Source: Candidatus Gottesmanbacteria bacterium RIFCSPHIGHO2_01_FULL_46_14
GTDB lineage: Bacteria > Patescibacteriota > Microgenomatia > UBA10105 > UBA927
Direction: 5' to 3'
Length of the DNA: 64,000 nucleotides
Assembly (NCBI GenBank): GCA_001780895.1
Contig: MFJJ01000010.1
Location: forward strand, 898 to 64,897
Part shown: one piece after another, positions 1 through 64,000 of the stretch
How the letters are laid out: every line of letters begins with the position of its first letter
Position numbering within the stretch: position 1 is the first letter of the stretch
Made by a program: the position numbers and the translations under genes
The notes under the pieces: generated by a model
What the model was told of the DNA's origin: nothing
Database searches by the model: none
The model's input: the letters and a program-made list of their open reading frames with translations, nothing else

Positions 1-461
1 TCGGCGTTTGGGGCCATAGTATGGGCGCGATGCTTGCTATTATCTGGGGAAGCAAACATCCGGAGCTTAAAGCGATTTGTTCCGTATCTCCTCCGGTTCA
101 GACGGGAACTACGGATTGGCTTAGGCCACTCCTTAACGAATGGAAAAAAACCGGATGGTTTACGAAAGTTAGCACGAGCGGACGTGGGGAGAGTCGGGTG
201 CCGTGGGCCTTTATGGAAGATGCGGGGAAGTATAATACGTTGGACTATGTGGAAGATGTGCGAAGTCCGCTCATGATTGTCCTTGGGCTCGCCGAAGATA
301 CCGTGCCGCCCGAACATACGAGAGAAATATTTCGGAAAGCTCACGAGCCGAAGGCACTCGTGGAAATAGAAGGCATGAGTCACGATTACAAAAAAGTTCC
401 GAAGCACCTTCGGTTAGTGAATAGCAAGGTAATTCCATTTTTTGAGAAGTATCTGAAGTAA
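1..461 (+). CDS. alpha/beta-fold hydrolase, C-terminal part (gene starts upstream of the window)
   Basis: The frame is open from nt 3 and a GHSMG nucleophile-elbow motif is encoded at nt ~12-26. ORF-track 21..461 is the in-window portion. Confidence 0.5.
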   Translation, partial: GVWGHSMGAMLAIIWGSKHPELKAICSVSPPVQTGTTDWLRPLLNEWKKTGWFTKVSTSGRGESRVPWAFMEDAGKYNTLDYVEDVRSPLMIVLGLAEDTVPPEHTREIFRKAHEPKALVEIEGMSHDYKKVPKHLRLVNSKVIPFFEKYLK

Positions 462-480
462 CTCACGAGAAATCCGATTT

Positions 481-918
481 ATGAAACCGATGATTCACCA
501 GGGGACTATCAACGACATATCTACATATATTGCACTTCAGCGTCGAGATGGATTTTCTCATCAATACTATCTAACACCAGAAAGATTAAAACGTTTAATT
601 GATCGCGGTGAGCTATTCTTTCTGGCAATTCCAGAAGGAGCGCCAGTAGGTTTTGCGTCTGTCGACTGTGAGATTCGTTCACAAGCACATTTTTTGTCTG
701 TTGATAAAAAATACGCGAGGAGAGGAATTGGAAGCATGCTTATGAAAGCGCTTATGAATGAAGCAAAAAAACAAGGGCATACTCGGTTATGTTCGCATGT
801 AGAAGCAAGCTCAACGAAAGAAGTTTTTCTACAGAAACAAGGTTTTATTCAGGTGGGATACTACAAAAATAGATACGGAAATGGTGTAGACGCATCGATC
901 TGGGAAATCGCGTTATGA
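481..918 (+). CDS. GNAT family N-acetyltransferase
   Basis: 145 aa with an acetyl-CoA binding motif (RRGIGSMLMKAL...QGF), the typical GNAT core. Confidence 0.6.
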   Translation: MKPMIHQGTINDISTYIALQRRDGFSHQYYLTPERLKRLIDRGELFFLAIPEGAPVGFASVDCEIRSQAHFLSVDKKYARRGIGSMLMKALMNEAKKQGHTRLCSHVEASSTKEVFLQKQGFIQVGYYKNRYGNGVDASIWEIAL

Positions 919-1066
919 TTGTTTTAATTTCGTCATCATCAACGTCCCGCGCATGATGCGGGATGACTTTTTAGAGTTGGTGGCGGAGTGGTTTCAAAAA
1001 ATTCCATGAGCCTATTTTTGCAACGGCTTATTTGATTATGGTAGACTTATAGTGGAGAAGCCAATT

Positions 1067-1300
1067 ATGAACTATCAAAAACGTATCACAATCAATCCTA
1101 AAGTCATGGTTGGTAAGCCGGTGGTCGCCGGAACGCGCATCACAGTTGAGCAGGTACTCACACTTCTTTCTCAAGGGGTGACCGCGGAAGAGCTTGCTTC
1201 GGAAAAATACTATCCGCAGCTTACCAAAGCAGACGTATATGCTGCCGTTGCGTACGCCAAAGATCGCGTAGAAGATGAACGCGTCTATCCTCTGGGATGA
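1067..1300 (+). CDS. DUF433 domain protein (putative antitoxin)
   Basis: Sequence KPVVAGTRITVEQVL...G(V)TAEEL matches the DUF433 signature. ATG at 1067 is preceded by GGAGA (ORF track begins at GTG 1052). A 4-bp ATGA overlap couples it to the downstream PIN-like gene. Confidence 0.6.
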   Translation: MNYQKRITINPKVMVGKPVVAGTRITVEQVLTLLSQGVTAEELASEKYYPQLTKADVYAAVAYAKDRVEDERVYPLG

Positions 1301-1650
1301 AATTCCTAACGGACGAAAATATAGGACTTGAGGTTGTTGCATTTCTTCGAAAGAAGGGTCATGACGTTGGTTCTATTACAGAAATTTCTACCGGTGTATC
1401 CGACGTGATGGTCTTGGCGAAAGCCGTCGACGAAAAGCGGATTCTCATAACAGCGGATACAGATTTCGGCGAACTTGTCTACCACGCCGGAAAGCGACAC
1501 GCGGGCATTGTTTTACTTCGGCTTGATGATGAACGCAACGCAAATAAAATTCGTGTACTCGGAGAACTTCTTGAGAAATATGCCGATGAACTCGTTGGTA
1601 CCTTTGTTATAGTCACAGAAACCAGCGTGCGCATTCGCCGAATGTCGTAG
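1297..1650 (+). CDS. DUF5615 family PIN-like nuclease (putative toxin partner of DUF433)
   Basis: 117 aa with conserved acidic residues (LTDEN...ITADTDFGEL) in a PIN-like fold. The DUF433/DUF5615 gene pairing is established. Confidence 0.55.
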   Translation: MKFLTDENIGLEVVAFLRKKGHDVGSITEISTGVSDVMVLAKAVDEKRILITADTDFGELVYHAGKRHAGIVLLRLDDERNANKIRVLGELLEKYADELVGTFVIVTETSVRIRRMS

Positions 1651-1653
1651 GCT

Positions 1654-2652
1654 ATGAAACGATTTCCGATCGTCCGAGCACACGGGTCGCATTATGAGGT
1701 GGGTGTTGCCATTGGGAAAATGATGCGCCAACCTATCATAAATTTACTTACTCGGGAAAAAGCGAGTCTTGGAGAAAAATTTGTTTACTATGTGGACATG
1801 CTCCCGTCGTTTATCGAAATTACGAAGCGTTACTTCCCGCAATATATGGATGAAGTGAGAGGTATCGCGGATGGCGCGGGAGTGGATTTTCAAACATTGT
1901 TTTCTACAAACTGTCGTGAGGTTGTAGACTATTCGGGTTCTACAAGTACAGCAGACCATTGCACAATAGTTACTATTCCTCAGAGCAATCAATATATCGT
2001 GGGTCACAATGAGGATTGGGATGCCGAGTCGATTGAGATTCTATACATTTTTGACGCGGTTATAGACGGCGTACATATTTTCGGACTTAATTATGGAGAT
2101 AGCGTCATGGGAGATTCTATCTCCGTGACGAGCCATGGCCTCATACAGGCAGTCAACGATCTACAGCATCAAGACGCTCAACTCGGTGTTCCTAAAAAGT
2201 TTATCGCCCGGGCAATACTTGATTGTAAAACGCTTGAGGAGGCGGAGGACATCATGAAAAAAGTTCCGCGCGCGGCAGGATTTAATCACGTGCTTGCTCA
2301 GGGACAACGATTATGGAATATAGAGTCTTCTGCCAAAGAATACGTCATTGAGAAAGTCGAATTGCAAAAGTACGTCCATACCAATCATTACGTGACAGAG
2401 TTGAAGCGGATAGACAAAGGAAATCAGGAGTCGGAGAAGCGGTATGCGAAGGTTAAAGAACGACTTAGTGACGTCAATTCCATAAAAGATATGAAAGAAC
2501 TTTTAAGTGATCAAACAGATCCCCGCATTTGTCGAGAGGGGACCATCGGATCAGTAATCTTTGACATGCCCAACAAAGTCGCCCACATCGCCTACGGCCA
2601 ACCGACGCCGCAGGCGTATGTGGAGTATTCACTTGAGCACGTGTTGGAATGA
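1654..2652 (+). CDS. peptidase C45 family Ntn-hydrolase (acyl-CoA:6-APA acyltransferase-like)
   Basis: The N-terminal RAHGSHYEVGVAIG motif is typical of C45. Length is 332 aa with an internal Cys (ADHCTIV). Confidence 0.5.
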   Translation: MKRFPIVRAHGSHYEVGVAIGKMMRQPIINLLTREKASLGEKFVYYVDMLPSFIEITKRYFPQYMDEVRGIADGAGVDFQTLFSTNCREVVDYSGSTSTADHCTIVTIPQSNQYIVGHNEDWDAESIEILYIFDAVIDGVHIFGLNYGDSVMGDSISVTSHGLIQAVNDLQHQDAQLGVPKKFIARAILDCKTLEEAEDIMKKVPRAAGFNHVLAQGQRLWNIESSAKEYVIEKVELQKYVHTNHYVTELKRIDKGNQESEKRYAKVKERLSDVNSIKDMKELLSDQTDPRICREGTIGSVIFDMPNKVAHIAYGQPTPQAYVEYSLEHVLE

Positions 2653-2661
2653 GAGGATGAT

Positions 2662-2706
2662 ATGAAGTCGGAAGGGAGAGTCGCCATCGTCACCGGTTCT
2701 TTGTGA
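2662..2706 (+). pseudogene. 14-codon remnant of a short-chain dehydrogenase 5' end (MKSEGRVAIVTGS)
   Basis: It encodes the Rossmann GXXXGXG start of an SDR and has a good SD sequence (GAGAGGA) placed as if in operon with the C45 gene. A stop follows after 14 codons. An intact SDR paralogue starts at 3505. Confidence 0.45.
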
Positions 2707-2773
2707 GGGATTGGGTATAGCCGGATGGTAGTTTTATTGACAAAGTGTATAGATTATAGTACTATTAACATAT

Positions 2774-3085
2774 ATGTTAATTGATACGAACCAGATTATC
2801 AGTCTTTCCGATCTCCGATTCCGGCTCGGCAGGATGCTTGCCGAAGTGGAAGAAGGGAACGTTCTTCTCGTAGCAAATAAGGGAGATATTAAAGCCGCTT
2901 TTGTTCCCATGACTTTTTTGGAACAGAACGCCGGCAATTCCGAGGAAATGCGTATGAAAGCAAAGGCACTCCAACATGGTTTCGCCGCGGATATGGCAGG
3001 AAAAAAAACTGTTTGGAATAGCACCGTCTTGATCCGAACCCAACGAAACAAACGCGTTGCAAAAATGAACGAACTGATAAAATAG
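2774..3085 (+). CDS. Phd/YefM-like antitoxin
   Basis: 103 aa with an N-terminal pattern (ISLSDLRFRLGRMLAEVEEGNVLLVANKG) typical of Phd/YefM. It sits immediately upstream of a PIN toxin. Confidence 0.5.
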   Translation: MLIDTNQIISLSDLRFRLGRMLAEVEEGNVLLVANKGDIKAAFVPMTFLEQNAGNSEEMRMKAKALQHGFAADMAGKKTVWNSTVLIRTQRNKRVAKMNELIK

Positions 3086-3087
3086 CT

Positions 3088-3495
3088 ATGGAGCACATCG
3101 TGCTTGATGCATCGGTCGTGGTGAAGTGGTTTAAGAAGAAAAATGAGCAACGTACCAGCCAGGCAGACGTATTACTTCAGAATCTTCTTGACGGGACCGT
3201 ACGCGTTTCGATTCCTACGCTTCTTTTTACGGAACTTGTCAGCATTGCGGCCATTGATCGAAGCGTTTCGGAAGAACACTGGCAGGAGGCACTTGTATTT
3301 CTTTTTTCCCTTTCCTGGCATGTGTATCCACCGGACCAATTTTTCGTCAAAGATACGTATCGGTTAGCCAAAGGATTAGGACTGAGCGCGTATGATGCTA
3401 CGTACCTTGCTGTTGCCAAGCGCTGTAGCGCGGTGGTGGTGACGGAGGATAAAGAGCTTCTTGCCAAAGGCGGAAATTTGGTCCGAGCATTGTAG
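3088..3495 (+). CDS. vapC: VapC-type PIN domain toxin
   Basis: Begins LDASVVVKWF, has a conserved Asp (YDATYL), is 135 aa and follows the antitoxin with a 2-bp gap. Confidence 0.6.
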   Translation: MEHIVLDASVVVKWFKKKNEQRTSQADVLLQNLLDGTVRVSIPTLLFTELVSIAAIDRSVSEEHWQEALVFLFSLSWHVYPPDQFFVKDTYRLAKGLGLSAYDATYLAVAKRCSAVVVTEDKELLAKGGNLVRAL

Positions 3496-3504
3496 AAAAA
3501 GTCT

Positions 3505-4245
3505 ATGGAACTTAAAGATAAAGTTGTTCTCATTACAGGTTCTTCAAGTGGCATAGGCAAAGCCGCCGCCCTCAAATTTGCGCAAGAAAAAGCAAAAGTA
3601 GTTGTTCATTACAAAACTAATAAGACTGGGGCCCAACTTACAGTAGACGAAATGAAAAATTGGGGCGCTGAGGTTATCGCAGTTCAGGCCGATGTAGTGA
3701 AGCCTCACGAGGTCAAAAGACTATTTTCCGAGGTACTTAAAGCGTTTGGAACCTTAGACGTTCTCATTAATAATGCAGGATTAGCCAAGCCAAAGCCCTT
3801 TTTGGAAATCACCAGAGATGACCTGGCGGAGGAGTTTGATAAGAATTTCTTTAGCATGGTTTACTCCTGTCAGGAAGCTGCAAGAATCATGCAAAAAAAA
3901 GATTCCGGAAAAATTATCAATGTCTCTTCGATTTGTGGATTAACAGGCTGTACAAGCATACTCACTTTTACATCTGCGCGGTCAGCAGTAACGGGTTTTA
4001 CAAAGGCACTCGCCAAAATTCTAGCACCAAACATAATGGTTAATGCAGTAGCGCCAGGATTTACCCTTACCCGCTTTTGGGATAAAATGACAGACAAAGA
4101 GGTTAAAGAATTGCTTGACTCAACACTGTCTAAAAAGTGGGTTACCGCAGAAGAAATCGCAGATACATTTATTTATTTGACTAAAAACGATTCTGTGACT
4201 GGTCAAGTAATCGTTGTAGATGGAGGCTACACTACAAATATATGA
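3505..4245 (+). CDS. SDR family oxidoreductase (FabG-like)
   Basis: ITGSSSGIGKAAA Rossmann motif, NNAG motif, and the catalytic S...Y...K spacing. Confidence 0.75.
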   Translation: MELKDKVVLITGSSSGIGKAAALKFAQEKAKVVVHYKTNKTGAQLTVDEMKNWGAEVIAVQADVVKPHEVKRLFSEVLKAFGTLDVLINNAGLAKPKPFLEITRDDLAEEFDKNFFSMVYSCQEAARIMQKKDSGKIINVSSICGLTGCTSILTFTSARSAVTGFTKALAKILAPNIMVNAVAPGFTLTRFWDKMTDKEVKELLDSTLSKKWVTAEEIADTFIYLTKNDSVTGQVIVVDGGYTTNI

Positions 4246-4712
4246 ATACAAAAAACAAAAACATCATTAAGGATATTCTTCAAGCAACCCCCTTGCTGTC
4301 TATGGCTTCTATTACAAAAGACGGGAAGAGTTGGATTTGCACTGCCTTTTATGCATATGATGATAAACTGAAATTGTATTTTCTAACTCCGCCGACGACA
4401 CAACACAGTAAAAATTTAGAGAAAAATGCTTCAGTAGCTATTTCAGTTTTTGATACTCATCAAAACCCTGATGACAAGAAGCGGGGGCTACAGATATTTG
4501 GTGCATGTCATAAAGCAGCAGGTAATGAAATAGAGAAGGGGCTACGCATATATGGCAAACGATTTGTGGATTTCGGAAAGAAAATCCTTTCGCCAGAAGA
4601 TATTGAGAAATCAAAAATGCATTCGCGCTTCTATGTTGTAGTCCCGCAAAAGATAAAAATATTTGATGAATTAGTTTTCGGTGAAGAGATATGGGTAACC
4701 GTGGTTATTTGA
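4242..4712 (+). CDS. pyridoxamine 5'-phosphate oxidase-like FMN-binding split-barrel protein
   Basis: 156 aa. ATGA overlap with the upstream SDR gene. Pattern resembles general stress protein 26 / PNPOx. Confidence 0.4.
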   Translation: MNTKNKNIIKDILQATPLLSMASITKDGKSWICTAFYAYDDKLKLYFLTPPTTQHSKNLEKNASVAISVFDTHQNPDDKKRGLQIFGACHKAAGNEIEKGLRIYGKRFVDFGKKILSPEDIEKSKMHSRFYVVVPQKIKIFDELVFGEEIWVTVVI

Positions 4713-5343
4713 TCTCCGGCAAGACTTCGAGGGGGTTGACGGGGGTGCCGTCCTGGTAGATTTCGAGGTGAAGGTGGTTGCCGGTGGACCAGCCGGTGGA
4801 GCCTACCTCGCCGAGCTTCGTTTTCTTATCTACAGTTTGACCAGGACTCACATCGATTTTGGACATATGGCCATAAAGCGACTTCATGCCGTCGTCGTGT
4901 TCGACAAGCACATGGTTGCCGTAGCCCCAGTTTGAGAAAATAGTCCATTCCACCCAGCCGTCAGCGATTGGGTACACAGGAGTGCCTTTGGGATTGGTGA
5001 GATCAACACCCGGGTGGCCGGTTGAAAATATTGTGGTTAGGCCAAATCGGGTGAATGGCCACTGAAACTTGGTGTCTGTCGGGATGATCTCAATAATCGT
5101 CTCTTCTGTGGCCTTGCTCACTTCGAGATTGGCGACGAAATCTGTTGCAGTGGGCACTAAAACCGCGGAAAAGACAGCCACTCCAGACAAATACACTCCT
5201 ATGATCTGGGGGAGCTTGGTTGCCTCAATCTTTTTGCGTAAAATGAGGCTAATTCGATTGCTGCCTCGATAGGGGACCAGCAGCCAGTAAATAATCTTTT
5301 TCGTAGAAGCCGATAGTATATAATTTTGCTTCTTTCTTGTCAA
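4705..5343 (-). CDS. M23 family metallopeptidase (LytM-like), membrane anchored
   Basis: HPGVDL...GNHLHLE motifs (HxxxD and HxH). N-terminal TM helix. The apparent start is TTG at 5343 and there is no upstream ATG. Confidence 0.65.
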   Translation of the reverse strand: MTRKKQNYILSASTKKIIYWLLVPYRGSNRISLILRKKIEATKLPQIIGVYLSGVAVFSAVLVPTATDFVANLEVSKATEETIIEIIPTDTKFQWPFTRFGLTTIFSTGHPGVDLTNPKGTPVYPIADGWVEWTIFSNWGYGNHVLVEHDDGMKSLYGHMSKIDVSPGQTVDKKTKLGEVGSTGWSTGNHLHLEIYQDGTPVNPLEVLPEIK

Positions 5344-5360
5344 ATTGAGGTGCAGGCGCT

Positions 5361-6266
5361 ATGATGAGGAGATCTATGCGCAGAAAGATAGTATTTCTGG
5401 TCGTTATTCTTCTTCTGATCGGTGGTGTTATAGGACTAATCCGATTTTTTTCAGGCCGAAGCGGAGCGACCGGTGAGCTTCGTGTGGATAGTCAGCCTAC
5501 AGTGAGTATATTTTTGGATAATAGACATATTGGTCGAAGCCCCTATAAAGACAAAGTTGCCTCCGGTGAATATACCATCAAGCTTACTCCGGAATCTGCG
5601 GTCGATTCTCCGGCAAGTTGGCAGGGACAAATCACTATTGGACCCAATTTATTAACGTATGTAAATGCAACACTTTCCGACTCCGAGCTTACCAGTGCAG
5701 TCGATGTTCTTTGGCTCACTAAAACGTCAGGCAGAGCCTCCGAAGTTTCCGTTACCACCAACCCCGATGGCGCAACACTTCTTATTGATAACGAAACGAA
5801 AGGAGTAACACCCCTTGCTATCTCCGATCTTTCCGCCGGAGACCATACGCTCACGGTTACGTCTCCGGGATTTGCTCCCCGAACGCTCAAAATAAAAGCA
5901 ACGGCCGGGTATCGCCTCATCGTGACGGTCAAACTTGCCCTTTCTGGCGAGCCGATGCCAACGCCGACTGAGGAAGCGACACCTTCGCCAACACTTAAAA
6001 CAACACCTAAAGCGACCCCAACCAAGATAGCAACAAGTTCAGCCACCATGCCTGATCCGACTAAACCCTTCGTGACGATCAAAGACACACCCACCGGATT
6101 TTTGCGCGTCCGGATGGAGCCATCGACGGCCGCTACTGAAGCTGCACAAGTCAAGCCTGGTGAAAAATATCACATCGAGGATGAGCAGAGCGGGTGGTAT
6201 CAGATAAAATACAGCGGAACCAATGAGGGTTGGATCTCCGGCCAGTACGCCACAAAGACTGAGTAA
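5361..6266 (+). CDS. PEGA domain protein with C-terminal SH3b-like domain, membrane anchored
   Basis: N-terminal TM helix. PEGA-like block (TNPDGATLLIDNETKGVTPL...GDHTLTV). Pro/Thr-rich linker. C-terminal GWYQIKY...GWISGQY. Confidence 0.5.
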   Translation: MMRRSMRRKIVFLVVILLLIGGVIGLIRFFSGRSGATGELRVDSQPTVSIFLDNRHIGRSPYKDKVASGEYTIKLTPESAVDSPASWQGQITIGPNLLTYVNATLSDSELTSAVDVLWLTKTSGRASEVSVTTNPDGATLLIDNETKGVTPLAISDLSAGDHTLTVTSPGFAPRTLKIKATAGYRLIVTVKLALSGEPMPTPTEEATPSPTLKTTPKATPTKIATSSATMPDPTKPFVTIKDTPTGFLRVRMEPSTAATEAAQVKPGEKYHIEDEQSGWYQIKYSGTNEGWISGQYATKTE

Positions 6267-6271
6267 TATAT

Positions 6272-6679
6272 ATGGGTTATGAAAATGTGTTGCGCGTGGA
6301 GGGTTTTCTGAAGGATCGTATTGGCTGGTGTAGCGGAAGTGGTTATTCGAGTTTCGGGAGGATGGTTATAGCGTATCGCGACGAAGTACCTCGTGATGAC
6401 GTTTTAACAGGGGAGGAGCTTGAAAAAGCTTGCGCATCTTGTCCAGTGGGGAAAGAGAGAATACCTGGTTTGATTTGCGGTGGGATGAAATATGTCAATC
6501 GGATGCAAAGTCAAATGGTGGCTGAGGTGGATGTTTCAGATAAAGCTCAGTTACCGGAAGGCGCTGAAATATTTTGTGGCTTGGATAACGCGAGGTTACA
6601 ATCGATGAAGGAAGCACCGACCATAGCAGAAGTAGCAGCTCAATATACCGGCGATATGCCTCTCGTGCCGTATAATTGA
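6272..6679 (+). CDS. hypothetical protein
   Basis: 135 aa ORF with no recognisable family. Confidence 0.3.
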   Translation: MGYENVLRVEGFLKDRIGWCSGSGYSSFGRMVIAYRDEVPRDDVLTGEELEKACASCPVGKERIPGLICGGMKYVNRMQSQMVAEVDVSDKAQLPEGAEIFCGLDNARLQSMKEAPTIAEVAAQYTGDMPLVPYN

Positions 6680-6693
6680 TGGAGCGCAAATTG

Positions 6694-6750
6694 CTACCCT
6701 CCTATCCCATACACGACCACCAGCACGCTTCCCACCCAAAGTTCCTTCAG
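6694..6750 (-). pseudogene. duplicated 3'-end fragment of the UbiA-family prenyltransferase gene (encodes ...LWVGSVLVVVYGIGG*)
   Basis: 19 codons ending in TAG. The last 15 aa are identical to the C-terminus of the intact gene at 7384..8322, with about 10 synonymous nt differences. Confidence 0.6.
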
Positions 6751-7112
6751 TTCATCCGACGAAATACGATTTCAAACTCTTTACGAAATCCTTCAAACGT
6801 TATGGTGGCTTTTTGGAAAAGATCCGCTTGTCCGAGGATACAATGGTAGGGCGATATTCCTTCCACGATATTCAATGCGAGGGAAAACGTACTCCCATTT
6901 ATTTCTGCCTCCGCGCGATCAAACCGGTGAGAACGAAATTGTCCGCTTAACGTAAAGCCGATAGATGCCGGAATACTCTCCCATGGTATGCTGAGCGATT
7001 CTGCGATAGTCGTTGAAATCACTGCTCCTGCTGCGCCAGAGTCAACCAATGCAAATGTCGGAAATTCTGTTTGTTGGTGGCGAAATGTCACGGGAACTAT
7101 CGGTGCCAGCAC
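6747..7112 (-). CDS. retropepsin-like aspartic protease (clan AA)
   Basis: LVDSGAAGAVIS active-site motif, hydrophobic-hydrophobic-D-S/T-G-A. Length 121 aa. Confidence 0.55.
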   Translation of the reverse strand: MLAPIVPVTFRHQQTEFPTFALVDSGAAGAVISTTIAESLSIPWESIPASIGFTLSGQFRSHRFDRAEAEINGSTFSLALNIVEGISPYHCILGQADLFQKATITFEGFRKEFEIVFRRMN

Positions 7113-7383
7113 GACTCTGTTCTTGATGCTCGGAAGCGGACTGTACCTGTATTGTATGAAGCCTATCCGATGAAGTTGCCGTACGTTTTTCCTGCCGGAA
7201 AAAAGTATACCTTTTCTTTTTGTTTCTGTACCTTCTCTTTGAGTGTTTTTAGGTTTCTTCCGGCAAACACGACGGAGCGAAAGTCAGACGAAATTGCTAC
7301 CCATCCGGACGTATGGCCCCGCAGTAGTTTGACAAAATTGATCGACTTCTTTTTCATACAACAGTAGTATACTACTTTATGCT

Positions 7384-8322
7384 TCATCCTCCAATGCCGT
7401 AGACCACCACCAGCACACTCCCCACCCAGAGGATGATTGTGGCTAGAAGGGGAAGATCGCTGGTTAAAATTTTCTCCGGTGATTCACCTTTCCCTTCGTA
7501 AATAAGCTGCATATACCGCATGATGCCATAGAGAACAAATGGGATTGTCAACATCATCCATTTTCGCCCGGGAATATCCGGTGCAAAATCTCCGTAGTTG
7601 CGAAAAATAATACCTTCTCCTTGAGGTTGGGCTAAAAACGTAAAAAATGCGTAGGTAATAAACGTCGAGTTTGCAAACATTGCCGTATAGGTATCAAGGA
7701 GTTTTTCTGAGTAATGGGAAAGCGCCATACGCGTATCGCGGGGAACAACGCCTTCGTAGCTATCGATAAGGGTAAGCTCTGCTCTGCGTTTTCCGATAGC
7801 AAGAAACAAGGCAAGCGACAAAGCCGCCAGAGCGAGCCAAATGGAAATGTGAAATCCCGTGGCGGCTTCACCGGCATAGACCCGGAGGATATATGCGGTC
7901 GTAATGGTAAGAATATCAATAATACTGTACTGTTTTAAGATAAGCGTATAGGCATACTCAAGAAACAAAAATGCGACTGCAAAAAGAAAAAACGTCGGAT
8001 TGGTGAGACTTGCAATATAGAGCCCTGTGAAGGCAAAAAGAATCGAAACGAGGACTGCCACAGGGATAGGGAGTTTGCCGCTTGCGACCGGACGAAATTT
8101 TTTGAAGGGATGTTTTCGGTCTCGGGGAGCATCGAGGACGTCGTTAAAGAGATAGTTTGATGAGGAGAGTAAACAAAATGCAATAAACGCCCAGAGATTT
8201 TGTATAAATGGGGCGGTTTGAAACAGTTGCCCAGTAAAGAGAATCGGCGTGAAGATCGCGATATTTTTTAACCACTGTCGGGGTCGTGCGGTTTTGAAAA
8301 TTGCCAAAAGTACTTGAGCCAT
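7384..8322 (-). CDS. UbiA family prenyltransferase, decaprenyl-phosphate phosphoribosyltransferase-like
   Basis: NDVLDAPRDRKHP...RPVASGKL motif (NDxxDxxxD) and multiple TM helices. The start was trimmed to MAQVLL (8322) because the ORF-track N-terminal extension overlaps the upstream gene. Confidence 0.55.
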   Translation of the reverse strand: MAQVLLAIFKTARPRQWLKNIAIFTPILFTGQLFQTAPFIQNLWAFIAFCLLSSSNYLFNDVLDAPRDRKHPFKKFRPVASGKLPIPVAVLVSILFAFTGLYIASLTNPTFFLFAVAFLFLEYAYTLILKQYSIIDILTITTAYILRVYAGEAATGFHISIWLALAALSLALFLAIGKRRAELTLIDSYEGVVPRDTRMALSHYSEKLLDTYTAMFANSTFITYAFFTFLAQPQGEGIIFRNYGDFAPDIPGRKWMMLTIPFVLYGIMRYMQLIYEGKGESPEKILTSDLPLLATIILWVGSVLVVVYGIGG

Positions 8323-9395
8323 AGCAGGAAGCCGCCAATGACCACACCGACAAGAAGTAAGGTAAACACCTTCTGTCGACTCGTGACAGCCAAGGCGATT
8401 GCACCAAGTATAGCCGACACACCCCAGTAAAACAAGGCAACACGGCGTCGGCCCCATCCCAGATCCAAGAGTCGGTGGTGGAGGTGACCACGGTCGGCCC
8501 AAACTGGAGACTTTCCGTGGCCTATTCGTCGTATGAGCGTATAGAGGGCGTCAATTGTTGGAATGCCGAGAACCAGGAGTGCGGTGCCCAGTTTCCCGTA
8601 GGAAAGAATACCCAACAGTCCGAGCATCAGCCCGGCGATCGTTTTGCCGCCGTGTCCCGGCATGATTTTTTGCGGATAGACGTTCCATGGTAAAAAACCC
8701 AGGAACGCTCCGGCGACGATAAAGGCTAAAATCGTGACCGGAAGTTGAGACGGGTCGACGGCACTATAGCGCAGGGACAAGAGTCCCAAAACAATGCCAG
8801 AGACCACGACAAATCCCGGCATCTGTCCGTCGACTCCGGCTGACCAGCCGACGATGTGCATCGTCCACATAAGCCAGACGAATGCAAATAGGTCTGCCCA
8901 GACCAAAATGGAATGTTTTCCAAAAAAATCAAACGAGAGGCGCCAGGTTTGAAGATCGATTACTCCTCCGGTTATTGGATTGGTAACAAACGGAATACCG
9001 GCGCCCACTCCTATCACAACAATAACGGCAAGTATCCCAATACCAAGGCGAATATAGGGGTTTATATCACGTTTGTCGTCTATTATTCCCGTGATCGTCA
9101 GGAGTGCAAGTGCTACGATTATTCCGACCGTGAGTTTTGTAACGGGTAGATAAAGAAGCATTGCGATGGCGATTGCCGCAAATAAGGCAAGCCCTCCCGC
9201 GCGGGGGACTGTTCCGTGATGGGTATGGGCGGGATGATAGCGATTTTTTGGGTTATCGAGGAGTTTCCAGTTGCGGGCAAGATCAATAACCCATGGCGTT
9301 ACCCCAAAACTAATGAGACCTGCAACAATTCCGGCAAGAGCGAAATTCATGAGAGCGTTACGTAACCAGAGAGAGAATTTGTACGATTGAAACAA
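8268..9395 (-). CDS. glycosyltransferase family 4 polyprenyl-phosphate phosphosugar transferase (MraY/WecA family)
   Basis: 375 aa with about 10 TM helices and Asp-rich cytoplasmic loops (GIIDDKRD). Architecture is typical of MraY/WecA. Confidence 0.6.
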   Translation of the reverse strand: MFQSYKFSLWLRNALMNFALAGIVAGLISFGVTPWVIDLARNWKLLDNPKNRYHPAHTHHGTVPRAGGLALFAAIAIAMLLYLPVTKLTVGIIVALALLTITGIIDDKRDINPYIRLGIGILAVIVVIGVGAGIPFVTNPITGGVIDLQTWRLSFDFFGKHSILVWADLFAFVWLMWTMHIVGWSAGVDGQMPGFVVVSGIVLGLLSLRYSAVDPSQLPVTILAFIVAGAFLGFLPWNVYPQKIMPGHGGKTIAGLMLGLLGILSYGKLGTALLVLGIPTIDALYTLIRRIGHGKSPVWADRGHLHHRLLDLGWGRRRVALFYWGVSAILGAIALAVTSRQKVFTLLLVGVVIGGFLLWLKYFWQFSKPHDPDSG

Positions 9396-9732
9396 ACGAT
9401 AGTATACTCACAAAAAATGATGCAATGATGACAAGTTTTGAAAACACCGTTTGCCCACCGATATTACTTGCCAAAGTAAGACTCAGTCCTTGCCAAAAGA
9501 GACTCGCCCCCGGGAGAAGAAAGAGCCAGAGGGGGTTTGCCAGTTGGTCTTGTCCCCACGCCCGAGAATACCACAGCGGTATGAATGGCGGGAGCATTCG
9601 CCACCACCAGGCGATGATGGCGATAGAGAGCAGGGTGAAACTGATCGATGCGATCGAGAGCCAACGAATCAAGGGTAATACCAACAGTTGACTCCATTGT
9701 GCCCGAATGCGCTCTATAGGTGCGAGATTCAT
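9358..9732 (-). CDS. hypothetical membrane protein
   Basis: 124 aa with 3-4 TM helices, lying inside the glycosyltransferase cluster. Confidence 0.3.
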   Translation of the reverse strand: MNLAPIERIRAQWSQLLVLPLIRWLSIASISFTLLSIAIIAWWWRMLPPFIPLWYSRAWGQDQLANPLWLFLLPGASLFWQGLSLTLASNIGGQTVFSKLVIIASFFVSILSFVSIVQILSLVT

Positions 9733-11036
9733 AGGGGAGGAGTCGTGCTGTAAGCAACGCTATAGGATCCATCAATGTTAACTAAGAATGCTTGCATTGG
9801 ATAGGGCGGAAGATCATAGGCCTGTTTTTTTGGATCAAATATCGCATCCCCAACATACCAGGGAAACGCTGATCCGTTGGGATTATAGAGATACACGCGT
9901 GAAGGATCGGCACTATAGTATATGCTTTCAAACAAGATGAGTGGAGATTGAGCAAGTATCACATCGCGGGTTCCCGCAAGAGCGTTTATTTCTGTGAATG
10001 TACGGGCAATATCAACTTTTGGGTGTTTATTGGGGTACCACAGGTTGAATGCCAGAGAAAAAAGAATGAATGATACCCCCAACACTTTTTGCAATCGGCG
10101 GTTCCTCATGGCGTCAAGCGCATACACTAAAAGAAATACCTCGGCGATAGTAACGGGAATGAGGTATCGATTCACAAACAGCGGCTTGATAAACGATACA
10201 GAGATAACGAGAATTATCGGAGCAAATACGGCAAGGAAGAAATAGAGGGCTATCTGTTTGTGTTCTTTATTTCTGAGAGCCGTCACGAATAAAAGAATAA
10301 GCCCGACGGACAGAGCTGCGGTATAGTCCCATAAATACCACGGCGTCCCTTCATATCCCAAAAATATATTCCCAACGACCGAGGCAATCAGGTGAAAGTC
10401 GACAGGGAAATACCACGAATTTTTGAGTTTGGCCGATACTTGCGCAATGCGGATAAGCCAGGGAAGAATAAACAGTCCATTAATAAGAGAGGCGCGAACG
10501 AAAGGATCGCGCAGTCGCCTCGGTGACAGTTTTTTTGTGAGGAGCCAATGGATAACTTGGACGAATGGAACAATGAGAAAGTAGCTGTGTGTGTAAAATC
10601 CCAGGATCGTTGCCAGAATATAAAGCCGCCATCGACGTTCAATATACGTGTACATGGATAGTGTCGCAAAAAAGATATACCATCCATATGTTCGGACCTC
10701 AAACGCATAATAGATAAGCATGGGATTTAAAAAGAACAGGAGAGGGAGTACGATGGAAAGCCAGGACTTTTTAAATAACGTTTCTGACCAGTGTATGACG
10801 ACTCCAGTTGCAAGGGCAAATCCTAATAGAGATAAACTGCGAACGGCAATTTCACTTGTGCCAAAAAGTTTTATCCAATAATGGAGCATGGTGTAATAAA
10901 CGGGCGGTTCAAAGGTGACCGATTGAGCAATCCATGAGACTGGACGTTGCGCAACCAGTACCGAGAACGCCTCATCGCGCCAAAGGCTTTGGGTGAGGTA
11001 GAGGAGCGGGGTATGCGTCAAGAGCCAATTGAACAT
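9729..11036 (-). CDS. GT-C fold glycosyltransferase (ArnT/PMT-like, family 39/83-like)
   Basis: 435 aa, polytopic, with an N-proximal RDEA motif in the first loop, typical of lipid-linked sugar donor transferases. Confidence 0.5.
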   Translation of the reverse strand: MFNWLLTHTPLLYLTQSLWRDEAFSVLVAQRPVSWIAQSVTFEPPVYYTMLHYWIKLFGTSEIAVRSLSLLGFALATGVVIHWSETLFKKSWLSIVLPLLFFLNPMLIYYAFEVRTYGWYIFFATLSMYTYIERRWRLYILATILGFYTHSYFLIVPFVQVIHWLLTKKLSPRRLRDPFVRASLINGLFILPWLIRIAQVSAKLKNSWYFPVDFHLIASVVGNIFLGYEGTPWYLWDYTAALSVGLILLFVTALRNKEHKQIALYFFLAVFAPIILVISVSFIKPLFVNRYLIPVTIAEVFLLVYALDAMRNRRLQKVLGVSFILFSLAFNLWYPNKHPKVDIARTFTEINALAGTRDVILAQSPLILFESIYYSADPSRVYLYNPNGSAFPWYVGDAIFDPKKQAYDLPPYPMQAFLVNIDGSYSVAYSTTPPL

Positions 11037-11050
11037 ATCGTTACCTGCTA

Positions 11051-12532
11051 TTATACCTTTTCAGTCACTCGATACTCCAGGCGTTTGCCGAGCATGAGTC
11101 TTGTGTGAGCATCAAGTCCGGGAAGAGCGGAAAGGAAAAACGAGACGACGGGTAACGTAATCCATTGAAGGTATAAAAACGGTATTTTCCATCGTGCATA
11201 TTCTTTCGGACGAGGGGGTTTTATACGTAAATCGATGACAATAACAACAATAAGAAATATTGCCGATAGCGTAAGGATACCTGATGATATTTGCGAGAGA
11301 TTATGCCCGAGTACGGTGCGGGCAAACGCAGGGTTAATAAGGGGAGGAAGGGTGCTTCCAATTGTAAGAATAAACCAATTTGCCGGCCAGAACACGTGAT
11401 GTTCAAGGAGCATAATAAGGCGGCGTAGTCTGTCAGATAGCGGAATGGTGTGACTGAGGAAGACGCCACGGATGACAAAGGGAAGATCCGATACGCCCCA
11501 TGCCCAGCGTTTGGACTGTTCATATTGATTGACCATCGTCCGGAAAAATGAATGACTCTCCGCAGCATCAGCAAGAACCGGAAGAAATATGCCGCGGGTG
11601 GTAACTTTTTCTCCGAGGGCAAAATACACTTTAAAGAAGAGGTGATAATCTTCTGGGATTACGTCTATGCCCCAAAACCCTGCTTTTTGGGCTGTTGAAA
11701 GGGCTAGGGAATACGTGGAAAAATTGATGAATCGACTGCTTTGCGAGAGAAGCGAAAGATTCCAAATGCTGTTCATGGTATTAAATACCCGGCTGGGGAG
11801 GGGGATTCGCCAAATGTTGGAATAAAATAAAATCGCTCCCTGATAGAAATGATACGCCCGGTCTGGATCGGTGAGGAATTGACAGGAAAGAGCCGAGAAA
11901 TATTTTGGGTGGAGGAGTGCATCTGCGTCACACGAGGTGACGGTCGTGGTATTGATATCAATATGCCAACCCGGGAGAGCAGCGACAACTTTTTTTGCCG
12001 CCCATGCCATGTTTGATGATTTCCCCGCGACTTCGCCGGTATGAAGAACGTGTCGCGTGACCATGAATTTGCCAAAAAGACTCCCAAATTTCTTCCGTAG
12101 AGTTTTTTCTGTTTCTCGCGCGTGGGGATCTTTATCTTCGGTTGCGAGAACTACAATGATGCGCTCTTTAGGAAAGTCCTGTTGGGCTAGGTTTGTAAGT
12201 GTGCGTTCAAGGACGTGGATGGGTTCCTGATACTCGGGAACAATCACAACATGGTAGAGCTTATTAAAATCTGGGAGATTCTTTGTGAGTGCGACCCAGT
12301 CTACTTTCGTATGCGCAGAGATCATCAGAAACGATCGGATCGCATGAATAGCCAGGCGAAATGATTTATAAAACCAATAGACATCAAAAGTAATGATGAG
12401 ATAGGCAACGATAGCCGGATGCCAAAATGACAGCCAAAACGGCATCGTTATAAGTATCCACGAAGTGAAGGGAATGAGAATTTCAAAAAATCGTCTTGTC
12501 CGGTTTGGATACCGGAGAAATAATGATCTCAT
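11051..12532 (-). CDS. membrane-bound family 2 glycosyltransferase (processive synthase-like)
   Basis: N- and C-terminal TM segments flank a GT-A domain with DxD (CDADALL) and upstream IVPEYQE motifs. Confidence 0.5.
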   Translation of the reverse strand: MRSLFLRYPNRTRRFFEILIPFTSWILITMPFWLSFWHPAIVAYLIITFDVYWFYKSFRLAIHAIRSFLMISAHTKVDWVALTKNLPDFNKLYHVVIVPEYQEPIHVLERTLTNLAQQDFPKERIIVVLATEDKDPHARETEKTLRKKFGSLFGKFMVTRHVLHTGEVAGKSSNMAWAAKKVVAALPGWHIDINTTTVTSCDADALLHPKYFSALSCQFLTDPDRAYHFYQGAILFYSNIWRIPLPSRVFNTMNSIWNLSLLSQSSRFINFSTYSLALSTAQKAGFWGIDVIPEDYHLFFKVYFALGEKVTTRGIFLPVLADAAESHSFFRTMVNQYEQSKRWAWGVSDLPFVIRGVFLSHTIPLSDRLRRLIMLLEHHVFWPANWFILTIGSTLPPLINPAFARTVLGHNLSQISSGILTLSAIFLIVVIVIDLRIKPPRPKEYARWKIPFLYLQWITLPVVSFFLSALPGLDAHTRLMLGKRLEYRVTEKV

Positions 12533-12544
12533 ACAAGGTTATCT

Positions 12545-13264
12545 CTATACTGTTTTGAATAGCGCGTATTTGGTTAGTCTCCCGAGCAGATAATACGTTC
12601 GACTGACGATGTCTTTGAAAAGCGAACGCTCGTCTGCGCGAAGTTGAGTAAGAACGGTAAGCGCAGGGTCAAACAGGACTTTAAGGTGTTTTTGATGAAG
12701 CCGAATGGCGAGCGTGAGGTCATCCATTTGCGTGACGTCGTGAATTTTTCCGTCAAATCCCCCAGCTTTGGCGAGAGCATCCCGACGTATAGCAAGATTC
12801 CCACCGATAATCAGCTGAACTCCAAAGACAGCATGAAGAAGGGCAAACATATATATATAATCTTTTCCTTGAGGAAAAATCCACGTATAGAATTTTCCGA
12901 CGTCTGTAAAACTATATGGACCACCGACAGCCGCAATAGAGGGATGTTCCCGAAAGGTGACTTGGATTTTTTTGAGGTAATCAGAAGGAACGACGCAATC
13001 TGCATCTACAAAAACGAGGAGCTCACTTTTTGCCCGCCGTACTCCGGTGTTTCGGGCGTTGCTTGCTCCCGGTTTCTGCTCGAGAAAGACAAGTTGTATA
13101 TATTTTTTTGCAACGTCGCTCGTTGCATCCTTGGAGTTATTGTCGACGACAATAATTTCATACGGCTCGCGGAGACTTTGTTTTTTAAGGGAAGCGAGGC
13201 AAGCTCCAATATGGTGTGCTTCGTTGTATGCGGGAATAATGATCGACAAAACCGGTTTTTGCAT
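12545..13264 (-). CDS. family 2 glycosyltransferase (polyprenyl-phosphate sugar synthase-like)
   Basis: SIIIPAYNE...VVDNNSKD...VDADC motifs. Start trimmed to MQKPVLS. Confidence 0.6.
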   Translation of the reverse strand: MQKPVLSIIIPAYNEAHHIGACLASLKKQSLREPYEIIVVDNNSKDATSDVAKKYIQLVFLEQKPGASNARNTGVRRAKSELLVFVDADCVVPSDYLKKIQVTFREHPSIAAVGGPYSFTDVGKFYTWIFPQGKDYIYMFALLHAVFGVQLIIGGNLAIRRDALAKAGGFDGKIHDVTQMDDLTLAIRLHQKHLKVLFDPALTVLTQLRADERSLFKDIVSRTYYLLGRLTKYALFKTV

Positions 13265-13294
13265 TGTAGGAATTATACAAAACCTGTGGTATAA

Positions 13295-14671
13295 ATGCAT
13301 GTTATAGTGGATTGCCCACGAATTGTTATCATCGGTGCCGGACCATGCGGTTTAGGTGCAGCATGGAGACTGCAAGAATTTGGCTACAGAGATTTTGTCC
13401 TCTTAGAAAAAGAAAATCACGTTGGCGGTCTGGCGTCCTCGTATGTTGATGCCAACGGATTTACCTGGGACGTTGGTGGTCACGTCATTCACTCGCACTA
13501 CCCCTATTTTGACCGTGTTTTTCAAGAGGTCACCGCTGGAGAATATTTAACCCACGAGCGTGAATCCTGGATATGGATATACGATCGTTTCGTTCCCTAT
13601 CCGTTTCAGAATAATATCCGTTATCTGCCTCCTTCGGTGATACAGGAGTGCCTTGACGGCTTAAAGGAGGCTTCTGCAAAGAAACACGACCCGGAAACGT
13701 TTGCCGAATGGATAGTTGATTCTTTTGGAAGTGGCATCGCCAAACATTTTCTTTTTCCATACAACCGCAAAGTATGGGCATATCCGCTTGAAAAAATGAG
13801 CTACCAATGGGTGGGCGATAGAGTTGCTTCTGTCGACATAACAAGAATTGAACTCAACATTGCAGAAAAGAAAGACGACGTTTCATGGGGTCCCAATGCC
13901 GTATTTGAGTTTCCAACATTTGGGGGAACCGGTTCTATTTGGGAGGGTGTTGCAAATCGGTTCCGGTCGCACATCCGACTCAACGCCGGTGTTACTTCTA
14001 TTGATGCCCTCAAGCGGCAGGTAATCTGTACTGATGGTTCGGTTCATCCTTACGACGTGCTTTTGACGACGATGCCGATAGACCGATTGACTGGATTGAC
14101 GACGGGACTCACTGGCACGTCAGGATCTGAGGACCTTCATTTCTCTTCAGTTTTTATCGTGGGGATCGGGGTTAAAGGAGATACTCCAGCTCACCTTCGC
14201 GGGAAGTGTTGGATGTATTTTCCCGAAGATCACGCCCCGTTTTTTCGCGCGACGGTTTTTTCCCATTACTCACCACATAACGCCCCCAAAGGAACATGGT
14301 CTCTCATGACGGAAACGTCAGTTTCGCGCTATCAACCGCTAGCTAACCAAGACATTGTCGCTTCCGTTATCGACGGGGCAAAAAAAACGGGTTTAATCGG
14401 AGAGCAATCAACCGTTGTCGACACGTGGAAATTTACGACAAACTATGGCTATCCAACACCGACGCTTGGGCGTGATCAAATTCTTGATCGGTTATTCCCG
14501 ATATTTGAAAAGCACAATATTTTTTCCCGGGGAAGATTTGGAGCATGGCGGTATGAAGTTTCCAATCAGGATCACACATTTATGCAAGGAGTTGAGTGGG
14601 TCAATAAGATTCTCAATGGAGAAGAAGAGGTAACGGTCTTCCATCCGGAGTTGGTTAATGCAAAGAAGTGA
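13295..14671 (+). CDS. FAD-dependent oxidoreductase, amine-oxidase fold (UDP-galactopyranose mutase-like)
   Basis: IVIIGAGPCGLGAA...EKENHVGG Rossmann motif, then GGHVIH and a FPYNRKVW block resembling the UGM substrate motif. The specific function is uncertain. Confidence 0.4.
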   Translation: MHVIVDCPRIVIIGAGPCGLGAAWRLQEFGYRDFVLLEKENHVGGLASSYVDANGFTWDVGGHVIHSHYPYFDRVFQEVTAGEYLTHERESWIWIYDRFVPYPFQNNIRYLPPSVIQECLDGLKEASAKKHDPETFAEWIVDSFGSGIAKHFLFPYNRKVWAYPLEKMSYQWVGDRVASVDITRIELNIAEKKDDVSWGPNAVFEFPTFGGTGSIWEGVANRFRSHIRLNAGVTSIDALKRQVICTDGSVHPYDVLLTTMPIDRLTGLTTGLTGTSGSEDLHFSSVFIVGIGVKGDTPAHLRGKCWMYFPEDHAPFFRATVFSHYSPHNAPKGTWSLMTETSVSRYQPLANQDIVASVIDGAKKTGLIGEQSTVVDTWKFTTNYGYPTPTLGRDQILDRLFPIFEKHNIFSRGRFGAWRYEVSNQDHTFMQGVEWVNKILNGEEEVTVFHPELVNAKK

Positions 14672-15425
14672 AGAGCGTTTGTGCATTAGTTGTCGTTGTG
14701 TCTGCCAGAACTTTTGTTGTAATTCCTTTTAGTTGGGCGATCTGTTTAGCGATAAGCGGAATATATTTGGGTTCATTGCGTTCTCCTCGATGAGGCACCG
14801 GTGTTAGATAGGGTGCATCAGTTTCTAGCAGAAGCATGGAAAGCGGAATTGATGGAACGGTTAGTGACAATTGTTTGGAATAGGTTACATTGCCATCAAT
14901 ACCGACAAAAATTTTTCGCGCCTGGGCTTGGCGAAGTTCTTGAAGACCTCCGGAAAAACAGTGGATGGTGCCTTTTGGTAAAGATGGGAGTGCGTCGAGG
15001 ACAGTAAAAAAATCTTCGTATGCGTCCCGACAGTGCATGATAACCGGAAGATTATGGCGAAGTGCGAGACGAAGCTGTTCATCAAAGAGCCGTTTTTGTT
15101 TGTCTTTTTTTCCGAGCGCCTGCTCACCCTTGTACTGAAAATAATCCAAACCGCATTCTCCGATAGCTATGACTTGATCATTCATAAGGGAGTCGAGTTT
15201 TTGCACATCCGGGTCATGCTGTGCTTCGTGGGGGTGGATGCCCAGAGCAGGGAAGATAACGCCCGGATAAAGCTTAGCCAGCTCCAACACTTCTTGTGAA
15301 GAGTGTAAATCAACGCCGGGATTGATACATTGTTTCACTCCCGCCTTTTTGGCATTCCCTACGACCATCGCCCGATCAGAATCGTATTGAGAGAAATTAA
15401 GATGGCAATGTGTATCGATGTACAT
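14655..15425 (-). CDS. tatD: TatD family metal-dependent hydrolase
   Basis: Starts MYIDTHCHL, has conserved His/Asp/Glu positions, 256 aa. Confidence 0.75.
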   Translation of the reverse strand: MYIDTHCHLNFSQYDSDRAMVVGNAKKAGVKQCINPGVDLHSSQEVLELAKLYPGVIFPALGIHPHEAQHDPDVQKLDSLMNDQVIAIGECGLDYFQYKGEQALGKKDKQKRLFDEQLRLALRHNLPVIMHCRDAYEDFFTVLDALPSLPKGTIHCFSGGLQELRQAQARKIFVGIDGNVTYSKQLSLTVPSIPLSMLLLETDAPYLTPVPHRGERNEPKYIPLIAKQIAQLKGITTKVLADTTTTNAQTLFTSLH

Positions 15426-15428
15426 GCG

Positions 15429-16865
15429 TTACAGGCGGGGAAATAACGATGGTTGAGATAGTATCGTCGGCCCCCTAAATTGCTCAAGAATTTTTTGGGC
15501 GGTTTGTGGCAGAAACGGTTGGAGGAGGGTGGCGATTTCGATAATTTGGCTGATTGCTCGGTCAAGTACTTTGATTAAATCATTGCCAGATAACTTCCAC
15601 GGTTGGTTCTCGTTGATAAACTTATCTACTGTTTTTACTCTCTCCCAGACATACGCAAGCGCATCATTGAATCTGTACTCTTCAAGCGCTTTTTTGTATT
15701 CTCCGGTATTGACGTCTTGAAAATTTACATTTTTCATTTTACACTTTTGACTTTCTGCCAGTTTCGCGATTCTAGCCACTAAATTTCCAAGTCCGTTGGC
15801 AAGATCTGCATTGTAAAGTTCTTTAAATCTTCTCTCTGAATAATCGCCGTCACTATAACTAGGTATTTCGCGGGTGAGATAGTACCGGACTGCGTCAGTT
15901 CCATATTGATTAAGAACTTTTATGGGATCCACAACATTGCCAACCGTTTTACTCATTTTTTGCCCATCAACAGTCAAGTAGCCATGAACGAAGAGTTGCT
16001 TGGGTAATGGCAGACCCGCGGATTTGAGAACTGCCGGCCAGTAGATTGCATGAAACCGCAAGATTCCTTTGCCGATAATCATAAGGTCAGCTGGTGCCCA
16101 TTTGGTAAATAGTTCGTCATTCCAGCCTAAGCCAATCCCACTGTAATAAATGTTGTTCGCATCAAACCATACATACATAATTTGATCGGGATCTCCAGGG
16201 ACAGGTACGCCCCATCCTTTGGCGCGTTCTTTAGTTCGGGAAATAGAAAAATCTTCTAAGCCTTTTTTTATAAAAGCTACCGTTTCATTTTTTTTGCTCT
16301 GAGGGATAATAGAGAGAGCATCAGAGATGATTAACTCCTCGAAAAATTTTTGGTATTTTGACAAACGGAAAAAATAATTTTTTTCTGCGATAAGATCAAG
16401 CTTCTTGCCGGGATGTTCAAAACATTCACCGTTTTCATTGAGTTCATCGGATGTATAAAAAGCTTCACAACCAACGCAGTAGAGCCCCTCGTATGATTTT
16501 TTATAAATATCCCCACTTTTTGTACAGAGTTCCCAGAGTTTTTGAGAGGATAAAAAGTGATTTTCGTTTGTCCCACGTTGCCATATATCAAAATGAACAT
16601 TGAGCTTTTTGGCCAGATCAAGAAATTCTTGTTGGTGAATGTCGCAGAATTTATGTGGTTCTACTCCAGCCTTTTGGGCGGCCTGAATAATTTTTAGTCC
16701 ATTTTCATCGGCTCCACACAGATACAGTACATCCTCATGGAGAAGCTTGTGATATCGTCGAATAACGTCTGAGTAGATAAATTCCTGTGCATGGCCGATG
16801 TGAGGCGCAGCGTTGACGTAAGGAATTGCGCTATGGAGGTAGAATTTATTTGTCATAATCGTCAT
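15429..16865 (-). CDS. metG: methionine--tRNA ligase (short form)
   Basis: HIGH (APHIGHAQEF) and KMSKT motifs. 478 aa. Confidence 0.85.
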   Translation of the reverse strand: MTIMTNKFYLHSAIPYVNAAPHIGHAQEFIYSDVIRRYHKLLHEDVLYLCGADENGLKIIQAAQKAGVEPHKFCDIHQQEFLDLAKKLNVHFDIWQRGTNENHFLSSQKLWELCTKSGDIYKKSYEGLYCVGCEAFYTSDELNENGECFEHPGKKLDLIAEKNYFFRLSKYQKFFEELIISDALSIIPQSKKNETVAFIKKGLEDFSISRTKERAKGWGVPVPGDPDQIMYVWFDANNIYYSGIGLGWNDELFTKWAPADLMIIGKGILRFHAIYWPAVLKSAGLPLPKQLFVHGYLTVDGQKMSKTVGNVVDPIKVLNQYGTDAVRYYLTREIPSYSDGDYSERRFKELYNADLANGLGNLVARIAKLAESQKCKMKNVNFQDVNTGEYKKALEEYRFNDALAYVWERVKTVDKFINENQPWKLSGNDLIKVLDRAISQIIEIATLLQPFLPQTAQKILEQFRGPTILSQPSLFPRL

Positions 16866-17068
16866 TGTACCATCAAAAAACCTCCTTGCGGAGGTTATTA
16901 AAATTCCAGATTATAACCTCCGCTACAAGACGGCTTGCATTGCCATCAACGTGGAGGTTTGGGTTTTCATATTATTTACTGTGTTTTCGCACAAACAGGG
17001 CGCCGAGCAAAGCGACAAAGGCCAGAGCGAAGAGATATAAAATGAGATTATTTTCTATCTGATTCATA
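16866..17068 (-). promoter_or_regulatory. metG leader: putative attenuator with four GGAGGTT/AACCTCC segments and a 31-codon upstream ORF
   Basis: Reading the minus-strand transcript: a uORF (MNQIENNLILYLFALAFVALLGALFVRKHSK, about 17068..16973) is followed by segment 1 AACCTCCAC (~16959-16951), segment 2 GCGGAGGTTAT (~16923-16913), segment 3 ATAACCTCCGC (~16898-16888) and segment 4 GGAGGTT+UUUU (~16885-16875). Pairings 1:2, 2:3 (11 bp perfect) and 3:4 (terminator, 7 bp plus U-run) are mutually exclusive. Confidence 0.45.
16875..16896 (-). terminator. intrinsic terminator-like hairpin (AACCTCC-GCAA-GGAGGTT + U-tract) about 10 nt upstream of the metG start codon
   Basis: 7-bp stem, 4-nt loop, U-run. 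Its 5' arm is shared with an alternative 11-bp antiterminator stem. Confidence 0.45.
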
Positions 17069-17258
17069 AGTCAATAATATAGCTTGCAAGGTAAAAAAGC
17101 AACACAATGACAACTCCCCCGATAAATATCTGCAACGAGAATGGTCTGTCGTCTAAGAATTGACCAAACACAAGCGCTATTGCGACCAAATTTCCCAACT
17201 CCATGAGTTTTTCTGATAATCGGGATCGAAAGGGTTTACGGAAAACAATTCTCTTCAT
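17064..17258 (-). CDS. hypothetical small membrane protein
   Basis: 64 aa with two hydrophobic helices. Confidence 0.3.
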   Translation of the reverse strand: MKRIVFRKPFRSRLSEKLMELGNLVAIALVFGQFLDDRPFSLQIFIGGVVIVLLFYLASYIIDL

Positions 17259-17275
17259 GTTTCAAGAATACCACG

Positions 17276-17623
17276 TCACCGTTTTGATAGCAGGAGCTCA
17301 AGGGAGGTGAGGCAAGCAAGAAGCAAAATGAGATAGAGCGGTTCGCGAAGGTTGAGGATTTGAAGGACGAGGTAAGTCGTAAGCCCTAGGGATAAAAGAA
17401 CAGAACGTCGTACATTATTTAAGAGGTAGAGGAGTATCCAGAAACAAGAGACAAATAGTAATACAAAAAAAATACCAAACAAATGCCATGCATTGGGTTC
17501 GTAGCTATTAATAAACCACGCAAAGCCACTAAAACTTGTCAGTCCCAAAACCAACCACCAGATAGACCGCGGATGTTTCTCGTGACGCATATCGTGAGTC
17601 AATTGTAGCGGGGTAGATCCCAT
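17276..17623 (-). CDS. hypothetical membrane protein
   Basis: 115 aa with 3 TM helices. Confidence 0.3.
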   Translation of the reverse strand: MGSTPLQLTHDMRHEKHPRSIWWLVLGLTSFSGFAWFINSYEPNAWHLFGIFFVLLFVSCFWILLYLLNNVRRSVLLSLGLTTYLVLQILNLREPLYLILLLACLTSLELLLSKR

Positions 17624-17643
17624 GCTACAATATCAAAACTTCT

Positions 17644-18681
17644 ATGACACAAGATCTTCTCCTTATAATTTTTTCTATTCTTTTGGGATTTGGGGCACTT
17701 ATTTGGATTATCAGGCGCGAACTAGGCAAGCTTAGCGAGTCGAAGGATGATTCGACCTTAACAGAATGGCTCAAGTCGATGCAGATTTCGATTGAGCATA
17801 CCAATAAAACATTAAACGAAGCGATGCGCGGATCGACCAGTGACGTCGCAAAATTATTACAAGCAAATACGAAACAGCTCAACGAACGTTTGGATACGGC
17901 AGCCAACGTGATCGGCGATCTCAAAAAAAATTTGGGAGAAATGAGCGAAGTTGGCCGCGGTATCAAAAGCTTGCAGGAATTTCTTCAATCACCAAAACTT
18001 CGCGGCAACATCGGCGAACAGGTCTTGCAGGATATGATCGGACAGACGTTTCCGAAAAACTCGTTTCACCTCCAGTATTCTTTTAAGTCCGGCGTCAAAG
18101 TCGATGCCGTCCTCAAAACTGACGCAGGACTTCTCTGTATCGACTCGAAGTTTCCCATGGAAAACTTCAACGTGATGCATAAAGGAGAAACCGAAGCAGA
18201 TCGGGCACGTGCAAAGCGGGAATTTATGGCAGATGTCAAAAAGCACGTGAGCGATATTGCCAAGAAATATATATTGCCCGAAGAAGGCACGATGGATTTT
18301 GCGCTCATGTATATTCCCTCGGAAGGCGTCTACTACGAAATTGCCAACATGAATGAGCTCATGGAATTTGCTCGAAAGCAGCGGGTCTACCCCGTCTCCC
18401 CCAATACGCTCTACGCGCACCTTCAAGTTCTTCTTCTCAGTTTTCAGGGAAAAGATTTAGAACAAAAATCAAAACAGGTGTTTCAGCTGCTTCGCGCGAT
18501 ACAAAAAGATTACGGGAAGGTAGAAGAAAATCTCGGTGTTCTCGGCCGCCACGTCAATAACGCATATAACAGCATGAGTACGGTGACTTCAACATTCGGA
18601 CTTCTCGGCCAAAAACTCTCGCAAACCAACACGCTCGGAGACGGCAATGAAGAAGAAAGTCAGCTAAAAATAGAGGGATAA
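17644..18681 (+). CDS. rmuC: DNA recombination protein RmuC
   Basis: N-terminal TM helix, coiled-coil region, and a C-terminal RmuC nuclease-like region (GEQVLQDMIGQTFPKN...DAVLKTDAGLLCIDSKFP). Confidence 0.65.
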   Translation: MTQDLLLIIFSILLGFGALIWIIRRELGKLSESKDDSTLTEWLKSMQISIEHTNKTLNEAMRGSTSDVAKLLQANTKQLNERLDTAANVIGDLKKNLGEMSEVGRGIKSLQEFLQSPKLRGNIGEQVLQDMIGQTFPKNSFHLQYSFKSGVKVDAVLKTDAGLLCIDSKFPMENFNVMHKGETEADRARAKREFMADVKKHVSDIAKKYILPEEGTMDFALMYIPSEGVYYEIANMNELMEFARKQRVYPVSPNTLYAHLQVLLLSFQGKDLEQKSKQVFQLLRAIQKDYGKVEENLGVLGRHVNNAYNSMSTVTSTFGLLGQKLSQTNTLGDGNEEESQLKIEG

Positions 18682-18695
18682 CGATTCCGTTGGAT

Positions 18696-18725
18696 ATGTT
18701 ACTATGTTTCGAAACAAGATAACAT
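18696..18725. repeat. degenerate copy of the 30-bp palindrome ATGTTACTATGTTTCGAAACATAGTAACAT
   Basis: ATGTTACTATGTTTCGAAACAAGATAACAT has about 3 mismatches in the right arm. It sits 3 nt beyond the stop of the P-loop kinase gene. Confidence 0.7.
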
Positions 18726-18728
18726 GAA

Positions 18729-19244
18729 TCATCGGAAGTATTCGTGTATCCACGATTCAATCGACAATGATCCATCATAGGAAATGACATGCTCATCAGG
18801 TGTTGGAGGTTGAAAGTTATCTGCAACCTCGGTAAAATCTTCGTCTCGAACATCATATCGTTCTTTGGTTTGTCTATTGCTTTGCCAACGTTGTCTTGCG
18901 ACTGACTCGGGAATGTTTACATAAATAACTATTGAATCAGTTCCGACTTTTTCAGCTATAGCACGGAGTTTGTCTCTTTGTTCTCGCGTAAAATTAGCCG
19001 TATCGTTGATAACTGTTCTACCCTCACGTAAACGTAGTTCTGTTCGTTCATAAGAAATTCGGTATGTTTCTTTCCAATCCTCATTGGAAATTTCATCATT
19101 GCTGAGTTCTCTTAAACCTCGTTCACTATTGATTTCATCCAAATCTACGCGAACCCACCCGAAGTGCTTAACGAGTTCGTTGGCAAGAGTTGTCTTTCCT
19201 GCAAATGGTAAGCCGCAAAATATAAGAAGCACAGTCTCGTTCAT
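18729..19244 (-). CDS. P-loop kinase / AAA-type ATP-binding protein (zeta-toxin / polynucleotide-kinase-like fold)
   Basis: Walker A motif GLPFAGKTTLANEL. 171 aa with no other domain. Bracketed by 30-bp palindromes. Confidence 0.5.
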   Translation of the reverse strand: MNETVLLIFCGLPFAGKTTLANELVKHFGWVRVDLDEINSERGLRELSNDEISNEDWKETYRISYERTELRLREGRTVINDTANFTREQRDKLRAIAEKVGTDSIVIYVNIPESVARQRWQSNRQTKERYDVRDEDFTEVADNFQPPTPDEHVISYDGSLSIESWIHEYFR

Positions 19245-19250
19245 GAGATT

Positions 19251-19280
19251 ATGTTACTATGTTTCGAAACATAGTAACAT
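19251..19280. repeat. 30-bp perfect palindrome ATGTTACTATGTTTC|GAAACATAGTAACAT (putative operator, shared by divergent genes)
   Basis: Perfect 15+15 inverted repeat, 7 nt upstream of the kinase start and 17 nt upstream of the TrpR-like gene start. Confidence 0.8.
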
Positions 19281-19296
19281 AAGGCTGTAGGATTGT

Positions 19297-19737
19297 ATGA
19301 CGCAAATATCAAAATATCCTCTACGAAAAGAAATTGAGAATCGGATGCTTGAGGTTTTTCTTGATAGCATAGGGATGGTAAAAACCCGAGAACACGTCCA
19401 GAAACTCATTGATGATCTCTTCTCTCCTACCGAGCGCGTAATGCTCGCAAAACGCCTGTCTATAGCACTGTTGCTTCTTAAGAAATATGATCAGAGGACG
19501 GTAGCAAGAATACTCAACGTAAGCTTAGGAACGGTAAATAAAGTGAGCTTAGCGCTTCAGAAAGGAAATGGAGGGTATGAATTGGTCGTTAATTCTATAG
19601 TTCGACAGGAGAAATTTCACGCGTTTTTAGAGAAAATCGATGAAACACTCGTAGATATCGTTACCACGGGTCATTCTCTTCCTAATTGGCGTCGCGTGCG
19701 GTGGGAAACGAAAATCCGCAATCGAAAGCCTTACTAA
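19297..19737 (+). CDS. TrpR/YerC/YecD-like DNA-binding protein
   Basis: SPTERVMLAKRLSIALLL...QRTVARILNVSLGTVNKVS, a TrpR-like HTH of the YerC/YecD family. 146 aa. Confidence 0.55.
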   Translation: MTQISKYPLRKEIENRMLEVFLDSIGMVKTREHVQKLIDDLFSPTERVMLAKRLSIALLLLKKYDQRTVARILNVSLGTVNKVSLALQKGNGGYELVVNSIVRQEKFHAFLEKIDETLVDIVTTGHSLPNWRRVRWETKIRNRKPY

Positions 19738-19740
19738 CAC

Positions 19741-19770
19741 ATGTTACTATGTTTCGAAACATAGTAACAT
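19741..19770. repeat. 30-bp perfect palindrome, third copy
   Basis: Identical to 19251..19280. Starts 4 nt after the stop of the TrpR-like gene. Confidence 0.8.
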
Positions 19771-19825
19771 AAAAATGTAAAGCATAGGAAGATAAGTTTT
19801 TTTTGATGAATGCTATACTTAAGAT

Positions 19826-20113
19826 ATGGCAGATATTACCCAGATGTGTACGAAATGCGGGAAGAAATTTTTGATAATTAGTCAGGAACAGGAATTTCTT
19901 AAAAAGAAAAATTTGCCTCTTCCGACGCTATGCCCTTCAGATCGACAGGCAAGGCGTCTTGATGACCGCGGAGAACGAACGCTATATAAAACAACTTGTC
20001 AGGAATGTGGCGCGAACATGATTGCCTCGTATGATCCCGCAAAAGAGAAGAGTAAAATTTTTTGTAAAAATTGTTACCGGAAGTATTTCGAAACACACGA
20101 GTTGGTATCATGA
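19826..20113 (+). CDS. zinc-ribbon protein
   Basis: 95 aa with CTKC...CQEC...CKNC pairs. Its stop overlaps the ATG of the next gene (ATGA). Confidence 0.45.
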   Translation: MADITQMCTKCGKKFLIISQEQEFLKKKNLPLPTLCPSDRQARRLDDRGERTLYKTTCQECGANMIASYDPAKEKSKIFCKNCYRKYFETHELVS

Positions 20114-21006
20114 CAGCTGAAGAATTTTACTCTCAGTATCTCGTTCTCAAACATTCTCTTCCCCAGTCTGCTACGCATAGTCATAGCAACGAAAACTCAG
20201 AGTATGTAAGTTACAGTTACCGATGCAAGAATTGTTACTATTGCTTTGATTGTGTCGATTGTAGAAACTGTTTGTATTGTTTCGATTGCGTACGCAGTAA
20301 CGATTGTCTAGATGGTGATTATTGCGTTGAGTGCGAGCAACTCTACGAGTCTGTTGATGCATATCGCTGCTACAACAGTGCGTTTCTCAACTACTGTGCA
20401 CGGGTTTATGACAGCTATTTTTGTCGCAATTGTTTTGACAGTCACAATCTTTTCGGATGTGCCGATCTCAAGCAAAAACAATATTGCATTTTTAACAAGC
20501 AATATACAAAAGAAGAATACGAAAAACAGGTTATAGAGTTATTGAAAATCGTACCCAAAGAGCATCTGAAAAAATTGAATGAACTCGCGAGTCAACATCC
20601 TATTGGTCCGACGTACGTCTCGAACTCCGAAAACAGTGACTATGGCAATCAAGTGCACTACTGCACGAGCTGTTATCTTTGTTTCGACACTGCTCGAAGT
20701 AATGACTTAGCATATTCATACGATACGGCATACTGTACAAATTCAATGGATTTGACATACTGCTACAAAGCAGAACTCTGTTACGAGTGTACCGATAGTT
20801 CAAAGATTTATAACTGTGATTTTATCGAGTGGTCGAGCGAGTGCTTTGATAGCGCGTATTTAACCAATTGCAAAGATTGCCATAATTGTTTTGGCTGTGT
20901 AGAAGTTGCGCATAAACGGTTTTGTATTCTCAATAAGCAATATTCGCAAGAAGACTATAAAAAGGTAGTTAGCGAAATTGTGGTTTCTAGACAAGCGGTT
21001 CACTAA
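20110..21006 (+). CDS. Cys-rich tandem-duplicated protein (Cys every third residue: CxxCxxCFDCxxC...), unknown family
   Basis: About 33 Cys in about 298 aa. Two homologous modules of roughly 110 aa, each ending C(I)FNKQY(T/S)xE(E/D)YxK. Start trimmed to ATG 20110 (ORF track begins at 20071). Confidence 0.5.
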   Translation: MTAEEFYSQYLVLKHSLPQSATHSHSNENSEYVSYSYRCKNCYYCFDCVDCRNCLYCFDCVRSNDCLDGDYCVECEQLYESVDAYRCYNSAFLNYCARVYDSYFCRNCFDSHNLFGCADLKQKQYCIFNKQYTKEEYEKQVIELLKIVPKEHLKKLNELASQHPIGPTYVSNSENSDYGNQVHYCTSCYLCFDTARSNDLAYSYDTAYCTNSMDLTYCYKAELCYECTDSSKIYNCDFIEWSSECFDSAYLTNCKDCHNCFGCVEVAHKRFCILNKQYSQEDYKKVVSEIVVSRQAVH

Positions 21007-23173
21007 ATGCTTGTGCTTTTGCCTCAGCGACCGATGGTATGCCAGATTCTTCAAGCAGCCCAATCTCTTTTTCCACTTCAGATCTCGGACGTGCGAATCG
21101 CTCGCGGGACGTTCGCACGATATCGTTTGCAAGATCCTCGTCGGGTTTGGGGAAATTAAGCGTGCGGCCGGAAAACGGTGGAGCGGTTTGCCCATCGATC
21201 GTCATTTTTACGTAGAAATTTCGCATATCTAAATTGAGAAAATCTTTTGGCGAAAAGGTTGGCGTATATTCTTTTTCAAGAACTGCTGCGTCTTCGCCGC
21301 CGACGCGAAATGAAACAATACTTCCGATATTACCAAATATGGTGGAGCGGACTTCTTCCGGCAGTTGCATCATATACTGGTGCGCAACTGTGAGATTCAA
21401 GCGATATTTTCTGGCTTCCGAAAGAATATTCGAGAAAGCGCTTGTGGCGAAATTTTGAAACTCGTCGATATACAAGTAAGTATCTTTTCTGTCCTCTTCT
21501 GCTAAACTTGCCCGAGCAACCGCTGCTTGCCAAAGCTTGGTAATAAACATTGCACCCAGTAGCGCGCTATTTTCCTCGCCCAACTTTCCGATTGCAAAAT
21601 TGGCAATAAGAATTTTTTCGCCGTTTATGATTTCGTCGAGTTTAACAGAACTTTTTGTTTGACCAACAATATTTCTGATAATCGGGTTGGCGACAAATTG
21701 ACCGACTTTATTGATAATCGGCGTAATTGCTTCGCCGGCAAATTGCTCGTTCCACGACGAAAACTCCGTCGTCCAGAATTTTTTTACCAAGGGATCCTGA
21801 ATTTTGGCGATAATTTCCTGTCGATAGCGGATATCAGAAAGCATATTGGTAATGCCCAATACCGTTGCACCGGGAACATCAAGAAGTGCGAGCGTTGTGT
21901 AGCGAAGCACGTGTTCTAATCGTTGATTCCAGGTGAATGAAAATAACTTCTTAAATATTGCGATAAATCCAGCAACGACAGTTTGCTTAAACTCATACGT
22001 CCCTACTCCTTCGAGCGGATTGAAACTCATGGGGTAGTCAATATCAGAAGGATTAAAATACACAACGTCGTAGAGTCTCTCTCTGGGAATATAGCGAAGC
22101 ATTTCTTCGGAAAGATCGCCGTGCGGGTCCATGATGACGCAGCCTTTTCCCTGTCGAATATCAGCAAGAGCGAGAAGTTGGATGAGTTTACTTTTTCCGA
22201 CCCCAGTTTTTCCGATGATGTAGAGATGTTTTCTTCGATCTTCTCGCTTAATACCAAACTCCGTCGAAACTCCCCGAAAATTGGTGGTGGCAAAAGGAAT
22301 AATTGCGGGTTTGGTGGGCAAATTTATCGGCGGCTCGGCGGTTTTCGATTTGGCTACTGATACTTGCGCGATACCGGAGGAGGCTAGGGGCAAGTGATAC
22401 ATCGTTGCCAGTTCATCTCCTCCCAAAAGAAATGGTTTTGGCGAGGCGGTACGCTGCCGGAACGCATCGACTGCGCGGGGATTACTGCCACGCTTCCAGA
22501 TTTTGAGTGAGTTGAGATTTGGGTTATCGAGGATTTTAAAGAGTGCAGAAACTGATGAGGCGAGCAGTTCCGATTTTGTATCCGCGCTTGCCGCAATGCG
22601 AATTGTTGTCGAAAACAGCGATTTGTGCAATTTTTCTGTCTCCTTTTCCTGAAGTAGTTCCCGCATGGAAGAATTTTTCCTCATGCTTTGTCTCCATGAA
22701 GTGCGAAGCATTTCGCGAAATTTGAATGAAAGTGACTCATTGTTTACCGGGCTTACGATGACTTGAATGCCAATGAGGTCATTGCCGGAAATACTTGATG
22801 CCATTCCGGATAAAGCGGACAGAAAATCAGTTTCGAGTTCCTTATACGTTTTGATGGGATAGGCATCCGGCCGTTCTAATTTTAGGATTATCACGTGTGA
22901 CGAAAGAGAGAGCGAGCCGGTGTAGTCGGTAACCTCAACGATTTCGAGCGTTGGATACTGGGAAAATAACTGTCCGCGGACGATATCGACGTTGCTTCGT
23001 TCGGTGACGACAAAAAAATACAAGAATCCGCCGCGCACCACAATCTCAAATGAGAGTGTGGCGGGGTGATGGCGAAAAAGTTCGGAAAGCCCTGTAAATA
23101 TGGCCTCCGCTGCCACCGGCCCCCGGTCATTTTCCCTGGGGACTTTAAGATGCAGGACAACAGGCGCGTTCAT
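20987..23173 (-). CDS. TraD/VirD4/HerA-FtsK superfamily P-loop ATPase with about 300-aa N-terminal domain
   Basis: Walker A IIGKTGVGKSKL, then the CVIMDPHGDL motif typical of coupling-protein/DUF87-like ATPases, then a Walker B-like LYIDEFQNF. 728 aa. Confidence 0.5.
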   Translation of the reverse strand: MNAPVVLHLKVPRENDRGPVAAEAIFTGLSELFRHHPATLSFEIVVRGGFLYFFVVTERSNVDIVRGQLFSQYPTLEIVEVTDYTGSLSLSSHVIILKLERPDAYPIKTYKELETDFLSALSGMASSISGNDLIGIQVIVSPVNNESLSFKFREMLRTSWRQSMRKNSSMRELLQEKETEKLHKSLFSTTIRIAASADTKSELLASSVSALFKILDNPNLNSLKIWKRGSNPRAVDAFRQRTASPKPFLLGGDELATMYHLPLASSGIAQVSVAKSKTAEPPINLPTKPAIIPFATTNFRGVSTEFGIKREDRRKHLYIIGKTGVGKSKLIQLLALADIRQGKGCVIMDPHGDLSEEMLRYIPRERLYDVVYFNPSDIDYPMSFNPLEGVGTYEFKQTVVAGFIAIFKKLFSFTWNQRLEHVLRYTTLALLDVPGATVLGITNMLSDIRYRQEIIAKIQDPLVKKFWTTEFSSWNEQFAGEAITPIINKVGQFVANPIIRNIVGQTKSSVKLDEIINGEKILIANFAIGKLGEENSALLGAMFITKLWQAAVARASLAEEDRKDTYLYIDEFQNFATSAFSNILSEARKYRLNLTVAHQYMMQLPEEVRSTIFGNIGSIVSFRVGGEDAAVLEKEYTPTFSPKDFLNLDMRNFYVKMTIDGQTAPPFSGRTLNFPKPDEDLANDIVRTSRERFARPRSEVEKEIGLLEESGIPSVAEAKAQAFSEPLV

Positions 23174-23219
23174 GAGCGTATTGTATCAGAACGCACTCAC
23201 ACGATGCTATAATTGCGCT

Positions 23220-23792
23220 ATGAAAAATATGCTTATTCTTCATGGTATTGGGGGAAGCTTTGGACTCAATTGGTATCAATATATCGCCAGAGAAGCTGAA
23301 GCTAATGGCTATAAGGTGTACGTCCCGCAATTACCATCCACAGATAGGCCGAATCTTAACGTCACGTACGAATTCTTACAAAAGACATCTTCTTTTGACA
23401 AGGAGACAATTCTTATTGGTCACTCATCTGGTGCTAGTTTGTCACTGGGGATTTTACAGTTGCTCCCCAAGGATATTGTAATTAAGCGTACGATTTTGGT
23501 AGCTGGATTTATTGACCCCAATCTTACACCCGAGCTTCACAAATATATTCCCCGGTCCGACTATGCTCATTTGTTTCCTAAAATGTGGGATTGGGACAAA
23601 ATTCGAAAATCTTCAAAAGATTTTATTATTTTTTATTCCCCTCAAGATCCGTTTATTCAGTCACGACATGCCGAGACTCTTGAAAAGAATCTTAATGGCA
23701 AACTAATCCTAGTTTCAGACGCGCTTCATTTTAGTGTTGCATCGGGTGGAGAACGATTTAGAGAGTTTCCAGAACTTCTGAAGTACATCTAA
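23220..23792 (+). CDS. RBBP9/YdeN-like serine hydrolase (alpha/beta fold)
   Basis: ILHGIGGS...W start, GHSSGA nucleophile elbow, about 190 aa. Start trimmed to MKNMLILHG. Confidence 0.55.
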   Translation: MKNMLILHGIGGSFGLNWYQYIAREAEANGYKVYVPQLPSTDRPNLNVTYEFLQKTSSFDKETILIGHSSGASLSLGILQLLPKDIVIKRTILVAGFIDPNLTPELHKYIPRSDYAHLFPKMWDWDKIRKSSKDFIIFYSPQDPFIQSRHAETLEKNLNGKLILVSDALHFSVASGGERFREFPELLKYI

Positions 23793-25027
23793 TTTTTCCG
23801 GTAAATTTTTCCCGAAGACACTTCGTTAACTTCTTTGTAATTATTGTTGATGTAGGTTTGTATTTGAATGAGGTTTCGGAAATTTGAGGGGATGGGTTGG
23901 GGAATCACAATAATTTCTATATGTTCAGATTCCAGGCGATTGATGATTTGTTGTTCATAATCCGGAAAAAATTGCTGGAAGATTTGAAAGTGAATAGGAA
24001 AATAGGTCGGCGGGAGTTGGTCGCGAATCATATAGAGTTCGTAAAATTCACCGAAGACATAGAATTTTTTGTCAAGATAATATGCGACATTTGCGAGTGT
24101 TGCAACTCTTTTCGATTGATCCCGTTCTTTAGCAAGAACGCTATAGCGATAATTTATTTGTCTCGTGAGTGCGATAGATAATAGCAGGAGTCCTAAACCT
24201 ACGAATAGTTTGTATCTGCGTGATGCTGATGTAAATACCAATCCGATGAAGAGAACAAAAAAAGTCGCCATTGGTACGAGGTGTTCTTTACCATAGGTAA
24301 GACGCAGGAATACCAAAGAGACCAGCATAAACGTAAACGGCAAGATGCTTTTTGTGGCACGAGATCGAATTGCCGTATAGAGACTCAACAAAAGTACTCC
24401 TGACGCAGTCACGAGTATACGCTTATCCCCTATCGGAAGGCCTTCGTAGTATTTAAAAAGAAACTGATTAAACATAAATAAATCTGATATAAGAGGCGAT
24501 AGTCCTCCGATTATCCAATACGTTATACATACAACAACCCACATGAAGCCGGTGACCAGAACCGGAACGAGACTTTTTTTGTATATACCAATGGGCAGCA
24601 GAATGAGTACGGCAGTTGGTTTGATGAACGACGCTAGCCCTACAAGGAATCCAATCAAAACTGGGGATGATTTTTGTGTGAGCGCTCTATAGGTTAGTAG
24701 GTAAAATACGGTGATAACGCCTTCGTACCAAAAGTAATTTTCTGATACAAAGACAGATACGAGTACGAAAAAGACTGTCATGAGGTGGTTACGCAAAATT
24801 TTGTATACGAGAATGGTACTCAGAAGCTGGGTAAGTATGTAGAACGTATTTCCAGCAATGATGGTAAGCGCATAGGAGAGAAGAAACCCATGATTATCAA
24901 AAAAATCCCGATACGGTACCAACCCTTTGGAGACAAGCCAGGGCAGAAACGAGAGTTCAGGCCAGATGTGAATAGGCAGAGATAATAAAAAAGTGAGATG
25001 AACTAAAATAATTATCAGAAGAACCAT
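23789..25027 (-). CDS. polytopic membrane protein, putative GT-C-like glycosyltransferase
   Basis: At least 10 TM helices. Start trimmed to MVLLIII (25027) so it does not overlap the divergent helicase gene. Confidence 0.35.
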   Translation of the reverse strand: MVLLIIILVHLTFLLSLPIHIWPELSFLPWLVSKGLVPYRDFFDNHGFLLSYALTIIAGNTFYILTQLLSTILVYKILRNHLMTVFFVLVSVFVSENYFWYEGVITVFYLLTYRALTQKSSPVLIGFLVGLASFIKPTAVLILLPIGIYKKSLVPVLVTGFMWVVVCITYWIIGGLSPLISDLFMFNQFLFKYYEGLPIGDKRILVTASGVLLLSLYTAIRSRATKSILPFTFMLVSLVFLRLTYGKEHLVPMATFFVLFIGLVFTSASRRYKLFVGLGLLLLSIALTRQINYRYSVLAKERDQSKRVATLANVAYYLDKKFYVFGEFYELYMIRDQLPPTYFPIHFQIFQQFFPDYEQQIINRLESEHIEIIVIPQPIPSNFRNLIQIQTYINNNYKEVNEVSSGKIYRKN

Positions 25028-25056
25028 TTTTCTGTTGGGAGTATAATGACCGAACC

Positions 25057-27942
25057 GTGAAAAAGACTTCCGAAGAGCGTATATTAAACCAGGAGCAAAG
25101 ACAAGCCGTTGAACATGGCGATGGACCGTTGTTGATTGTCGCAGGTGCCGGAACAGGAAAGACAACAGTTGTAACTGAACGCATCAAGCATCTTATTACA
25201 TCTGGAAAAGCTAATCCTCAAGAGATTTTAGGTCTCACGTTTACGGAAAAGGCTGCCCGCGAAATGGAAGAGCGGGTAGACATTGCTCTTCCGTATGGCA
25301 CAACGCAAATGTGGATCTCCACGTTTCACTCATTTTGCGATCGGATTCTTAAAAATGAATCGATTAATATTGGCCTTGATCCGGGATTTACGCTCATGAC
25401 CGAAGCCGAGACGATTATTTTTTTCCGTAAGAATCTCTTCAAATTTGACCTCAAATACTTCCGTCCGCTGGGAAATCCTACCAAGTTTATTGCAGGGATG
25501 ATACAGCATTTTTCAAGACTCAAGGATGAAGATATTAATCCCAAGCAGTATCTAGAATGGGCTAAGACCCAAGTTGGAGAAGAAGGAGAAAGATATCAGG
25601 AATTGGCCGATGCTTATCGATCCTATGAAGAAGTCAAAGTAAAAGAAGGGGTTGCTGATTACTCAGATCTTATTAGTAATACGTTAAAAATATTCAGACT
25701 TCGGAAAAATATTCTCAAACGGTATCAAGAGCAATTTAAATACATTCTGATCGACGAGTTTCAGGATACGAATTTTGCGCAAAATGAACTCGCTATTCTT
25801 CTTGCGGGTCAGCGGAAAAACATTACCGTCGTCGGAGATGATGATCAGGCAATTTATCGTTGGCGTGGGGCGGCGATAAGTAACATTATTCAGTTCAGGA
25901 GTCATTTTCATAAAACGGCAATCGTCGTGCTTACGAAAAATTACCGTTCCACAAAAGAAATACTTGACCGATCGTATGCCCTCATTCAATTGAACAATCC
26001 TGATCGATTGGAAGTGGTTGAAAAGATAGATAAAAAATTGGAAAGCATGAGGAGAACAAACGGGCAACCCATAGAGGTTTTATATGAACAACGGGTCGAG
26101 AACGAAGCCGATGAAGTGGCAAAATCTATTCAGAATTTGAAACTCGAAATGAAAAACGAGTGGAAAAATTATGCGATTTTAGTCAGAGCCAATGTCCATG
26201 CAGAGCCATTTGTCAGAGCGCTTTCGCGACTGGGAATTCCGTATCAATTTTTAGGTCCGGGTCAACTGTTTCGACAGCCGGAAGTAAAAGATCTCATTGC
26301 CTATCTTAACGTCCTTGCTAACTATGAAGACAATGTTGCTATGTATCGGGTGTTGACGATGGATGATATCGGAATTAGTGATCGTGACGTCGCGGTACTT
26401 ATTAATTACGCAAAGAAATTCGGAACATCACTTTTTGAAGCGTGTGAGCAGCTCTCAAGGTCCAGCCACTCTCAAGGCTCGGCCTTAAAGTACCCCAAGG
26501 CCGAGCCTTTTATGGGGCTTGCAAATCTGGTAGCAATGATTACTCGGCACCTGGGACGTATCAAAAAAGAGACGGCCGGACAAATTCTGTATTATTTCCT
26601 CCAAGATACCGGACTGTTACAAAAACTTGGAACGTATAAAACGCCAAGAGACGAGAGGATTGCGACCAATATTGCCAAGTTTTTCAATAAACTTAAAACC
26701 TATGAAGCGGAACACGACGACGCAAGTGTGTATGCGGTTGTTGACTGGATCGATATGGCCATGAAGTTAGGTGAGTCGCCGCTAGCGACCGATACGGATT
26801 GGTCCGGCAATAATGCAGTCAACATTCTCACGATTCACTCATCCAAGGGACTTGAATTTTCCGTTGTGTATCTGGTTAATCTCGTGTCTCAGAGATTTCC
26901 GACGACCCAGCGACGGGAGCAAATTCCGATCCCAGATGCACTTGTCAAAGAGATTTTGCCAAGTGGAGATTTTCATACAGAAGAAGAACGGCGACTTTTT
27001 TATGTAGGGATGACGCGCGCTCGTGATCATTTATTTTTCACTGCGGCTAAATACTATGGCGAAGGCAAGCGGGAGAAAAAGATTTCACCCTTCGTCATTG
27101 ACGCATTAGGAGAATTACCAAGCGTAAAGATACCAAGTGAACAAAAACAACTCACGCTCCTGGATTGGGAGAAGAAAGAAGAGTCAGCAGTTTCAATAGT
27201 CAGGCAACCAATTGATTATGTCTCCTATTCGCAGCTTGATACTTTTAAAACCTGTCCGCTCCAGTATAAGTATCGCTATATTCTTAAAATTCCGGTGCCA
27301 CCGTCAGCCGCTCTTACGTTTGGCGACAGCATGCATCGGACGATGCGCGCATTTTATGAGCTTGTGCAACAGGGAAATGTCCCTACAAAGGATACACTCC
27401 TTCGACTTCTCGACGATCATTGGATTTCATTGGGATATGGGCAGCGTTCGTACGAAGAAAAAATGAAAGTGCACGGGAGGGAATTACTTGCAGAATTTTT
27501 TGAGAAAGGATATGAACCGGGGAAAATTCCAAAGAGTCTAGAGGAGCCATTCAGGATAAAAATTACACCGTTTCTTAAGCTCGGCGGGAAAATCGATCGC
27601 GTTGATGAACTGCCCGACGGAACTATTGAGATTATTGATTACAAAACCGGCCAAGCACCGAAAAACCGCGATGTGAGGGCAGATTCGCAATTAACTGCAT
27701 ACGCACTCGCTGCGACAGACGAGGGAATATACAATAAATCTCCCGAACACGTTATTGTTTCGTTTTACTTTTTTGAAGGACAGGAAAAAATTTTTGCTTC
27801 GCGAACCCGTGCGCAATTGGCAGAGGCGATACAACATATTACCAAAACTGCTGACGAAATCTCGCGAAGTGACTTTAAGCCGACTCCCGGAAAGCATTGT
27901 GATTTTTGTGAGTTTCGCCTCATCTGTGAGGCGTGGCAGTAA
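25057..27942 (+). CDS. UvrD/PcrA-family helicase fused to a C-terminal PD-(D/E)xK nuclease domain with a Cys cluster (AddA/Cas4-like)
   Basis: GTG start. Helicase motifs AGAGTGKT, DEFQDTN, VGDDDQAIYRWRGA and the KNYRST motif. C-terminus has YSQL...C...IDRVDEL...IIDYKTG...CDFCEF..C. Confidence 0.75.
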   Translation: MKKTSEERILNQEQRQAVEHGDGPLLIVAGAGTGKTTVVTERIKHLITSGKANPQEILGLTFTEKAAREMEERVDIALPYGTTQMWISTFHSFCDRILKNESINIGLDPGFTLMTEAETIIFFRKNLFKFDLKYFRPLGNPTKFIAGMIQHFSRLKDEDINPKQYLEWAKTQVGEEGERYQELADAYRSYEEVKVKEGVADYSDLISNTLKIFRLRKNILKRYQEQFKYILIDEFQDTNFAQNELAILLAGQRKNITVVGDDDQAIYRWRGAAISNIIQFRSHFHKTAIVVLTKNYRSTKEILDRSYALIQLNNPDRLEVVEKIDKKLESMRRTNGQPIEVLYEQRVENEADEVAKSIQNLKLEMKNEWKNYAILVRANVHAEPFVRALSRLGIPYQFLGPGQLFRQPEVKDLIAYLNVLANYEDNVAMYRVLTMDDIGISDRDVAVLINYAKKFGTSLFEACEQLSRSSHSQGSALKYPKAEPFMGLANLVAMITRHLGRIKKETAGQILYYFLQDTGLLQKLGTYKTPRDERIATNIAKFFNKLKTYEAEHDDASVYAVVDWIDMAMKLGESPLATDTDWSGNNAVNILTIHSSKGLEFSVVYLVNLVSQRFPTTQRREQIPIPDALVKEILPSGDFHTEEERRLFYVGMTRARDHLFFTAAKYYGEGKREKKISPFVIDALGELPSVKIPSEQKQLTLLDWEKKEESAVSIVRQPIDYVSYSQLDTFKTCPLQYKYRYILKIPVPPSAALTFGDSMHRTMRAFYELVQQGNVPTKDTLLRLLDDHWISLGYGQRSYEEKMKVHGRELLAEFFEKGYEPGKIPKSLEEPFRIKITPFLKLGGKIDRVDELPDGTIEIIDYKTGQAPKNRDVRADSQLTAYALAATDEGIYNKSPEHVIVSFYFFEGQEKIFASRTRAQLAEAIQHITKTADEISRSDFKPTPGKHCDFCEFRLICEAWQ

Positions 27943-27946
27943 TTGG

Positions 27947-28210
27947 ATGTATAATATACCCATGAGTGATAATAATCGGCCATATTTTTTGTGGGATTAT
28001 GATTTGACCGAAGAGGATATTCGGAGGATTTTGCGTGGGGAAAACCGTACGGATAGAATTTGGATTCTATCGCGGATTCTGGAAAGCGCACGGTTTGAAG
28101 ATGTATGGCGATATACGACGCTTTCCGAAGTACGAGAAATGTTTCCCGTATTAAAACTCAAGCAACCCATCCGACAGGCTTGGGAACACGCGTTACACGT
28201 ATGGCAATAA
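27947..28210 (+). CDS. hypothetical small protein, possible partner of the AbiEii-family gene
   Basis: 88 aa. Its stop overlaps the start of the next gene by 10 nt. Confidence 0.3.
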   Translation: MYNIPMSDNNRPYFLWDYDLTEEDIRRILRGENRTDRIWILSRILESARFEDVWRYTTLSEVREMFPVLKLKQPIRQAWEHALHVWQ

Positions 28211-28863
28211 ATTATCATTTACAAGATCAATTTTTAGACAAGTTTTTCATGAGCCAGTTCGGGCCGGATTTTTATTTGACCGGCGGGACAGCGCTTGCGC
28301 GATTTTACTTTCACCATCGAGAAAGCATTGACCTGGATTTGTTTACCCAGAATAAAAACACAGACTTTGCTGTATTGAATTTGTTCGTGGAAAAAATCGG
28401 TTTAGCGATAGGACTCAAGACGGTCAAACAGGTGGTTACAAATGCGTTTTTGCAGTATATCTTTGAAGATATTTCCGGTGAAGGCCTGAAGGTAGATATT
28501 GTCAAAGACATTCCGGTGCATTTCGGAGAGTTTAAGCAGGAAGGTATGATAAGGGTAGACTCTCTAGAAAATATCGGAACTAATAAAGTATTAGCTATTT
28601 TTGGAAGGACAGATCACAAAGATTTCATTGATTTGTACTATATCCTTCACCAAACACAATTAACTTTTGATTACCTCGTTTCACTTGCTAAACAAAAAGA
28701 CGTGGGGCTTACGGAGTTTTATCTTGCCAACTCCATCGATCAGCTTCAAACCGCTACCCAGATGCCAGCACTCCTCAGGCCATTAGATGTTGACGTATAC
28801 AAAGCATTTTATAAGCAGATATCAGAAAAGATGCTCTCGAAGCTTAAACCGGAGGACACGTGA
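28201..28863 (+). CDS. AbiEii/DUF1814 family nucleotidyltransferase (abortive-infection / type IV TA toxin family)
   Basis: FYLTGGTALARFYFHHRESIDLDLF N-terminal signature. About 220 aa. Confidence 0.5.
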   Translation: MAINYHLQDQFLDKFFMSQFGPDFYLTGGTALARFYFHHRESIDLDLFTQNKNTDFAVLNLFVEKIGLAIGLKTVKQVVTNAFLQYIFEDISGEGLKVDIVKDIPVHFGEFKQEGMIRVDSLENIGTNKVLAIFGRTDHKDFIDLYYILHQTQLTFDYLVSLAKQKDVGLTEFYLANSIDQLQTATQMPALLRPLDVDVYKAFYKQISEKMLSKLKPEDT

Positions 28864-28884
28864 TTTTTCTGGTAGGATAGATTT

Positions 28885-30045
28885 ATGGATCAATCGTCAC
28901 CTCTTCAACCACAGAATGCAGCTCAAGTTCGACCGGTGAATCCAAAAAGGTCGTTGAGACAATTATGGTGGATGGTTGGAGGATTTGTGGTGTTGTGTGT
29001 TGGATTTGTTTCCGGATTCGTGGCCGGAAAAACATTGTACGCACCAAAGTCGACTCTATCTCCAGCGCCCATTGCGTATTCCTCTCCTTTTCCTACCCCC
29101 GATCCGACGACGGGGTGGAAGACATTTTTGAACGGAAATTACAAATATGAATTTAAGTATCCCCAAGATTGGCCAGATATCCCTCTCATTGCTTCCAACC
29201 AAAAGGATGGTTTTCAATTTGCTGGGCAGACCGTATATGCATCTCGAAATTTTCCTAAAGTGCAGCCTCCGCAATTACAGATTGAGGTTTTTAAGAGTGA
29301 AAGAGAATTATCTTCTGATGAGCTTGAGGAGAAAGAGAGTTGTGGATCTCCAGTCTTTACTATCTCCAAAAGGACAGTTGGGGGAGTACCTGCGATAATT
29401 GGAAAGAGATTGGCTTCTCGGGATCCAGGAGCGCCATACTATACTGGACTCCATTACTGCGTACGTGCATATCAAAGCGGGTTTATTTATAGCTTATTGT
29501 GGGAAGAAGGCTCTGATAAAGATAGTGGCGTATTTGATAAAATATTGGGGACGTTTCGGTTTCTCGATACAGTTGTCCCGAGTTCTGTTCCGAATGTAAA
29601 AAATATAAAAGTTTTGAAATATAATCTCCAGTCGGATTGGAAAACAGTACAAGATAAAACTGGGGCGCTTGAAGTAGGATATGATCCGTCGATATCAAAA
29701 GTCAGCGAGCCGGCCGTCGAGAATTCTATAAGTATTTATAAAACGAATAGAATTCTCGGAAGTTTTATGACCGTGAGACTCTTGCCATACGACGGAGGTT
29801 CTCGACATGAGTTTTTATATGTGCAGATTGGTGAAAAACCGGTGAAAGAGGATTTACTCCCCTCATATCATGAACAGGAGTATACATATACTGGTAGATC
29901 GTGTTTATTTCTTATCGGTATAACCATTTCACAATTTCCCACCACGTGGGGGATGTGCGATGCGGGAGGAGGCAAGGCCTTTTTGATTACTTCATACGAT
30001 GATGGCGATTTTGAAAAGACGGCTCAGACAATACGGTTGTTGTAG
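28885..30045 (+). CDS. hypothetical membrane-anchored extracellular protein
   Basis: N-terminal TM helix followed by WKTFLNGNYKYEFKYPQDWP. It is a paralogue of the module in 31099..31752. Confidence 0.35.
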   Translation: MDQSSPLQPQNAAQVRPVNPKRSLRQLWWMVGGFVVLCVGFVSGFVAGKTLYAPKSTLSPAPIAYSSPFPTPDPTTGWKTFLNGNYKYEFKYPQDWPDIPLIASNQKDGFQFAGQTVYASRNFPKVQPPQLQIEVFKSERELSSDELEEKESCGSPVFTISKRTVGGVPAIIGKRLASRDPGAPYYTGLHYCVRAYQSGFIYSLLWEEGSDKDSGVFDKILGTFRFLDTVVPSSVPNVKNIKVLKYNLQSDWKTVQDKTGALEVGYDPSISKVSEPAVENSISIYKTNRILGSFMTVRLLPYDGGSRHEFLYVQIGEKPVKEDLLPSYHEQEYTYTGRSCLFLIGITISQFPTTWGMCDAGGGKAFLITSYDDGDFEKTAQTIRLL

Positions 30046-30083
30046 CAAGAAAACGAAGACTGTTTGCCTTACTTGACCACTGT

Positions 30084-31076
30084 TTGTTTCAGAAGTTTTC
30101 TTTAAACTTCGTAACCCCCTCCGTTCATGAAATTGAGCATGCGACCATTCCGTCTCAGTATACATGGTGGCTTAGTGGGGAAGCTATTTGGGGATTGACA
30201 GAAGTATTTTTATGTGTGTTTAATAAAGTAAATACAGATAGTATGCCGCAATATCTCATCCACCCCAAACACCCTTTGCGTATCTTTGTCTACATTGTTC
30301 TTGTTCTCGGATTTGTTGTAGGCGGATTTTTTACATTTAAAGCCTCTCAAATGTCTACAGAGAGTCGTTCCAAGGCAGCATTGGAATATAAGACCTATGT
30401 AAATTGGGAATTTAATGGAACGGACCCAGAGGGTTGGGTTGGTGAGAATCTCACGAATATAAAAGTTGGCGGCGGGGTTCTAAAGGGTATTGTGGGAGGA
30501 GCAAAGACTTATCCCAAGTTGACACATAAAAAGGTAGCACTCGACCAGGGGAATAAAATGTTTGAGATTTCCATAGCGGTAGCTCCTGCAGTAAAGCCGG
30601 AAAGAGGCCCTACTCCCGCAGTAGAACCATATAAACTTAATGTGATATATGCGGTATCAACTGACGGATTAAAAAGGAAACAATTAGTGATGAAGGGTAG
30701 GCCCAATGGTAAACTTAATAATTTAAAAGCTAAATTTCCTGAAATTGGAAAGTTGAACATTGACAATCTTCAGTTGGAATTTGTGAATGTAAAAAGTGAT
30801 TCTATTATCACAATAGAATCAATAAAGGTAACAGACATAGTAGGAACGAAACCAAGTCCAACACCCACCCCACTGCCTGGTTTAGTAAATTGTGAATCGC
30901 TTTACAAAGAGAAATCATCTTATTTCAAAGGTTGTTCAGATAATGGGTATGCACAGGTCTGTTTTAATCAGTTCACGACAGAATATCAAGGATGTAATAA
31001 GGCAGGCGAAAATACTTGTACACAAAATAATGTTAATGCCGCCAGTAATATTCTTTGTGACTCGTCTCCAATGTAG
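30084..31076 (+). CDS. hypothetical membrane-anchored protein with Cys-rich C-terminus
   Basis: ORF-track frame. The probable start is an internal Met near 30243, just before the TM helix. Confidence 0.3.
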   Translation: MFQKFSLNFVTPSVHEIEHATIPSQYTWWLSGEAIWGLTEVFLCVFNKVNTDSMPQYLIHPKHPLRIFVYIVLVLGFVVGGFFTFKASQMSTESRSKAALEYKTYVNWEFNGTDPEGWVGENLTNIKVGGGVLKGIVGGAKTYPKLTHKKVALDQGNKMFEISIAVAPAVKPERGPTPAVEPYKLNVIYAVSTDGLKRKQLVMKGRPNGKLNNLKAKFPEIGKLNIDNLQLEFVNVKSDSIITIESIKVTDIVGTKPSPTPTPLPGLVNCESLYKEKSSYFKGCSDNGYAQVCFNQFTTEYQGCNKAGENTCTQNNVNAASNILCDSSPM

Positions 31077-31098
31077 CCTGGAGTGAATAATTGAATCA

Positions 31099-31752
31099 GT
31101 GGATACAGTAATGCCTGTTCAGCCGCCGCCGATGGTACCGCCTCAAAAATCTTCTTCCCACCCTGCTCTTTTTATCGCTGGTACTACCTTGCTCGCTATA
31201 GCCATCAGTTACTTGGGCTACCAAAATTGGCAACTCAAACAGCAAGTCAATCGGTTAGACAAACTTGTCCAAGTCGACAACACCCCTCTGTCTTCACCTA
31301 CCGATTCATCCGACCCCACCGCGAGCCAGGCTCCGAATGGTGACCTGGCCAACTGGAAAACATATACAAATAATGATCTGAGAGTAAACTTCAAACATCC
31401 CAGCGGTTGGGTGATAACTGAAACTAGCATCGGAGTTGTTTTATTGAAAGATCCTGACATACGCATGGTAATTGGAGCTTGTCCGGGATACTCATTTTCC
31501 GTTTCAAAATATGATCCGTATTTAAACTATTCACGATTCGATAAGGTGGTTAAATCAGAACTCGATGGCAAATCTACCGAAACTTGGACAAGTAACGACT
31601 CAAAGTGTAAAGAAAAGGTTATCTTTATTAACGCTTTACCCTCCAATGACCTAAAACCCAAATATATAATTTCATTTATATCTAAAAATTCTGACGGCGA
31701 TAAAATTCTTGACCACATCCTCTCCACCTTCAAGTTTACGGCAAATGAGTAG
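31099..31752 (+). CDS. hypothetical membrane-anchored extracellular protein
   Basis: TM helix followed by WKTYTNNDLRVNFKHPSGW, a paralogue of the 28885 gene product. Confidence 0.35.
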   Translation: MDTVMPVQPPPMVPPQKSSSHPALFIAGTTLLAIAISYLGYQNWQLKQQVNRLDKLVQVDNTPLSSPTDSSDPTASQAPNGDLANWKTYTNNDLRVNFKHPSGWVITETSIGVVLLKDPDIRMVIGACPGYSFSVSKYDPYLNYSRFDKVVKSELDGKSTETWTSNDSKCKEKVIFINALPSNDLKPKYIISFISKNSDGDKILDHILSTFKFTANE

Positions 31753-31771
31753 GGTAATCGAGTTCTTCTTC

Positions 31772-32149
31772 ATGGTATACTACCCCCGTATGGGTATAAC
31801 AACAATTTCAGCAACTATTACAAGCCTCGAGAATCCGAAAAATAAAGTCAGCGGAAAGTTTATGGTGGATACTGGTGCAGCATATACAGTGCTTCCACAG
31901 GCGCTTGTTGACAAACTACACCTGAAGCCGGTCAAAACGCAAGAATTTACCTTGGCAGACGGCACAACCGTTGCCCGAAGACTTGGTCATGCAATGGTTG
32001 AGATTGATGGCGACAGAGCTCCGTCTATAGTCGTACTTGGAGAAAGAGATGATTCACCTCTTATCGGAGTAGTGACGCTTGAAAATATGGGACTTATGGT
32101 TGATCCCTTTAAAAGGAAACTTCGCCCCATGAGACTCATGTTGGCCTAA
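31772..32149 (+). CDS. retropepsin-like aspartic protease (second copy)
   Basis: FMVDTGAAYTVL active-site motif. ATG at 31772 or 31790. The ORF-track upstream extension overlaps the previous gene. Confidence 0.5.
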   Translation: MVYYPRMGITTISATITSLENPKNKVSGKFMVDTGAAYTVLPQALVDKLHLKPVKTQEFTLADGTTVARRLGHAMVEIDGDRAPSIVVLGERDDSPLIGVVTLENMGLMVDPFKRKLRPMRLMLA

Positions 32150-32157
32150 ATGGTACG

Positions 32158-32958
32158 TTACCCAGCAACAGGGTAATACCGTGGTGTTCCTCCAAATCCT
32201 TCTTTAAATTTCGTAAACCCTTTCCATTCATGGAACTGTTTAGGGTTTCGTTCATCCCAGACGCCGACAAAGTCAAACTGTTTCATTCCCCGTTTTTTTG
32301 ATAGTTTCAATGCCTCCCAAACGAGAAGAGTCGGAGTGAATAATTTTTTTCCTTGGTGGGTGGCTCCTGCGATCCAATAATAGGAGGTATCCTCCCAAAA
32401 AATGAGAAGTACACCACCATGTTGTGCAAGAAGAATACTTGCATGTTTCTGGGAAAATATTGACCAGAGATCTATTATTCCATAGGTAGTAATACTGCCA
32501 AAAAGCCCGGCTGATTTAGATTTAATTGCAATAAGTTCGTTGATGTTTGCAGATTCTCTTACAATCACCCCATGTTTTTCTGCCCGACGAACAGCCCGTC
32601 GTTTTGCTTCGGAAAATCTGTTAAATATTTCATCTTCGGTAGCTGTTAGATCAACAAGAATAGTTTTTGTCGGCAAAAATGGATTTCCGCCAACGGACGG
32701 AATTTTTTTCCTCCACTCGTCAAACGCCGTCTGGGAAACAACCGCGTCCGGTTCAACGGTAATCCGGCGGATTCGTTTTTCGCGCAATAGTTTATTGAGA
32801 GTATCGGGAGATGGAAGTCTGGTTGGCCGCTGTAGTTTTGCCAATGCCCCATATATGGGAAAGTAGCGGAAGATAATTGTCGATCCGTCTATCTCACTCG
32901 TGTGCCAGCCGAGTTTTTCGATATATGAAATATACAGTGATGATTGTTGCAGCTCCAT
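32158..32958 (-). CDS. FemAB family peptidoglycan peptidyl/aminoacyl transferase
   Basis: 266 aa with the FemAB C-terminal block (HEWKGFTKFKEGFGG). Tandem with a paralogue. Confidence 0.55.
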   Translation of the reverse strand: MELQQSSLYISYIEKLGWHTSEIDGSTIIFRYFPIYGALAKLQRPTRLPSPDTLNKLLREKRIRRITVEPDAVVSQTAFDEWRKKIPSVGGNPFLPTKTILVDLTATEDEIFNRFSEAKRRAVRRAEKHGVIVRESANINELIAIKSKSAGLFGSITTYGIIDLWSIFSQKHASILLAQHGGVLLIFWEDTSYYWIAGATHQGKKLFTPTLLVWEALKLSKKRGMKQFDFVGVWDERNPKQFHEWKGFTKFKEGFGGTPRYYPVAG

Positions 32959-33846
32959 TTATCGCAGCATTTTCAAATATTTCCATCGAATCGTATCGGC
33001 GACCGTATAGATTTTGTAGAGAGCGGGTTTAAGGATGAGGTCATAGGATCCGACAAATTCAATCAAATTTGGATTGAAACCTTGTTTAAATCGATGAAAT
33101 CCATACCAAGGATCATTGGGATCGGGGTCGGGACCGAGTGCACCCCATAGATCAAATTTTTTATATCCTTCCGATTTTCCCCATCGGGCTATTTCCCAAA
33201 GCATAAGGTTTGGCGCCATGACTTCCCGATGATCTCTTGATGAGGCACCATAGGGGTAATACATCGTATCCTTCCAGCAAAAAATAATCCACGAGGCAAG
33301 AATTTGATTTCTATACGTGGCCGTAAACAGTCGGGCGATATCGGGATGAAAATGTTGCCACATTTGCCGGTAATACAAATCGTTGTGCGCATAAAAGTGC
33401 TGGCGTTTAAGCGTTTCATTATTTAAACGCAGAAATGGTCCAAGATTTTCTTCTTCGTTGATCGTTACTTTGTGTTTTTGGGCGACGCGAATGTTGTAGC
33501 GCGTTTTGGGGTGCATGGCTTTTAGTAGTTCTTCTTCAGACTTTGTGAGATCTAAGACAAATGTGTATCTGGAAAACAACGGATGGTGGGAGTGTGGTAG
33601 CAGCTGATCGCCAGAAGTGACATTGGGTTCGATTTGAATACAGAGTGCATTTTTTTCGTTCCCCAATGCTTTTAGTTTTTCTATCATCTCTTTTGTTACG
33701 CTTGGTCCTTTGGGAAAATAGCCGATGGTCCATGGAGTGAGAGGAATTTTGTGGAATGTCAGTTGCCAGTTGCCAATGCGGGCCACGTCGATGCCCATGG
33801 AGCGACGAAATGCTCCCCATGCCGGTGATTGAAGTGGGTGTTGCAT
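32959..33846 (-). CDS. FemAB family peptidoglycan peptidyl/aminoacyl transferase (paralogue)
   Basis: 295 aa with the matching C-terminal block (YGFHRFKQGFNPNL) and a GNAT-like fold pattern. Confidence 0.55.
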   Translation of the reverse strand: MQHPLQSPAWGAFRRSMGIDVARIGNWQLTFHKIPLTPWTIGYFPKGPSVTKEMIEKLKALGNEKNALCIQIEPNVTSGDQLLPHSHHPLFSRYTFVLDLTKSEEELLKAMHPKTRYNIRVAQKHKVTINEEENLGPFLRLNNETLKRQHFYAHNDLYYRQMWQHFHPDIARLFTATYRNQILASWIIFCWKDTMYYPYGASSRDHREVMAPNLMLWEIARWGKSEGYKKFDLWGALGPDPDPNDPWYGFHRFKQGFNPNLIEFVGSYDLILKPALYKIYTVADTIRWKYLKMLR

Positions 33847-34073
33847 ATCCCCTATTATCGTTGGAACTGCCTTGTGTTACAATGGCGCTGTGAGTAGGCG
33901 TCGTTCTGATACTCCCATCCCTTGGCTTCCTATTGATAGTCGGTTATTCACTCCTTTCTTGTCGTTTGGCCACGTAAAAGGATGGGCAAGGATTTTTCTC
34001 CAAATAGAAATTTTTCTTTCCGTTGTCACTGTCCTGGGGACAGTACTCTATGGAGTGCTCCTCGTCGTACGCT

Positions 34074-35933
34074 CTAAATGAGCATATCATCGGTATTAAA
34101 TCCGCGATCACTATCGAGGGAAACCTGAAAGTTAAGCGCGTGTTGGGGAATATCAGAGATAAACCGTGATATCATATTTTGTGTCCTTGTCCCAAAGAAA
34201 AGTCGTCTGTTTGCATAGGTGAAGTAGAGCTTTTCTTTTGCTCTGGTGATCCCGACGTAGCACAAACGTCGTTCCTCTTCCAATTCGTCACGTTCCAAAA
34301 GCACGCGGCTGTGTGGAAACAATCCTTCTTCCATTCCAACCATAAAGACGATCGGGAACTCTAATCCTTTTGCTGCATGTAAGGTCATGAGGGTTACGGC
34401 ATTTCTATCGTTGTTACGATGTTGTCGGGGTTGATACTCCCGCTCAACCAGTGCTACGGTTTCTAAGAATTCCTGGAGTTTTGAAAATTCCGTTGCCACA
34501 GATCGAAGTTCTTTAATGTTTTCAAGTCGTGATTGCTCTTCTTCAATGTTGGCGTCGTAAAGCTCAAGATAGCGGGTTGTTTGGAGAATCTGATCAAGAA
34601 GTTCTAGTGTGGTCAGCTCAATAAGTTTGTCATCTTTGGATACGGCATCAGCAAACCCCAAAAATTTTTCCAGTCTCCGTATCCCAAGTTTTTCCACCCG
34701 CCTGTAGGAAACGGTATCTTTGGGATTGGCAATCAAACGGAGATAGGCCAAGACATCCTTGATTTCTTTTCGTTCATAAAATCGGGTGCCGCCAACAAGT
34801 ACATACGGGATACCGGCGTGAAGAAACGTTTCCTCGAGTACTCGCGATTGGGCATTGGTACGGTACAAGATTGCACTATCAGTGAACGGGCGGTTGAATT
34901 GCAAGATCGTCTGAATGAGAAACGTCGCTTCATCGTGTTCGTTTCGTGCTTCGTAGAGAACGATTTGGTCACCGCCGTGTTTATCCGTCCATAATTTGAG
35001 AATTGGGTGAGACGTATTTTTAGAAATGACGCCAAATGCCGCATCAAGAATAGTTTGAGTGGACCGATAGTTTTGTTCTAAGTGAAAAACCTCTACATCA
35101 GGATGGTCTGTTTTGAAATTAACAATATTTCGGTAATCAGCCCCCCGCCAGCGATAAATGCTTTGCGATGCGTCACCCACGACACAAATATTTCGGTGTC
35201 TGGCAGATAAGAGCTTTGTCAACATGTATTGGGCGCGATTGGTGTCCTGGTATTCGTCAACGAGTACATAGCGATACTTTTCTTGATATTTGCCTAATAT
35301 TTGGGGTTCTTTTTCGAACAGTCGAACGGTGAGGCTCAAAAGATCATCAAAGTCAACAGCGGCATTGTCCCGGAGAAGTTGTTGATAAGCCATGTAGACG
35401 GTCGCCACCGTTTTCTGGAAATACCCGCGGGCGTACTGGGGGTATTGGGTGGCCCCAACAAGTTCATTTTTCGCCTGAGATATGGTATGGAGGATGGCGC
35501 CTGGATTGAAGTTTTTTGTCGAAATATCAAGTTTTTTCATGACGTCTTTAATGGCATCGGCTTGATCTTGTTCATCGTAAATGACGAAATTTGGTGCGAG
35601 CCCGATGGCGCCACCATCTGAGCGGAGGATCTTTACGCAAAGAGAATGGAATGTGCCGGCAAAGGGGAGTGAGGAGGTGTCCCCCAGTATTTTTTGTATT
35701 CTCTCCTTCATCGCACCCGCGGCTTTATTGGTAAACGTTACCATGAGAATATCGTCTGGCGATACGTGTTTGTGATTCATGAGATAGGCGACTTTGTAGG
35801 TAAGGACGCGGGTTTTACCGCTCCCGGCTCCGGCAAGAATGAGGATCGGGCCATCAGTTTGTTTGACCGCCTCTTGTTGGGCAGCATTGAGCTCATTGAG
35901 GAGAGAATCGACCATAACATATAATACTAGCAC
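34074..35933 (-). CDS. ATP-dependent DNA helicase, UvrD/PcrA family (short)
   Basis: AGAGSGKTRVL, DEYQDTN and GDASQSIYRWRGA motifs. 619 aa. The start may be MVDSLL at 35915. Confidence 0.75.
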   Translation of the reverse strand: MLVLYVMVDSLLNELNAAQQEAVKQTDGPILILAGAGSGKTRVLTYKVAYLMNHKHVSPDDILMVTFTNKAAGAMKERIQKILGDTSSLPFAGTFHSLCVKILRSDGGAIGLAPNFVIYDEQDQADAIKDVMKKLDISTKNFNPGAILHTISQAKNELVGATQYPQYARGYFQKTVATVYMAYQQLLRDNAAVDFDDLLSLTVRLFEKEPQILGKYQEKYRYVLVDEYQDTNRAQYMLTKLLSARHRNICVVGDASQSIYRWRGADYRNIVNFKTDHPDVEVFHLEQNYRSTQTILDAAFGVISKNTSHPILKLWTDKHGGDQIVLYEARNEHDEATFLIQTILQFNRPFTDSAILYRTNAQSRVLEETFLHAGIPYVLVGGTRFYERKEIKDVLAYLRLIANPKDTVSYRRVEKLGIRRLEKFLGFADAVSKDDKLIELTTLELLDQILQTTRYLELYDANIEEEQSRLENIKELRSVATEFSKLQEFLETVALVEREYQPRQHRNNDRNAVTLMTLHAAKGLEFPIVFMVGMEEGLFPHSRVLLERDELEEERRLCYVGITRAKEKLYFTYANRRLFFGTRTQNMISRFISDIPQHALNFQVSLDSDRGFNTDDMLI

Positions 35934-35934
35934 A

Positions 35935-36582
35935 ATGAAACCGGTCTATATCGTTGCCAACTGGAAGAGTAATAAAACAGTTGCGGAAACTCGTAGTTGG
36001 CTTGAGTCCTTTACATTGCCATCGAAAGACTGCACTGTTATTATTTGTGCACCTTTCACGCTACTCCATTTTTTGAACGAGCAAAAACTCCAGGTTCATT
36101 TGGGTGCTCAAGATGTCTCACCTTTTGGAGAAGGAGCGTACACAGGTGAAGTCAGCGCGAAGCAATTAAAAGAACTTGTTGAGTGGGTAATAATCGGACA
36201 CTCCGAACGAAGAAAATATTTAAAAGAGAGCGATGAGGAATTATCATTTGAAGTTTTGCAAGCAAAACAGGCGGGTCTCGGCGTTATTTTTTGTGTACCC
36301 GATGAGAATATTCATATTCCTCCCGGGGTAGAGGTTGTTGCATATGAACCCCAGGACGCTATCGGAACAGGAAAAAGTGAGGATCCAACGCGTATGAATG
36401 CTGTAATCGCGGGTTTAAAAAAGCGATCTAAATCTTTATACGGACTCTATGGAGGGAGCGTCACGCCCCAGAACGTCGCATCGTTTATAAAAGAGCCATC
36501 CATTGATGGAGTTCTTGTTGGAGGGGCGAGTCTGGATGCAGTAGCGTTTCAACAACTCATCGAAAATGCCTACCATTCATAA
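35935..36582 (+). CDS. tpiA: triosephosphate isomerase
   Basis: ANWKSNKT and IIGHSERR motifs. Start trimmed to MKPVYIV. Confidence 0.8.
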   Translation: MKPVYIVANWKSNKTVAETRSWLESFTLPSKDCTVIICAPFTLLHFLNEQKLQVHLGAQDVSPFGEGAYTGEVSAKQLKELVEWVIIGHSERRKYLKESDEELSFEVLQAKQAGLGVIFCVPDENIHIPPGVEVVAYEPQDAIGTGKSEDPTRMNAVIAGLKKRSKSLYGLYGGSVTPQNVASFIKEPSIDGVLVGGASLDAVAFQQLIENAYHS

Positions 36583-37576
36583 ATTTCGTCGTATGTATGG
36601 ATCAATAATAAAGCGCGTTATTTCAGTCGTTGTCGCCTTCCTCCTTCTGGTTGTTGTTACCAAAGTCGTTGTATGGAGTAAGCAGTTTATGGACGCTACC
36701 GGACTTACTCCAACAACACTTTTCCGTTTAGCGTTTGATACCGGTGTACCGCTCAATTCTTCAAACGGCCGGACCAATATTCTGATTCTTGGTATCGGTG
36801 GAGGAGTTCATGCGGGTGCGGATCTAACGGACACAATGATGGTTTTCTCTGTTGATGCCAACCAGAAGAGCATAGCGATGATTTCTCTGCCGCGCGATAT
36901 ATGGTCCGATACGTTGAAAGACAAAGTAAACAGCGCCTATCACTATGGGAAAGCCCCGCTTGCTAAAGTCATCACAAGCGAAGTGGTAGATCTTCCTATT
37001 CACTATGTTTTATTAATTGATTTTTCCGGGTTTGAAGATGTTATCGATCTCGTTGGGGGCGTAACCGTTGCGGTACCCAACGCGTTTACTGATCCGAATT
37101 TTCCCATTGCGGGTAGAGAGGAAGATTTTTGTAACGGCGACCCGGAGTATCGGTGTCGGTATGAGACTGTCTCTTTTGAACAAGGACTTCAGAATATGTC
37201 CGGAGAACGAGCGCTTACCTATGTGCGCAGTCGTCACGCAGAAGGGGAGGAGGGAAGTGATTTTGCCCGCAGCCGAAGGCAGCAGGATGTCATGGTAGCG
37301 CTCAAAGAGAAGATTATGCGGCCAGAAGTATATTTATCTCCAACGAAAGTCAGGGAACTCTTGAGGGCTTTTGATAACGCAACAGAAACTGATCTTCGTA
37401 TCGGTGAACTGGCTACGATTGCAAAAATCGTCTCGAGCATTCCCGGTGATCACATTCGTCGAATATCACTGGAAGACAAGCTCGACATTGCACCACTATG
37501 GCTCTATGGACGTTACGCATTGGTTCCCAAAGAATCGTGGGAAGCAATCCGCCAATACATTCGTTCACAACTATAG
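36566..37576 (+). CDS. LCP (LytR-CpsA-Psr) family cell-envelope phosphotransferase
   Basis: N-terminal TM helix, then ILILGIGGG...DTMMVFSVD...ISLPRD, which is typical of the LCP family. Confidence 0.65.
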   Translation: MPTIHKFRRMYGSIIKRVISVVVAFLLLVVVTKVVVWSKQFMDATGLTPTTLFRLAFDTGVPLNSSNGRTNILILGIGGGVHAGADLTDTMMVFSVDANQKSIAMISLPRDIWSDTLKDKVNSAYHYGKAPLAKVITSEVVDLPIHYVLLIDFSGFEDVIDLVGGVTVAVPNAFTDPNFPIAGREEDFCNGDPEYRCRYETVSFEQGLQNMSGERALTYVRSRHAEGEEGSDFARSRRQQDVMVALKEKIMRPEVYLSPTKVRELLRAFDNATETDLRIGELATIAKIVSSIPGDHIRRISLEDKLDIAPLWLYGRYALVPKESWEAIRQYIRSQL

Positions 37577-38140
37577 CGCTAACCCGAGAAGAACAAGAAG
37601 ACTGCCGATTGTGATGACAGAAATCCCTACGGCACCGGGACCAATTCCGGAAACCGGTACCTTGGGGGTTGATTGGGCTGGCGGAGTGCCTTGGGTAACG
37701 GGTGGAGTACACGAGCAATCTACTTCATCGGTACACGATGAGTTTCTGCATGCTCCATCACTACAGGTGAGATTGCTTGGGCACTCACTATCAGAAGCAC
37801 AAATTGCATTACATTGAGATATTGGTGTTGGAGAGGGTCCCGGAGATGAGGTTGGTGTGATTGTCGGCGTTGGTGTGTTGGTTGGTGTTAACGTTGGTGT
37901 TAGGCTAGGTGTGGCTGTTGCGGTCGGAGTAGGAGTACCTGTTTGTGTTGGTGTTGGTGAGGATAGCGCAAAGGTCAGTGTACATGCAGGAGCGACTGCT
38001 TGGGGAGCCACTTCAGGCACAGTAGGGGCAACAGGAGTTTTTTTGCTTAGCTGTTGACTTGTCAGAAAAACCATTACGGCTAAGCCAACGGTAATGATTC
38101 CCAATAATAATACGTACCAGTATCGTTTAAAGAAGTTCAT
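37571..38140 (-). CDS. Pro/Thr-rich cell-surface protein with Cys-rich module and C-terminal TM anchor
   Basis: Signal/TM segment, (PT)n linker, Cys-rich block, C-terminal hydrophobic helix. Confidence 0.4.
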   Translation of the reverse strand: MNFFKRYWYVLLLGIITVGLAVMVFLTSQQLSKKTPVAPTVPEVAPQAVAPACTLTFALSSPTPTQTGTPTPTATATPSLTPTLTPTNTPTPTITPTSSPGPSPTPISQCNAICASDSECPSNLTCSDGACRNSSCTDEVDCSCTPPVTQGTPPAQSTPKVPVSGIGPGAVGISVITIGSLLVLLGLAL

Positions 38141-38143
38141 AGG

Positions 38144-39274
38144 TTATTTCCAATTGCCATTGATGAATACCTCTGCTTCAAATGAAGCCTGCGCTTGGGT
38201 AATGGCTGATGGGATATTGATGGCTAGTCGGTATTCGTTGTTTGTCGTAAGTGCCGGATTATTCTCTGCAAACTGGGTGATTCCCTGAATACGGAATCTT
38301 GCTTTTGTTGTAGCAGTTCCTCTGGGTGTTGCCAGTGTCACCGTCTCTCCAGCAGACAGTCTTCGTGTTCCGTTTCGGAGAGCTTCGGTTATATTCGTAT
38401 CACTTGCGTCGTAGACCCGGATCGCTTGGCACTGTCCGCCGGGACGATGCGTGGGCGTTGGCGTGTTCTCTCCGCTGGGTGGAGGATTGGTCTCGCCTCC
38501 GGGTGGTGGCGGTTGACTTGTTCCGGGAGGAGTGCTTGCTGTCGGTGCAGCCGCGCAGTTCGTTGGGTAACAGGTCATGCCGGATCCGTTTGGCGTATCC
38601 AACTGGACAAATGCGCAGTATTGATTTGCGATAGAAACGCAGTCTACGTTACCACTCCTTGTTTCTACAGAATTGATACAAATGGGTCCTGGGCCGCGTC
38701 CAGTTGGGCCATCTTTACATACATTGATCGTAACTTGTCCGTGACACTCGAGACCGCTTGCGCCTGTATCAGATGTAGTTCCTAGATAATCATCACAGTC
38801 TTTTCCTTTGGACGTATGAATACCACTATTGTTTCCAAATGGACTTGTGCCTGAGGTGACCGGCCGGAGATTTTTATCCAGTTGAATACGATCGGCGTTA
38901 CGTTCGCCATTGATTAGGTCGCCTCCGCGATTTTTGGCATCGATGGCGGCAATATCACTCCGATTAACGTTGTTTCTCTCGCCAGCTAAGCGGATGATTT
39001 CTACTGGTCGGTCCGGCGGCTGGGAGCTGTCGTTGGATTCGTTGCGCTGGGTATATTCCGGTTGTTGGGGTGGCTTATCGATATTTTCCGGTTGACGTGC
39101 CTCATACCAGCCGGTGACCCATTGCTCCGGCGTGCTACAGCTGCCGGGATTGACATTACACATGTTATCCGCCGCAAAAGCGACGGATGCTCTCTGATGC
39201 CACAATGTGAAGGAAAAAAATATCAAGGTACTAACGCAGAAGATACGACGTTTCATAGCGATATTATTGGGCAA
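38144..39274 (-). CDS. secreted Cys-rich hypothetical protein
   Basis: Signal peptide. 376 aa. Lies in the pilus-associated operon. Confidence 0.3.
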   Translation of the reverse strand: MPNNIAMKRRIFCVSTLIFFSFTLWHQRASVAFAADNMCNVNPGSCSTPEQWVTGWYEARQPENIDKPPQQPEYTQRNESNDSSQPPDRPVEIIRLAGERNNVNRSDIAAIDAKNRGGDLINGERNADRIQLDKNLRPVTSGTSPFGNNSGIHTSKGKDCDDYLGTTSDTGASGLECHGQVTINVCKDGPTGRGPGPICINSVETRSGNVDCVSIANQYCAFVQLDTPNGSGMTCYPTNCAAAPTASTPPGTSQPPPPGGETNPPPSGENTPTPTHRPGGQCQAIRVYDASDTNITEALRNGTRRLSAGETVTLATPRGTATTKARFRIQGITQFAENNPALTTNNEYRLAINIPSAITQAQASFEAEVFINGNWK

Positions 39275-40166
39275 CGGTTACTGTTGGTATTTGGTCCGCT
39301 GATGCGCTTCCAACTTTTTGTTCTGTGAGTGTTTTGCCAAGCCGATCGACGACTTCTACGAGATAGCCGTCAGATGAGGCTGGGATTTGCGCGTCAATAA
39401 GCGAAACATCCACGCTATAGACACCCTGTTGATCCGTTTTGGATGCAATAGGGAAGTAAAACCTGTCGGTCAGTAATGGGGAAATCACGACAAACACATC
39501 TTTGAGTGGTTGGCCGCCTGATGTAACTATCGTGCCTTCTACAAATCTGGAGGGAGGTTTCCTCTCGTCAAAGAGACCACTTATAACTGTTGCTCCAAAG
39601 AACGGATGGAGGGATATTTTCTGTCCTCCTTGGGCAGATAGTTCATGGGGCGTATACGGATCGAGGTTGGTTAGGGTGATCAAATGCATGCGAGAGAGAG
39701 TGTCGTCACATGCTTTTGTTTCTTTTTTCGTTTGTGTATTTTTTGCCATGGCGCACCCTTTTGAGTCCGCCTGTTCTTTCCAGATAACAGAGAGCGAAGT
39801 TTTATCCAGATTTGCGATATATAACTTGCTTTCTGATGTAACATATGCGGCTTTACTTCGCGTGTCGGCAAGCTGGCGCTGCTGCGAAACGAAGTAAACT
39901 GCTAGGGGAATAGTAAGAAGTAAAAATAGAAGCGATGCAACGATGATATTCATTCGGGAAAACCGTGATTTTTTGGGAAGAGGTGACGACGGAGGGGGCG
40001 GCGGCGGCGTATCAAGGACGGCATTCATTATGTCATCGGCGGGTTGAGAAGGCGGAGGAAGTACCGCTTCTTCCTTAAGCAGCGGTGCGTCTTGTAATTT
40101 TTGGGCAGCGTCAGCAATATCAATCATTCTTCTTCTACTGTAGAGTACTTTGGAACTAGTCGTCAA
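39264..40166 (-). CDS. hypothetical membrane-anchored protein with Pro-rich N-terminal region
   Basis: TM helix near residue 80, followed by beta-rich sequence. Confidence 0.3.
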   Translation of the reverse strand: MTTSSKVLYSRRRMIDIADAAQKLQDAPLLKEEAVLPPPSQPADDIMNAVLDTPPPPPPSSPLPKKSRFSRMNIIVASLLFLLLTIPLAVYFVSQQRQLADTRSKAAYVTSESKLYIANLDKTSLSVIWKEQADSKGCAMAKNTQTKKETKACDDTLSRMHLITLTNLDPYTPHELSAQGGQKISLHPFFGATVISGLFDERKPPSRFVEGTIVTSGGQPLKDVFVVISPLLTDRFYFPIASKTDQQGVYSVDVSLIDAQIPASSDGYLVEVVDRLGKTLTEQKVGSASADQIPTVTVAQ

Positions 40167-40169
40167 GCA

Positions 40170-41387
40170 TTACAGAGCCAGAAGTGTACCACCTGCGACC
40201 AAGAGTCCAAAGCCAATAAACACGATAATGAGCGTTGGAAGTATCGATCCGCTCGTTGGTATTGGCTCTCCAGCAAGTGTTGATGTTGGTGTTGGTTCGA
40301 GCGTTGCTGACGGGGTCGCATCACCCAGAACCTGTGTTCCGCTTTTGAGTATTTCAAAAAGATGGGTAATTGCAATCGTTTTTCCAGAAGAATCTTGGGT
40401 TGTCATCGTGACGCTCTGTTTTCCGATTCCAAGGTTTTTTATTGGTGTATACCGCCAAATTCCGTCAGTGCCGACGATAGTCGTGTCGCTATATGGGTTG
40501 GTAATACCCAGTGTGAGTACGACTGTTTTTTCGGGAATTCCTGTTCCATGAATGAGAGGTGTTGTCCCGGGAATTGCTGATCCTTCTTGGGGAGCGACAA
40601 GAGATACCGTGGATGTACCAAGAACAGTGGGTTGCTTGGGCACTTGTGCCTGTTGTTTGCGGAAATCATAAGATTTGCCAATAGTCATGACAGGGACCGG
40701 TGAATCGTTGAGCGTATCCGTAATGGCTTGCGTTTCCTCTTTCCCCGCGACGCGGACACCAATATTTTCCGTCATGCGTTGGGTTGTTCTTAGGTAGTGC
40801 GTTTCGTCGCTGGTTCTTAGGCGATTGAGTGGGATAAGCCACGAACCCGATGGGCTGACGAACGTTGATAGCGTCTGTCCGCCTTCTACAGTTACATACA
40901 CGAGCGCTCCGATCGCCGGTTGATTGGTATCTGAAAGAACACTTCCGTAGGACGGGCCCAAGGCATTATTTTCCGAGGGTAGGAGCGAGGGGCCGGTAGA
41001 GACTGATTGGGAAGGGGATTGAGCTTTTTTTCCGTCGGAGCGAATAGTTAGCTGATATTGAGTGTCAGCAGTCAGATCGCGTACGGTCACGTGATGGGTT
41101 GTCGTCGGGATTTTTTTAGTAGGTGTGTCCCGATCATCCAACGCAGTACGGGAGCTCATGTTTCCTCCTGATACCAAAACGTCACCGACTACAGGAGACT
41201 GTGTGGTCCACGATAGAGAAAAAGAAACGTCGGTACTATTGGTGATTTTAATATTTTCCGCGTTTATTTCGGTTCGTGCAAAAAGAGTAGACATGGCTGG
41301 CACGCGTTCACCAAAAAAAATTATCCCGCTTACGAGGATTGCGGCAATGAGTAGTCCGGCGATGGTGGGTATTTTGGTTTGTGGCAT
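40170..41387 (-). CDS. secreted protein with fibronectin-III-like and Ig-like domains, TM segments at both ends
   Basis: FN3-like VSFSLSWTT...YQLTIRS pattern. 405 aa. Immediately downstream of pilO. Confidence 0.35.
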   Translation of the reverse strand: MPQTKIPTIAGLLIAAILVSGIIFFGERVPAMSTLFARTEINAENIKITNSTDVSFSLSWTTQSPVVGDVLVSGGNMSSRTALDDRDTPTKKIPTTTHHVTVRDLTADTQYQLTIRSDGKKAQSPSQSVSTGPSLLPSENNALGPSYGSVLSDTNQPAIGALVYVTVEGGQTLSTFVSPSGSWLIPLNRLRTSDETHYLRTTQRMTENIGVRVAGKEETQAITDTLNDSPVPVMTIGKSYDFRKQQAQVPKQPTVLGTSTVSLVAPQEGSAIPGTTPLIHGTGIPEKTVVLTLGITNPYSDTTIVGTDGIWRYTPIKNLGIGKQSVTMTTQDSSGKTIAITHLFEILKSGTQVLGDATPSATLEPTPTSTLAGEPIPTSGSILPTLIIVFIGFGLLVAGGTLLAL

Positions 41388-41389
41388 AC

Positions 41390-41584
41390 TTAGTATATTT
41401 TTCGCTTTACGATTTCTGTTAGTATGTCTGCATCAATGGTCGGTGAGAACGGCGTGATAACCTGCGCTACAGTTGAACTGACCGTTGTGGTTTTGACTGT
41501 TTTGACAAACTCAAAGAAAACCCACAAACTGACGGTGAGAAACGTAAATACCGAAATAAGCACGATATCGCGATCACTGTTCAT
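41390..41584 (-). CDS. hypothetical small membrane protein
   Basis: 64 aa with a single TM helix. Confidence 0.25.
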   Translation of the reverse strand: MNSDRDIVLISVFTFLTVSLWVFFEFVKTVKTTTVSSTVAQVITPFSPTIDADILTEIVKRKIY

Positions 41585-42230
41585 TGATTTTTTCAGGTAA
41601 ATAATACGCGCGAAGTTTCATAGTGAGTTGGAGCGGTCCGTTTGCCGATTCATTTCGCCCCGACGAGCTGGGTGAAAAATTAATTTTCTCCACAGTGATT
41701 ATTCTACGCATATCTATCATACCATTCAAGAATGCTTGGAGCTGTTCAAATGTACCGGTAAGAGTCATTCCAAACGACAATTCATACGGAGTGCCCGGTT
41801 TTTGTGCTACACTCGCCGATACAGTAGCACCGGTTACCGAAACATCAGAAACACGGACTGCGGAGATAGAAGCCTGAGTAACTCCTGCTAGAGCGTTCAA
41901 TTGACTCATGATCCGGATGATATCCGGTGTTGAAGGAAGGGCTTGGGAGAGCAATGGAAGATTTGGTTCGATTTGGGTGAGGTTATTTTGTGCTTCGATG
42001 AGTGCGGTGATTTTTTCCTCCATTTTTTGGTTTACCTCTGTTTTGTCTTTTATCTCCCGGCGCAGATAGAGAATAGTTTGCAGTGTCGGACGTATTGCGT
42101 ACCAGGCAAATAACGATATGGATAAAAAGGTAAAGGCGATGGTAGTATAGAGATGGGTATTGGGACGCTTGCGCATCTCCGTGACAATTTGATAATACCG
42201 ATGATATTGCTGGTAATCAATTTTTTTCAT
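41574..42230 (-). CDS. pilO: type IV pilus assembly protein PilO-like
   Basis: N-terminal TM helix, coiled coil, and a C-terminal PilO-like domain. Adjacent to a PilN-like gene. Confidence 0.45.
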   Translation of the reverse strand: MKKIDYQQYHRYYQIVTEMRKRPNTHLYTTIAFTFLSISLFAWYAIRPTLQTILYLRREIKDKTEVNQKMEEKITALIEAQNNLTQIEPNLPLLSQALPSTPDIIRIMSQLNALAGVTQASISAVRVSDVSVTGATVSASVAQKPGTPYELSFGMTLTGTFEQLQAFLNGMIDMRRIITVEKINFSPSSSGRNESANGPLQLTMKLRAYYLPEKINEQ

Positions 42231-42826
42231 GGATTTCGTTTCGGTTGGGGTGTAGACCCGATTTCAACGGTAAGATCAAATTGCGACCCTCCCATTTTTC
42301 CGGTCGTGATATCTCCAATGGTGACAGAAGAAACATGAGGGTTTGCTTTGAGATTGGTAAGAAGGGATGATACACCTTGTGTTGTACCTACAATAACAGA
42401 CATTTTCGCCTCCTTTTCTGATATATCCAGTGATTCTAAATATGCGTCAGGGGGAAGCGCATTTTGAATATCCCGTAGCGTTGTAATGGGCTCTGCCTGA
42501 TTGGTGATAAGCGTTCTGATGGTAGTGAGTTTTTGCTGAACCAAACGTATTTGTTGTTCGAGACTATTATTTGTTTCGATAATCGCTTGTTTTTGAGTGA
42601 TTTCTTCTTTGAGATCAGTGAGCTTGCGATCGAGACTAAAGCGTGAAATAAAAGCAAGAAGTACGATAATTTCTGTGAGGATCATGATATAGCGGCCATA
42701 CGTCGTGGCCCACGTAACAATCCGGCCGATTGGGGTGCGGGAGAAATCACCCTCTCCAATGAGGTTTATATCGATGCGCGAGAATTTCGTGGCAGGCATG
42801 GTATTAGTATAACGCCAATTAGACAA
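42227..42826 (-). CDS. pilN: type IV pilus assembly protein PilN-like
   Basis: INLIGE near the N-terminus resembles the INLLP motif. TM helix and coiled coil. ATGA overlap with pilO. Confidence 0.45.
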   Translation of the reverse strand: MSNWRYTNTMPATKFSRIDINLIGEGDFSRTPIGRIVTWATTYGRYIMILTEIIVLLAFISRFSLDRKLTDLKEEITQKQAIIETNNSLEQQIRLVQQKLTTIRTLITNQAEPITTLRDIQNALPPDAYLESLDISEKEAKMSVIVGTTQGVSSLLTNLKANPHVSSVTIGDITTGKMGGSQFDLTVEIGSTPQPKRNP

Positions 42827-43058
42827 ATTTGGCTAATTTGGAGAGTCGGGTTTTGAGGCGAGCAGAAGTATTTTTATGGATCACATGTCTATTGGTTGCT
42901 TTATCAAGCATCATGAATGCTTTCGCCAGATTCTTCGCGTTTGGAGATTTTCGTACGAGTTTGACCGCGCTCCGAACCGACTCCCGAGTATTTGCATTAC
43001 GATCAGTTCTCCTTCTGTCGCTGCGCATTTTCTTGATTGCTTGTTTCGTAATTGGCAT
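42819..43058 (-). CDS. rpsT: 30S ribosomal protein S20
   Basis: 79 aa, basic and helical, with AIKKMRSDRRR...ARLKTRLSKLAK. Confidence 0.7.
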   Translation of the reverse strand: MPITKQAIKKMRSDRRRTDRNANTRESVRSAVKLVRKSPNAKNLAKAFMMLDKATNRHVIHKNTSARLKTRLSKLAKFV

Positions 43059-43128
43059 GGCTGGTAAAGGAGTATAGCATAAAACGGCCAGTGTCGAAAG
43101 GGCGCGCTGCCTTGTATAATGGGTAATA

Positions 43129-44754
43129 ATGGAACGGATATTGGGAATTTTTTATCGAAGACAGGGAGGCATTGGATCGGCTGCGTTCGTTTTGGCGTCA
43201 ATGGTTCTTACATCGCGCGTATTTGGTCTCATCCGTGATCGCATGCTTGCTTCGCGTTTTGGACCTGATGAATTGGGGGTATATTTTGCGGCGTTTCGTA
43301 TCCCTAATCTCGTATTTGAGTTATTGGTGATGGGTGCACTTACTTCTTCGTTTATTCCGGTATTTACGAAATATCTTGCCACTAAGCGCGAGAATGACGC
43401 GTGGATCATGTCGTCAGTGCTCATTAATGTGAGTACGGTTATTTTGGCAGTTCTCGCGATCCCTCTCTTTATCTGGGCGGATGCGTTATGTAGAGTACTG
43501 GCACCAGGATTTAACAACGCACAACAAGCACAGATGGCGGTATTTACTCGGTTTCTCTTGTTGTTTCAGGTAGTACCGTTATGTATCGGCAATTATTTAA
43601 CCGGGATTTTGCAATCGTTTCGTTTGTTTTTGATTCCGGCTTTAGCGCCGGTTGTCTATAACGTTGGTATTATCGCAGGTATTTTCTTCCTCTCTCCTTC
43701 ATATGGTTTGATGGCACCGGTGATTGGAGTGGGGCTTGGAGCTCTCCTTTTTGTGATTATTCAATTGCCACTTTTATGGCATATCGGATATCGCTATACA
43801 CCGATATTTTCCTTATCTCACCGGGGGGTAGTAGAAGTAGCAAAGCTCGTAGGACCCAGAACGATCGGGCTCGCAGCCTCGCAAATAGATACAACGGTTG
43901 ATCTTATGTTAGCGAGTTTATTGGGAGCGAGGTATGTAACAATCTTTAATTTCGCCCAACATCTTCAGCAGCTTCCGGTAGGATTATTTGGCATCACGAT
44001 CGCACAAGCGGCATTACCGACATTGTCACTATCGTCAGCGTCGGAGGACCGAGCGCAATTTCATAAAATTATTTTATCGTCCCTTCATCAGATATTATTT
44101 TTTGTGCTTCCTATTTCTGCTCTCTTTATCGTGCTCCGAATCCCGGTGGTGCGTCTCGTTTTTGGTGCGTCTCATTTTGATTGGTCCGCAACGGTACTTA
44201 CCGGTATGACATTATCCACATTTAGTATTTCTCTGTTTGCGCAATCGATCGGGCAAGTTCTTGCGCGTGGATTTTATGCCCTCTACGATAGCAAAACTCC
44301 GGTAACGGTAAGCGTTGTAACGATAGTTTTAAACACCGTTTTATCTATCATATTTATTCGCTGGTTAGCCCTTCCCGTATGGTCGCTCGGTCTTTCTACA
44401 TCGATTGCAAGCATTATGTATGCAGGAGCACTTCTGATTCTTCTGGATAGGCGGTTGGGGACATTTCCCCGTCGGGAGTTACTTCTTCCTCCGCTCAAAA
44501 TGATTATGGCAGCTATCGTGATGGCGGGAATGCTCTATATACCACTCAAGCTTTTAGATCAGCTCGTTTTTGACACGACGCGAACAATGGGATTAATATT
44601 GTTGACCGGTATTGCGGGAGCGATTGGATTGTCTTCGTATCTTTTTCTTACGTGGGTATTTGGCGTTGGCGAGGTGCGATCGCTCATTACATTTGTAAAG
44701 AGATTGCGGAAGCAAGGAACTATTTTACTTGAACCGGCGAGTGAAGTTAGTTAA
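43129..44754 (+). CDS. murJ: lipid II flippase MurJ
   Basis: GLIRDRMLASRFG...AFRIPN(L) motif. 14 TM helices. 541 aa. Confidence 0.8.
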   Translation: MERILGIFYRRQGGIGSAAFVLASMVLTSRVFGLIRDRMLASRFGPDELGVYFAAFRIPNLVFELLVMGALTSSFIPVFTKYLATKRENDAWIMSSVLINVSTVILAVLAIPLFIWADALCRVLAPGFNNAQQAQMAVFTRFLLLFQVVPLCIGNYLTGILQSFRLFLIPALAPVVYNVGIIAGIFFLSPSYGLMAPVIGVGLGALLFVIIQLPLLWHIGYRYTPIFSLSHRGVVEVAKLVGPRTIGLAASQIDTTVDLMLASLLGARYVTIFNFAQHLQQLPVGLFGITIAQAALPTLSLSSASEDRAQFHKIILSSLHQILFFVLPISALFIVLRIPVVRLVFGASHFDWSATVLTGMTLSTFSISLFAQSIGQVLARGFYALYDSKTPVTVSVVTIVLNTVLSIIFIRWLALPVWSLGLSTSIASIMYAGALLILLDRRLGTFPRRELLLPPLKMIMAAIVMAGMLYIPLKLLDQLVFDTTRTMGLILLTGIAGAIGLSSYLFLTWVFGVGEVRSLITFVKRLRKQGTILLEPASEVS

Positions 44755-45914
44755 GGTGATGGTGGTTGTTCTGGTACAAATGGACTTGCTTCACTGGCCG
44801 TCTGTGTTTCGTTCGTTGGCCCCGATTCAATCGGGGTTGGCGGAATGTACGGAGGAGGCGGATTCATCCTTCGACGGATGATGATGAAGATACCAATCGC
44901 AGTTGTCAGTCCAAGTATGATCCAGATCCATGCTCCGAGACCACCTTTGGCAACCGTGAAGTCATCCGTATACGTCGTACTTACACCATTAATATCAGTT
45001 GCCGTGACGCGGAGTTGTTTTGCTCCGGGAGTAAGTTTTTGAGTAATGATATAGCGCCATTGACCATTTTCATCCGCCGTTGCGGTGCCAAAAATTCCAT
45101 CTGGAGAGATTTCGATCGTAATTTGTGCATTGGGTGAGGATGATCCGCTTATCGTAAAACTTGAGGGTGATTCTTTTTTGCTATTGGTAAATGAGGTGAC
45201 CGTCAGTGTCGGTGGTTCTGATGCAATAAATGGAGTCGGCGTGAGTGTGGGCAAGAGCACCAGAGTCGGACTTGCAGTTGCAATTGGTGTTGTTGTGGGA
45301 CGACGTGTTGGAGTAATCGTCGGCCGTCGGGTTGGCGTGACTGTTGGTCGAAATCCACCAACGCCTGATGTAGGGGTGGGTGTATTGGTTGGAGTGTTGG
45401 TAGGAGAAGATGTTGGCGTGTTGGTTGGAGTGTTGGCCGGTGTTAGGCTAGGAGTTGGGCTGCCCGTCGGCGTTAGGGTTGGTGTGCTGGTTGGTGTTGC
45501 GGTAGCCTGTGACAGAGGAGGAAATTTAAATTTTTTGGAAACTGCATCGTAACAATTGGGATCGGTGACGATCAAAGGATCGTTGGTCTTCCCAGCGCCT
45601 GCCTCAAGGCTCTTCCATTCGTAGACGTTGCCGGAGGGAAGTATGTAATACCATATACTCTTTTTATTCCAAAACCACTTTTCTTTAAGACCACCCCAAT
45701 TGCGGAAAATACCGTCGGGGTGAATCGTCAAAGGGCTACCAGAAGAGAGTGCATTGACGGTGATTTGGCAGGGGACGGGCAATGGGGTTGGTTCGGCAGC
45801 CCGGTTGCGAATATCTTGTTGTTGCTGTGTGACAAAAACTCCTGCAATTAAACCCAAACCGGCAATGAGCAGTGCGATAAACAGCAAATATTCTTTTTTG
45901 AGAAGTTTTTTCAT
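44751..45914 (-). CDS. Pro/Thr-rich surface protein with Ig-like domain and C-terminal TM anchor
   Basis: N-terminal TM helix, long (T/P) tract, Ig-like block, C-terminal hydrophobic helix followed by a basic tail. Confidence 0.4.
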   Translation of the reverse strand: MKKLLKKEYLLFIALLIAGLGLIAGVFVTQQQQDIRNRAAEPTPLPVPCQITVNALSSGSPLTIHPDGIFRNWGGLKEKWFWNKKSIWYYILPSGNVYEWKSLEAGAGKTNDPLIVTDPNCYDAVSKKFKFPPLSQATATPTSTPTLTPTGSPTPSLTPANTPTNTPTSSPTNTPTNTPTPTSGVGGFRPTVTPTRRPTITPTRRPTTTPIATASPTLVLLPTLTPTPFIASEPPTLTVTSFTNSKKESPSSFTISGSSSPNAQITIEISPDGIFGTATADENGQWRYIITQKLTPGAKQLRVTATDINGVSTTYTDDFTVAKGGLGAWIWIILGLTTAIGIFIIIRRRMNPPPPYIPPTPIESGPTNETQTASEASPFVPEQPPSP

Positions 45915-47329
45915 GGTGCTCGGGTAACTTCCAATATAACGATGCTTTGTGCTGGCATGAGTATTTGTTTTTTTAGTCTATCACTCGTGACTATCTCTTG
46001 CGTGGACGTATTTTGTCCAAGAAAATACCTTTGCCTTATAGTGTATGTTCCCGGACTAAGATTCGTCAATGTGATAGGTACTGTTTCCGTGTGGCTGCCG
46101 TAGGGATCGAAATTAACCAGAAGTACTTTTATGGTTCCCTCCAGTACACTTGCATAACCCATTACCCACGTGCCTTCGCCAGTAAGGTTGAGTCTCGTTC
46201 CTGCCATGCCATCGAGGAAGTTGTAGACTGAATATCTGGGTTTGGTTCGTTTACCGTTACCCTCATGGGTGATGAGGCCCCATCCGTTGCCATCTTCCTG
46301 ACCCGGTCCGTCTTTTAACTGAAAAGAGAAAAGATAATCGGGGCCTCCGGAAATAAGTTGCCTAACAACGGCAGCAGTGTGGGCTGCAGCAAACATCGTG
46401 CCGTAGCGTTTGTCTTTATTACCAGTAAAACCTGCTTCTGTTATGAGAGTAGGGATAAGCGTAAATTGTGGGAAGGGGAGAAGCCAGGAGATGAGGTTTC
46501 TCTGATCTTGTTCAAATCTCCGTGGATCTTCAAGATAGGAATGCCATGAGAGAAAATCGACGCGGTTGCCGCTGGTTACCAGTGCCGTGATCCAGCTTTT
46601 GTATAGTCCGGTTGTTGCCGGTCCGCCTAAATAAAATGTGTTTGTATTTGAGGCGCGCCGCGCGCCGACAGAAGCATACCGATACAATTGAAGATAGCTT
46701 TTTTCTCCGCCAACCTTCCAGCTTCCAAACTGTGCCAAATCCGGTTCATTCCAGACTTCATAATAGACACCGCTCACGTTTTTTTCTGATCTGCCGCTAT
46801 AATGCTCGATCGTTTTTTGAACCACGAGTGCCCATTCGTCCCAATTATTCGGTGGATTGATAAGGCTTCCGCCTTGAGCAATAGCGGGAGGCATGAAAGA
46901 AAGGACGAGCATGGGTTTGGCACCGGTAGCCAGAATCGTGTTGACAGAACGGTCGAGCGAGGAAAAATCAAATGTCAGTTGATCGCCCGATCGCCCAACG
47001 ACGTTGTGATGATCATAGATATGGTCAATACGAATAATTTTTGGCCGTAATGCGGAAACCTCGCCTGCAATGGGAGCAAGCATATCTGTAGATTCTTCAC
47101 CTCCCTGAGAAAATGTGTGATAGAAGGCTGTGGGGATTGGTTCAAGCGTTGCTTTTGTATCAACAATGATATTGGCGGATTTTCCCGTTGCACGCGAGAC
47201 AAGAATGACCGTTTGATATGCGCCAAAAAGAAGAAATGGTAAAAAGAGGAGAAGTGCTGCAAGAGACACGAGAGAAGAGGTGCGCGGGGAAACCTGTTTA
47301 ATAAGATAGTTTTCCATAGACAATACCAA
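45911..47329 (-). CDS. glycoside hydrolase, GH5/GH39-like TIM-barrel
   Basis: YYEVWNEPD, the NEP catalytic acid/base motif of clan GH-A. N-terminal TM anchor. Confidence 0.5.
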   Translation of the reverse strand: MVLSMENYLIKQVSPRTSSLVSLAALLLFLPFLLFGAYQTVILVSRATGKSANIIVDTKATLEPIPTAFYHTFSQGGEESTDMLAPIAGEVSALRPKIIRIDHIYDHHNVVGRSGDQLTFDFSSLDRSVNTILATGAKPMLVLSFMPPAIAQGGSLINPPNNWDEWALVVQKTIEHYSGRSEKNVSGVYYEVWNEPDLAQFGSWKVGGEKSYLQLYRYASVGARRASNTNTFYLGGPATTGLYKSWITALVTSGNRVDFLSWHSYLEDPRRFEQDQRNLISWLLPFPQFTLIPTLITEAGFTGNKDKRYGTMFAAAHTAAVVRQLISGGPDYLFSFQLKDGPGQEDGNGWGLITHEGNGKRTKPRYSVYNFLDGMAGTRLNLTGEGTWVMGYASVLEGTIKVLLVNFDPYGSHTETVPITLTNLSPGTYTIRQRYFLGQNTSTQEIVTSDRLKKQILMPAQSIVILEVTRAP

Positions 47330-48284
47330 AACTGATAAGGATTAACGCTAAAGTTATGACTAAAATTGTCGGCTCTGCGCTGCCGGAAACCGGTACCCCG
47401 GAGTCTGTGGCAACAACAAATGATTCGGTGGCCGTGTCGCTGCCGTCGCCAGCTGTGGCGACAATGGTATGGGGACCGGGTTCGAGTGGAGTTTGGGGTG
47501 TATATACCCAATTGCCGTTGGCGTCTGCAGTGACGATAACGGTGGATGGGGTCGAGTAAATCGTGAGAGTAACTTTTGAACCGGGAGCGGCCTTTCCTTT
47601 GATCGTTGGTCTGTCGCGTTGCGCTGCGGAGCTCGCTGTGGGTGTCGTAATATCCAAAACAGCGGAAGCGGAGGCTTCAGCTGAGAGAGAGGCATCTATT
47701 TCATCGTTGAGACTAAGACTTGCCGAGGGGGTTGCGGCCGGTCCTGTACGGTCAGTCGATGCCCCCGTAATCGTAATTTTTCCCGGCGTCGTACCGGTCA
47801 ATACATTTGTCGATCCTTCTCCAAGGCCACTTACGAGCGTAGTACTTGCAAAACTTACGGTAATCGGTGTACTCGTGGGAGCAAGCGCTTTAAATCGGAC
47901 AACCGCTACTGTTCCCTGGCCATGAACCGGTTGGGCATTGCTGGGCGCTCCGACCGTGATGGACGCTGTACCTGCCTCCACAAGTCCCGACGTTAAGACG
48001 TTGGGGAAAAGGGCGCCGTTGGTAAGCGTAATCGCCTCAAGTTTTTCCGGATCAAAGGCGATATGGAGCTCAGTTGCAATTACCTGGTTGTCGCCGGTAT
48101 TGATATGCACTTCCATAGAAAATTCACTCCCAACCGCTTTGGCGGTTGATGCCGGAGAAAAAGCAAGCGTCGTGGCTGGCGCTGCTTTTTTGCGCAACTC
48201 CTGTCTCTGAGAGACCAAATAAATCGTTACTGGTATTGCGACCATGACGACAAGAATACTCACCATAAGAAGGAGTTTTTTCAT
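47298..48284 (-). CDS. surface protein with cohesin/Ig-like domains, C-terminal TM anchor
   Basis: Signal/TM segment, two beta-sandwich-like blocks, C-terminal hydrophobic helix. Confidence 0.3.
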   Translation of the reverse strand: MKKLLLMVSILVVMVAIPVTIYLVSQRQELRKKAAPATTLAFSPASTAKAVGSEFSMEVHINTGDNQVIATELHIAFDPEKLEAITLTNGALFPNVLTSGLVEAGTASITVGAPSNAQPVHGQGTVAVVRFKALAPTSTPITVSFASTTLVSGLGEGSTNVLTGTTPGKITITGASTDRTGPAATPSASLSLNDEIDASLSAEASASAVLDITTPTASSAAQRDRPTIKGKAAPGSKVTLTIYSTPSTVIVTADANGNWVYTPQTPLEPGPHTIVATAGDGSDTATESFVVATDSGVPVSGSAEPTILVITLALILISFGIVYGKLSY

Positions 48285-48315
48285 CTATAAACTATTATGT
48301 GTGAAAAAATCTCTA

Positions 48316-48344
48316 TTGACAAGGGTTAGCACTCGATGTATAGT
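48316..48344 (+). promoter_or_regulatory. sigma70-like promoter (TTGACA-17 bp-TATAGT) of the hrcA operon
   Basis: TTGACA at about 48316-48321 and TATAGT at about 48339-48344. It overlaps CIRCE. Confidence 0.5.
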
Positions 48345-48352
48345 ACTGCTAA
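48326..48352 (+). promoter_or_regulatory. CIRCE operator (TTAGCACTC-N9-TACTGCTAA)
   Basis: Matches the CIRCE consensus TTAGCACTC-N9-GAGTGCTAA with 2 mismatches. It lies 10 nt upstream of hrcA. Confidence 0.65.
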
Positions 48353-48361
48353 TTCTAGATT

Positions 48362-49096
48362 ATGGATCAAATATCCAATCTTTCAGACCGTCAACTTCAT
48401 ATCCTCAAAGCAATTATCGAGGAATATATTGCAACTGCACAACCCGTTGGTTCAGAGACGCTCGATAAAAAGTACAACCTGGGAGTTTCTCCTGCAACTA
48501 TCCGCAATGAAATGGCCCGGCTTGCTGATATGAAGCTCCTCAACCAGCCCCACACGTCTGCGGGTCGAACACCCACCCCGGTAGCACTCAAGTATTACGT
48601 CGAAAACCTCATGAAAACCAAAGATATGTCCGTGGCAGATGAAGTTTCCGTCAAAGAAAAGATTTGGGATTACCGGCAGGAAGTGGATAAACTCCTTCGG
48701 GAGGCAACCAAGACGTTGGCGGAAAAAACAAAAGCACTTGCTGTTACTGCAACTGGTGATGGAGACCTCTATTACTCGGGAGCCGCCAATATCCTTGACA
48801 TGCCCGAATTTTACGACTTTGAGCTCACCCATCATTTATTGGCAGCGCTGGACCGATATGATTTTTGGTGGGACCTTCTGGAAGCCAATCAAGATCCGTT
48901 CTCTATTCTTCTTGGCGAAGAGTTTGGAGCGCGCAGTATGCTTGATCAATGCGGCTATGTCTACGCAAAGTTTACAACGCCGCATTTATCCGGATCAATC
49001 GGCGTCGTTGGCCCTTCCAGATTAAACTATCAATATGTTATTCCTGTTGTTCGCTATTTAGGTGGACTCATCGATGAAATGGGGAGAAACTGGTGA
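48362..49096 (+). CDS. hrcA: heat-inducible transcription repressor HrcA
   Basis: LSDRQLHILKAIIEEYIATAQPVGSETL start. 244 aa. Confidence 0.8.
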   Translation: MDQISNLSDRQLHILKAIIEEYIATAQPVGSETLDKKYNLGVSPATIRNEMARLADMKLLNQPHTSAGRTPTPVALKYYVENLMKTKDMSVADEVSVKEKIWDYRQEVDKLLREATKTLAEKTKALAVTATGDGDLYYSGAANILDMPEFYDFELTHHLLAALDRYDFWWDLLEANQDPFSILLGEEFGARSMLDQCGYVYAKFTTPHLSGSIGVVGPSRLNYQYVIPVVRYLGGLIDEMGRNW

Positions 49097-49506
49097 AAAA
49101 ACAAGTCGATCAACCCAGTGAAGAATGGAAAAATAAATATTTGCGGGCGCTTGCTGATTATCAGAACCTTGAGAAACGCACGCGCGATGAAATTGGTGAA
49201 GTAAGAAAATTTGCCTCCGAAGTGGTTTTAGCGAGATTGCTGCCCGTTGTAGATACATTGAAAAAGGCCAAGGATCATATTAAGGATCCCGGATTAGATT
49301 TAACATATAAGGAACTCCTTGCTGTTCTTGAAGAGCAGGGAGTTGAAAAAATTGAGATCGTCGGGCGTCAATTTAACCCGCATGAAATGGAATGTATAGA
49401 GGTTATTGAGGGTAAAAACGACGAAGTCGTCGAAGAGGTATTGCCAGGATATCGATTTAGAGGGAAAATAATAAGAGTGGCCCAGGTAAAAGTAGGAAAG
49501 GAGTAA
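49093..49506 (+). CDS. grpE: nucleotide exchange factor GrpE
   Basis: [14 protein letters not shown] motif. 137 aa. Confidence 0.8.
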
Positions 49507-49513
49507 AAAATAT

Positions 49514-51421
49514 ATGGCAAAAATAATTGGTATAGATCTTGGAACGACAAATTCCTGTGTTGCAGTTATGGAGGGGGGAGCTCCCAAAGTGATTCATTCC
49601 GCCGAGGGGAGAAACGTTATCCCCTCTGTCGTTGATCCCATCAAAAATATTGTTGGGGATGTAGCAAAGCGGCAGATGGTGATTAACCCGAAGTCGACGA
49701 TATTTTCCGTCAAGCGCTTGATGGGGCGAAAGTACTCTGATTCAAGCGTTCAGACTGACAGTAAGTGGCTTCCGTATACGATAAAAGCTGGAAAGAATGA
49801 TATGGCCGTTGTGGAAGTGGAAGGTCGCCAGTTTACGCCACAGGAAATTTCAGCAAAAATTCTTTCTAAAATCAAAGCTGATGCCGAGAAATATTTGGGG
49901 GATACCGTCAAGCAAGCGGTCATTACGGTTCCTGCCTATTTTGATGACAGTCAGCGGCAAGCAACCAAACAGGCGGGTGAGATTGCCGGGCTTGAAGTCC
50001 TTCGTATTCTCAATGAGCCTACGGCAGCAGCCCTTGCGTATGGGTTAGATAAGAAAAATGTTCATACGATTGCCGTCTATGATTTGGGTGGCGGCACGTT
50101 TGACATTTCTATTTTAGAGCTGGGTGAGGGGGTCTATGAAGTAAAAGCCACCAACGGCGATACGCATCTAGGCGGCGATGATTTTGACAAAAAGATTTTG
50201 GATTGGATTGCAGATGAGTTTAAGAAAGAACACGGTGTCGATTTGCGAAAAGATCCGCAGGCCCTCCAAAGACTTCGCGACGCGGCAGAGAAAGCAAAGA
50301 TCGAACTCTCTAGCTCAATGGAAACCGAGATTAATCTTCCGTTCATAACCCAGGGCAAAGAAGGGCCGCTCCATTTAGTGATGAAGCTCTCGCGGTCTAA
50401 GCTCGAGCAAATTGTTGACGACCTCATCGTTAAATCCATTGAACCGGTTAAAAAGTGTCTGTCAGACGCCAAAATGAAAACGAGCGATATTAGCGAAGTG
50501 GTTATGGTTGGAGGAATGACGCGGATGCCCAAGGTTTTTGAGACGGTCAAGAGTTTTTTTGGTAAGGATCCCAATCGGTCTGTTAACCCAGATGAAGTGG
50601 TTGCAGTCGGCGCGGCGGTACAGGCAGGAGTCTTGGCTGGCGACGTGAAGGACGTCGTTTTACTTGATGTAACGCCATTGACATTGGGCGTAGAGACGCT
50701 TGGCGGCGTATCGACACCGCTTATCGTCAGAAACACCACGGTTCCGACGAGCAAATCAGAGATTTTTTCAACAGCCGCTGATAGCCAGACATCGGTTGAA
50801 ATTAATGTCCTTCAGGGAGAGCGACCGATGGCAGCAGACAATAAATCGCTCGGACGATTTGTGCTTTCGGGTATTCCGCCGGCGCCTCGCGGGGTTCCGC
50901 AGGTCGAGGTTACCTTTGATATCGACGCAAGTGGAATTCTTAATGTGACGGCCAAAGACAAGGCAAGCGGCAAGGTCAGTACGATAAAGATTACCGGATC
51001 AACCGGTCTATCCAAAGACGAAGTTAGTAAGATGAGGAAAGAGGCAGAGGAGCATGCTGCGGAAGACACAGAGAAAAAAGAAAAGATCGAGGTCAGAAAC
51101 CGCGCTGACAATTTGATATATACGGCCGAGAAGACATTGAAAGATATGGGTGACAAGGTCAAAGAAGAAGATAAGAAGGCTGTTGAAGAGAAGAGCAAAG
51201 CGCTCAAAGATATCTTGGAGACGGGATCAAGGGAGGATATTGAAGCCAAAACCAATGAACTGTCTGAAGCGGTCCAAAAAGTCGGCGCCGCAGCGTACGC
51301 GCAGCAGCCAGCTGACAGCTCCCAGCAATCAGCAGGACAAACCGATGATTCTGGAAATGGAAAGAAAAAAGACGAGAAAAAAGATGAAAAGAAAGTGGAG
51401 GAAGGGGAAGTGGTGAGCTAA
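49514..51421 (+). CDS. dnaK: molecular chaperone DnaK
   Basis: [14 protein letters not shown] and DLGGGTFD motifs. 635 aa. Confidence 0.95.
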
Positions 51422-51721
51422 AATATGGAACGATCTCTAGTTGCTCTTACTCCAGAGAAGGCATCAAATCAGTTATTCCAATTAGGGTACGATAAAATTG
51501 AGAATGTACCAGTTGGTAGGGGTAATGATTATCTAACAGCTTTGGTAAAAATAGCGGGGGGGGGGCATATCAAGGTATTGATATAGGTACAGTAATGAAA
51601 ATTATTCATACTGAAAATAACGCGAGAGAAAATACACAGGACAGACCGTAAGAAAAACTATTGTAAGATGTTAGGGCGCGCGGGAGCGCGCCTATTTAGT
51701 ATAATTAAAGAAATTTTGGAT

Positions 51722-52243
51722 ATGAAAAAACAAAAACGCCGTGTTGTCTATTCATTTATAGACAGTCAAAACTTGAACCTCGGTACAAGCAAGGACATCA
51801 ATCGTCAAGGAAAACGGATTTATACTGGCTGGAAACTTGACTTTAAAAAATTCAGACAGTATCTCAAGGACAAGTTCCGCGTAAATAAAGCCTTTTTATT
51901 CATTGGTTACATTCCCCAACATAAACCATTGTATAGATATCTCCGTTCTTGTGGATATGAAATGGTATACAAACCGACAGTGAAAGATGATCAAGGAAAA
52001 CCAAAAGGAAATGTTGATGCAGAACTCGTACTTCATGCCGCAGCCATTGAATTTACACGGTATGAAAAGGCAGTCATTGTTGCAGGCGACGGTGATTATC
52101 GGTGTCTTTATGAGTTTCTGATAAAACGTGGCAAACTGCTTCGAATTGTTATCCCAAATTCAAAGACTGAGTCGTCACTTCTTAAGCCTTTCCAAGCGTA
52201 CAAAACGTTTCTTGAAAATGAGAAGCAAAAGTTAAAGATCTAA
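51722..52243 (+). CDS. NYN domain (LabA-like, PIN-related) protein
   Basis: VDAELVLHAA...VIVAGDGDY motifs. Start trimmed to MKKQKRR, which is preceded by TATAAT. Confidence 0.5.
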   Translation: MKKQKRRVVYSFIDSQNLNLGTSKDINRQGKRIYTGWKLDFKKFRQYLKDKFRVNKAFLFIGYIPQHKPLYRYLRSCGYEMVYKPTVKDDQGKPKGNVDAELVLHAAAIEFTRYEKAVIVAGDGDYRCLYEFLIKRGKLLRIVIPNSKTESSLLKPFQAYKTFLENEKQKLKI

Positions 52244-52362
52244 CCATTAAAATTGGGAGGCGTTACTTATAACACGTAGTCATAAGCTCGTTTCTCCCTG
52301 ATGATGAATCTATTATATAACACAAAAGCAAGTAAATCAAAATATCCATAAATTTACGTATT

Positions 52363-53244
52363 ATGGCAACAAAAAGAGATTACTATGAAGTTTTAGGGGT
52401 TTCGAAGAATGCTTCAAGCGCAGAAATTAAGGCTGCATACAGGAAACTTGCGCTGGAGTGGCATCCGGATAGGAACAAAGCGGCCAATGCCAACGAAAAA
52501 TTTAAAGAGATTAATGAAGCCTACGCGGTGCTTTCTGATGATAAAAAAAAGCAAACGTATGACCAGTTCGGACATGCTGCCTTTCAGCCGGGAATGGGGG
52601 GGCAGTCCCGCGAAGCGGGATCCGGCTTCGCCGGACAAGGTCCTTTTTCCTATTATTATTCCACCAATGGTGGCGCTTCGCCGTTTGGTGACATAGGCCT
52701 CGATCCGTTTGAAATTTTTGAACAATTCTTTGGCGGCGGTTTCGGACGAACGTCCGCCCGTCGGCAAAGACAGGTCTATGAGATTAATATCGATTTTATG
52801 GAAGCGGCAAAAGGCGTTACTAAAGAGGTTCATGTGCCGCGAGGTCAGGCAGGGGATGGGTCAGTCAGAAAAACGATTAAGATTCCGGCTGGTGTTGATT
52901 CCGGCTCGCGCGTTCGTTTTGACGACTTTGACATCGTTGTTGATGTAGTACCAGACAAGCAATTTAAGCGCGAAGGTGACGATATCATCGTTGAAAAAGA
53001 GATTTCCTACTCCCAAGCTGCTCTTGGAGATACGATTGAAGTGCCGACTATTGATGGAGGGCTCCATATTCGCATTCAACCCGGTACCCGACCCGGCACA
53101 CTTATTCGCCTTCGCGGTCGAGGCGTCCCGCATGTTGGTGGCTCGGGTCGCGGCGACGAATACGTCCGCATCCAAATCAAAATCCCCACGCACCTCTCGC
53201 GTCGTCAGCGTGAACTCCTCGAAGAACTTGAGGAGATTGACTGA
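52363..53244 (+). CDS. dnaJ: DnaJ-family co-chaperone lacking the zinc-finger domain
   Basis: J domain (DYYEVLGV...HPDRN), G/F region, two C-terminal beta-sandwich domains, and no CxxCxGxG repeats. Confidence 0.8.
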
Positions 53245-53287
53245 ACGCATGTAGGCGCTATATAATAAGGAAGTGTTTTGAGGAAAA

Positions 53288-53309
53288 GGTGGGATAGCCC
53301 ACCTTTTTT
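53288..53309 (+). terminator. intrinsic terminator GGTGGG-ATAG-CCCACC-TTTTTT between dnaJ and nusA
   Basis: 6-bp GC-rich stem, 4-nt loop, and a 6-T run. Confidence 0.65.
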
Positions 53310-53322
53310 ATTAAGAAAACCT

Positions 53323-54351
53323 ATGCCAGCAATCGTACGAAGTGAATTTGCATTAGCCTTAAATCAAGTCGCCACAGAGCGTGGGATTGATCCATCTGTG
53401 GTTCTCGAGACGATTAAGGCCGCTATTTTGGCTGCCTATCGAAAAGACTACGGGGCTGAAGAGCTCGAGCTTTTGACCGTGGATCTCAACCCCGATACGG
53501 GTGAATCGAAGGTACTCAAAGAAGGCCGCGACGTAACCCCACCAGGTTTTGGCCGTATTGCCGCCCAAACTGCTAAGCAAGTGATTCTCCAACGCATCCG
53601 TGAAGCAGAAAAACAAGCGGTATTAGCTGATTTTCAGACAAAGGTAGGTTCGATTGTGCCTGGTATGGTGCTTCGCTTTGACGGGCCGAACGTGATTGTT
53701 GATATAGGTCGTACGCAGGCAGTCATGCCGCCCCAAGAGCAAAATCAGGGAGAGCGGTATCACCTCAATGGTCGTCTCACTTTTTATATCGAGGGTATCC
53801 GCGAGACGATGCGCGGTAATGAGATCATCGTTTCCCGAGCACACAAAGGACTTGTTGAGGGACTGTTTAAGCGGGAAGTGCCGGAAGTAGCTTCAGGAGC
53901 AGTAGAACTTCGTGTTATAGCCAGAGAACCCGGCGGAAGAACAAAAGTCGCGGTATATTCTACCCAATCAGGTGTTGATCCCGTGGGATCTTGTGTTGGA
54001 CAAAAAGGTGTTCGCGTTCAGGCGGTCATTGGTGAGCTTGGCATTAATGAAAAGGTTGATATTATCCAGTGGAGCGATGATGCCCATCAGCTGATTACCG
54101 CAGCGTTGGCTCCGGCAAAAGATCTTGAGGTTATTTTAAACGAAAAAAAGAAATCAGCAGAAGTACTTGTGCCGGAAGATCAACTTTCATTAGCCATTGG
54201 TCGTGATGGGCAGAACGTTCGTTTAGCCGCAAAGCTCACGGGTTGGAAAATCGATATACGAGGAAAAGGCGGCAAAGCGGCATCAACGCAAAATACGAAC
54301 GATGATACTGCAGATCCCAAAAACAAGAAAAAAAAGCCAGCAAGCGAGTAG
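53323..54351 (+). CDS. nusA: transcription termination/antitermination factor NusA
   Basis: S1 and KH domain pattern. GRDGQNVRLA block. Start trimmed to MPAIVR. Confidence 0.85.
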   Translation: MPAIVRSEFALALNQVATERGIDPSVVLETIKAAILAAYRKDYGAEELELLTVDLNPDTGESKVLKEGRDVTPPGFGRIAAQTAKQVILQRIREAEKQAVLADFQTKVGSIVPGMVLRFDGPNVIVDIGRTQAVMPPQEQNQGERYHLNGRLTFYIEGIRETMRGNEIIVSRAHKGLVEGLFKREVPEVASGAVELRVIAREPGGRTKVAVYSTQSGVDPVGSCVGQKGVRVQAVIGELGINEKVDIIQWSDDAHQLITAALAPAKDLEVILNEKKKSAEVLVPEDQLSLAIGRDGQNVRLAAKLTGWKIDIRGKGGKAASTQNTNDDTADPKNKKKKPASE

Positions 54352-54361
54352 CGTATGAAAT

Positions 54362-55843
54362 ATGAAATCAAAAAAGCAAATCCAATCTGTCTCTTCCCGA
54401 CCCGCCTCGCCGGCAGGCAGGCCACCCATCGTCGCGGTACTCGGCCACGTTGACCACGGAAAAACTACCCTTCTTGATTACATCAGAAAAGCAAATGTTG
54501 CCTCCCATGAGCATGGAGGCATAACGCAACATATCGGGGCGTATCAGGTAGAAACGAATAGCAGACTCATTACCTTCATTGATACCCCAGGGCATGAGGC
54601 GTTTGCCAAGATGAGATCCCGGGGAGCGTCGGCAGCGGATATCGCGATCCTGGTCGTGGCAGCCGACGATAGTGTCAAACCCCAAACGAAAGAGTCGATT
54701 GAGCAAATTAAGGCCGCACATGTCCCTATGGTTGTGGCGGTCAATAAGATTGATCTTCCGGGTGCTACTGTCGATCGCGTTAAGAAAGATTTGGCGAAAG
54801 TTGGGGTTCAGGTAGAAGGCTTTGGAGGAGATGTTCCTATCGTCTCTGTATCAGCGAAACAAGGAACTGGTATTGTCGAGCTCCTCGACATGATTCTTTT
54901 GGTTTCGGACATGAAGGGACTCGAAGGATCGCCGGACGCGCCGTTTCTAGCCCACGTCATTGAGACACGTTTGGATAAGGGTCGGGGTATGGTAGCAACG
55001 CTCATTATCAAAAGCGGGACACTGCGATCGGGCATGGTGCTGTTTGAGGGAGACCGCCAAATAGCAAAAGTTCGGGCGTGTTTCGACGAATATGGAAAAG
55101 GAGTTTCCGAAGCGCTTCCCAGTAAGCCAGTCGAGGTTCTTGGATTTACGATACTTCCAACCATCGGTACGGTTGTTTCCAACGAGCCTGGAGTTTCTGT
55201 TGTGACTGTACCCAAAAAGAAATTAACCAATGATATGCCTGATTTTCTCAAACCCATGGAAGAGGAAGAACAGAAACTAAAAATAATCCTCAAAGCAGAT
55301 ACTGCAGGAAGCTTAGAAGCAATTGGCGCTTCATTACCAAAGGGAGTTACGGTGGTAAGTACGGGAATTGGGGACGTCGGTGAAGCAGATGTACTTCTGG
55401 GCAAATCCTCGGGGTCTATCGTCATAGGATTTAACGTAGGAACCAAGCCGGCTGTCGTTAAACTTGCCCAAACGGAAAAGGTGATTTTTCGATCATACAC
55501 CATTATTTATGAACTCCTTGATGAGGTTAATGATGTCGTATCGGGCCTTAAAGTCGCTCTTGTGGAAGAGCGGGAGCTCGGAGTGGGGAAAGTAATTGCG
55601 GAGTTTCCGTTTGAAAAAGATCGGATTGCCGGAATAAAAGTCGTTTCTGGGAGGCTCGCCAAAGGCGATAGCGTCAAGATTATGCGAGGTGAATCGGAGA
55701 TTGGGCGGGCAAAAATCAAATCATTGCGGCACGGAAAAGACAATATAACGAAGGCCGAGCAGAGTAACGAATGCGGTGTTCTATTCGACCAAAAACTTGA
55801 TTTTACTATAGGAGATGGTATAATCGCTGTCACTATAGGATAG
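54362..55843 (+). CDS. infB: translation initiation factor IF-2 (N-terminally short form)
   Basis: G domain (VLGHVDHGKTTLLD, DTPGHEAF, NKID). 493 aa. Confidence 0.9.
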   Translation: MKSKKQIQSVSSRPASPAGRPPIVAVLGHVDHGKTTLLDYIRKANVASHEHGGITQHIGAYQVETNSRLITFIDTPGHEAFAKMRSRGASAADIAILVVAADDSVKPQTKESIEQIKAAHVPMVVAVNKIDLPGATVDRVKKDLAKVGVQVEGFGGDVPIVSVSAKQGTGIVELLDMILLVSDMKGLEGSPDAPFLAHVIETRLDKGRGMVATLIIKSGTLRSGMVLFEGDRQIAKVRACFDEYGKGVSEALPSKPVEVLGFTILPTIGTVVSNEPGVSVVTVPKKKLTNDMPDFLKPMEEEEQKLKIILKADTAGSLEAIGASLPKGVTVVSTGIGDVGEADVLLGKSSGSIVIGFNVGTKPAVVKLAQTEKVIFRSYTIIYELLDEVNDVVSGLKVALVEERELGVGKVIAEFPFEKDRIAGIKVVSGRLAKGDSVKIMRGESEIGRAKIKSLRHGKDNITKAEQSNECGVLFDQKLDFTIGDGIIAVTIG

Positions 55844-55846
55844 ACT

Positions 55847-56737
55847 ATGGATGTACAGACCGATTTACCAAAAGTCAAAGAGCAGTTGGAAAAAGCCAAA
55901 GAAGTACTCATTGTCACGCACGAGAAACCGACGGCTGATAGCGTGGGGAGTACGCTCGCACTCTACCTGGGGCTCATCAGCTTGGGAAAGAAAGTAACGG
56001 TTGCTTGCCCTGAACCGATTACTGTCGAACTTTCTAACTTCATTGGTGTTCAAAAAATTGTCTCTGACCTTGGCAATAAAAATTTTGTGATCTCTCTCGA
56101 TTACGTCGACGGGTCAATCGAAAAAGTAAGTTACAATATAGAAGGTGATAAATTTAACCTCGTTATAGAACCGCGTGTGGGTTTTGAACCCTTTTCTCAA
56201 GAGAAAGTGCACTATGCGTATGCAGGCACCAATGCAGATTGCATTATTGCCGTTGATACGATCCATTTGGGTGGTCTCAAAAAACTCTATGACGGAGATA
56301 AAAATCTGTTTGCCAGTAAACCCGTTATCAATGTTGACCGACACGCCAATAACTCCATGTTCGGGACAATCAATCTTGTTGATCCGCAGGCATCTGCGAC
56401 AACAGAGATTATAGCTCAGCTCATGAGCGGTTTGGGAGTAAAACTTACGGTCGATATCGCAAGCAATATTTTAAACGCCCTCTATGGGGCAACCGACGGA
56501 TTTAGTCAGGCCAATGTGACACCGCTAGCCTTTGAGCTTGCCGCCACATGCCTTCGTGCTGGAGGCAAACGATTTGGTGCTGCAGAGCCTCAACCAATCG
56601 CGCCAGTGGTATCAGTACCGGTGACGTCTGTTCCGATCCAACCGCTTATCAAGCAACCGGCACCAAATGCCGGAGGTCAAACACCAGCCGACTGGCTCAA
56701 ACCCAAAATCTTCAAGAGCTCCACCAATATTTCCTAA
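55847..56737 (+). CDS. DHH family phosphoesterase (NrnA-like)
   Basis: DHH-type N-terminus (VLIVTHEKPTADSVGS) and a DHHA1-like C-terminal part. Confidence 0.5.
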   Translation: MDVQTDLPKVKEQLEKAKEVLIVTHEKPTADSVGSTLALYLGLISLGKKVTVACPEPITVELSNFIGVQKIVSDLGNKNFVISLDYVDGSIEKVSYNIEGDKFNLVIEPRVGFEPFSQEKVHYAYAGTNADCIIAVDTIHLGGLKKLYDGDKNLFASKPVINVDRHANNSMFGTINLVDPQASATTEIIAQLMSGLGVKLTVDIASNILNALYGATDGFSQANVTPLAFELAATCLRAGGKRFGAAEPQPIAPVVSVPVTSVPIQPLIKQPAPNAGGQTPADWLKPKIFKSSTNIS

Positions 56738-56774
56738 ACATTGAAGGAGCAGACGTTCTGTACTATACTTCTCT

Positions 56775-57053
56775 TTGATGCGACTGGTATTTTCCGATCA
56801 TGCGAAACGACGCATGAATGAGCGGAAAATCAGTAAAATTCTCGTTAAAGGAGTCGTAGAAGCGTTCGATTATAAGTTTCTTGATGTTTTAACTAAACAC
56901 ATTGTTTTTGTAAAAAGCATGATGTTTAGAAGAGAAAAACGGTATATTGCGGTTTCTGTCGATGAGCGTGAAGAGGAATATATAGTTGTCAGCGTTCATC
57001 CGATTCGTGATCGGGATTTTTCATCAAGAATAGAAAGTGGTAGATGGATATGA
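56775..57053 (+). CDS. DUF4258 domain protein (putative toxin)
   Basis: FSDHAKRRMNERKIS signature. 92 aa. Overlaps the downstream DUF2283 gene. Confidence 0.5.
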   Translation: MMRLVFSDHAKRRMNERKISKILVKGVVEAFDYKFLDVLTKHIVFVKSMMFRREKRYIAVSVDEREEEYIVVSVHPIRDRDFSSRIESGRWI

Positions 57054-57268
57054 AGCAAAAACCAAAAGTTTACTATGACCAAAAAGTCGATGCGTTGTGG
57101 ATCCGGGTTAAGAAAGGCCCGGAGGCAGATTCGGCTGAAATTGCTCCTGGTTTGACAGTTGAGTACAACGCAAAAGGTGACATTATCGGCCTCGAAATCC
57201 TCAATGCTTCCTCGGTATTTAATGCCGTTAAAACCCGTTCCGTTCCGCAGGAAGCATCCTACGCTTGA
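57044..57268 (+). CDS. DUF2283 domain protein (putative antitoxin)
   Basis: KVYYDQKVDALWIRV...EYNAKGDIIGLEI signature. 74 aa. Confidence 0.5.
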   Translation: MDMKQKPKVYYDQKVDALWIRVKKGPEADSAEIAPGLTVEYNAKGDIIGLEILNASSVFNAVKTRSVPQEASYA

Positions 57269-57334
57269 TATTTCAGTGAGAATTTAGTATAATTATATTT
57301 GTTGGAGCGAAACGTAGCTCCTTTTCAGTATTTT

Positions 57335-57712
57335 ATGCCTCGAACGAAGAAAACTGCGAAAGAAGTAAAGAAACAAACCAAAACTTCCAAAGGAACTCCT
57401 AAAAAAGTTGCCAAAAAAGAAAAAAAGGAAGCGGTGGTCGTTGCTCCTGCGCCAAGTGCAGAAAAGCAAGTGGTTATTACGCAATTTCAAGTCAAACAGG
57501 GCGATACCGGAAGCCCAGAAGTGCAGGTTGCGCTCCTGACTAAACGCATTGAAAAACTCGTTGGGCATCTGAAAGGTAATCCGTCGGATAATCATTCCCG
57601 GCGCGGGTTACTGGGAATTGTCAGCAAACGCCGGAGACTATTAAATTACTTGGAAAAGAAGGATGACAGGCGATATAAAATAATTGCACAGAAACTCGGG
57701 CTTTCTAAATGA
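57335..57712 (+). CDS. rpsO: 30S ribosomal protein S15 with Lys-rich N-terminal extension
   Basis: C-terminal 85 aa match S15 ([14 protein letters not shown]...HSRRGLL...RRLLNYL). It is preceded by a 37-aa KK-rich extension. The ORF-track start 57299 is TTG; ATG is at 57335. Confidence 0.75.
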
Positions 57713-59871
57713 AGATTACCAAAAAAACAGTAGATATAGGTGGGAGAACGCTTTCTCTGGAAGTAGGCAGGTTTGCCGAACAGGCAAGTGCTTCTGTTCT
57801 TGCGAGCTACGGCGATACCATGGTATTGGCCACAGTCACCGCTTCCTCCAAAGAAACGACGCTTGATTACTTCCCGCTTTCTGTTGAATATGTGGAGCGT
57901 CTCTACGCCGGAGGCCGCATCAAAGGAAGCCGTTGGGTCAAACGCGAAGGCAGGCCATCGGACGATGCAGTGCTTGCCGGGCGGGTCATTGATCGATCGA
58001 TCCGACCGCTATTCCCCAAAACCTATAAGCACGACGTACAGGTGATTATTACCGTTTTGTCCGTCGACGGAGTCAATGATCCGGATATTTTGGGTTTAGT
58101 GGCCACATCAGCGGCAATTGCACTATCCCCTATCCCATGGAATGGGCCGATAGCCGGTGTGCGCGTGGGCTACGTTAAAGACAACGGCAACAGTTCGTTT
58201 TTGATAAATCCGACCATAACGGAGCAGGGACTGTCCGATTTTGATTTTGTCGTTTCGGGTACCCGCGAAAAGACCGTTATGCTTGAAGGTGGATTTTGTG
58301 AGACTCCCGAGAATGTGGTATTTGAAGCAATTGGGAAAGCAAAAGAAGCCAACGCAAAAATTATTGATTGTATTACATCGCTTGTCAAAGCTGTCGGAAG
58401 CACAAAAGTCCCGGTTTCTCTCGTGAGCCAAGCAGATGAACTCAAGATTAAAATTAGTCAGGATTACAAAAAAGAAATGGCCGAGGCTTTTGCCAAAAAA
58501 GCCCAAAAAGAATTTGGCGGAGCGGAAGTGGCTGAGCTTGCTAAGATTATCGCAGAGGCATACGGAAAGGACTATACCGTCAAAGTTATTGAGGAAGCGC
58601 TTGACGGGCTGTTCAAAAAGCAGGTTCGCGATAATGTTTTGGAAAAAGGACAGCGCTTTGACGGAAGGAAGATTGACGAAGTACGCCCGGTTTCCGTCGA
58701 CGTGGGTATCTTGCCGCGAACACACGGGAGCGCAGTATTTCAGCGCGGCCAAACACAAGTACTGACCGTGGCTACTTTGGGGACACCAAGTCTCGAGCAG
58801 CTTATTGAAAGTCCGGCAGGAGAGGAATCAAAACGCTATATCCATCACTACAGTATGCCGCCGTACTCAGTTGGCGAAACAGGCCGCGTAGGAACGCCCT
58901 CCCGCCGCGAAATTGGTCACGGTGCGCTTGCCGAGCGGGCGCTTCTTTCGGTTATTCCCTCTGAAGAAGAATTTCCCTACACTATTCGGCTCGTGTCGGA
59001 AGTCATGTCGAGCAATGGTTCAACCTCAATGGCGTCGACCTGCGGATCAACTTTAGCGCTTATGGATGCAGGAGTTCCAATCAAAGAGCCGGTCTCCGGA
59101 ATTTCGATTGGTCTCATGACCGACAAGAAAAAATTCGTGTTACTCACCGACATTATGGGGATAGAAGATTTCGCCGGTGATATGGATTTTAAAGTAGCTG
59201 GAACCAAAAATGGCATTACCGCAATCCAATTAGATATCAAGATCGACGGACTCACTGACGAGATCGTTGAGGGGACATTGGAGCGGGCAAAAGTTGCGCG
59301 ATTGAAGATTTTGGCGGATATGCTTGCTGTTCTTGATGCGCCCAGAAAAGCACTTTCTCAGTACGCGCCCAAAGTCCAGATTGTCAAAGTTCCGACGGAA
59401 AAAATCGGCGAAGTTATTGGTCCCGGTGGCCGGATGATCAGGCAGATTATCGCAACCACTGGTGCAACCGTGGATGTCAACGATGATGGATCTATCGTTA
59501 TGTCCGGTAGCGCCGAGGCGGTAGATAAAGCCGTTACCTGGGTTCAGGGGTTGACGCGCGATGTGCAGGTTAATGAGGAATTTGAGGGAGAAGTGAAGCG
59601 AATTTTACCATTTGGTGCGTTTGTTGAAGTATTGCCGGGAAAAGAAGGCATGGTTCATGTTTCGCAGATGTCAACAGGTTTTGTGAACGATCCCAATGAC
59701 GTCGTGAAGCTCGGTCAAAAAGTGAAGGTTCGGGTCATGGAAATAGACGATCAACATCGGGTGAATTTATCAATGCTTTTCGGCGACGATGCCAAAAAGG
59801 TAGCCCCTCGGCAGCGTCAGGATGGTGGAGACCGACCTCGCAGATCGTTCGACCGGAAGCGCAGATATTAA
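57709..59871 (+). CDS. pnp: polyribonucleotide nucleotidyltransferase
   Basis: Two RNase PH domains, KH and S1 domains. 720 aa. Confidence 0.9.
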
Positions 59872-59900
59872 CCTTCGGTTCCTCGTGATACTATTACACT

Positions 59901-60986
59901 ATGTCCAAGCTCACCGATGAAGTGGAGGCACTTCGAAAAAAACTTAGTGAAGCGCACGTTCCAAAAGAATTAACAACGCGTGTTGAAGGCAATTTGGAAG
60001 AAATACTTCGTATTGAACATGACATTACTTCCCGCGCGCACATTGATCAAATCCTCCGTTACGTCGATTGGGTACTCCATCTCCCATGGGATACGCGAAC
60101 CAATGACGTTCTTGATTTACCCAAGGCACGAGAGATTCTCAATAAACACCACTACGGCTTGGAGCCAGTTAAAATCCGAATTTTGGAGTATTTAGCAATA
60201 TTGAAGCTTAACCTTGATCGCTGGAAGAATGAGTCGTCCACCAATGAGGCAAAGCTTTCTCATGCAATTTTGGCTCGTCGTGCACCGATTTTGTGTTTAG
60301 TAGGACTCGTCGGTACCGGAAAAACGACGCTTGCTAAATCGATTGCCGAGGCAATGGGGAGGCGCTACGTGCGTATTCCATTTGGAGGAATGAGTGATTC
60401 TCTGGATCTTCGTGGACAATCCCGTGTACGAGCTGATGCGGAGATAGGTTTAATCCTCAAGGGACTCCGGTTTGCCGGGACAAAAAATCCCGTGATATTG
60501 CTCGACGAAATAGACCGTGTCGCAGAACAAACCCGCGGTGACATTATGGGAGTGCTCGTTGAGCTTTTGGATCCGGAACAAAACGTCGCATTCACCGATC
60601 ATTATTTGGACTATCCGTTTGATTTATCTGAAGTCCTTTTTATCGCAACGGCCAATAATACGACCAACATCGCTACAGCAGTCCTCGATCGTTTGGAACC
60701 GATCCAGATGCCTTCCTATAGCGACGAAGAAAAGATCACTATTGCAAAAGATTATGTTCTCCCACAGCTCATGGCTGAATCAGGGCTCACGAAAGAAAAT
60801 TTAACCATTGATGAGTCCATTTGGCCTAAACTCGTCAGACCCTTGGGCTATGATGCCGGCATCAGAAGTCTCGAGCGCACCATGAATAGTCTGTGTCGCA
60901 AAGTTGCCCGCATGATTGTGGAAGGAAAGGGAAAGAGCTTCACCGTAACGCCGGAAAATATAAAGGAATTTATCGAAACGTATTAA
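59901..60986 (+). CDS. Lon-like AAA+ ATPase module lacking N-terminal LAN and C-terminal protease domains
   Basis: HYGLEPVKIRILEYLAI...LCLVGLVGTGKTTLAKSIA, then Walker B and sensor motifs. It ends exactly where the Lon protease domain would begin. Confidence 0.55.
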   Translation: MSKLTDEVEALRKKLSEAHVPKELTTRVEGNLEEILRIEHDITSRAHIDQILRYVDWVLHLPWDTRTNDVLDLPKAREILNKHHYGLEPVKIRILEYLAILKLNLDRWKNESSTNEAKLSHAILARRAPILCLVGLVGTGKTTLAKSIAEAMGRRYVRIPFGGMSDSLDLRGQSRVRADAEIGLILKGLRFAGTKNPVILLDEIDRVAEQTRGDIMGVLVELLDPEQNVAFTDHYLDYPFDLSEVLFIATANNTTNIATAVLDRLEPIQMPSYSDEEKITIAKDYVLPQLMAESGLTKENLTIDESIWPKLVRPLGYDAGIRSLERTMNSLCRKVARMIVEGKGKSFTVTPENIKEFIETY

Positions 60987-61000
60987 GCGGAATTATTATG

Positions 61001-61030
61001 ATACTGTATTACTGAACAGTAATACAGTAT
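61001..61030. repeat. palindrome ATACTGTATTACTG-aa-CAGTAATACAGTAT (14-bp arms)
   Basis: Perfect inverted repeat located between the lon-like stop and the TrpR-like gene start. Confidence 0.75.
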
Positions 61031-61050
61031 CCAGTTTATCGAAATTGAAT

Positions 61051-61440
61051 ATGACTAGGGTATCCCGAGTTCCGCTCAGTAACAAAGAGAAGTTGTCATT
61101 GACTGAAGAGTTTTGGAACACACTCGGAGAATTGAATAAAACGCAGGTCGAGCATTTTTTTAGAGAGTTCTTTTCGCCAACGGAGATTGTAATGTTTGCA
61201 AAGAGACTTCATATTTTAAAAAGTCTTCGACAGAACACTACATATGAGCACATACAACAAGGCATTAAGGTTACTGAGCCTACGATCGCCAAGATGAGTG
61301 CAATACTGCAACGCGGCGATGAAGATTTTTTCCGTATTCTTGATTACTTAATTCGTGATGAAAACAGTAGATGGCAAGCATATCTCGATTCTCGTAAACC
61401 TCACATTCGGGGAAAAATGATTTTTCATGTTAATAGATAG
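61051..61440 (+). CDS. TrpR/YerC/YecD-like DNA-binding protein (second copy)
   Basis: SPTEIVMFAKRLHILKSL...TYEHIQQGIKVTEPTIAKMS. ORF-track start 61045 is TTG; ATG is at 61051. Confidence 0.55.
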   Translation: MTRVSRVPLSNKEKLSLTEEFWNTLGELNKTQVEHFFREFFSPTEIVMFAKRLHILKSLRQNTTYEHIQQGIKVTEPTIAKMSAILQRGDEDFFRILDYLIRDENSRWQAYLDSRKPHIRGKMIFHVNR

Positions 61441-61444
61441 TTAC

Positions 61445-61466
61445 TTTATTACTGTCCAGTAATTAA
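61445..61466. repeat. palindrome TTTATTACTG-tc-CAGTAATTAA (shares the core TTACTG-N2-CAGTAA with the upstream palindrome)
   Basis: 10-bp arms with one mismatch. Starts 5 nt after the stop of the TrpR-like gene. Confidence 0.65.
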
Positions 61467-61484
61467 GTATTACATTACAGACAT

Positions 61485-63218
61485 ATGAGACGTTTTTTTC
61501 AAAGAAGAAAACAACAAACTGTTTTTCAGGGTTCTTCGGGAAGTGGGAAAGATTCAGTTCGTGTTATCCCTCTTGGCGGGACGGGGAATGTGACGAAAAA
61601 TATGTTCGTCTATGAGTATCGCTATGATGGAAAACTCCGGGATATACTTCTGGTTGATTGCGGTATCGGATTTCCAGACCCGGATATGTATGGCGTCGAT
61701 TTAGTCATACCCGATGTGCGATATTTGGAAAACAAACGAAACGCTATCAGGGGATTGGTGTTTACTCACGGACATGATGATCACATTGCGGGGATTCCCT
61801 ATGTTTATCACAAACTGGGGAGTATTCCCATGTGGGCAACGACGCTCACCGCAGCGTTTGCCAATATTAAGCTCAATGAAATTCACATTCGGGAGCGAGT
61901 CAAGGCAGTCTCGTTTGATACGACGCTTCGGATAGGGCCGTTTACCGTATCATTTGTCCGCGTGACCCACTCGGTACCAGATGCGGCGAATTTGATTATT
62001 CAAACGCCGATTGGAATGTTTTATCACGGCAGCGATTTTAAGTTTGATTTTGACCCCCTTGACGGGAAAAAATCAGAGCTCGAAAAAATTACCGCGGCGG
62101 GCAAGCGCGGAGTACTCTGTTTGCTCACTGACTCATTGGGAAGCGAACGGCCGGGGTTTACCCCGTCTGAACAGGCCGTAGGTGATACGCTGGAAAAAGA
62201 GCTCCGCTTAAGTACCGGTAAGTTTCTTTTTACCACGCAGTCGAGTAATATCTCCCGTATTCAATTAGCAATTGAACTCGGTCTCAAGTATCATCGGCAA
62301 ATTGCATTCTTAGGAAGAAGTATCGATCAGAATGTGGAAGAGGCAGTAAAACTTGGTTACATGAAGTTTCCCCGCGAGGCCTTGATCGGCGATCGGGATC
62401 TCAAACGAATTCCGGCCAATAAGCAATTCCTGGTCGTTGCCGGGAGCCAAGGGCAGTCTGATTCAGCGCTCACGCGGATTGCAAATGATACCCATCGATT
62501 TGTCCATTTAGAAGAGAGCGATACGGTGGTATTTTCAGCCGATCCGATCCCCGGGCACGAAAATGACGTGGGGAGTCTTATAGACCAAATATATCGAAAA
62601 GGCGCGCGCGTTTCCTACTCTTCCATAATGGAGGATCTTCATGTATCCGGCCACGGGAGCCAAGGCGACTTAATGCTTATGCTTTCAGCATTAGGTCCCA
62701 GATATGTGTTTCCTATCGGAGGGACGTATCGTCACACCATGCAATATCGAAGATTGGCCCAAGACATTGGATACGAGAAGCGCGATATTCTTATTCCGGA
62801 AGAAGGCGATGTCATAGAATTTCGGTCCGATGCTCCCCCCAGGGTTGCAGAACGCATAGCCCTAGAAAACGTCATGATAGACGGATTGGGAATTGGAGAT
62901 GTTGGCGATATCGTCCTGCGTGATCGCCAAACGATAGCCAAAGAAGGAATTGTTGTCGTGGTTGTACCGATTGAGCAGTCATCGAGTCGTGTGGTCGGAG
63001 GAGTTGATATTATTTCACGCGGATTTGTCTATATGAGGCAATCGGGGAAATTGGTTGATGATGCCAAGCGTATCGTGTCAGCTTCTCTGAAGCTTCGAAA
63101 AGGCCGAATGGTCGATTGGCAATTTGCGAGAAAACAAATAGAAGAAGAACTTGCACGATTTCTCAAGCGCGAAACCGGCCGAAATCCTTTGATTGTCCCC
63201 GTTTTAGTTGAAGTATAA
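61485..63218 (+). CDS. rnj: ribonuclease J (metallo-beta-lactamase / beta-CASP)
   Basis: VFTHGHDDHIAG motif and beta-CASP motifs. 577 aa. Confidence 0.85.
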   Translation: MRRFFQRRKQQTVFQGSSGSGKDSVRVIPLGGTGNVTKNMFVYEYRYDGKLRDILLVDCGIGFPDPDMYGVDLVIPDVRYLENKRNAIRGLVFTHGHDDHIAGIPYVYHKLGSIPMWATTLTAAFANIKLNEIHIRERVKAVSFDTTLRIGPFTVSFVRVTHSVPDAANLIIQTPIGMFYHGSDFKFDFDPLDGKKSELEKITAAGKRGVLCLLTDSLGSERPGFTPSEQAVGDTLEKELRLSTGKFLFTTQSSNISRIQLAIELGLKYHRQIAFLGRSIDQNVEEAVKLGYMKFPREALIGDRDLKRIPANKQFLVVAGSQGQSDSALTRIANDTHRFVHLEESDTVVFSADPIPGHENDVGSLIDQIYRKGARVSYSSIMEDLHVSGHGSQGDLMLMLSALGPRYVFPIGGTYRHTMQYRRLAQDIGYEKRDILIPEEGDVIEFRSDAPPRVAERIALENVMIDGLGIGDVGDIVLRDRQTIAKEGIVVVVVPIEQSSSRVVGGVDIISRGFVYMRQSGKLVDDAKRIVSASLKLRKGRMVDWQFARKQIEEELARFLKRETGRNPLIVPVLVEV

Positions 63219-63251
63219 GCTTCTAAAGACCTATACTAGACAGTACTCACT

Positions 63252-64000
63252 ATGGCGTTGTTTAAAAAGAGAAAACGATCTTACAAAAAACGACGGAATC
63301 AATTTGGGTCGGTGAAGCTCAAGAAGCAGACCGTCTATACGGTCGCAGCGATCTGGATGTGGTTATTTGCCGGTACTATCACATTGGCATTTTTTGGTGA
63401 AGGATCGCTCTTAACCTCGCTTCGGGACGAAATTACCTATCACATTGGTTGGGGAATGTACGGGCTTCCGCCGTTTTTGATTACCGCAAGTTTCCTTTTA
63501 TTTAAGGTTAAGTCCGATATTGGCAAACCCAATGTCCCTCTGGGAGTTGGGATTATGTTAGCCTCTTTGATCGGACTTACCCAGGCAGGAATCGCGGGAG
63601 AGGCTGTTTGGAATATTTTAGCAGAAGCAATCTCCACTGAGGGCGCGGTACTCGTGTTTTTAGGAGCGTTTATGGTAGGGTTCATTATTCTCCTCAATAC
63701 GTCGCTTGATCGATTTATCAACTTTATCTTTACCGGGCTACAAAAACTGGTTGAGATGGTCGGGAGTATCGGGACGTTATCGAAAAAGGATGATATCGTA
63801 TTTAGTAAAGACAAGGAGAAGCCGATCGTCAAAACTCCCATGCCGCTTCCTCCCGTTGCCGGAGCTAAAGTTGCACCCGAGAGAACCCAGGCCCAGTCCT
63901 CGTTGTCTATTCCTTCACCAACAGTATCAGGGGAACCCATGCTATGGGAGTATCCACCGCTGTCTTTGCTATCTGATGGACCAGGTCAAAAGGCTGACCG
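63252..64000 (+). CDS. ftsK: DNA translocase FtsK, N-terminal membrane domain (gene continues beyond the window)
   Basis: ATG at 63252 and an open frame to the window end. Basic N-terminus, 4 TM helices, and the WEYPPLSLL motif that precedes the motor domain. Confidence 0.6.
   Translation, partial: MALFKKRKRSYKKRRNQFGSVKLKKQTVYTVAAIWMWLFAGTITLAFFGEGSLLTSLRDEITYHIGWGMYGLPPFLITASFLLFKVKSDIGKPNVPLGVGIMLASLIGLTQAGIAGEAVWNILAEAISTEGAVLVFLGAFMVGFIILLNTSLDRFINFIFTGLQKLVEMVGSIGTLSKKDDIVFSKDKEKPIVKTPMPLPPVAGAKVAPERTQAQSSLSIPSPTVSGEPMLWEYPPLSLLSDGPGQKAD

Follow-up and report, generated by a model that had tools for sequence, protein, structure and literature searches.

A glycosyltransferase operon conserved across Gottesmanbacteria with a possible role in a pentofuranose-decorated cell-envelope glycan

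The locus raises the question whether a bacterium with a small genome, a Candidatus Gottesmanbacteria (CPR/Patescibacteria) from groundwater, encodes a lipid-linked furanose pathway resembling that for arabinogalactan, as proposed in an earlier note on this DNA. The note described six consecutive genes on one strand and a divergent FAD enzyme; all are present in the window (the whole stretch of 64 kb that was analysed) and lie within 7384-14671. The start of the cluster had been set at 6747, but the stretch up to 7387 holds only two small minus-strand ORFs downstream of UbiA (6747-7112, 121 aa, weakly retropepsin-like; 7163-7387, 74 aa), with Pfam matches below cutoff or none. They have homologues in none of 69 related loci and are lineage-specific, outside the conserved system.

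Five of the six genes form a core operon encoding a membrane GT2 (493 aa), a GT-C protein, a protein with three transmembrane (TM) segments (about 125 aa), a WecA/MraY-family transferase (PNPT) and a UbiA enzyme of the DPPR-synthase type. For comparison with relatives, about 20 kb around the operon were used from genomes of about 1 Mb each. The gene order is kept, next to TatD and MetRS, in about 64-69 species-level Gottesmanbacteria genomes (61-69 of 69 loci); the ORFs of the cluster are real genes. Within the cluster genes are separated by 7-14 nt or overlap by 4 nt or 55 nt, and the overlaps are conserved among relatives. In our judgement there is about an even chance that the core operon, shared across Gottesmanbacteria, serves a cell-envelope glycan and combines a glycan-building module with a module for pentofuranose side chains.

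The mechanical ORF of UbiA (7384..8322, minus strand) extends to 8502; the conserved start gives a protein of 312 aa and is overlapped by 55 nt by the PNPT gene in all four gene-called genomes. The protein scored 205.6 (cutoff 207), 200.1 and 141.5 bits with the NCBIfam DPPR-synthase models and at most 52 bits with the remaining UbiA clades (heme O synthase 42, 4-HB prenyltransferases 22-31, MqnP 24). This profile-HMM comparison, set beforehand as a refutation test, groups it with the decaprenyl-phosphate phosphoribosyltransferases and not with the menaquinone or heme O clades. The NDxxDxxxD and RPxAxG motifs claimed earlier were found as NDVLDAPRD and FRPVASG. The top match among solved structures was Rv3806c of M. 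tuberculosis (8j8j, E=2e-33). When residues listed for Rv3806c (PMC10994848) were located in the alignment, counterparts of R22, K28, Y70, N73, D77, K87, R90, Y138, K143 and Y157 were kept, Q135 was replaced by E and K208 was unaligned; the residues contacting the 5′-phosphate and the pyrophosphate of PRPP are retained. Orthologues with 62-78% identity occur in 64 of the 69 loci. UbiA belongs to the PPPRS clade and is a predicted polyprenyl-phosphate 5-phosphoribosyltransferase.

The FAD enzyme (13295..14671, plus strand, 458 aa) is encoded divergently to the other genes. It had been described as a divergent protein with UGM-like motifs; it is indeed a UGM, but not a remote one, since it matches the T. 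cruzi enzyme over its full length (4dsg, E=8e-136, 47% identity), followed by that of A. fumigatus (3ute, E=1.6e-118). Its homologues are named protoporphyrinogen oxidase in databases, which would fit a coincidental cluster made up of such an oxidase, or one of the phytoene type, and an aromatic prenyltransferase for quinone, heme O or ether lipid synthesis. We give this explanation almost no weight. The UGM profile scored 456 bits against 24-37 bits for protoporphyrinogen oxidase (24) and phytoene desaturase, DPPR synthase is favoured for UbiA by more than 150 bits, and about 65 species share the operon. Both alternative identities are refuted by the clade scores, the structure matches (Rv3806c for UbiA, T. 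cruzi UGM for the FAD enzyme) and synteny.

The bacterial UGM model TIGR00031 reached a mere 24 bits. The flavin-loop and substrate-binding segments of eukaryotic UGMs (T. cruzi 4dsg, A. fumigatus 3ute, Leishmania GLF) are conserved (GGH, RVA, FRAT, GYPTP, RGRFGAWRYEVxNQDH), and the identity to the T. cruzi enzyme is close to that between the T. cruzi and A. fumigatus enzymes (50%). In contrast to these, the window protein is bacterial, has none of the insertions seen in the fungal enzyme and falls outside the eukaryote clade, in a large metagenomic group rich in CPR members (rough NJ tree). Its sequence clearly predicts a eukaryote-type UDP-galactopyranose mutase, an accessory apparently acquired in the lineage of this strain. 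The earlier view of UGM as a pathway member did not hold: UGM is found in 0 of 69 related loci, so its adjacency is a lineage-specific insertion with no conserved pathway link, and galactofuranose (Galf) lies outside the conserved pathway. In one relative UGM is located on a separate contig adjoining MreB and PBP2.

The sixth minus-strand gene encodes a soluble GT2 of 239 aa (12545..13264, ORF reaching 13300; PF00535, 117.9 bits) and occupies, together with UGM, a variable slot between TatD and the membrane GT2. Among 62 loci this slot is empty in 34, holds a 231-aa GT2 in about 23 and a GT1-type enzyme in three. Identity between the soluble GT2 and the roughly 231-aa GT2 that fills this slot in 24 of 69 loci is only about 30%, and the divergent GT2/UGM pair recurs in a relative with a UGM of 70% identity. 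No specific NCBIfam equivalog was matched and GlfT2 was not among the PDB matches; the protein is a candidate galactofuranosyltransferase.

The membrane GT2 (11051..12532, minus strand, 493 aa) matched PF13632 at 33 bits. Its AF2 model has a pLDDT of 70.5, with a GT-A core above 85 and a poor C-terminal TM region. The best Foldseek matches were the Chlorella-virus and Xenopus hyaluronan synthases, PcManGT, BcsA and chitin synthase. With class I hyaluronan synthase, BcsA and chitin synthase it shares N-terminal TM helices, the GT-A core and a C-terminal TM bundle in the predicted fold, as well as all four processive-synthase motifs (D, DxD, ED, QxxRW), which are invariant as D135, D202-x-D204, E294-D295 and Q339-x-x-R342-W343. 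It differs from them in that sequence similarity is just 12-16%, a PilZ or other regulatory domain is lacking and the channel region is poorly modelled. Orthologues are 65-85% identical and almost all precisely 493 aa long. From this model the protein is presumed to be a processive glycan synthase.

The PNPT gene (8268..9350, minus strand, 360 aa) had been called a GT4 phosphosugar transferase; a gene of the MraY/WecA superfamily (PF00953, Glycos_transf_4, 69.8 bits) is present, but this is not CAZy family GT4. WecA (TIGR02380) was the best NCBIfam match, but its 84.9 bits fall well short of the cutoff of 326; MraY reached 46. The DD, D189 and HLHH residues are invariant. The protein is atypical in that 64 of 65 sequences have Tyr, and the window protein His, in place of the Asp of the MraY ‘MGD’ motif; since MraY and WecA are considered to depend on this Asp for catalysis, activity is uncertain. 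By family, PNPT is presumed to be the initiating polyprenyl-P sugar-1-P transferase.

The GT-C protein (9729..11036, minus strand, 435 aa) had no match in Pfam, and its AF2 model (pLDDT 86) shows a GT-C fold with an invariant RDE motif past TM1. By structure comparison it is closest to ArnT, ALG12 and PMT, all of which use polyprenyl-monophosphate-sugar donors, and farther from AftA, AftB, AftD and Emb. This bears out the earlier proposal of a GT-C enzyme using lipid-linked donors, and the model lets us presume an extracytoplasmic pentofuranosyltransferase. Its stop codon is overlapped by 4 nt by the start of the small membrane protein gene (9358..9732, minus strand, about 124 aa, three hydrophobic segments). 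No match to the small protein was found in Pfam, NCBIfam or PDB; it belongs to an orphan family with 65 orthologues (110-149 aa), in which the TM1-TM2 loop is conserved (LPPxVPLWYSRPWGxDQLAHPLW), and is a candidate accessory subunit of GT-C or donor flippase.

Two other roles for GT-C were considered. GT-C might transfer en bloc, as PglB/AglB/STT3 do, a polyprenyl-PP-oligosaccharide built by PNPT and the GT2s, with UbiA unrelated. This is improbable: the oligosaccharyltransferase chains matched have 706-793 residues against 435 aa (in such enzymes the WWDYG motif sits in a large C-terminal domain), polyprenyl-monophosphate-sugar enzymes match clearly better, UbiA is translationally coupled to PNPT and universally co-conserved with it, and the operon lacks a Wzx-type flippase. 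Somewhat less remote, though still unlikely, is a protein glycosyltransferase (PMT type, or the pilin Araf-transferase TfpW type) placing pentofuranose on pilins, S-layer or the neighbouring PEGA/SH3 protein, while PNPT and the GT2s make a separate polymer. Against it, ArnT and ALG12, with lipid or glycan acceptors, outscore the PMTs, no pilin gene adjoins, and the GT-C gene has those of the synthase GT2 and PNPT as its neighbours within a compact operon, an arrangement that speaks for one common product.

The enzymes acting on the donor bear on the identity of the sugar. Characterised PPPRS systems do have a 5′-phosphatase, and none was found here. FAD_binding_4, PAP2 and HAD were absent among window ORFs of at least 150 aa and in the Pfam-annotated neighbourhoods of relatives. 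A recognised flippase (MATE, SMR, GtrA) was likewise absent, as was a DprE2-specific SDR. DprE1, searched for with a query validated beforehand, was found neither in the 64-kb window nor in 86 related loci (1.58 Mb), which does not support an arabinogalactan-like pathway with a DprE-like epimerase. Since neither an epimerase nor a 5′-phosphatase is linked to the operon, we predict ribofuranose as the sugar, possibly still 5-phosphorylated, and not arabinofuranose.

A true arabinogalactan-like pathway would require that DprE1/E2-type enzymes encoded elsewhere convert polyprenyl-P-ribose to polyprenyl-P-arabinofuranose and that GT-C arabinosylates a UGM-derived Galf glycan. The mycobacterial set (WecA, GlfT1/GlfT2, Glf, UbiA/Rv3806c, Rv3807c, DprE1/E2, AftA-D/Emb, Lcp1) has counterparts here in the WecA-family transferase (family level), the GT2s, UGM activity, the Rv3806c-type PPPRS, GT-C and an LCP protein elsewhere in the window. 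An SDR gene lies 3 kb away (3505-4245), and the search in relatives covered local neighbourhoods, both of which leave the pathway some room. However, FabG is the best-scoring assignment for this SDR, which lies near the operon in just 9 of 69 loci, and known non-actinobacterial Araf systems keep DprE1/E2 in the same locus (PMC11127046). The operon also lacks a Rv3807c-type phosphatase, a rhamnosyltransferase and an ABC exporter; where mycobacteria have several Aft/Emb enzymes there is a single small ArnT-like GT-C, the main GT2 is a HAS/CesA-like synthase embedded in the membrane whereas GlfT2 is peripheral, and UGM is accessory and of eukaryotic sequence type. Thus of the arabinogalactan-like reading the UbiA clade, UGM and GT-C stand, whereas the missing DprE1, the GT-C fold and the accessory UGM make the full pathway quite unlikely.

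Among known systems, the Gottesmanbacteria operon most resembles the three-component pentofuranose system described by Kelly et al. (PNAS 2024; PMC11127046), and we infer it to be a variant of that system. In that system PPPRS, a flippase and GT-C were shown experimentally to add Ribf, and epimerases set Araf or Xylf; the prototype is Citrobacter youngae O1/O2 (PPPRS ORF15, MATE flippase ORF14, GT-C ORF12/GT136). Such systems were called widespread, with examples from Proteobacteria, Bacillus and a phage and none from CPR (PMC11127046), so that ‘unusual’, as the earlier note had it, was an overstatement even though the host here is a CPR bacterium. Both systems have a UbiA-type PPPRS with the NDxxDxxxD loop beside an ArnT-like GT-C and a lipid-monophosphate donor outside the membrane, with Ribf predicted when the epimerase is absent. 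The Gottesmanbacteria system differs in lacking a HAD phosphoribose-phosphatase domain and a separate PAP2 gene, in an orphan 3-TM protein in place of the MATE/SMR flippase, in a shorter GT-C without the C-terminal domain identified as CBM (PMC11127046), and in joining the module with PNPT and a synthase-type GT2 in one operon. It is core to the whole lineage, whereas the Kelly system is a serotype-variable add-on.

For the glycan operon with a pentofuranose module, families, folds, motifs and synteny suggest the following steps. The WecA/MraY-family enzyme would put a sugar-phosphate on polyprenyl phosphate as primer or anchor, and the 493-aa GT2 would polymerise and probably export a beta-linked backbone. 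A synthase-type GT2 does not normally require a PNPT primer, so these two steps may serve different products. UbiA would join PRPP and polyprenyl phosphate to polyprenyl-P-ribofuranose-5-P, and after flipping, possibly by the co-translated 3-TM protein if this is not a partner of GT-C, the ArnT-like GT-C would move the pentofuranose onto glycan or protein outside the membrane. In the sub-lineage of this strain the small GT2 and UGM in the slot at the operon head may use UDP-Galf to attach galactofuranose at the cytoplasmic face. If true, a lineage-wide CPR operon builds a surface sugar polymer that is decorated extracellularly from a lipid-linked ribose-type donor. A possible, non-adjacent downstream partner is the LCP (LytR-CpsA-Psr) glycopolymer-to-peptidoglycan ligase (36566..37576, plus strand; PF03816 116.8 bits, TIGR00350 96 bits). 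The window also holds MurJ and FemAB genes.

ORF listing and profile searches revealed a run of six consecutive genes on the minus strand and one divergent gene on the plus strand. The run comprises a UbiA-family protein of 312 aa (7384-8322), a protein of the Pfam family Glycos_transf_4 within the MraY/WecA superfamily (8268-9350; PNPT), a hydrophobic protein of 124 aa (9358-9732; small TM, found by ORF listing), a polytopic protein of 435 aa without Pfam match (9729-11036; GT-C), a membrane GT2 of 493 aa (11051-12532; GT2_493) and a soluble GT2 (12545-13264). The divergent gene encodes a FAD protein of 458 aa (13295-14671). Intergenic gaps within the cluster measure 7-14 nt, and elsewhere neighbouring genes share 4 nt or 55 nt. 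These genes correspond to those listed in the earlier note. The cluster had been drawn there from position 6747, but this start adds two small ORFs (6747-7387), which were ruled out as members of the system because they have no counterpart in any related locus. A scan for promoters and terminators between 6200 and 15600 gave counts as in the shuffled expectation (14 vs. 13.1 and 10 vs. 10.5).

One genome per species was scanned with an alignment of the GT-C, yielding 70 loci, almost all of them from Gottesmanbacteria or Microgenomates, and the proteins of the window were compared with the related loci (n = 69) by tblastn. A match to GT-C was present in 69/69 loci, to GT2_493 in 66/69, to PNPT in 65/69, to UbiA in 64/69 and to the small TM protein in 61/69, while the FAD enzyme had a match in 0/69. 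Homologues of the 435-aa and 493-aa proteins mostly carry names that indicate Candidatus Gottesmanbacteria, which belongs to the Microgenomates of the CPR/Patescibacteria. The UbiA and GT-C genes lie two genes apart in one operon in 64 of the 69 loci. The order of the locus is MetRS, TatD, a variable slot, GT2_493, GT-C, small TM, PNPT, UbiA and a convergent PEGA/SH3 protein. The latter, a surface or cell-wall-binding protein with PEGA and SH3_3 domains (5361-6266, plus strand), adjoins UbiA in convergent orientation in 64/69 loci and could be the acceptor of a glycan, a glycan binder or a mere case of synteny. Many species-representative MAGs in which the operon and its MetRS/TatD synteny occur bear the title 'uncultured Gammaproteobacteria bacterium', which is probably a labelling error.

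The UbiA protein reached 205.6, 200.1 and 141.5 bits on three NCBIfam models for decaprenyl-phosphate phosphoribosyltransferases, the highest value being that for NF008978, 1.4 bits short of the cutoff of 207. Models of other UbiA clades gave at most 52 bits (heme O synthase 42, 4-hydroxybenzoate prenyltransferases 22-31, MqnP 24). The DPPR-synthase likeness that had been read from its motifs was thus borne out by profile-HMM classification, which places the protein in this clade, with a score close to the equivalog cutoff and well above those for the other clades. The best solved structure is that of M. tuberculosis Rv3806c (8j8j, E = 2e-33), for which the residues in contact with PRPP have been listed (PMC10994848). 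In the alignment with 8j8j 10 of 12 contacts are identical (R22, K28, Y70, N73, D77, K87, R90, Y138, K143 and Y157 in Rv3806c numbering); Q135 is replaced by Glu and K208 has no aligned counterpart. The NDxxDxxxD Mg/ribose loop is retained, as are all contacts to the pyrophosphate (R22, K87, R90, K143, Y138) and to the 5′-phosphate (K28, Y70, Y157). Since the three 5′-phosphate residues, which distinguish this clade from prenyltransferases, are all kept, PRPP is the likely donor of this putative polyprenyl-phosphate 5-phosphoribosyltransferase (PPPRS).

Several enzymes expected downstream of such a step were searched for. Of the HAD-UbiA model NF006088, the 312-aa UbiA covers solely the UbiA part, and a 5′-phosphoribose phosphatase, either as a fused HAD PRP domain or as a separate protein, was found neither in the window nor in the annotated neighbourhoods. 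Pfam scans revealed no FAD_binding_4, PAP2 or HAD protein among the window ORFs of at least 150 aa, and none in four Pfam-annotated neighbourhoods of relatives. A tblastn search with M. tuberculosis DprE1 as validated query detected no DprE1 in the window or in 86 loci of relatives, together 1.58 Mb. An SDR and PNPOx pair (3505-4712) was considered as a substitute epimerase and rejected: the SDR (3505-4245), the sole one near the operon, is best classified as FabG-like, and its link to the operon is sporadic (9/69 loci). No flippase of the MATE or SMR/GtrA type was recognised, the orphan 3-TM protein being the only candidate.

A PDB sequence search with the GT-C gave no match, and structure prediction was therefore used. 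The comparison figures were highest for ArnT (21.4) and ALG12 (21.1), followed by Pmt4 (18.4), ALG9 (16.9) and AglB/STT3 (about 15); the mycobacterial enzymes AftA (14.7), AftB (12.7), AftD (12.5) and EmbA (8.5) ranked lower. GT-C enzymes carry a catalytic acid right after the first helix, and at this position the motif W19-R20-D21-E22 is invariant. The comparison figures together with the invariant WRDE motif argue for a transferase that would depend on a lipid-phosphate-sugar. It could not be assigned to the AftA (GT85), AftB (GT89), AftC (GT87), AftD or Emb (GT53) types and stands outside the mycobacterial arabinosyltransferase families.

The start of the small TM gene overlaps the GT-C stop. 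Its 65 extracted orthologues measure 110-149 aa and have three hydrophobic segments, with a conserved loop (LPPxVPLWYSRPWGxDQLAHPLW) between segments 1 and 2. No Pfam family and no solved structure matched the protein, and it is thus not a GtrA, SMR or MATE protein. The positive-inside rule would put the conserved loop on the outer side of the membrane; for this reason we favour, with low confidence, an accessory subunit of the GT-C over a flippase.

Within the cluster, conservation is highest for the membrane GT2 (65-85% identity), whose length is nearly always exactly 493 aa. Searched by sequence against the PDB, it gave a marginal match alone (E = 0.31). In the structural model the GT-A core is confident and the C-terminal TM bundle is poorly modelled; its structural matches are hyaluronan synthases from Chlorella virus and Xenopus, PcManGT, BcsA and chitin synthases. 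The motifs D, DxD, (T/G)ED and QxxRW with flanking TM helices are the hallmark of processive membrane synthases. D135, D202-x-D204, E294-D295 and Q339-x-x-R342-W343 are invariant among 30 sequences, and GT2_493 classifies as a processive synthase of the HAS/CesA/Chs/NodC type, with HAS, BcsA and Chs as best folds.

PNPT clearly belongs to its family (PF00953, 69.8 bits, above the cutoff), with WecA as best NCBIfam match. The Asp of the MraY 'MGD' motif is important in MraY and WecA according to mutagenesis. At the aligned position 64 of 65 PNPT sequences have Tyr and the window has His, while the DD pair, D189 and the HLHH motif are invariant. Judged by these residues PNPT would form an unusual subfamily, possibly with a chemistry other than that of WecA. 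In all four genomes with independent gene calls, one from the lineage of the window and three others, the end of the PNPT gene and the beginning of UbiA share exactly 55 nt (8268-8322), which suggests translational coupling.

The FAD enzyme showed its best matches to the UDP-galactopyranose mutases (UGM) of T. cruzi (4dsg, E = 8e-136) and A. fumigatus (3ute, E = 1.6e-118). Along its entire length it shares 47% identity with the T. cruzi enzyme, about as much as the T. cruzi and A. fumigatus enzymes share with each other (50%). The conserved segments GGHVI, DRVA, FRATVFS, GYPTP and RGRFGAWRYEVxNQDH include the histidine loop and the Arg/Tyr substrate motifs. The bacterial UGM model gave 24 bits and the protoporphyrinogen oxidase and phytoene desaturase models 24-37 bits. 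The UGM-like motifs reported earlier therefore belong to a real UGM, one of the eukaryotic sequence type. This family has 7971 matches at E ≤ 1e-20 in a database clustered at 90% identity and 1052 clusters at 50% identity (E ≤ 1e-30) in metagenomes. Names of cluster members were nearly all blank for the representatives; where a source name is given, it is usually 'protoporphyrinogen oxidase'. The neighbour-joining tree of the UGMs is rough, carries no support values and was used for relative distances alone. One representative, 1551 aa long, has two stretches resembling a UGM (796 bits), which makes it a tandem or fused form.

In other CPR genomes a UGM gene directly follows MreB and PBP2 and adjoins a GT1 or GT2 gene. 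Genome GCA_964349125.1 carries the core operon on contig 1 and a 61%-identical UGM on contig 4 beside MreB and PBP2. Because of this separate context and the lack of a match in the 69 loci, the UGM is an accessory, movable addition and not a conserved partner of UbiA and GT-C. A census of the slot between TatD and GT2_493 was based on the 62 loci with both flanks. The slot is empty in 34/62 loci. In about 23/62 it is occupied by a GT2 of roughly 231 aa, only about 30% identical to the small GT2 of the window, and in 3/62 by a GT1-type enzyme; a few loci have extra alpha/beta-hydrolase-like genes. The GT2 and UGM pair of the window is one more occupant, which also occurs in a relative with a 70%-identical UGM. 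The GT2 beside the UGM might be taken for the conserved partner in a 'Galf module'. This was not supported: the UGM-side GT2 of another Gottesmanbacteria genome is only 33% identical, at least as distant as the unrelated GT2s of this slot. The small GT2 also showed no specific similarity to GlfT2. The slot resembles glycan-diversification hot spots.

The closest precedent is the three-component pentofuranose pathway described by Kelly et al. (2024; PMC11127046). There, a PPPRS makes polyprenyl-P-Ribf with a fused HAD or separate phosphatase, a MATE or SMR protein flips the donor, and an ArnT-like GT-C (GT136) transfers the sugar outside the cell (PMC11127046). A DprE1/E2 or ORF13 epimerase encoded in the same locus turns Ribf into Araf or Xylf (PMC11127046). 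The Gottesmanbacteria operon likewise has a PPPRS gene beside a GT-C gene, and its GT-C, like ORF12 of the Citrobacter youngae prototype, is nearest to ArnT. It differs in that phosphatase and recognisable flippase are missing, an orphan 3-TM protein is present and the module forms a unit with a PNPT and a synthase-type GT2. Furthermore, the operon is core to its lineage, whereas the Kelly systems are serotype-variable.

The earlier note had proposed an arabinogalactan-like pathway. Its idea of a lipid-linked furanosyl pathway with a DPPR-synthase-type enzyme and a UGM held, but the arabinogalactan identity did not. At family level the parts list is common to the operon and the mycobacterial pathway; nevertheless the loci searched showed no DprE1/DprE2 epimerase pair and no Aft/Emb-type GT-C, and UGM and GlfT enzymes are not conserved members of the related operons. 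Judged by these loci, the operon is not an arabinogalactan pathway. The reading in the note is supported in part. The operon would encode a lipid-linked pentofuranose pathway, most aptly seen as the CPR form of the three-component system, joined to a glycan made by a synthase. By the rules of Kelly et al. Ribf is predicted; we infer the substrates and the acceptor of the enzymes, and the sugar is probably ribofuranose, with Galf as an accessory of the strain lineage.

A more far-reaching reading appears rather unlikely to us. It holds that Gottesmanbacteria, and perhaps other Microgenomates, make a core polymer of the envelope through a minimal arabinogalactan-like route without described equivalent, in which the PNPT without canonical Asp and the HAS-like synthase would build a backbone. 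The phosphatase-less PPPRS would deliver polyprenyl-P-ribose-5-phosphate directly to the ArnT-like GT-C and its new 3-TM subunit, giving a phosphoribosylated, anionic wall glycan resembling teichoic acid, and the 'eukaryotic' UGM family would be bacterial, CPR-rich, in origin. As to this origin, a paper on fungal nucleotide sugars offered nothing, and no relevant paper on eukaryotic UGM phylogeny was found in the literature searched.

To our knowledge, CPR/Patescibacteria cannot be cultured in isolation, and hardly anything about their envelopes has been characterised. No report of a UGM or DPPR synthase in these organisms was found in the literature searched, and the additional examples of PMC11127046 include no CPR organism. 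The pentofuranose system described here as a CPR variant would extend the three-component pathway to a new phylum with a different architecture. Its order is kept across the sampled Gottesmanbacteria species, making it a strong candidate for the source of a core surface polymer, which could mediate host attachment or phage recognition. UbiA, GT-C and the 3-TM protein lend themselves to heterologous assays. Thousands of proteins named 'protoporphyrinogen oxidase' in metagenomes are eukaryote-type UGMs, which matters for annotation quality and for the question of how galactofuranose synthesis arose in eukaryotic pathogens.

According to Pfam scans of the ORFs, the rest of the window contains ordinary bacterial genes, including those for MetRS, TatD, RmuC, UvrD-type helicases, TIM, PilN/PilO, HrcA, DnaK, DnaJ, NusA, IF-2, PNPase and RNase J. 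tRNA and Rfam scans detected no tRNA genes or Rfam families in the window. An LCP glycopolymer-peptidoglycan ligase (36566-37576, plus strand), MurJ (43129-44754, plus strand) and two FemAB-family genes (32158-33846, minus strand) are consistent with a Gram-positive-like wall with attached polymers. Next to PilN/PilO (41574-42826) lies a series of predicted surface proteins (44751-48284 and 40170-41387, both minus strand), in which Big_13/Big_6 Ig-like, cohesin, fn3 and GH39 domains were recognised. A VirD4/TraG-like coupling ATPase (20987-23173, minus strand; DUF8128 in relatives) and an AbiEii toxin (28105-28863, plus strand) were also identified, as were several ORFs of 300-460 aa without family match (23789-25165, 28885-31076, 38144-39274). 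Contigs with an identical UGM occur in several metagenome assemblies, where the remaining operon is 99-100% identical, and one relative originates from Hainich groundwater samples.

Follow-up and report, generated by a model that had tools for sequence, protein, structure and literature searches.

A candidate methionine-specific leader-peptide attenuator upstream of metG and SAM hydrolase genes in Patescibacteria

In Escherichia coli, the attenuator of pheST combines a leader, pheM, that carries cognate codons with mutually exclusive hairpins, and thereby provides homeostatic feedback on tRNA charging. The trp (trpL; Rfam Trp_leader), his, leu, thr and ilv leaders share a 1:2 / 2:3 / 3:4 pairing logic, with the stop codon placed for masking of segment 2 and the regulatory codons placed for masking of segment 1. 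In Firmicutes, metG is controlled by a T-box, in which Stem I and the T-box bulge make direct contact with uncharged tRNA. To our knowledge, almost nothing is known about gene regulation in uncultivated Patescibacteria (CPR). Outside Proteobacteria, leader-peptide attenuators have been predicted for trpS and leuS in Streptomyces (PMC1262725) and for hisS paralogues in Bacillus (PMC2965389), and in mycobacteria leaderless polycysteine short ORFs sense the amino acid at several loci, together called a 'ribulon', with a translational output in which a ribosome-binding site is unmasked (bioRxiv 10.1101/834739).

The stretch of DNA analyzed here (the window) comprises 64,000 nucleotides of a contig from a Candidatus Gottesmanbacteria genome. 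Upstream of its metG gene lies an element that is likely, judging from its sequence, to be a Met-specific ribosome-mediated (leader-peptide) transcription attenuator sensing charged tRNA-Met. Like pheST, it places a synthetase gene behind a short ORF rich in cognate codons, with terminator and antiterminator mutually exclusive. It differs from pheST in the use of Met instead of Phe, the lack of sequence similarity, the apparently leaderless nature of most of its leader ORFs, its patescibacterial hosts, and the presence of a SAM hydrolase in the regulon. It shares the pairing logic and the placement of stop and regulatory codons with the trp-type leaders; unlike them, it matches no Rfam model, has invariant CCUCC/GGAGG arms throughout the Met family, and controls a synthetase and a salvage gene with no biosynthetic operon in the neighborhood. 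The Streptomyces trpS and leuS and Bacillus hisS cases are similar in being predicted classical attenuators in front of synthetase genes outside Proteobacteria, but concern other amino acids and other phyla, and no metG or Met leader is reported in either study (PMC1262725; PMC2965389). The family resembles the mycobacterial ORFs in that a short ORF with cognate codons, apparently leaderless in most members, would sense the amino acid at multiple loci; here the amino acid is Met rather than Cys, and the output hairpin has the canonical form of an intrinsic terminator, U-run included. As in the metS/metG T-box of Firmicutes, tRNA-Met charging would be coupled to a terminator/antiterminator switch before a synthetase gene, but the sensor would be a translating ribosome, and Stem I and the T-box bulge are missing. 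The full-text literature, within a coverage that is limited and does not amount to proof of novelty, contains no report of a Met leader peptide or metG attenuator, nor of leader-peptide attenuation in Patescibacteria. The mechanism class is known; the Met-specific variation is apparently new, and would work like the Rfam leader families while standing outside all of them.

The leader region upstream of metG

The metG gene of the window (methionine--tRNA ligase; 15429..16856, or to 16865, minus strand) encodes a protein 100% identical to the MetRS of Candidatus Gottesmanbacteria RIFCSPHIGHO2_01_FULL_46_14. Translation from ATG 16856, the second ATG and the start used by NCBI, gives 475 aa, and translation from ATG 16865 gives 478 aa. 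The order on the minus strand is a 115-aa membrane-protein ORF, a 64-aa ORF (orf64), a 31-aa ORF (orf31), the leader region, metG and tatD, with rmuC upstream on the opposite strand. The small membrane-protein ORF orf64 (17064..17258, minus strand) is preceded by TGgTATTCT 6 nt 5′ of its ATG, has 84 representative homologues of similar length, and is called by gene callers on sister contigs. It looks like a real protein family, encoded by a small membrane-protein gene, and is the probable first gene of the transcript carrying the leader. Searches against Pfam gave no match for orf64, orf31 or the 115-aa ORF, and strain-level copies of the window locus are identical, so they carry no microdiversity signal.

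An earlier note on this DNA had described four AACCTCC/GGAGGTT elements upstream of metG, and these are indeed present within 81 nt of the minus strand. Segment 1 (AACCTCC, 16959-16953) pairs with segment 2 (GCGGAGGTTAT, 16923-16913), and segment 3 (ATAACCTCCGC, 16898-16888) serves both as the 3′ arm of the antiterminator and as the 5′ arm of the terminator. Segment 4 (GGAGGTT, 16885-16879) is accompanied by a T-run (16880-16875) that ends nine nt 5′ of ATG 16865. The 2:3 stem consists of 11 perfect base pairs, as previously stated, and is the longest in the family described below, with a stability of -17.5 kcal/mol in the window vs -10.9 for the terminator. The 3:4 hairpin has 7 bp, a GCAA loop and a U-run; a terminator scan independently flags 16896-16879, and the complete predicted intrinsic terminator, AACCTCC-GCAA-GGAGGTT plus T6, occupies 16875..16896 on the minus strand. 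The heptamer itself is not over-represented, with 7 copies on both strands of the 64 kb and 7.6 expected. Four of these seven copies are nevertheless packed into the 81 nt in alternating orientations, a clustering that exceeds chance. A covariance model (CM) search of the window recovered a single copy of the attenuator.

Folding of the 136-nt leader, which the earlier note had proposed as a check, gives -39.1 kcal/mol (z = -3.5), a value equaled by 2 of 200 shuffles. The minimum free energy (MFE) structure includes an internal hairpin, GAUGGC-AAUGCAA-GCCGUC (16929..16947, minus strand), which is conserved and may possibly act as an RNA polymerase pause hairpin. A structured RNA of this kind could also be expected of a ligand- or tRNA-binding riboswitch (T-box-like, or responsive to SAM or Met) or of an operator bound by MetRS, as in E. 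coli thrS; in either case the short ORF would be incidental. Such a reading is exceedingly improbable. No T-box had been noticed in the earlier sequence reading, and an Rfam search of 16000-18000 agrees, with no match even at E ≤ 10; likewise, nothing reached the gathering score in the 64-kb window or in 14 family loci, and the spacer of one of these loci (L264) gave nothing relevant. Trp_leader, His_leader, Leu_leader, Thr_leader and the other Rfam leader models did not match the attenuator. T-boxes, SAM riboswitches and the known Rfam leader families were rejected on the basis of these searches. Furthermore, the leader is only about 95 nt long and has no Stem I with specifier loop, no T-box sequence and no acceptor-binding bulge. 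Across the family, neither the sequence nor the length of the stretch separating segments 2 and 3 is constant, and what is conserved is the reading frame, the Met codons and the position of the stop. A tRNA-like operator for MetRS was rejected because, as read from the sequence, a CAU anticodon-like loop is not conserved.

The short ORF of the leader is not the one originally proposed. The 31-codon hydrophobic ORF MNQIENNLILYLFALAFVALLGALFVRKHSK exists (orf31; 17067..16972, minus strand), ends 12 nt 5′ of segment 1 and contains no internal Met, but its role as leader peptide did not hold up: it is absent from every other family member, gives no tblastn match in related loci, and overlaps the end of orf64 at its start (ATGA). 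Orf31 was therefore rejected as the leader. The first reading had overlooked a leader ORF of 15 codons plus stop, MKTQTSTLMAMQAVL (16970..16923, minus strand), which starts at ATG 16970, stops at TAG 16925-16923, and is homologous to Met-rich leader ORFs at 14 other loci. Its codons are ATG AAA ACC CAA ACC TCC ACG TTG ATG GCA ATG CAA GCC GTC TTG TAG, and a CM match at 16873-16970 (90.6 bits) covers it. The ORF holds segment 1, which corresponds to its Thr-Ser codons ACC TCC, the small hairpin (GAUGGC...GCCGUC), and two in-frame Met codons, so that Met occupies 2 of 14 internal codons; the last base of its TAG is the first G of segment 2. These putative regulatory codons (ATG GCA ATG, 16946-16944 and 16940-16938, minus strand) are followed by the GGAG of segment 2 at a distance of 16-22 nt. 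The predicted sensor is thus the 15-codon Met-containing ORF and not the 31-codon ORF, which removes the puzzle, raised in the first reading, of a leader peptide devoid of Met codons. The TAA of orf31 (16974-16972) is followed by a single T and then the leader ATG at 16970, an arrangement that makes translational coupling possible.

A leader family in Patescibacteria

Further loci, designated here by L numbers, were sampled by three routes. The first used MetRS homologues in contigs representing one genome per species. Among these, the closest relatives of the window (L001, L002 and L004, with 83% MetRS identity) lack the leader as well as the 64-aa and 31-aa ORFs, and the element is wholly missing from them and from L140, L142 and L143 (MetRS 72-83% identical over the six). 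L006, a Gottesmanbacteria locus with a 68%-identical MetRS, carries a clearly homologous element that encodes MTNQTSMMMEMPAD. The second route searched metagenomes for the terminator sequence and yielded L020, L033, L047, L065, L078 and L099; the 119 metagenome loci with the terminator pattern are mostly unrelated terminators and include 7 family members, or 8 with a duplicate contig (L134, identical to L033). The third route relied on exact-protein look-ups of MetRS and SAM_HAT homologues, independent of the RNA sequence, and added L138, L264, L265, L267, L268, L269 and L270. A scan of viral contigs for ACCTCCATGATGATG returned 120 chance matches and no true member.

Altogether, 14 further non-identical copies were found in Gottesmanbacteria-like patescibacterial contigs, giving 15 members with the window. 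A covariance model made from eight of them scores 14 of the 15 at 50-100 bits. The same architecture recurs at the 14 other loci, so the alternative pairings, whose conservation in relatives the earlier note had made decisive, are retained along with the intrinsic terminator and its trp-type, mutually exclusive 1:2, 2:3 and 3:4 pairings. In all 15 members the order is leader ORF, segment 1, internal hairpin, segment 2, segment 3, segment 4 and U-run. The segments belong to a conserved and apparently undescribed attenuator family in Patescibacteria.

The leader ORFs have 14-23 codons with 2-5 internal in-frame Met codons. Over the 15 members, 52 of the 212 internal codons are in-frame ATG, with a single ATG out of frame; in 2000 shuffles the mean was 3.3 and the maximum 12. 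The arrangement of these codons varies (MMMxM, MM, MMxM, MMxMMM, MxMMxM, MMxMM, MxM), as illustrated by the leader peptides MNTKTSMMMAMLAV, MIETYKMMEMMMTTF and MISQTSVMMDMMNAS. Another peptide, MKQTLKTSTMAMVAV, has the same M-A-M pattern as the window. The stop codon either overlaps segment 2 or precedes it by 1-6 nt in 14 of the 15 members, the exception being the divergent L265, whose leader ORF runs through segment 2 and stops beyond it. In 12 members, the distance from the end of the last Met codon to the GGAG of segment 2 is 13-16 nt.

The arms of the terminator, CCTCC/GGAGG, are invariant in all 15 members, with a loop of GCAA in 13, GTAA in L267 and AAGC in L265. Part of this invariance is explained by ascertainment, in that seven members were reached through the terminator sequence itself, but the eight members reached without the terminator pattern still keep CCUCC/GGAGG. 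Segment 2 has a CGGAG core that is invariant in the 14 aligned members and a GGAG found in all 15; L265 forms a different, extended 2:3 pairing, GGAGGUUUUUGG/CCACAAACCUCC. The potential for antiterminator and terminator to exclude each other is kept in 15 of 15. Across the family, the 2:3 hairpin ranges from -9.5 to -19.5 kcal/mol vs -10 to -13.5 for the terminator, and is the more stable of the two in 14 members.

Footprint-constrained folding, in which the ribosome was assumed to cover -15 to +12 nt around the A site, gives the terminator fold in 15 of 15 members with a ribosome at the stop codon. Placing the ribosome on the first or the last Met codon instead yields the 2:3 antiterminator in 13 members, including the window, where 2:3 forms with the ribosome at either Met position; in L006 and L033, 2:3 is never favored in the equilibrium fold.

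In the CM alignment of 14 sequences, the terminated conformer (1:2, internal hairpin and 3:4) is 88% paired, as opposed to 30-60% with the partners displaced by sliding. Two-sided changes affect five pairs, and the alignment has a covariation score of 0.157, vs 0.124 for shuffled alignments, none of 500 being as high. The 1:2 helix is 88% paired over the 14 sequences, the internal hairpin is 76% paired, and each contains two pairs changed on both sides; variants of 1:2 include AAAACCCC:GGGGUUUU in L020 and CACCUCC:GGAGGUG in L047. Covariation, to which the earlier note had appealed, thus bears out part of the proposed structure, mainly 1:2 and the internal hairpin. It leaves 2:3 and 3:4 untouched, for which it speaks neither for nor against because their cores never vary.

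The downstream genes connect these loci to methionine. Of the 15 members, 12 have metG in the operon that follows, and 9 have SAM_HAT (PF01887/PF20257) as the first downstream gene. Immediately behind the leader, metG is found in the window, L006, L020 and L078; an MTS methyltransferase gene precedes it in L033, and a 99-aa ORF and then a glyoxalase gene in L099. SAM_HAT is followed by metG in L047, L138, L264, L265, L267 and L268, with a glyoxalase/cupin gene between them in three, and is alone downstream in L065, L269 and L270. The genes upstream vary by locus, from a 502-aa protein to toxin-antitoxin genes and membrane proteins. Among SAM_HAT loci picked without regard to RNA, the leader is present at 6 of 7, and the exception, L266, also has no metG nearby. 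SAM_HAT (DUF62) enzymes hydrolyze SAM to adenosine and L-methionine, and JGI labels several of the SAM_HAT matches 'S-adenosyl-L-methionine hydrolase (adenosine-forming)'. Since SAM_HAT frees methionine from SAM, the regulon would raise both methionine supply and tRNA charging.

Proposed attenuation and predicted promoters of the window copy

Across the family, an attenuation mechanism of the following form is very probable. The leader ORF, in the window the 15-codon ORF at 16970..16923, would be translated while RNA polymerase transcribes the leader. With plentiful Met-tRNA, the ribosome would reach the TAG and mask segment 2, and the 3:4 terminator would halt transcription before metG. Under Met-tRNA shortage, the ribosome would stall at the two AUG codons and cover segment 1, leaving segment 2 free to form the 11-bp 2:3 antiterminator, with read-through into metG-tatD. 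Without translation, 1:2 and 3:4 would form and lead to termination. In other members, the same device would also drive the SAM hydroxide adenosyltransferase (SAM hydrolase). Support for this mechanism comes from how the sequence is organized and conserved, from the Met codons enriched in frame, from the geometry, and from the association with the downstream genes; from these features we infer regulated termination itself.

Methionine limitation also affects the initiator tRNA, which complicates the classical model.

The members differ in how the leader ORF is likely to be translated. All members but one (14 of 15) have a -10 box 7-10 nt 5′ of the start codon of the leader ORF, and in two of these a TTGACA -35 box is present as well. 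This spacing suggests that the leader ORFs outside the window are leaderless or nearly so. Such starts would suit a genome that apparently uses leaderless initiation often and SD motifs rarely: in the window, an SD-like motif accompanies just 5 of the 49 large ORFs, and a -10 box is found 6-8 nt 5′ of many of their ATG codons. The window is the exception. Here AATAAT abuts the leader ATG, and there is no correctly spaced -10 box and hence no promoter of its own. The window leader, which has no SD, would have to be translated from a longer transcript, plausibly by way of a coupling chain from orf64 to orf31 to the leader.

The window copy is peculiar in other respects as well. It carries ACG TTG at the positions of two usual Met codons (ATG ATG in relatives), and orf64, orf31, the leader and the attenuator together form an insertion of ~400 nt that the closest relatives do not have. 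These attenuator-free relatives have a full promoter (TTGAGN-17 nt-TARAAT) whose -10 box is 6-8 nt 5′ of the metG start codon and which falls within the 3′-terminal part of the membrane-protein gene. The corresponding -35 element of the window, TTGAGC (17301-17296), is now distant from the -10 element TACAAT (16869-16864), and the latter has gained a TGn extension. The resulting extended -10-like sequence, TGgTACAAT (16872-16864, minus strand), lies between the terminator and metG, 7 nt before ATG 16856, and is a probable promoter for a leaderless metG mRNA; L078 has a TTTTTTGATGGTACAAT identical to that of the window. A metG transcript starting downstream of the elements had been regarded in the earlier note as counter-evidence. 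This holds in part, in that a -10 box is found there and some transcripts probably bypass the elements. With a -10 box after the terminator and the relatives' promoter in the same place, part of metG expression would escape the attenuator, which probably only adds or withholds read-through from upstream and would thus contribute a starvation-inducible share on top of a basal leaderless metG transcript. Such a basal transcript lowers the confidence that can be placed in the quantitative weight of the window copy.

These peculiarities are also what might be expected if the window element were a mere intrinsic terminator of the orf64-orf31 unit that insulates metG, with the Met ORF a decaying relic: metG would then rely on the -10 box before ATG 16856, the equivalent full promoter being present in relatives, and the missing leader promoter, the two lost Met codons and the confinement to an insertion would mark decay. 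This is nonetheless unlikely. A plain terminator has no need of segments 1 or 2, yet the antiterminator of the window is the strongest in the family in terms of perfect pairing (11 bp, -17.5 kcal/mol as given above), and its leader ORF is intact with a stop overlapping segment 2. Moreover, L270 shares the M-A-M pattern and has a proper promoter, and the leader ATG only 1 nt past the orf31 stop is suited to translational coupling. On balance, the window copy is probably still a working Met-responsive attenuator.

The arms of the hairpins raise a further question, as GGAGG (segments 2 and 4) is SD-like and CCUCC (segments 1 and 3) anti-SD-like, and the motifs are invariant in 15 of 15 members for segments 2-4. 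The switch could therefore act on translation, with the GGAGG of segment 4 serving as an SD for metG or for a coupled mini-ORF and being sequestered by segment 3 or segment 1 unless 2:3 forms. In the window, a mini-ORF, ATG GTA CAA TGA (16873-16862, minus strand), starts 7 nt past the GGAGG, and its TGA overlaps ATG 16865. Similar mini-ORFs of 3-4 codons follow GGAGG by 7 nt in about 6 members (e.g., L078, L270, L047 and L006), and segments 1 and 4 are paired in the MFE structures of the window and seven other members. A translational switch is highly unlikely all the same. Family-wide, the distance from segment 4 to the gene ranges from ~7 to ~150 nt, a run of at least 5 T (six in the window) invariably comes after the hairpin in the manner of a terminator, the mini-ORF is found in only about 6 of 15 members, and SD-like motifs are as rare among the large ORFs of the window as noted above. 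The segment 4 GGAGG is 15 nt from ATG 16865 and 24 nt from ATG 16856, and the distance of about 5-10 nt expected between an SD and its regulated start is found only for the 3-codon mini-ORF. Control of metG translation by SD/anti-SD pairing, suggested in the earlier note, is thus at best weakly indicated: the SD-like sequences stand, but segment 4 does not serve the regulated gene as a conserved SD.

Beyond pairing with one another, the arms might engage the 16S anti-SD, a doubtful proposal. Segment 2, just 3′ of the stop, would hold the terminating ribosome in place and thereby extend the masking, and a freed segment 4 would load the mini-ORF, with re-initiation at ATG 16865. Only read-through transcripts would then yield an SD-driven, N-terminally extended MetRS. 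If this were true, one RNA would couple transcriptional and translational control in a genome otherwise nearly SD-free.

Implications for methionine supply in Patescibacteria

Met specificity in a leader-peptide attenuator would be new among the reports found. Methionine is not an obvious amino acid to sense in this way, because AUG is also the start codon and the initiator tRNA needs the same synthetase. With leader ORFs that appear mostly leaderless, the family would carry the 'ribulon' concept from mycobacteria into another phylum and into transcriptional control. In practical terms, the analysis yields a covariance model and an annotation rule for ORFs of 14-23 codons that gene callers miss or replace by spurious ORFs. 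For the organisms themselves, the link between MetRS and SAM hydrolase suggests that auxotrophic cells break down SAM to recover methionine in times of shortage.

Other leader ORFs and terminators of the same sequence

The terminator of the Met attenuator family also closes leaders of other composition. Short leader ORFs of a second family, with a common Y/A-W-H-Y/F motif, lie 5′ of the same CCTCCGCAAGGAGG terminator in each of seven comparison loci (L049, L070, L072, L080, L085, L090, and L091); examples, written up to the stop, are MNINSYWHYDDLPKRGVAR and MSMNSYWHYFDLLTRGAAI. The genes 3′ of these leaders appear to be Asp/Glu-racemase-like, HAD-like, M20-peptidase-like, and PEP-utilising-enzyme-like, as assigned by reading their N-terminal sequences and not by Pfam. 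At locus L126, a classical Leu-rich leader (MKIISRINNLSLLLLRSRGEVG, then a stop) is closed by the same terminator sequence before a putative leuA-like gene, whose N-terminus resembles 2-isopropylmalate synthase. The Tyr/Phe-rich leader of L053 (MNTQRNSYYFFFRNSF, then a stop) likewise ends in this terminator sequence, and the putative gene downstream resembles a sugar-kinase gene fragment.

An identical CCTCCGCAAGGAGG-U terminator is found just 5′ of metG in L118, L079, L131, and L032, and at these four terminators the Met-rich leader ORF is absent. They may be attenuator remnants or simple terminators of the upstream gene.

A second RNA module 3′ of the attenuator

In five loci that carry the attenuator, the stretch from its U-run to the gene that follows contains a second conserved RNA module (L006 2894-3003; L264 2367-2500; also L268, L270, and L047). 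A hairpin, GAUGG(YURC)...(GYAR)CCAUC, comes first in the module, and AAUCC(R)CC...GG(Y)GGAU comes after it. The first stem shows changes on both sides, and the module has no match in Rfam. The window and L078 retain only its first bases (GATGG).

The metG promoter, the insertion, and translation starts

Relatives (L001, L002, L004, L140, L142, and L143) have a complete metG promoter, TTGAGN-17-TARAAT, which sits within the final codons of the membrane-protein gene upstream and places its -10 box 6-8 nt 5′ of the metG start codon. An insertion of ~400 nt splits this promoter in the window, where its parts lie at 17296-17301 and 16864-16872 on the minus strand. The insertion contains orf64, orf31 (a 31-codon ORF), the leader, and the attenuator. 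A homologue search with orf64, a 64-aa hydrophobic ORF (17064-17258, minus strand), found 84 cluster representatives at E <= 1e-3; the family comprises unannotated small proteins, mostly of ~60-70 aa, and orf64 has no Pfam match.

On the same strand, a mini-ORF of three codons (ATG GTA CAA TGA, 16862-16873) starts 7 nt 3′ of the GGAGG of segment 4, the 3′ arm of the terminator. Its TGA overlaps the ATG at 16865, an alternative metG start that would add the residues MTI, and comparable mini-ORFs occur 3′ of the terminator in L078, L270, L047, and L006. Of the 49 large ORFs (>=150 aa) in the whole window, only 5 show an SD-like motif at a distance of up to 18 nt from the ATG. Many of these 49 carry a TANNNT box 6-8 nt 5′ of the ATG, an arrangement that points to frequent use of leaderless mRNAs in this Gottesmanbacteria genome.

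Follow-up and report, generated by a model that had tools for sequence, protein, structure and literature searches.

A 28-bp palindrome bracketing the gene of a TrpR/HisR-like regulator in Microgenomates is its probable operator

What role might a long palindrome have when one copy stands at the start codon and another at the stop codon of the same small bacterial gene? The question is raised by a locus of Candidatus Gottesmanbacteria bacterium RIFCSPHIGHO2_01_FULL_46_14, analyzed here within a window of 64,000 nt, the whole stretch of DNA under study. The palindrome, ATGTTACTATGTTTCGAAACATAGTAACAT, which has no strand of its own, occurs as a perfect copy at 19251..19280 (central palindrome, with a 28-bp core at 19252-19279) and again at 19741..19770 (downstream palindrome), and a third, degenerate copy with three mismatches, ATGTTACTATGTTTCGAAACAAGATAACAT, lies at 18696..18725. 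Between the ATG of a kinase gene (19244, minus strand) and that of a regulator gene (19297) are 52 bp, most of them taken up by the central copy; the downstream copy starts 3 nt past the regulator stop codon (19737), and the degenerate copy is placed between the convergent stop codons of an RmuC gene and the kinase gene, 14 nt past the former (18681) and 3 nt from the latter (18729). Number, quality and geometry of the copies agree with the preliminary description of this DNA. The chance expectation for the 30-mer in the window was 0.00 matches (100 shuffles), and no fourth copy was detected in the 64 kb when up to 8 mismatches were allowed in the 28-bp core or when the family-level pattern was used. 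That the palindrome might be a common REP-like repeat, as the preliminary description had also considered, is not borne out within the 64-kb window, where all three copies are at the regulator locus. The right arm of the degenerate copy, ACAAGATAACA, disrupts a T at position 21 (T21) that is conserved in the family, and the same arm variant is found in the copies downstream of the regulator at three other loci (L023, L031 and L045). Each half of the palindrome is in turn a direct repeat with an 8-bp period (TGnT-N4-TGnT), with 61% identity between repeats versus 31% expected (z about 19).

The gene between the two perfect copies (19297..19737, plus strand; A2875_03085) encodes a TrpR/HisR(YerC)-like repressor of 146 aa. 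Its TrpR/YerC-like identity, proposed from the sequence in the preliminary description, was confirmed by a match of residues 18-99 to Pfam PF01371 (Trp_repressor; 50.6 bits against a cut-off of 27, E=2.1e-13). An AlphaFold2 model (pLDDT 78.7) has eight helices and the all-helical TrpR fold with a helix-turn-helix, comprising a TrpR core (helices 11-103), with the recognition helix around residues 76-89 (VSLGTVNKVS), and a C-terminal extension of ~45 aa that is specific to the subfamily and contributes two helices beyond those of the YerC and TrpR structures. When this model was compared with the PDB by Foldseek, the top matches were 3KOR, 3FRW and 3G1C (target-normalized TM 0.74-0.81), followed by E. 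coli TrpR, with 1TRR present among the matches. In a manual alignment, Ser43, Arg53, Thr79 and Lys82 appear to be the counterparts of the TrpR pocket residues. Both Pfam and the model depict a plain HTH protein devoid of a catalytic domain, and PADLOC returned no match for it. The NCBIfam model yecD_yerC (TIGR02531), in which the YerC/YecD (= HisR) equivalog is defined by a curated score plus a length of about 90-105 aa, gave 34.6 bits, under the equivalog cut-off of 42.2, which places the protein outside that group. Homologues at E<=1e-10 form 231 clusters at 50% identity.

Conservation of the palindromes was evaluated at homologous loci in other Microgenomates. The regulator gene is flanked on both sides by the 28-bp palindrome in 53 of 65 evaluable non-redundant loci, compared with 0.03 expected per locus by chance; considered singly, the upstream copy is present in 65/72 evaluable loci and the downstream copy in 59/69. 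One copy is at the start codon and the other at the stop codon, and this arrangement persists among regulators as little as about 37% identical; it is still found around P0097 (39% identity over 74% of the query), the farthest of the homologues that were checked. Where about 8 kb of sequence was available, the two flanking palindromes were usually the only ones, and their centre-to-centre spacing across bracketed loci was 473-554 bp. The RmuC gene (17644..18681, plus strand; Pfam RmuC, E=2e-50) is a conserved upstream neighbour of the regulator, found in 19 related loci. Past the second palindrome lies a zinc-finger gene (19826..20113, plus strand; Pfam zf_Tbcl and zf_Tbcl_2), which recurs as a neighbour at one other locus (L024), the downstream neighbour being widely variable across the family. 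The preliminary description had viewed each of the two divergent genes as a palindrome-delimited cassette. For the regulator the delimitation is conserved, but the kinase adjoins it only in the window and at L023; the conserved feature is the bracket around the regulator gene, not around the kinase.

Although the sequence of the palindrome varies among lineages, the two copies of one locus are the same variant. The upstream copy of a locus differs from its downstream partner by 2.1 nt, against 9.6 nt between loci, a likeness reached by none of 10000 permutations. Variants of the recognition helix map onto palindrome classes, a correlation that is confounded with phylogeny. A paralogue encoded in the same assembly (A2875_04925) is bracketed by a different class, AAAATGATTTGAATCATTTT, so that each paralogue has a class of its own. 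There are about ten natural specificity classes, together with paralogues that are apparently orthogonal within one genome.

The position of the upstream copy was then compared with promoter elements. A perfect TTGACA stands 2 nt ahead of this copy in 16 of 73 loci (16 lineages) and abuts the downstream copy in none, in either direction. In the loci with TTGACA a TATCAT -10 element lies inside the palindrome, and in many loci the ATG follows 0-8 nt beyond. The corresponding -35 and -10 elements of the window lineage are weak (TGTTAC/TAACAT), with one TAACAT facing the regulator (19275-19280, plus strand) and another 6 nt ahead of the kinase ATG (19256-19251, minus strand). A promoter scan called no sigma-70 promoter at the central palindrome of the window, and since the assignment there follows by analogy with other lineages, we regard it as putative. 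The window genome is poor in Shine-Dalgarno (SD) sequences (SD-like motif in 6 of 62 genes), and TAnnnT hexamers are enriched 3-8 nt ahead of its ATGs. Judged by sequence, the palindrome has the placement expected of an autoregulated repressor's operator, overlapping the -35, -10 and start of the repressor's own gene, more weakly so in the window lineage. Because the upstream copy (here the central one) overlaps the core promoter, the regulator is predicted to repress its own gene. In the window it would also repress, through the central palindrome, the divergent kinase gene, whose ATG follows the -10-like hexamer in a leaderless geometry.

The suggestion in the preliminary description that the palindrome is an operator of the YerC-like regulator is strongly supported by comparison, through the conserved bracket, the co-variation with the recognition helix, the separate classes of paralogues and the promoter overlap. 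We consider it probable that the repressor encoded at 19297-19737 has its cognate operator in the 28-30-bp palindrome, a reading that includes autorepression and, for the 3′ copies, a part as roadblock or insulator. E. coli TrpR binds in tandem with an 8-bp offset, which the 8-bp internal period of the palindrome recalls, and two repressor dimers may likewise bind in tandem to each palindrome. Transcriptional regulation is almost unknown in bacteria of the candidate phyla radiation (CPR), most of which defy cultivation, and it is this that gives a repressor/operator pairing its worth here. If correct, the pairing of repressor subfamily and operator is family-wide and testable, and could be used in regulon reconstruction and as a source of natural orthogonal repressor/operator parts.

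The nearest characterized relative is HisR (= YerC), which recognizes 20-bp palindromes of the form cacTTTA-N6-TAAAgtg, is often autoregulated and has a lineage-specific consensus (Ashniev et al. 2022, PMC9413887). With the HisR/TrpR family (PF01371) the present regulator shares the fold, the Pfam family, palindromic lineage-specific predicted operators and a site ahead of the gene for the regulator itself, and one palindrome class, CACTTTA-N14-TAAAGTG, has arms like those of the HisR site but a spacing of N14. It differs in length (about 146 aa versus less than 100-108 aa), in its two extra C-terminal helices, in an operator of 28 rather than 20 bp, in its hosts (Microgenomates, Patescibacteria) and in having another copy, without a promoter, at the stop codon, no such bracket being described in the HisR paper (PMC9413887). 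The hallmark of a HisR regulon, a 20-bp palindrome upstream of histidine biosynthesis or transport genes, was not found; histidine and tryptophan genes were seen neither among the neighbours of the regulator nor beside sites, and there were no his genes among roughly 25 site-adjacent genes inspected. Literature on YerC, TrpR and regulators of Patescibacteria/CPR yielded the HisR paper and nothing on this family or its bracket. Textbook accounts of autoregulation do not include a regulator gene that has its operator at each end, start codon as well as stop codon, as predicted here.

What the downstream copies contribute was approached through their neighbourhoods and their RNA. They are retained regardless of the orientation of the next gene (36/40 co-directional, 13/15 convergent), and in most loci palindromes lie 0-8 nt past stop codons. 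The RNA hairpin formed by the palindrome has a folding energy of -16 to -17 kcal/mol (z = -4.5 to -6.4 versus shuffles) and an AT-rich stem. No U-tract follows the downstream copies, the mean of 3.1 T in the next 10 nt being that of the background. A scan of 18400-20200 for intrinsic terminators, with their G+C-rich stem and U-tract, found 0 terminator-like sites, and no known RNA family was matched in 17500-21000 at E<=1. The preliminary description had listed bidirectional terminators among the possible roles of the palindrome; as intrinsic terminators, these are not supported, given the missing U-tract, the AT-rich stem and the empty scan.

From these data a role as roadblock or insulator, as loop anchor or as RNA 3′ hairpin can be inferred for the downstream copy, and for 3′ copies in general a protein roadblock or an RNA 3′ hairpin is possible. 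In the reading we prefer, the promoter-less 3′ copies (19741-19770 after the regulator and 18696-18725 after the kinase) would be bound by the same repressor and would act mainly as roadblocks or insulators, keeping transcription from running across either edge of the autoregulated unit in a compact genome with few terminators. Bound regulators that halt RNA polymerase are familiar from CcpA, CodY and LacI in bacteria and from Reb1 in yeast, and the role proposed for the 3′ copy, in which a bound protein would halt RNA polymerase at a gene boundary, resembles theirs. Known bacterial roadblocks are, however, usually individual sites inside operons, unlike the conserved bracket around the regulator's own gene. 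Such a bracket suggests a route to insulating an autoregulated gene in very compact genomes poor in SD sequences and terminators. The copy at 19741-19770 may also control the zf_Tbcl gene, whose ATG (19826) is 55 nt from its end, and at about three quarters of loci a co-directional gene comes next, of which the downstream copy could simply be the operator.

The chief rival to this reading of the 3′ copies differs from the preferred explanation solely in the role of the downstream copy. A repressor oligomer, tetramerized by the C-terminal extension, would bridge both copies and loop out the ~490-bp gene between them, tightening autorepression. Retention of the bracket whatever the orientation of the neighbour, maintenance of both copies as one variant, the two extra helices missing from YerC and TrpR structures and the narrow spacing of 473-554 bp are all consistent with such a loop. 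Yet the narrow spacing is a trivial consequence of gene length, helical phasing between the copies is absent (Rayleigh p about 0.7 at 10.5 bp), so that the spacing lends looping no support, and similar 3′ copies follow genes other than the regulator (the kinase in the window and at L108, a HAD operon at L007). Looping is thereby left conceivable but doubtful. Its models are the operator pair O1-O2 of lac, which acts by looping, and phage lambda, where cI lies between OR and OL, which a CI octamer joins in a loop, autoregulation coming from the promoter-proximal operators and added cooperativity from the distal ones. The repressor gene here likewise lies between its own predicted operators, but with a single 28-bp site per side, about 490 bp from its partner and tight against the start or stop codon; a lytic/lysogenic switch is missing, neither looping nor helical phasing is in evidence, and the locus is chromosomal and of housekeeping character rather than a prophage. 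A role purely at the RNA level, in which hairpins would terminate or stabilize transcripts in both directions and the association with the regulator would be secondary, draws on the stable fold, on the position of copies just past stop codons in most loci, some of them between convergent genes, and on a region lacking any other terminator-like feature. For a pure hairpin, neither palindromy continuing through the loop, nor identity with the promoter copy, nor co-variation with the HTH helix would be needed; if the promoters are placed correctly, the upstream copies would for the most part escape transcription, and together with the missing U-tracts, AT-rich stems and empty terminator scan this makes the explanation very improbable.

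The kinase gene (18729..19244, minus strand), which diverges from the central palindrome, encodes an AAA_33/KTI12-like P-loop kinase of 171 aa (Pfam AAA_33, E=1.5e-23), as its preliminary designation as a P-loop kinase implied; its best NCBIfam match, a weak one, is to a Pnkp kinase domain (32.5 bits). By tblastn (about 100 loci) it adjoins the regulator only in the window and at L023, of about 80 regulator loci, and at L004 a homologue of 33% identity lies about 250 bp from a palindrome site. Ktedonobacter and other Chloroflexota have homologues of about 50% identity, and near those at 65-69% identity, which stand in unrelated contexts, no regulator gene was called. A homologue at 80% identity (L108), also in an unrelated context, has a perfect palindrome 4 nt past its stop codon, where the contig ends; no palindrome site was found at the kinase homologues L109-L111. 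The kinase is an accessory gene.

A strain comparison for the bracketed segment, as the preliminary description had proposed, showed that sister strains lack exactly the kinase gene and one palindrome. In two metagenomic contigs (L114 and L115) the order is RmuC, a single perfect palindrome and the regulator, with flanks 100% and 99.8% identical to the window, and the strain-variable segment missing from them is 555 bp long (18717..19271, without strand). The breakpoint at 18716/18717 falls inside the degenerate palindrome, which forms the left boundary of the indel; because of the repeat, the 555-bp boundaries can be placed anywhere within the 21 nt that the palindromes share. A second indel of the same kind, comprising a GNAT gene and a palindrome, was found at the paralogue locus. 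Since the putative operator copies are direct repeats, a gene between them can be lost (or gained) precisely, and both indels can be accounted for by nothing more than recombination or slippage between the direct copies. Repeated operators can in this way also shape accessory gene content.

These indels bear on two further proposals of the preliminary description, that the palindromes are recombination or cassette boundaries and that the kinase and regulator form a toxin/regulator pair. The first stands insofar as two indels have breakpoints in the palindrome, but no recombinase is implicated. A mobile-cassette explanation would have dedicated recombination move a unit of gene and palindrome, REP-like, with the TrpR-like protein as DNA-binding partner. 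It gains from the precision of both indels, from the palindrome kept by the L108 kinase in its unrelated context, from the variety of bracketed genes (a DHFR-like gene at L034, a HAD pair at L007, a second regulator at L100) and from sites in all types of intergenic region. No integrase, transposase or other recombinase was seen, though, among genes within about 5 kb or among the called genes of the few related loci with gene tables; the regulator is an HTH protein with no catalytic domain, the palindrome is of low copy number (three in 64 kb, elsewhere 1-4 exact-20-mer loci per genome), and deletion between 28-bp direct repeats requires no special machinery. Moreover, RmuC-regulator synteny is stable across 19 loci, and the regulator itself is therefore not mobile. 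We judge this explanation quite unlikely. As for the second, a zeta- or Vak-like kinase acting as toxin and a DNA-binding protein as antitoxin or regulator, in a toxin-antitoxin or defence pair, would fit two divergent genes with one common palindromic control region, and the kinase does have weak matches to Zeta_toxin (19.6 bits) and PADLOC VakA (21.9 bits). The Zeta_toxin score is nevertheless under the cut-off of 22.3 and the regulator has no PADLOC match; the two genes are together in just 2 of about 80 regulator loci, sister strains without the kinase retain the regulator, the 65-69%-identical kinases have no called regulator nearby (beyond the L108 palindrome the contig ends), and the regulator family stands independently beside many different neighbours. 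The proposed pair is not supported, and we hold it to be extremely unlikely.

Known palindrome-bounded elements were compared in the same way. Integron cassettes are bounded by attC sites, which form bulged hairpins, and are moved by the tyrosine recombinase IntI with attI. As in integrons, single promoter-proximal genes are delimited by palindromes and strains differ by a gene plus one palindrome; unlike attC sites, the palindromes here are perfect 28-mers identical to the predicted repressor operator, the units number no more than two or three, in one orientation or the other, and the indels are explained by direct-repeat recombination. In REP/RAYT systems a Y1 (HUH) transposase-like gene is flanked by REPs, of which there are tens to hundreds per genome. 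The single-copy gene flanked by palindromes, the additional copies in scattered intergenic regions and the co-variation between lineages are reminiscent of these, whereas the HTH repressor fold, the few copies per genome and the upstream copy embedded in a canonical promoter are not; with a TrpR fold and three copies in 64 kb, all at the locus, membership was rejected. The inner TGTTTC|GAAACA resembles the half-sites of parS, which has a near-universal consensus, TGTTNCACGTGAAACA, and a ParB gene nearby, but it lacks the central ACGT, its core changes to ATGATTCGAATCAT, ATGATATATATCAT and others across lineages, and there is no adjacent ParB gene; a parS/ParB site was thus also rejected. The 20-mer was not found in viral contigs, which speaks against a phage origin.

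More speculatively, and on balance unlikely, the predicted operator could serve genome-reduced Patescibacteria as portable punctuation, a single 28-bp palindrome giving a promoter and operator to one side of itself and a transcriptional stop to the other while also being a recombination boundary, which would make for recombinase-free, operator-bounded cassettes. If this were so, accessory genes (kinase, GNAT, DHFR-like) would come and go as a gene with its palindrome and would be wired into the regulon on arrival.

Sites elsewhere were sought with the exact 20-mer; about a dozen other metagenome-assembled genome (MAG) assemblies contain it, each at 1-4 loci. Often these sites lie 5-9 nt ahead of the start codons of unrelated genes (among them HAD, Ham1, Mur ligase and cupin), and the 7-nt gap between palindrome and start seen in the window recurs at other predicted target genes. 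Of about 21 sites from DNA searches, about three are between convergent genes and two within coding regions, which is unusual for a plain promoter operator. The site-adjacent genes encode HAD hydrolases, Ham1, a Mur ligase, cupins, a DHFR-like protein, membrane proteins and proteins of unknown function, and a coherent regulon function was rejected for this heterogeneity. As an impression only, and not as a claim, several of the neighbouring genes (RmuC, Fpg, Ham1, the PNK-like kinase and a protein with two HxT/S motifs) recall nucleic-acid repair and nucleotide metabolism.

The 30-mer ATGTTACTATGTTTCGAAACATAGTAACAT is present in the window as two perfect copies and as a third copy with 3 mismatches, where the number expected by chance is 0.00. 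The central copy (19251-19280) lies in the 52-bp gap separating the start codons of the divergent kinase (18729-19244, minus strand) and regulator (19297-19737, plus strand) genes. The downstream copy (19741-19770) begins 3 nt past the regulator stop codon, and the third copy (18696-18725) lies 14 nt past the RmuC stop codon and 3 nt from that of the kinase. Pattern matches and coordinates thus confirm the three copies and the placement at gene ends given in the preliminary description. No fourth copy was found within the 64-kb window, whether the 28-bp core was allowed as many as 8 mismatches or a family-level pattern was used. Pfam places the kinase with the AAA_33/KTI12-like P-loop kinases and the regulator in the Trp_repressor family. 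The regulator is 100% identical to A2875_03085 of a Candidatus Gottesmanbacteria MAG (GCA_001779345.1), in which contig MFJW01000002.1 matches the window exactly along the 2.4 kb that were compared. The neighbours are housekeeping genes (MetRS, TatD, RmuC and an AddA-like helicase-nuclease), with no obvious mobile element around the locus.

A metagenome scan using an alignment of regulator homologues identified 80 loci of 37-100% identity. In most, a 28-bp palindrome stands immediately 5' of the gene, with 0-36 nt between its end and the start codon, and a second stands immediately 3' of the gene, usually 0-10 nt past the stop codon, which it overlaps in some loci. Counted over 76 non-redundant loci, with those having enough flanking sequence as denominators, the upstream palindrome was present in 65 of 72, the downstream palindrome in 59 of 69 and both in 53 of 65; a background rate of 1.2e-4 per position predicts 0.03 such palindromes at each locus. 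The same bracket surrounds P0097, a more distant homologue that aligns over 74% of the query at 39% identity, where the palindrome extends into the stop codon. The family comprises 231 clusters (50% identity, E<=1e-10), typically of 145-152 aa, and its named members are Gottesman-, Levy-, Shapiro- and Curtissbacteria, i.e. Microgenomates. These comparisons indicate that the conserved bracket belongs to the regulator gene and is a family trait. At one locus (L100, 1109-2094), tandem regulator paralogues are arranged in the order site, regulator, site, regulator, site.

The palindrome itself differs strongly among lineages (e.g. TGTTACCATGTTTCGAAACATGGTAACA, TGTTATCATGTTCTAGAACATGATAACA, TGCTACCATGATTCGAATCATGGTAGCA, CACTTTAATGATATATATCATTAAAGTG and ATATAAAATGATTTGAATCATTTTATAT), and copies show a mean of 2.1 differences within loci versus 9.6 between loci, a result reached in 0 of 10000 permutations. 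The recognition-helix variants VSLGTVNKVS, VGLETVSKVS, VSYGTVNRVG, VTPPTIASVS and VSLPTVSGVS each accompany one palindrome class, a correlation confounded with phylogeny. A paralogue in the same MAG, A2875_04925 (L107, 3975-4993 on MFJW01000011.1), is bracketed by its own class, AATTAAAATGATTTGAATCATTTTATAT, and not by the TGTTAC class of the window; the order there is site, regulator, site, GNAT, site, GT2, with sites of class AAAATGATTTGAATCATTTT. This paralogue is located within a glycosyltransferase/polysaccharide cluster. Positions T4, A8-T9-G10 and T12 and their mirror images are invariant across the family, and the half-sites are direct repeats with an 8-bp period (61% self-identity at offset 8 vs 31% expected), giving a layout of four TGnT units, two direct and two inverted. 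Two dimers of E. coli TrpR bind in tandem, and two dimers bound in tandem per palindrome would fit the four-unit layout. The regulator has a TrpR fold with two additional C-terminal helices, its best PDB matches being the YerC-like 3KOR, 3FRW and 3G1C, followed by TrpR; since it scores under the YerC/YecD equivalog cut-off, it represents a distinct subfamily. YerC is the histidine repressor HisR, which frequently autoregulates and recognizes 20-bp palindromic operators, cacTTTA-N6-TAAAgtg (PMC9413887); one palindrome class has the HisR operator arms, but at N14 spacing. The earlier proposal of an operator for the YerC-like regulator gains comparative support from the bracket, the co-variation of helix and class, the paralogue's own class and the promoter overlap described below, so that the palindrome is a strongly supported predicted operator of the TrpR-like regulator. 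By comparison, we infer that the system is a variant among autorepressors of the TrpR/HisR type, differing in its longer protein, its 28-bp four-unit operator and the conserved placing of operators on both sides of its own gene; no description of such a bracketed autorepressor system was found in the literature searched.

At the upstream copy, a perfect TTGACA lies 2 nt before the palindrome in 16 of 73 loci; in these, TATCAT falls in the inner palindrome arm 17 nt beyond the TTGACA, and the ATG comes 0-19 nt past the palindrome, usually at no more than 8 nt. No such -35 was found at any downstream copy, in either direction. In the window lineage the -10 is likely the outer arm TAACAT, which is followed on the minus strand by 6 nt and the kinase ATG, a leaderless geometry, and on the plus strand by a 16-nt stretch with AGGA and the regulator ATG. 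A palindrome-to-start-codon gap of ~7 nt recurs at unrelated genes of other genomes. Among 62 window genes (long ATG-started ORFs) an SD-like 4-mer at -16..-5 occurs in only 6, and TAnnnT hexamers cluster 3-8 nt ahead of the ATGs, so that mRNAs with a very short leader or none at all seem to be common in this genome and the normal case for the organism. At the Ser_hydrolase gene (start at 23221), for example, TGCTATAAT is separated from the ATG by 7 nt. That the upstream copy is an operator in the core promoter is a step that we infer, because a generic promoter scan called no promoter at the central palindrome of the window.

The function of the downstream and third copies was considered separately. 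As RNA they would fold into a stable hairpin (-16 kcal/mol), and intrinsic terminators had been one of the roles suggested for them; this is not supported, as neither has a T-run and a terminator scan called neither. They also have no -35, and Rfam gave no match in the region. The downstream copy is kept in 36 of 40 loci with a co-directional next gene and in 13 of 15 with a convergent one, and it therefore cannot be just the next gene's operator, a role that it may additionally serve in tandem arrangements. Copies also follow genes other than the regulator: the window kinase, a two-gene HAD operon (L007), a DHFR-like gene (L034) and an 80%-identical kinase in a different context (L108), where the palindrome lies 4 nt past the stop codon. 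Looping between the two copies is the main alternative to be weighed, and would join the two sites that bracket the gene; the copy-to-copy spacing of 473-554 bp shows no helical phasing. Because promoter and terminator signals are missing, orientation is immaterial, 3' copies occur at other genes and phasing is absent, a boundary function of the 3' copies, as protein roadblock or insulator, is favoured. A DNA-bound protein at these copies would keep read-through from bypassing autoregulation.

Among regulator loci, the kinase adjoins the regulator only in the window and in L023, and 19 loci have RmuC upstream of the regulator. Comparison across strains of presence or absence of the bracketed segment was informative: the metagenomic contigs L114 and L115, which encode the same regulator as the window and match it at 100% identity to the right of the locus and at 99.8% to its left, have the order RmuC, one perfect palindrome, regulator, and are without exactly 555 bp, comprising the kinase and one palindrome copy, with breakpoints inside the palindrome. 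Since the kinase is likewise divergent from the regulator in L023 (regulator 75% identical), loss by recombination between two direct copies is the simpler reading. An analogous indel at the paralogue locus, GNAT plus one palindrome, is present in L105 and L091 and absent in L078, L093 and L088, a distribution that does not track regulator similarity. These precise indels lend partial support to the suggested cassette boundaries, but no machinery is implicated. A kinase-type toxin/regulator pair, also suggested, is not supported, given the rarity of the kinase beside the regulator and toxin-family matches that fell under threshold; kinase homologues are widespread (those of Ktedonobacter and other Chloroflexota share ~50% identity with it) and mostly in unrelated contexts without sites.

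The 20-mer TGTTACTATGTTTCGAAACA of the window-class palindrome recurs in about a dozen other MAG assemblies (21 stretches, on 1-4 contigs per genome), with the full 28-bp palindrome kept; it was not found in viral contigs. A TrpR-like gene adjoins the site in 3 of the 21, and sites again flank on both sides in two (L002, L019). Several of the records, L021 among them, have Gammaproteobacteria in their title; the titles look unreliable because its RmuC and regulator are 80% and 59% identical to those of the window. The 28-mer also lies within the coding sequence of two unrelated genes of methyltransferase type (L005, 1370-1397; L006, 6768-6795), where it encodes LLCFETLEH; these may be functional sites or coincidences. 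A conserved 224-aa protein is encoded at the same 7-nt gap after a TGTTAC-class palindrome in MAGs titled Paceibacterota (L003, 2008-2682) and Gottesmanbacteria (L015, 6673-7347). It has no Pfam match; two HxT/S motifs, HISF and HTTV, suggest a 2H phosphoesterase, and the protein is a candidate conserved regulon member.

Further observations concern the structure of the locus and of its relatives. In the third copy, the asymmetric arm ACAAGATAACA replaces ACATAGTAACA (18716-18725); the same arm occurs in regulator-downstream copies of L023 (4149-4176), L031 (2227-2254) and L045 (1461-1488), and in L023 the next 5 nt (TGAAT) match too. An ancestral downstream copy may have given rise to the third copy. 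L023 has no third palindrome, and a GNAT-like 175-aa gene adjoins its kinase; at 2476-2522 and 4230-4281, a 47-nt piece of the zf_Tbcl 5' end lies directly past the RmuC stop codon and the intact gene comes after the regulator, which may be the trace left by an earlier rearrangement at this locus. Ser_hydrolase directly follows the regulator's downstream palindrome in L025, L028, L029, L038, L042 and L043; in the window the two are separated by ~3.3 kb (19826-23173) that encode zf_Tbcl, a VirD4/TraG-like ATPase (minus strand) and a Cys-rich ORF of 311 aa matching no family. L022, a contig with 100% identity to the window across the regulator, diverges inside zf_Tbcl from position 827 (window ~20061), a further structural variant on the downstream side of the locus. 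A few kb downstream, the window encodes the AddA-like UvrD helicase/PD-(D/E)XK nuclease (25057-27942) and an AbiEii-type nucleotidyltransferase toxin homologue (28105-28863).
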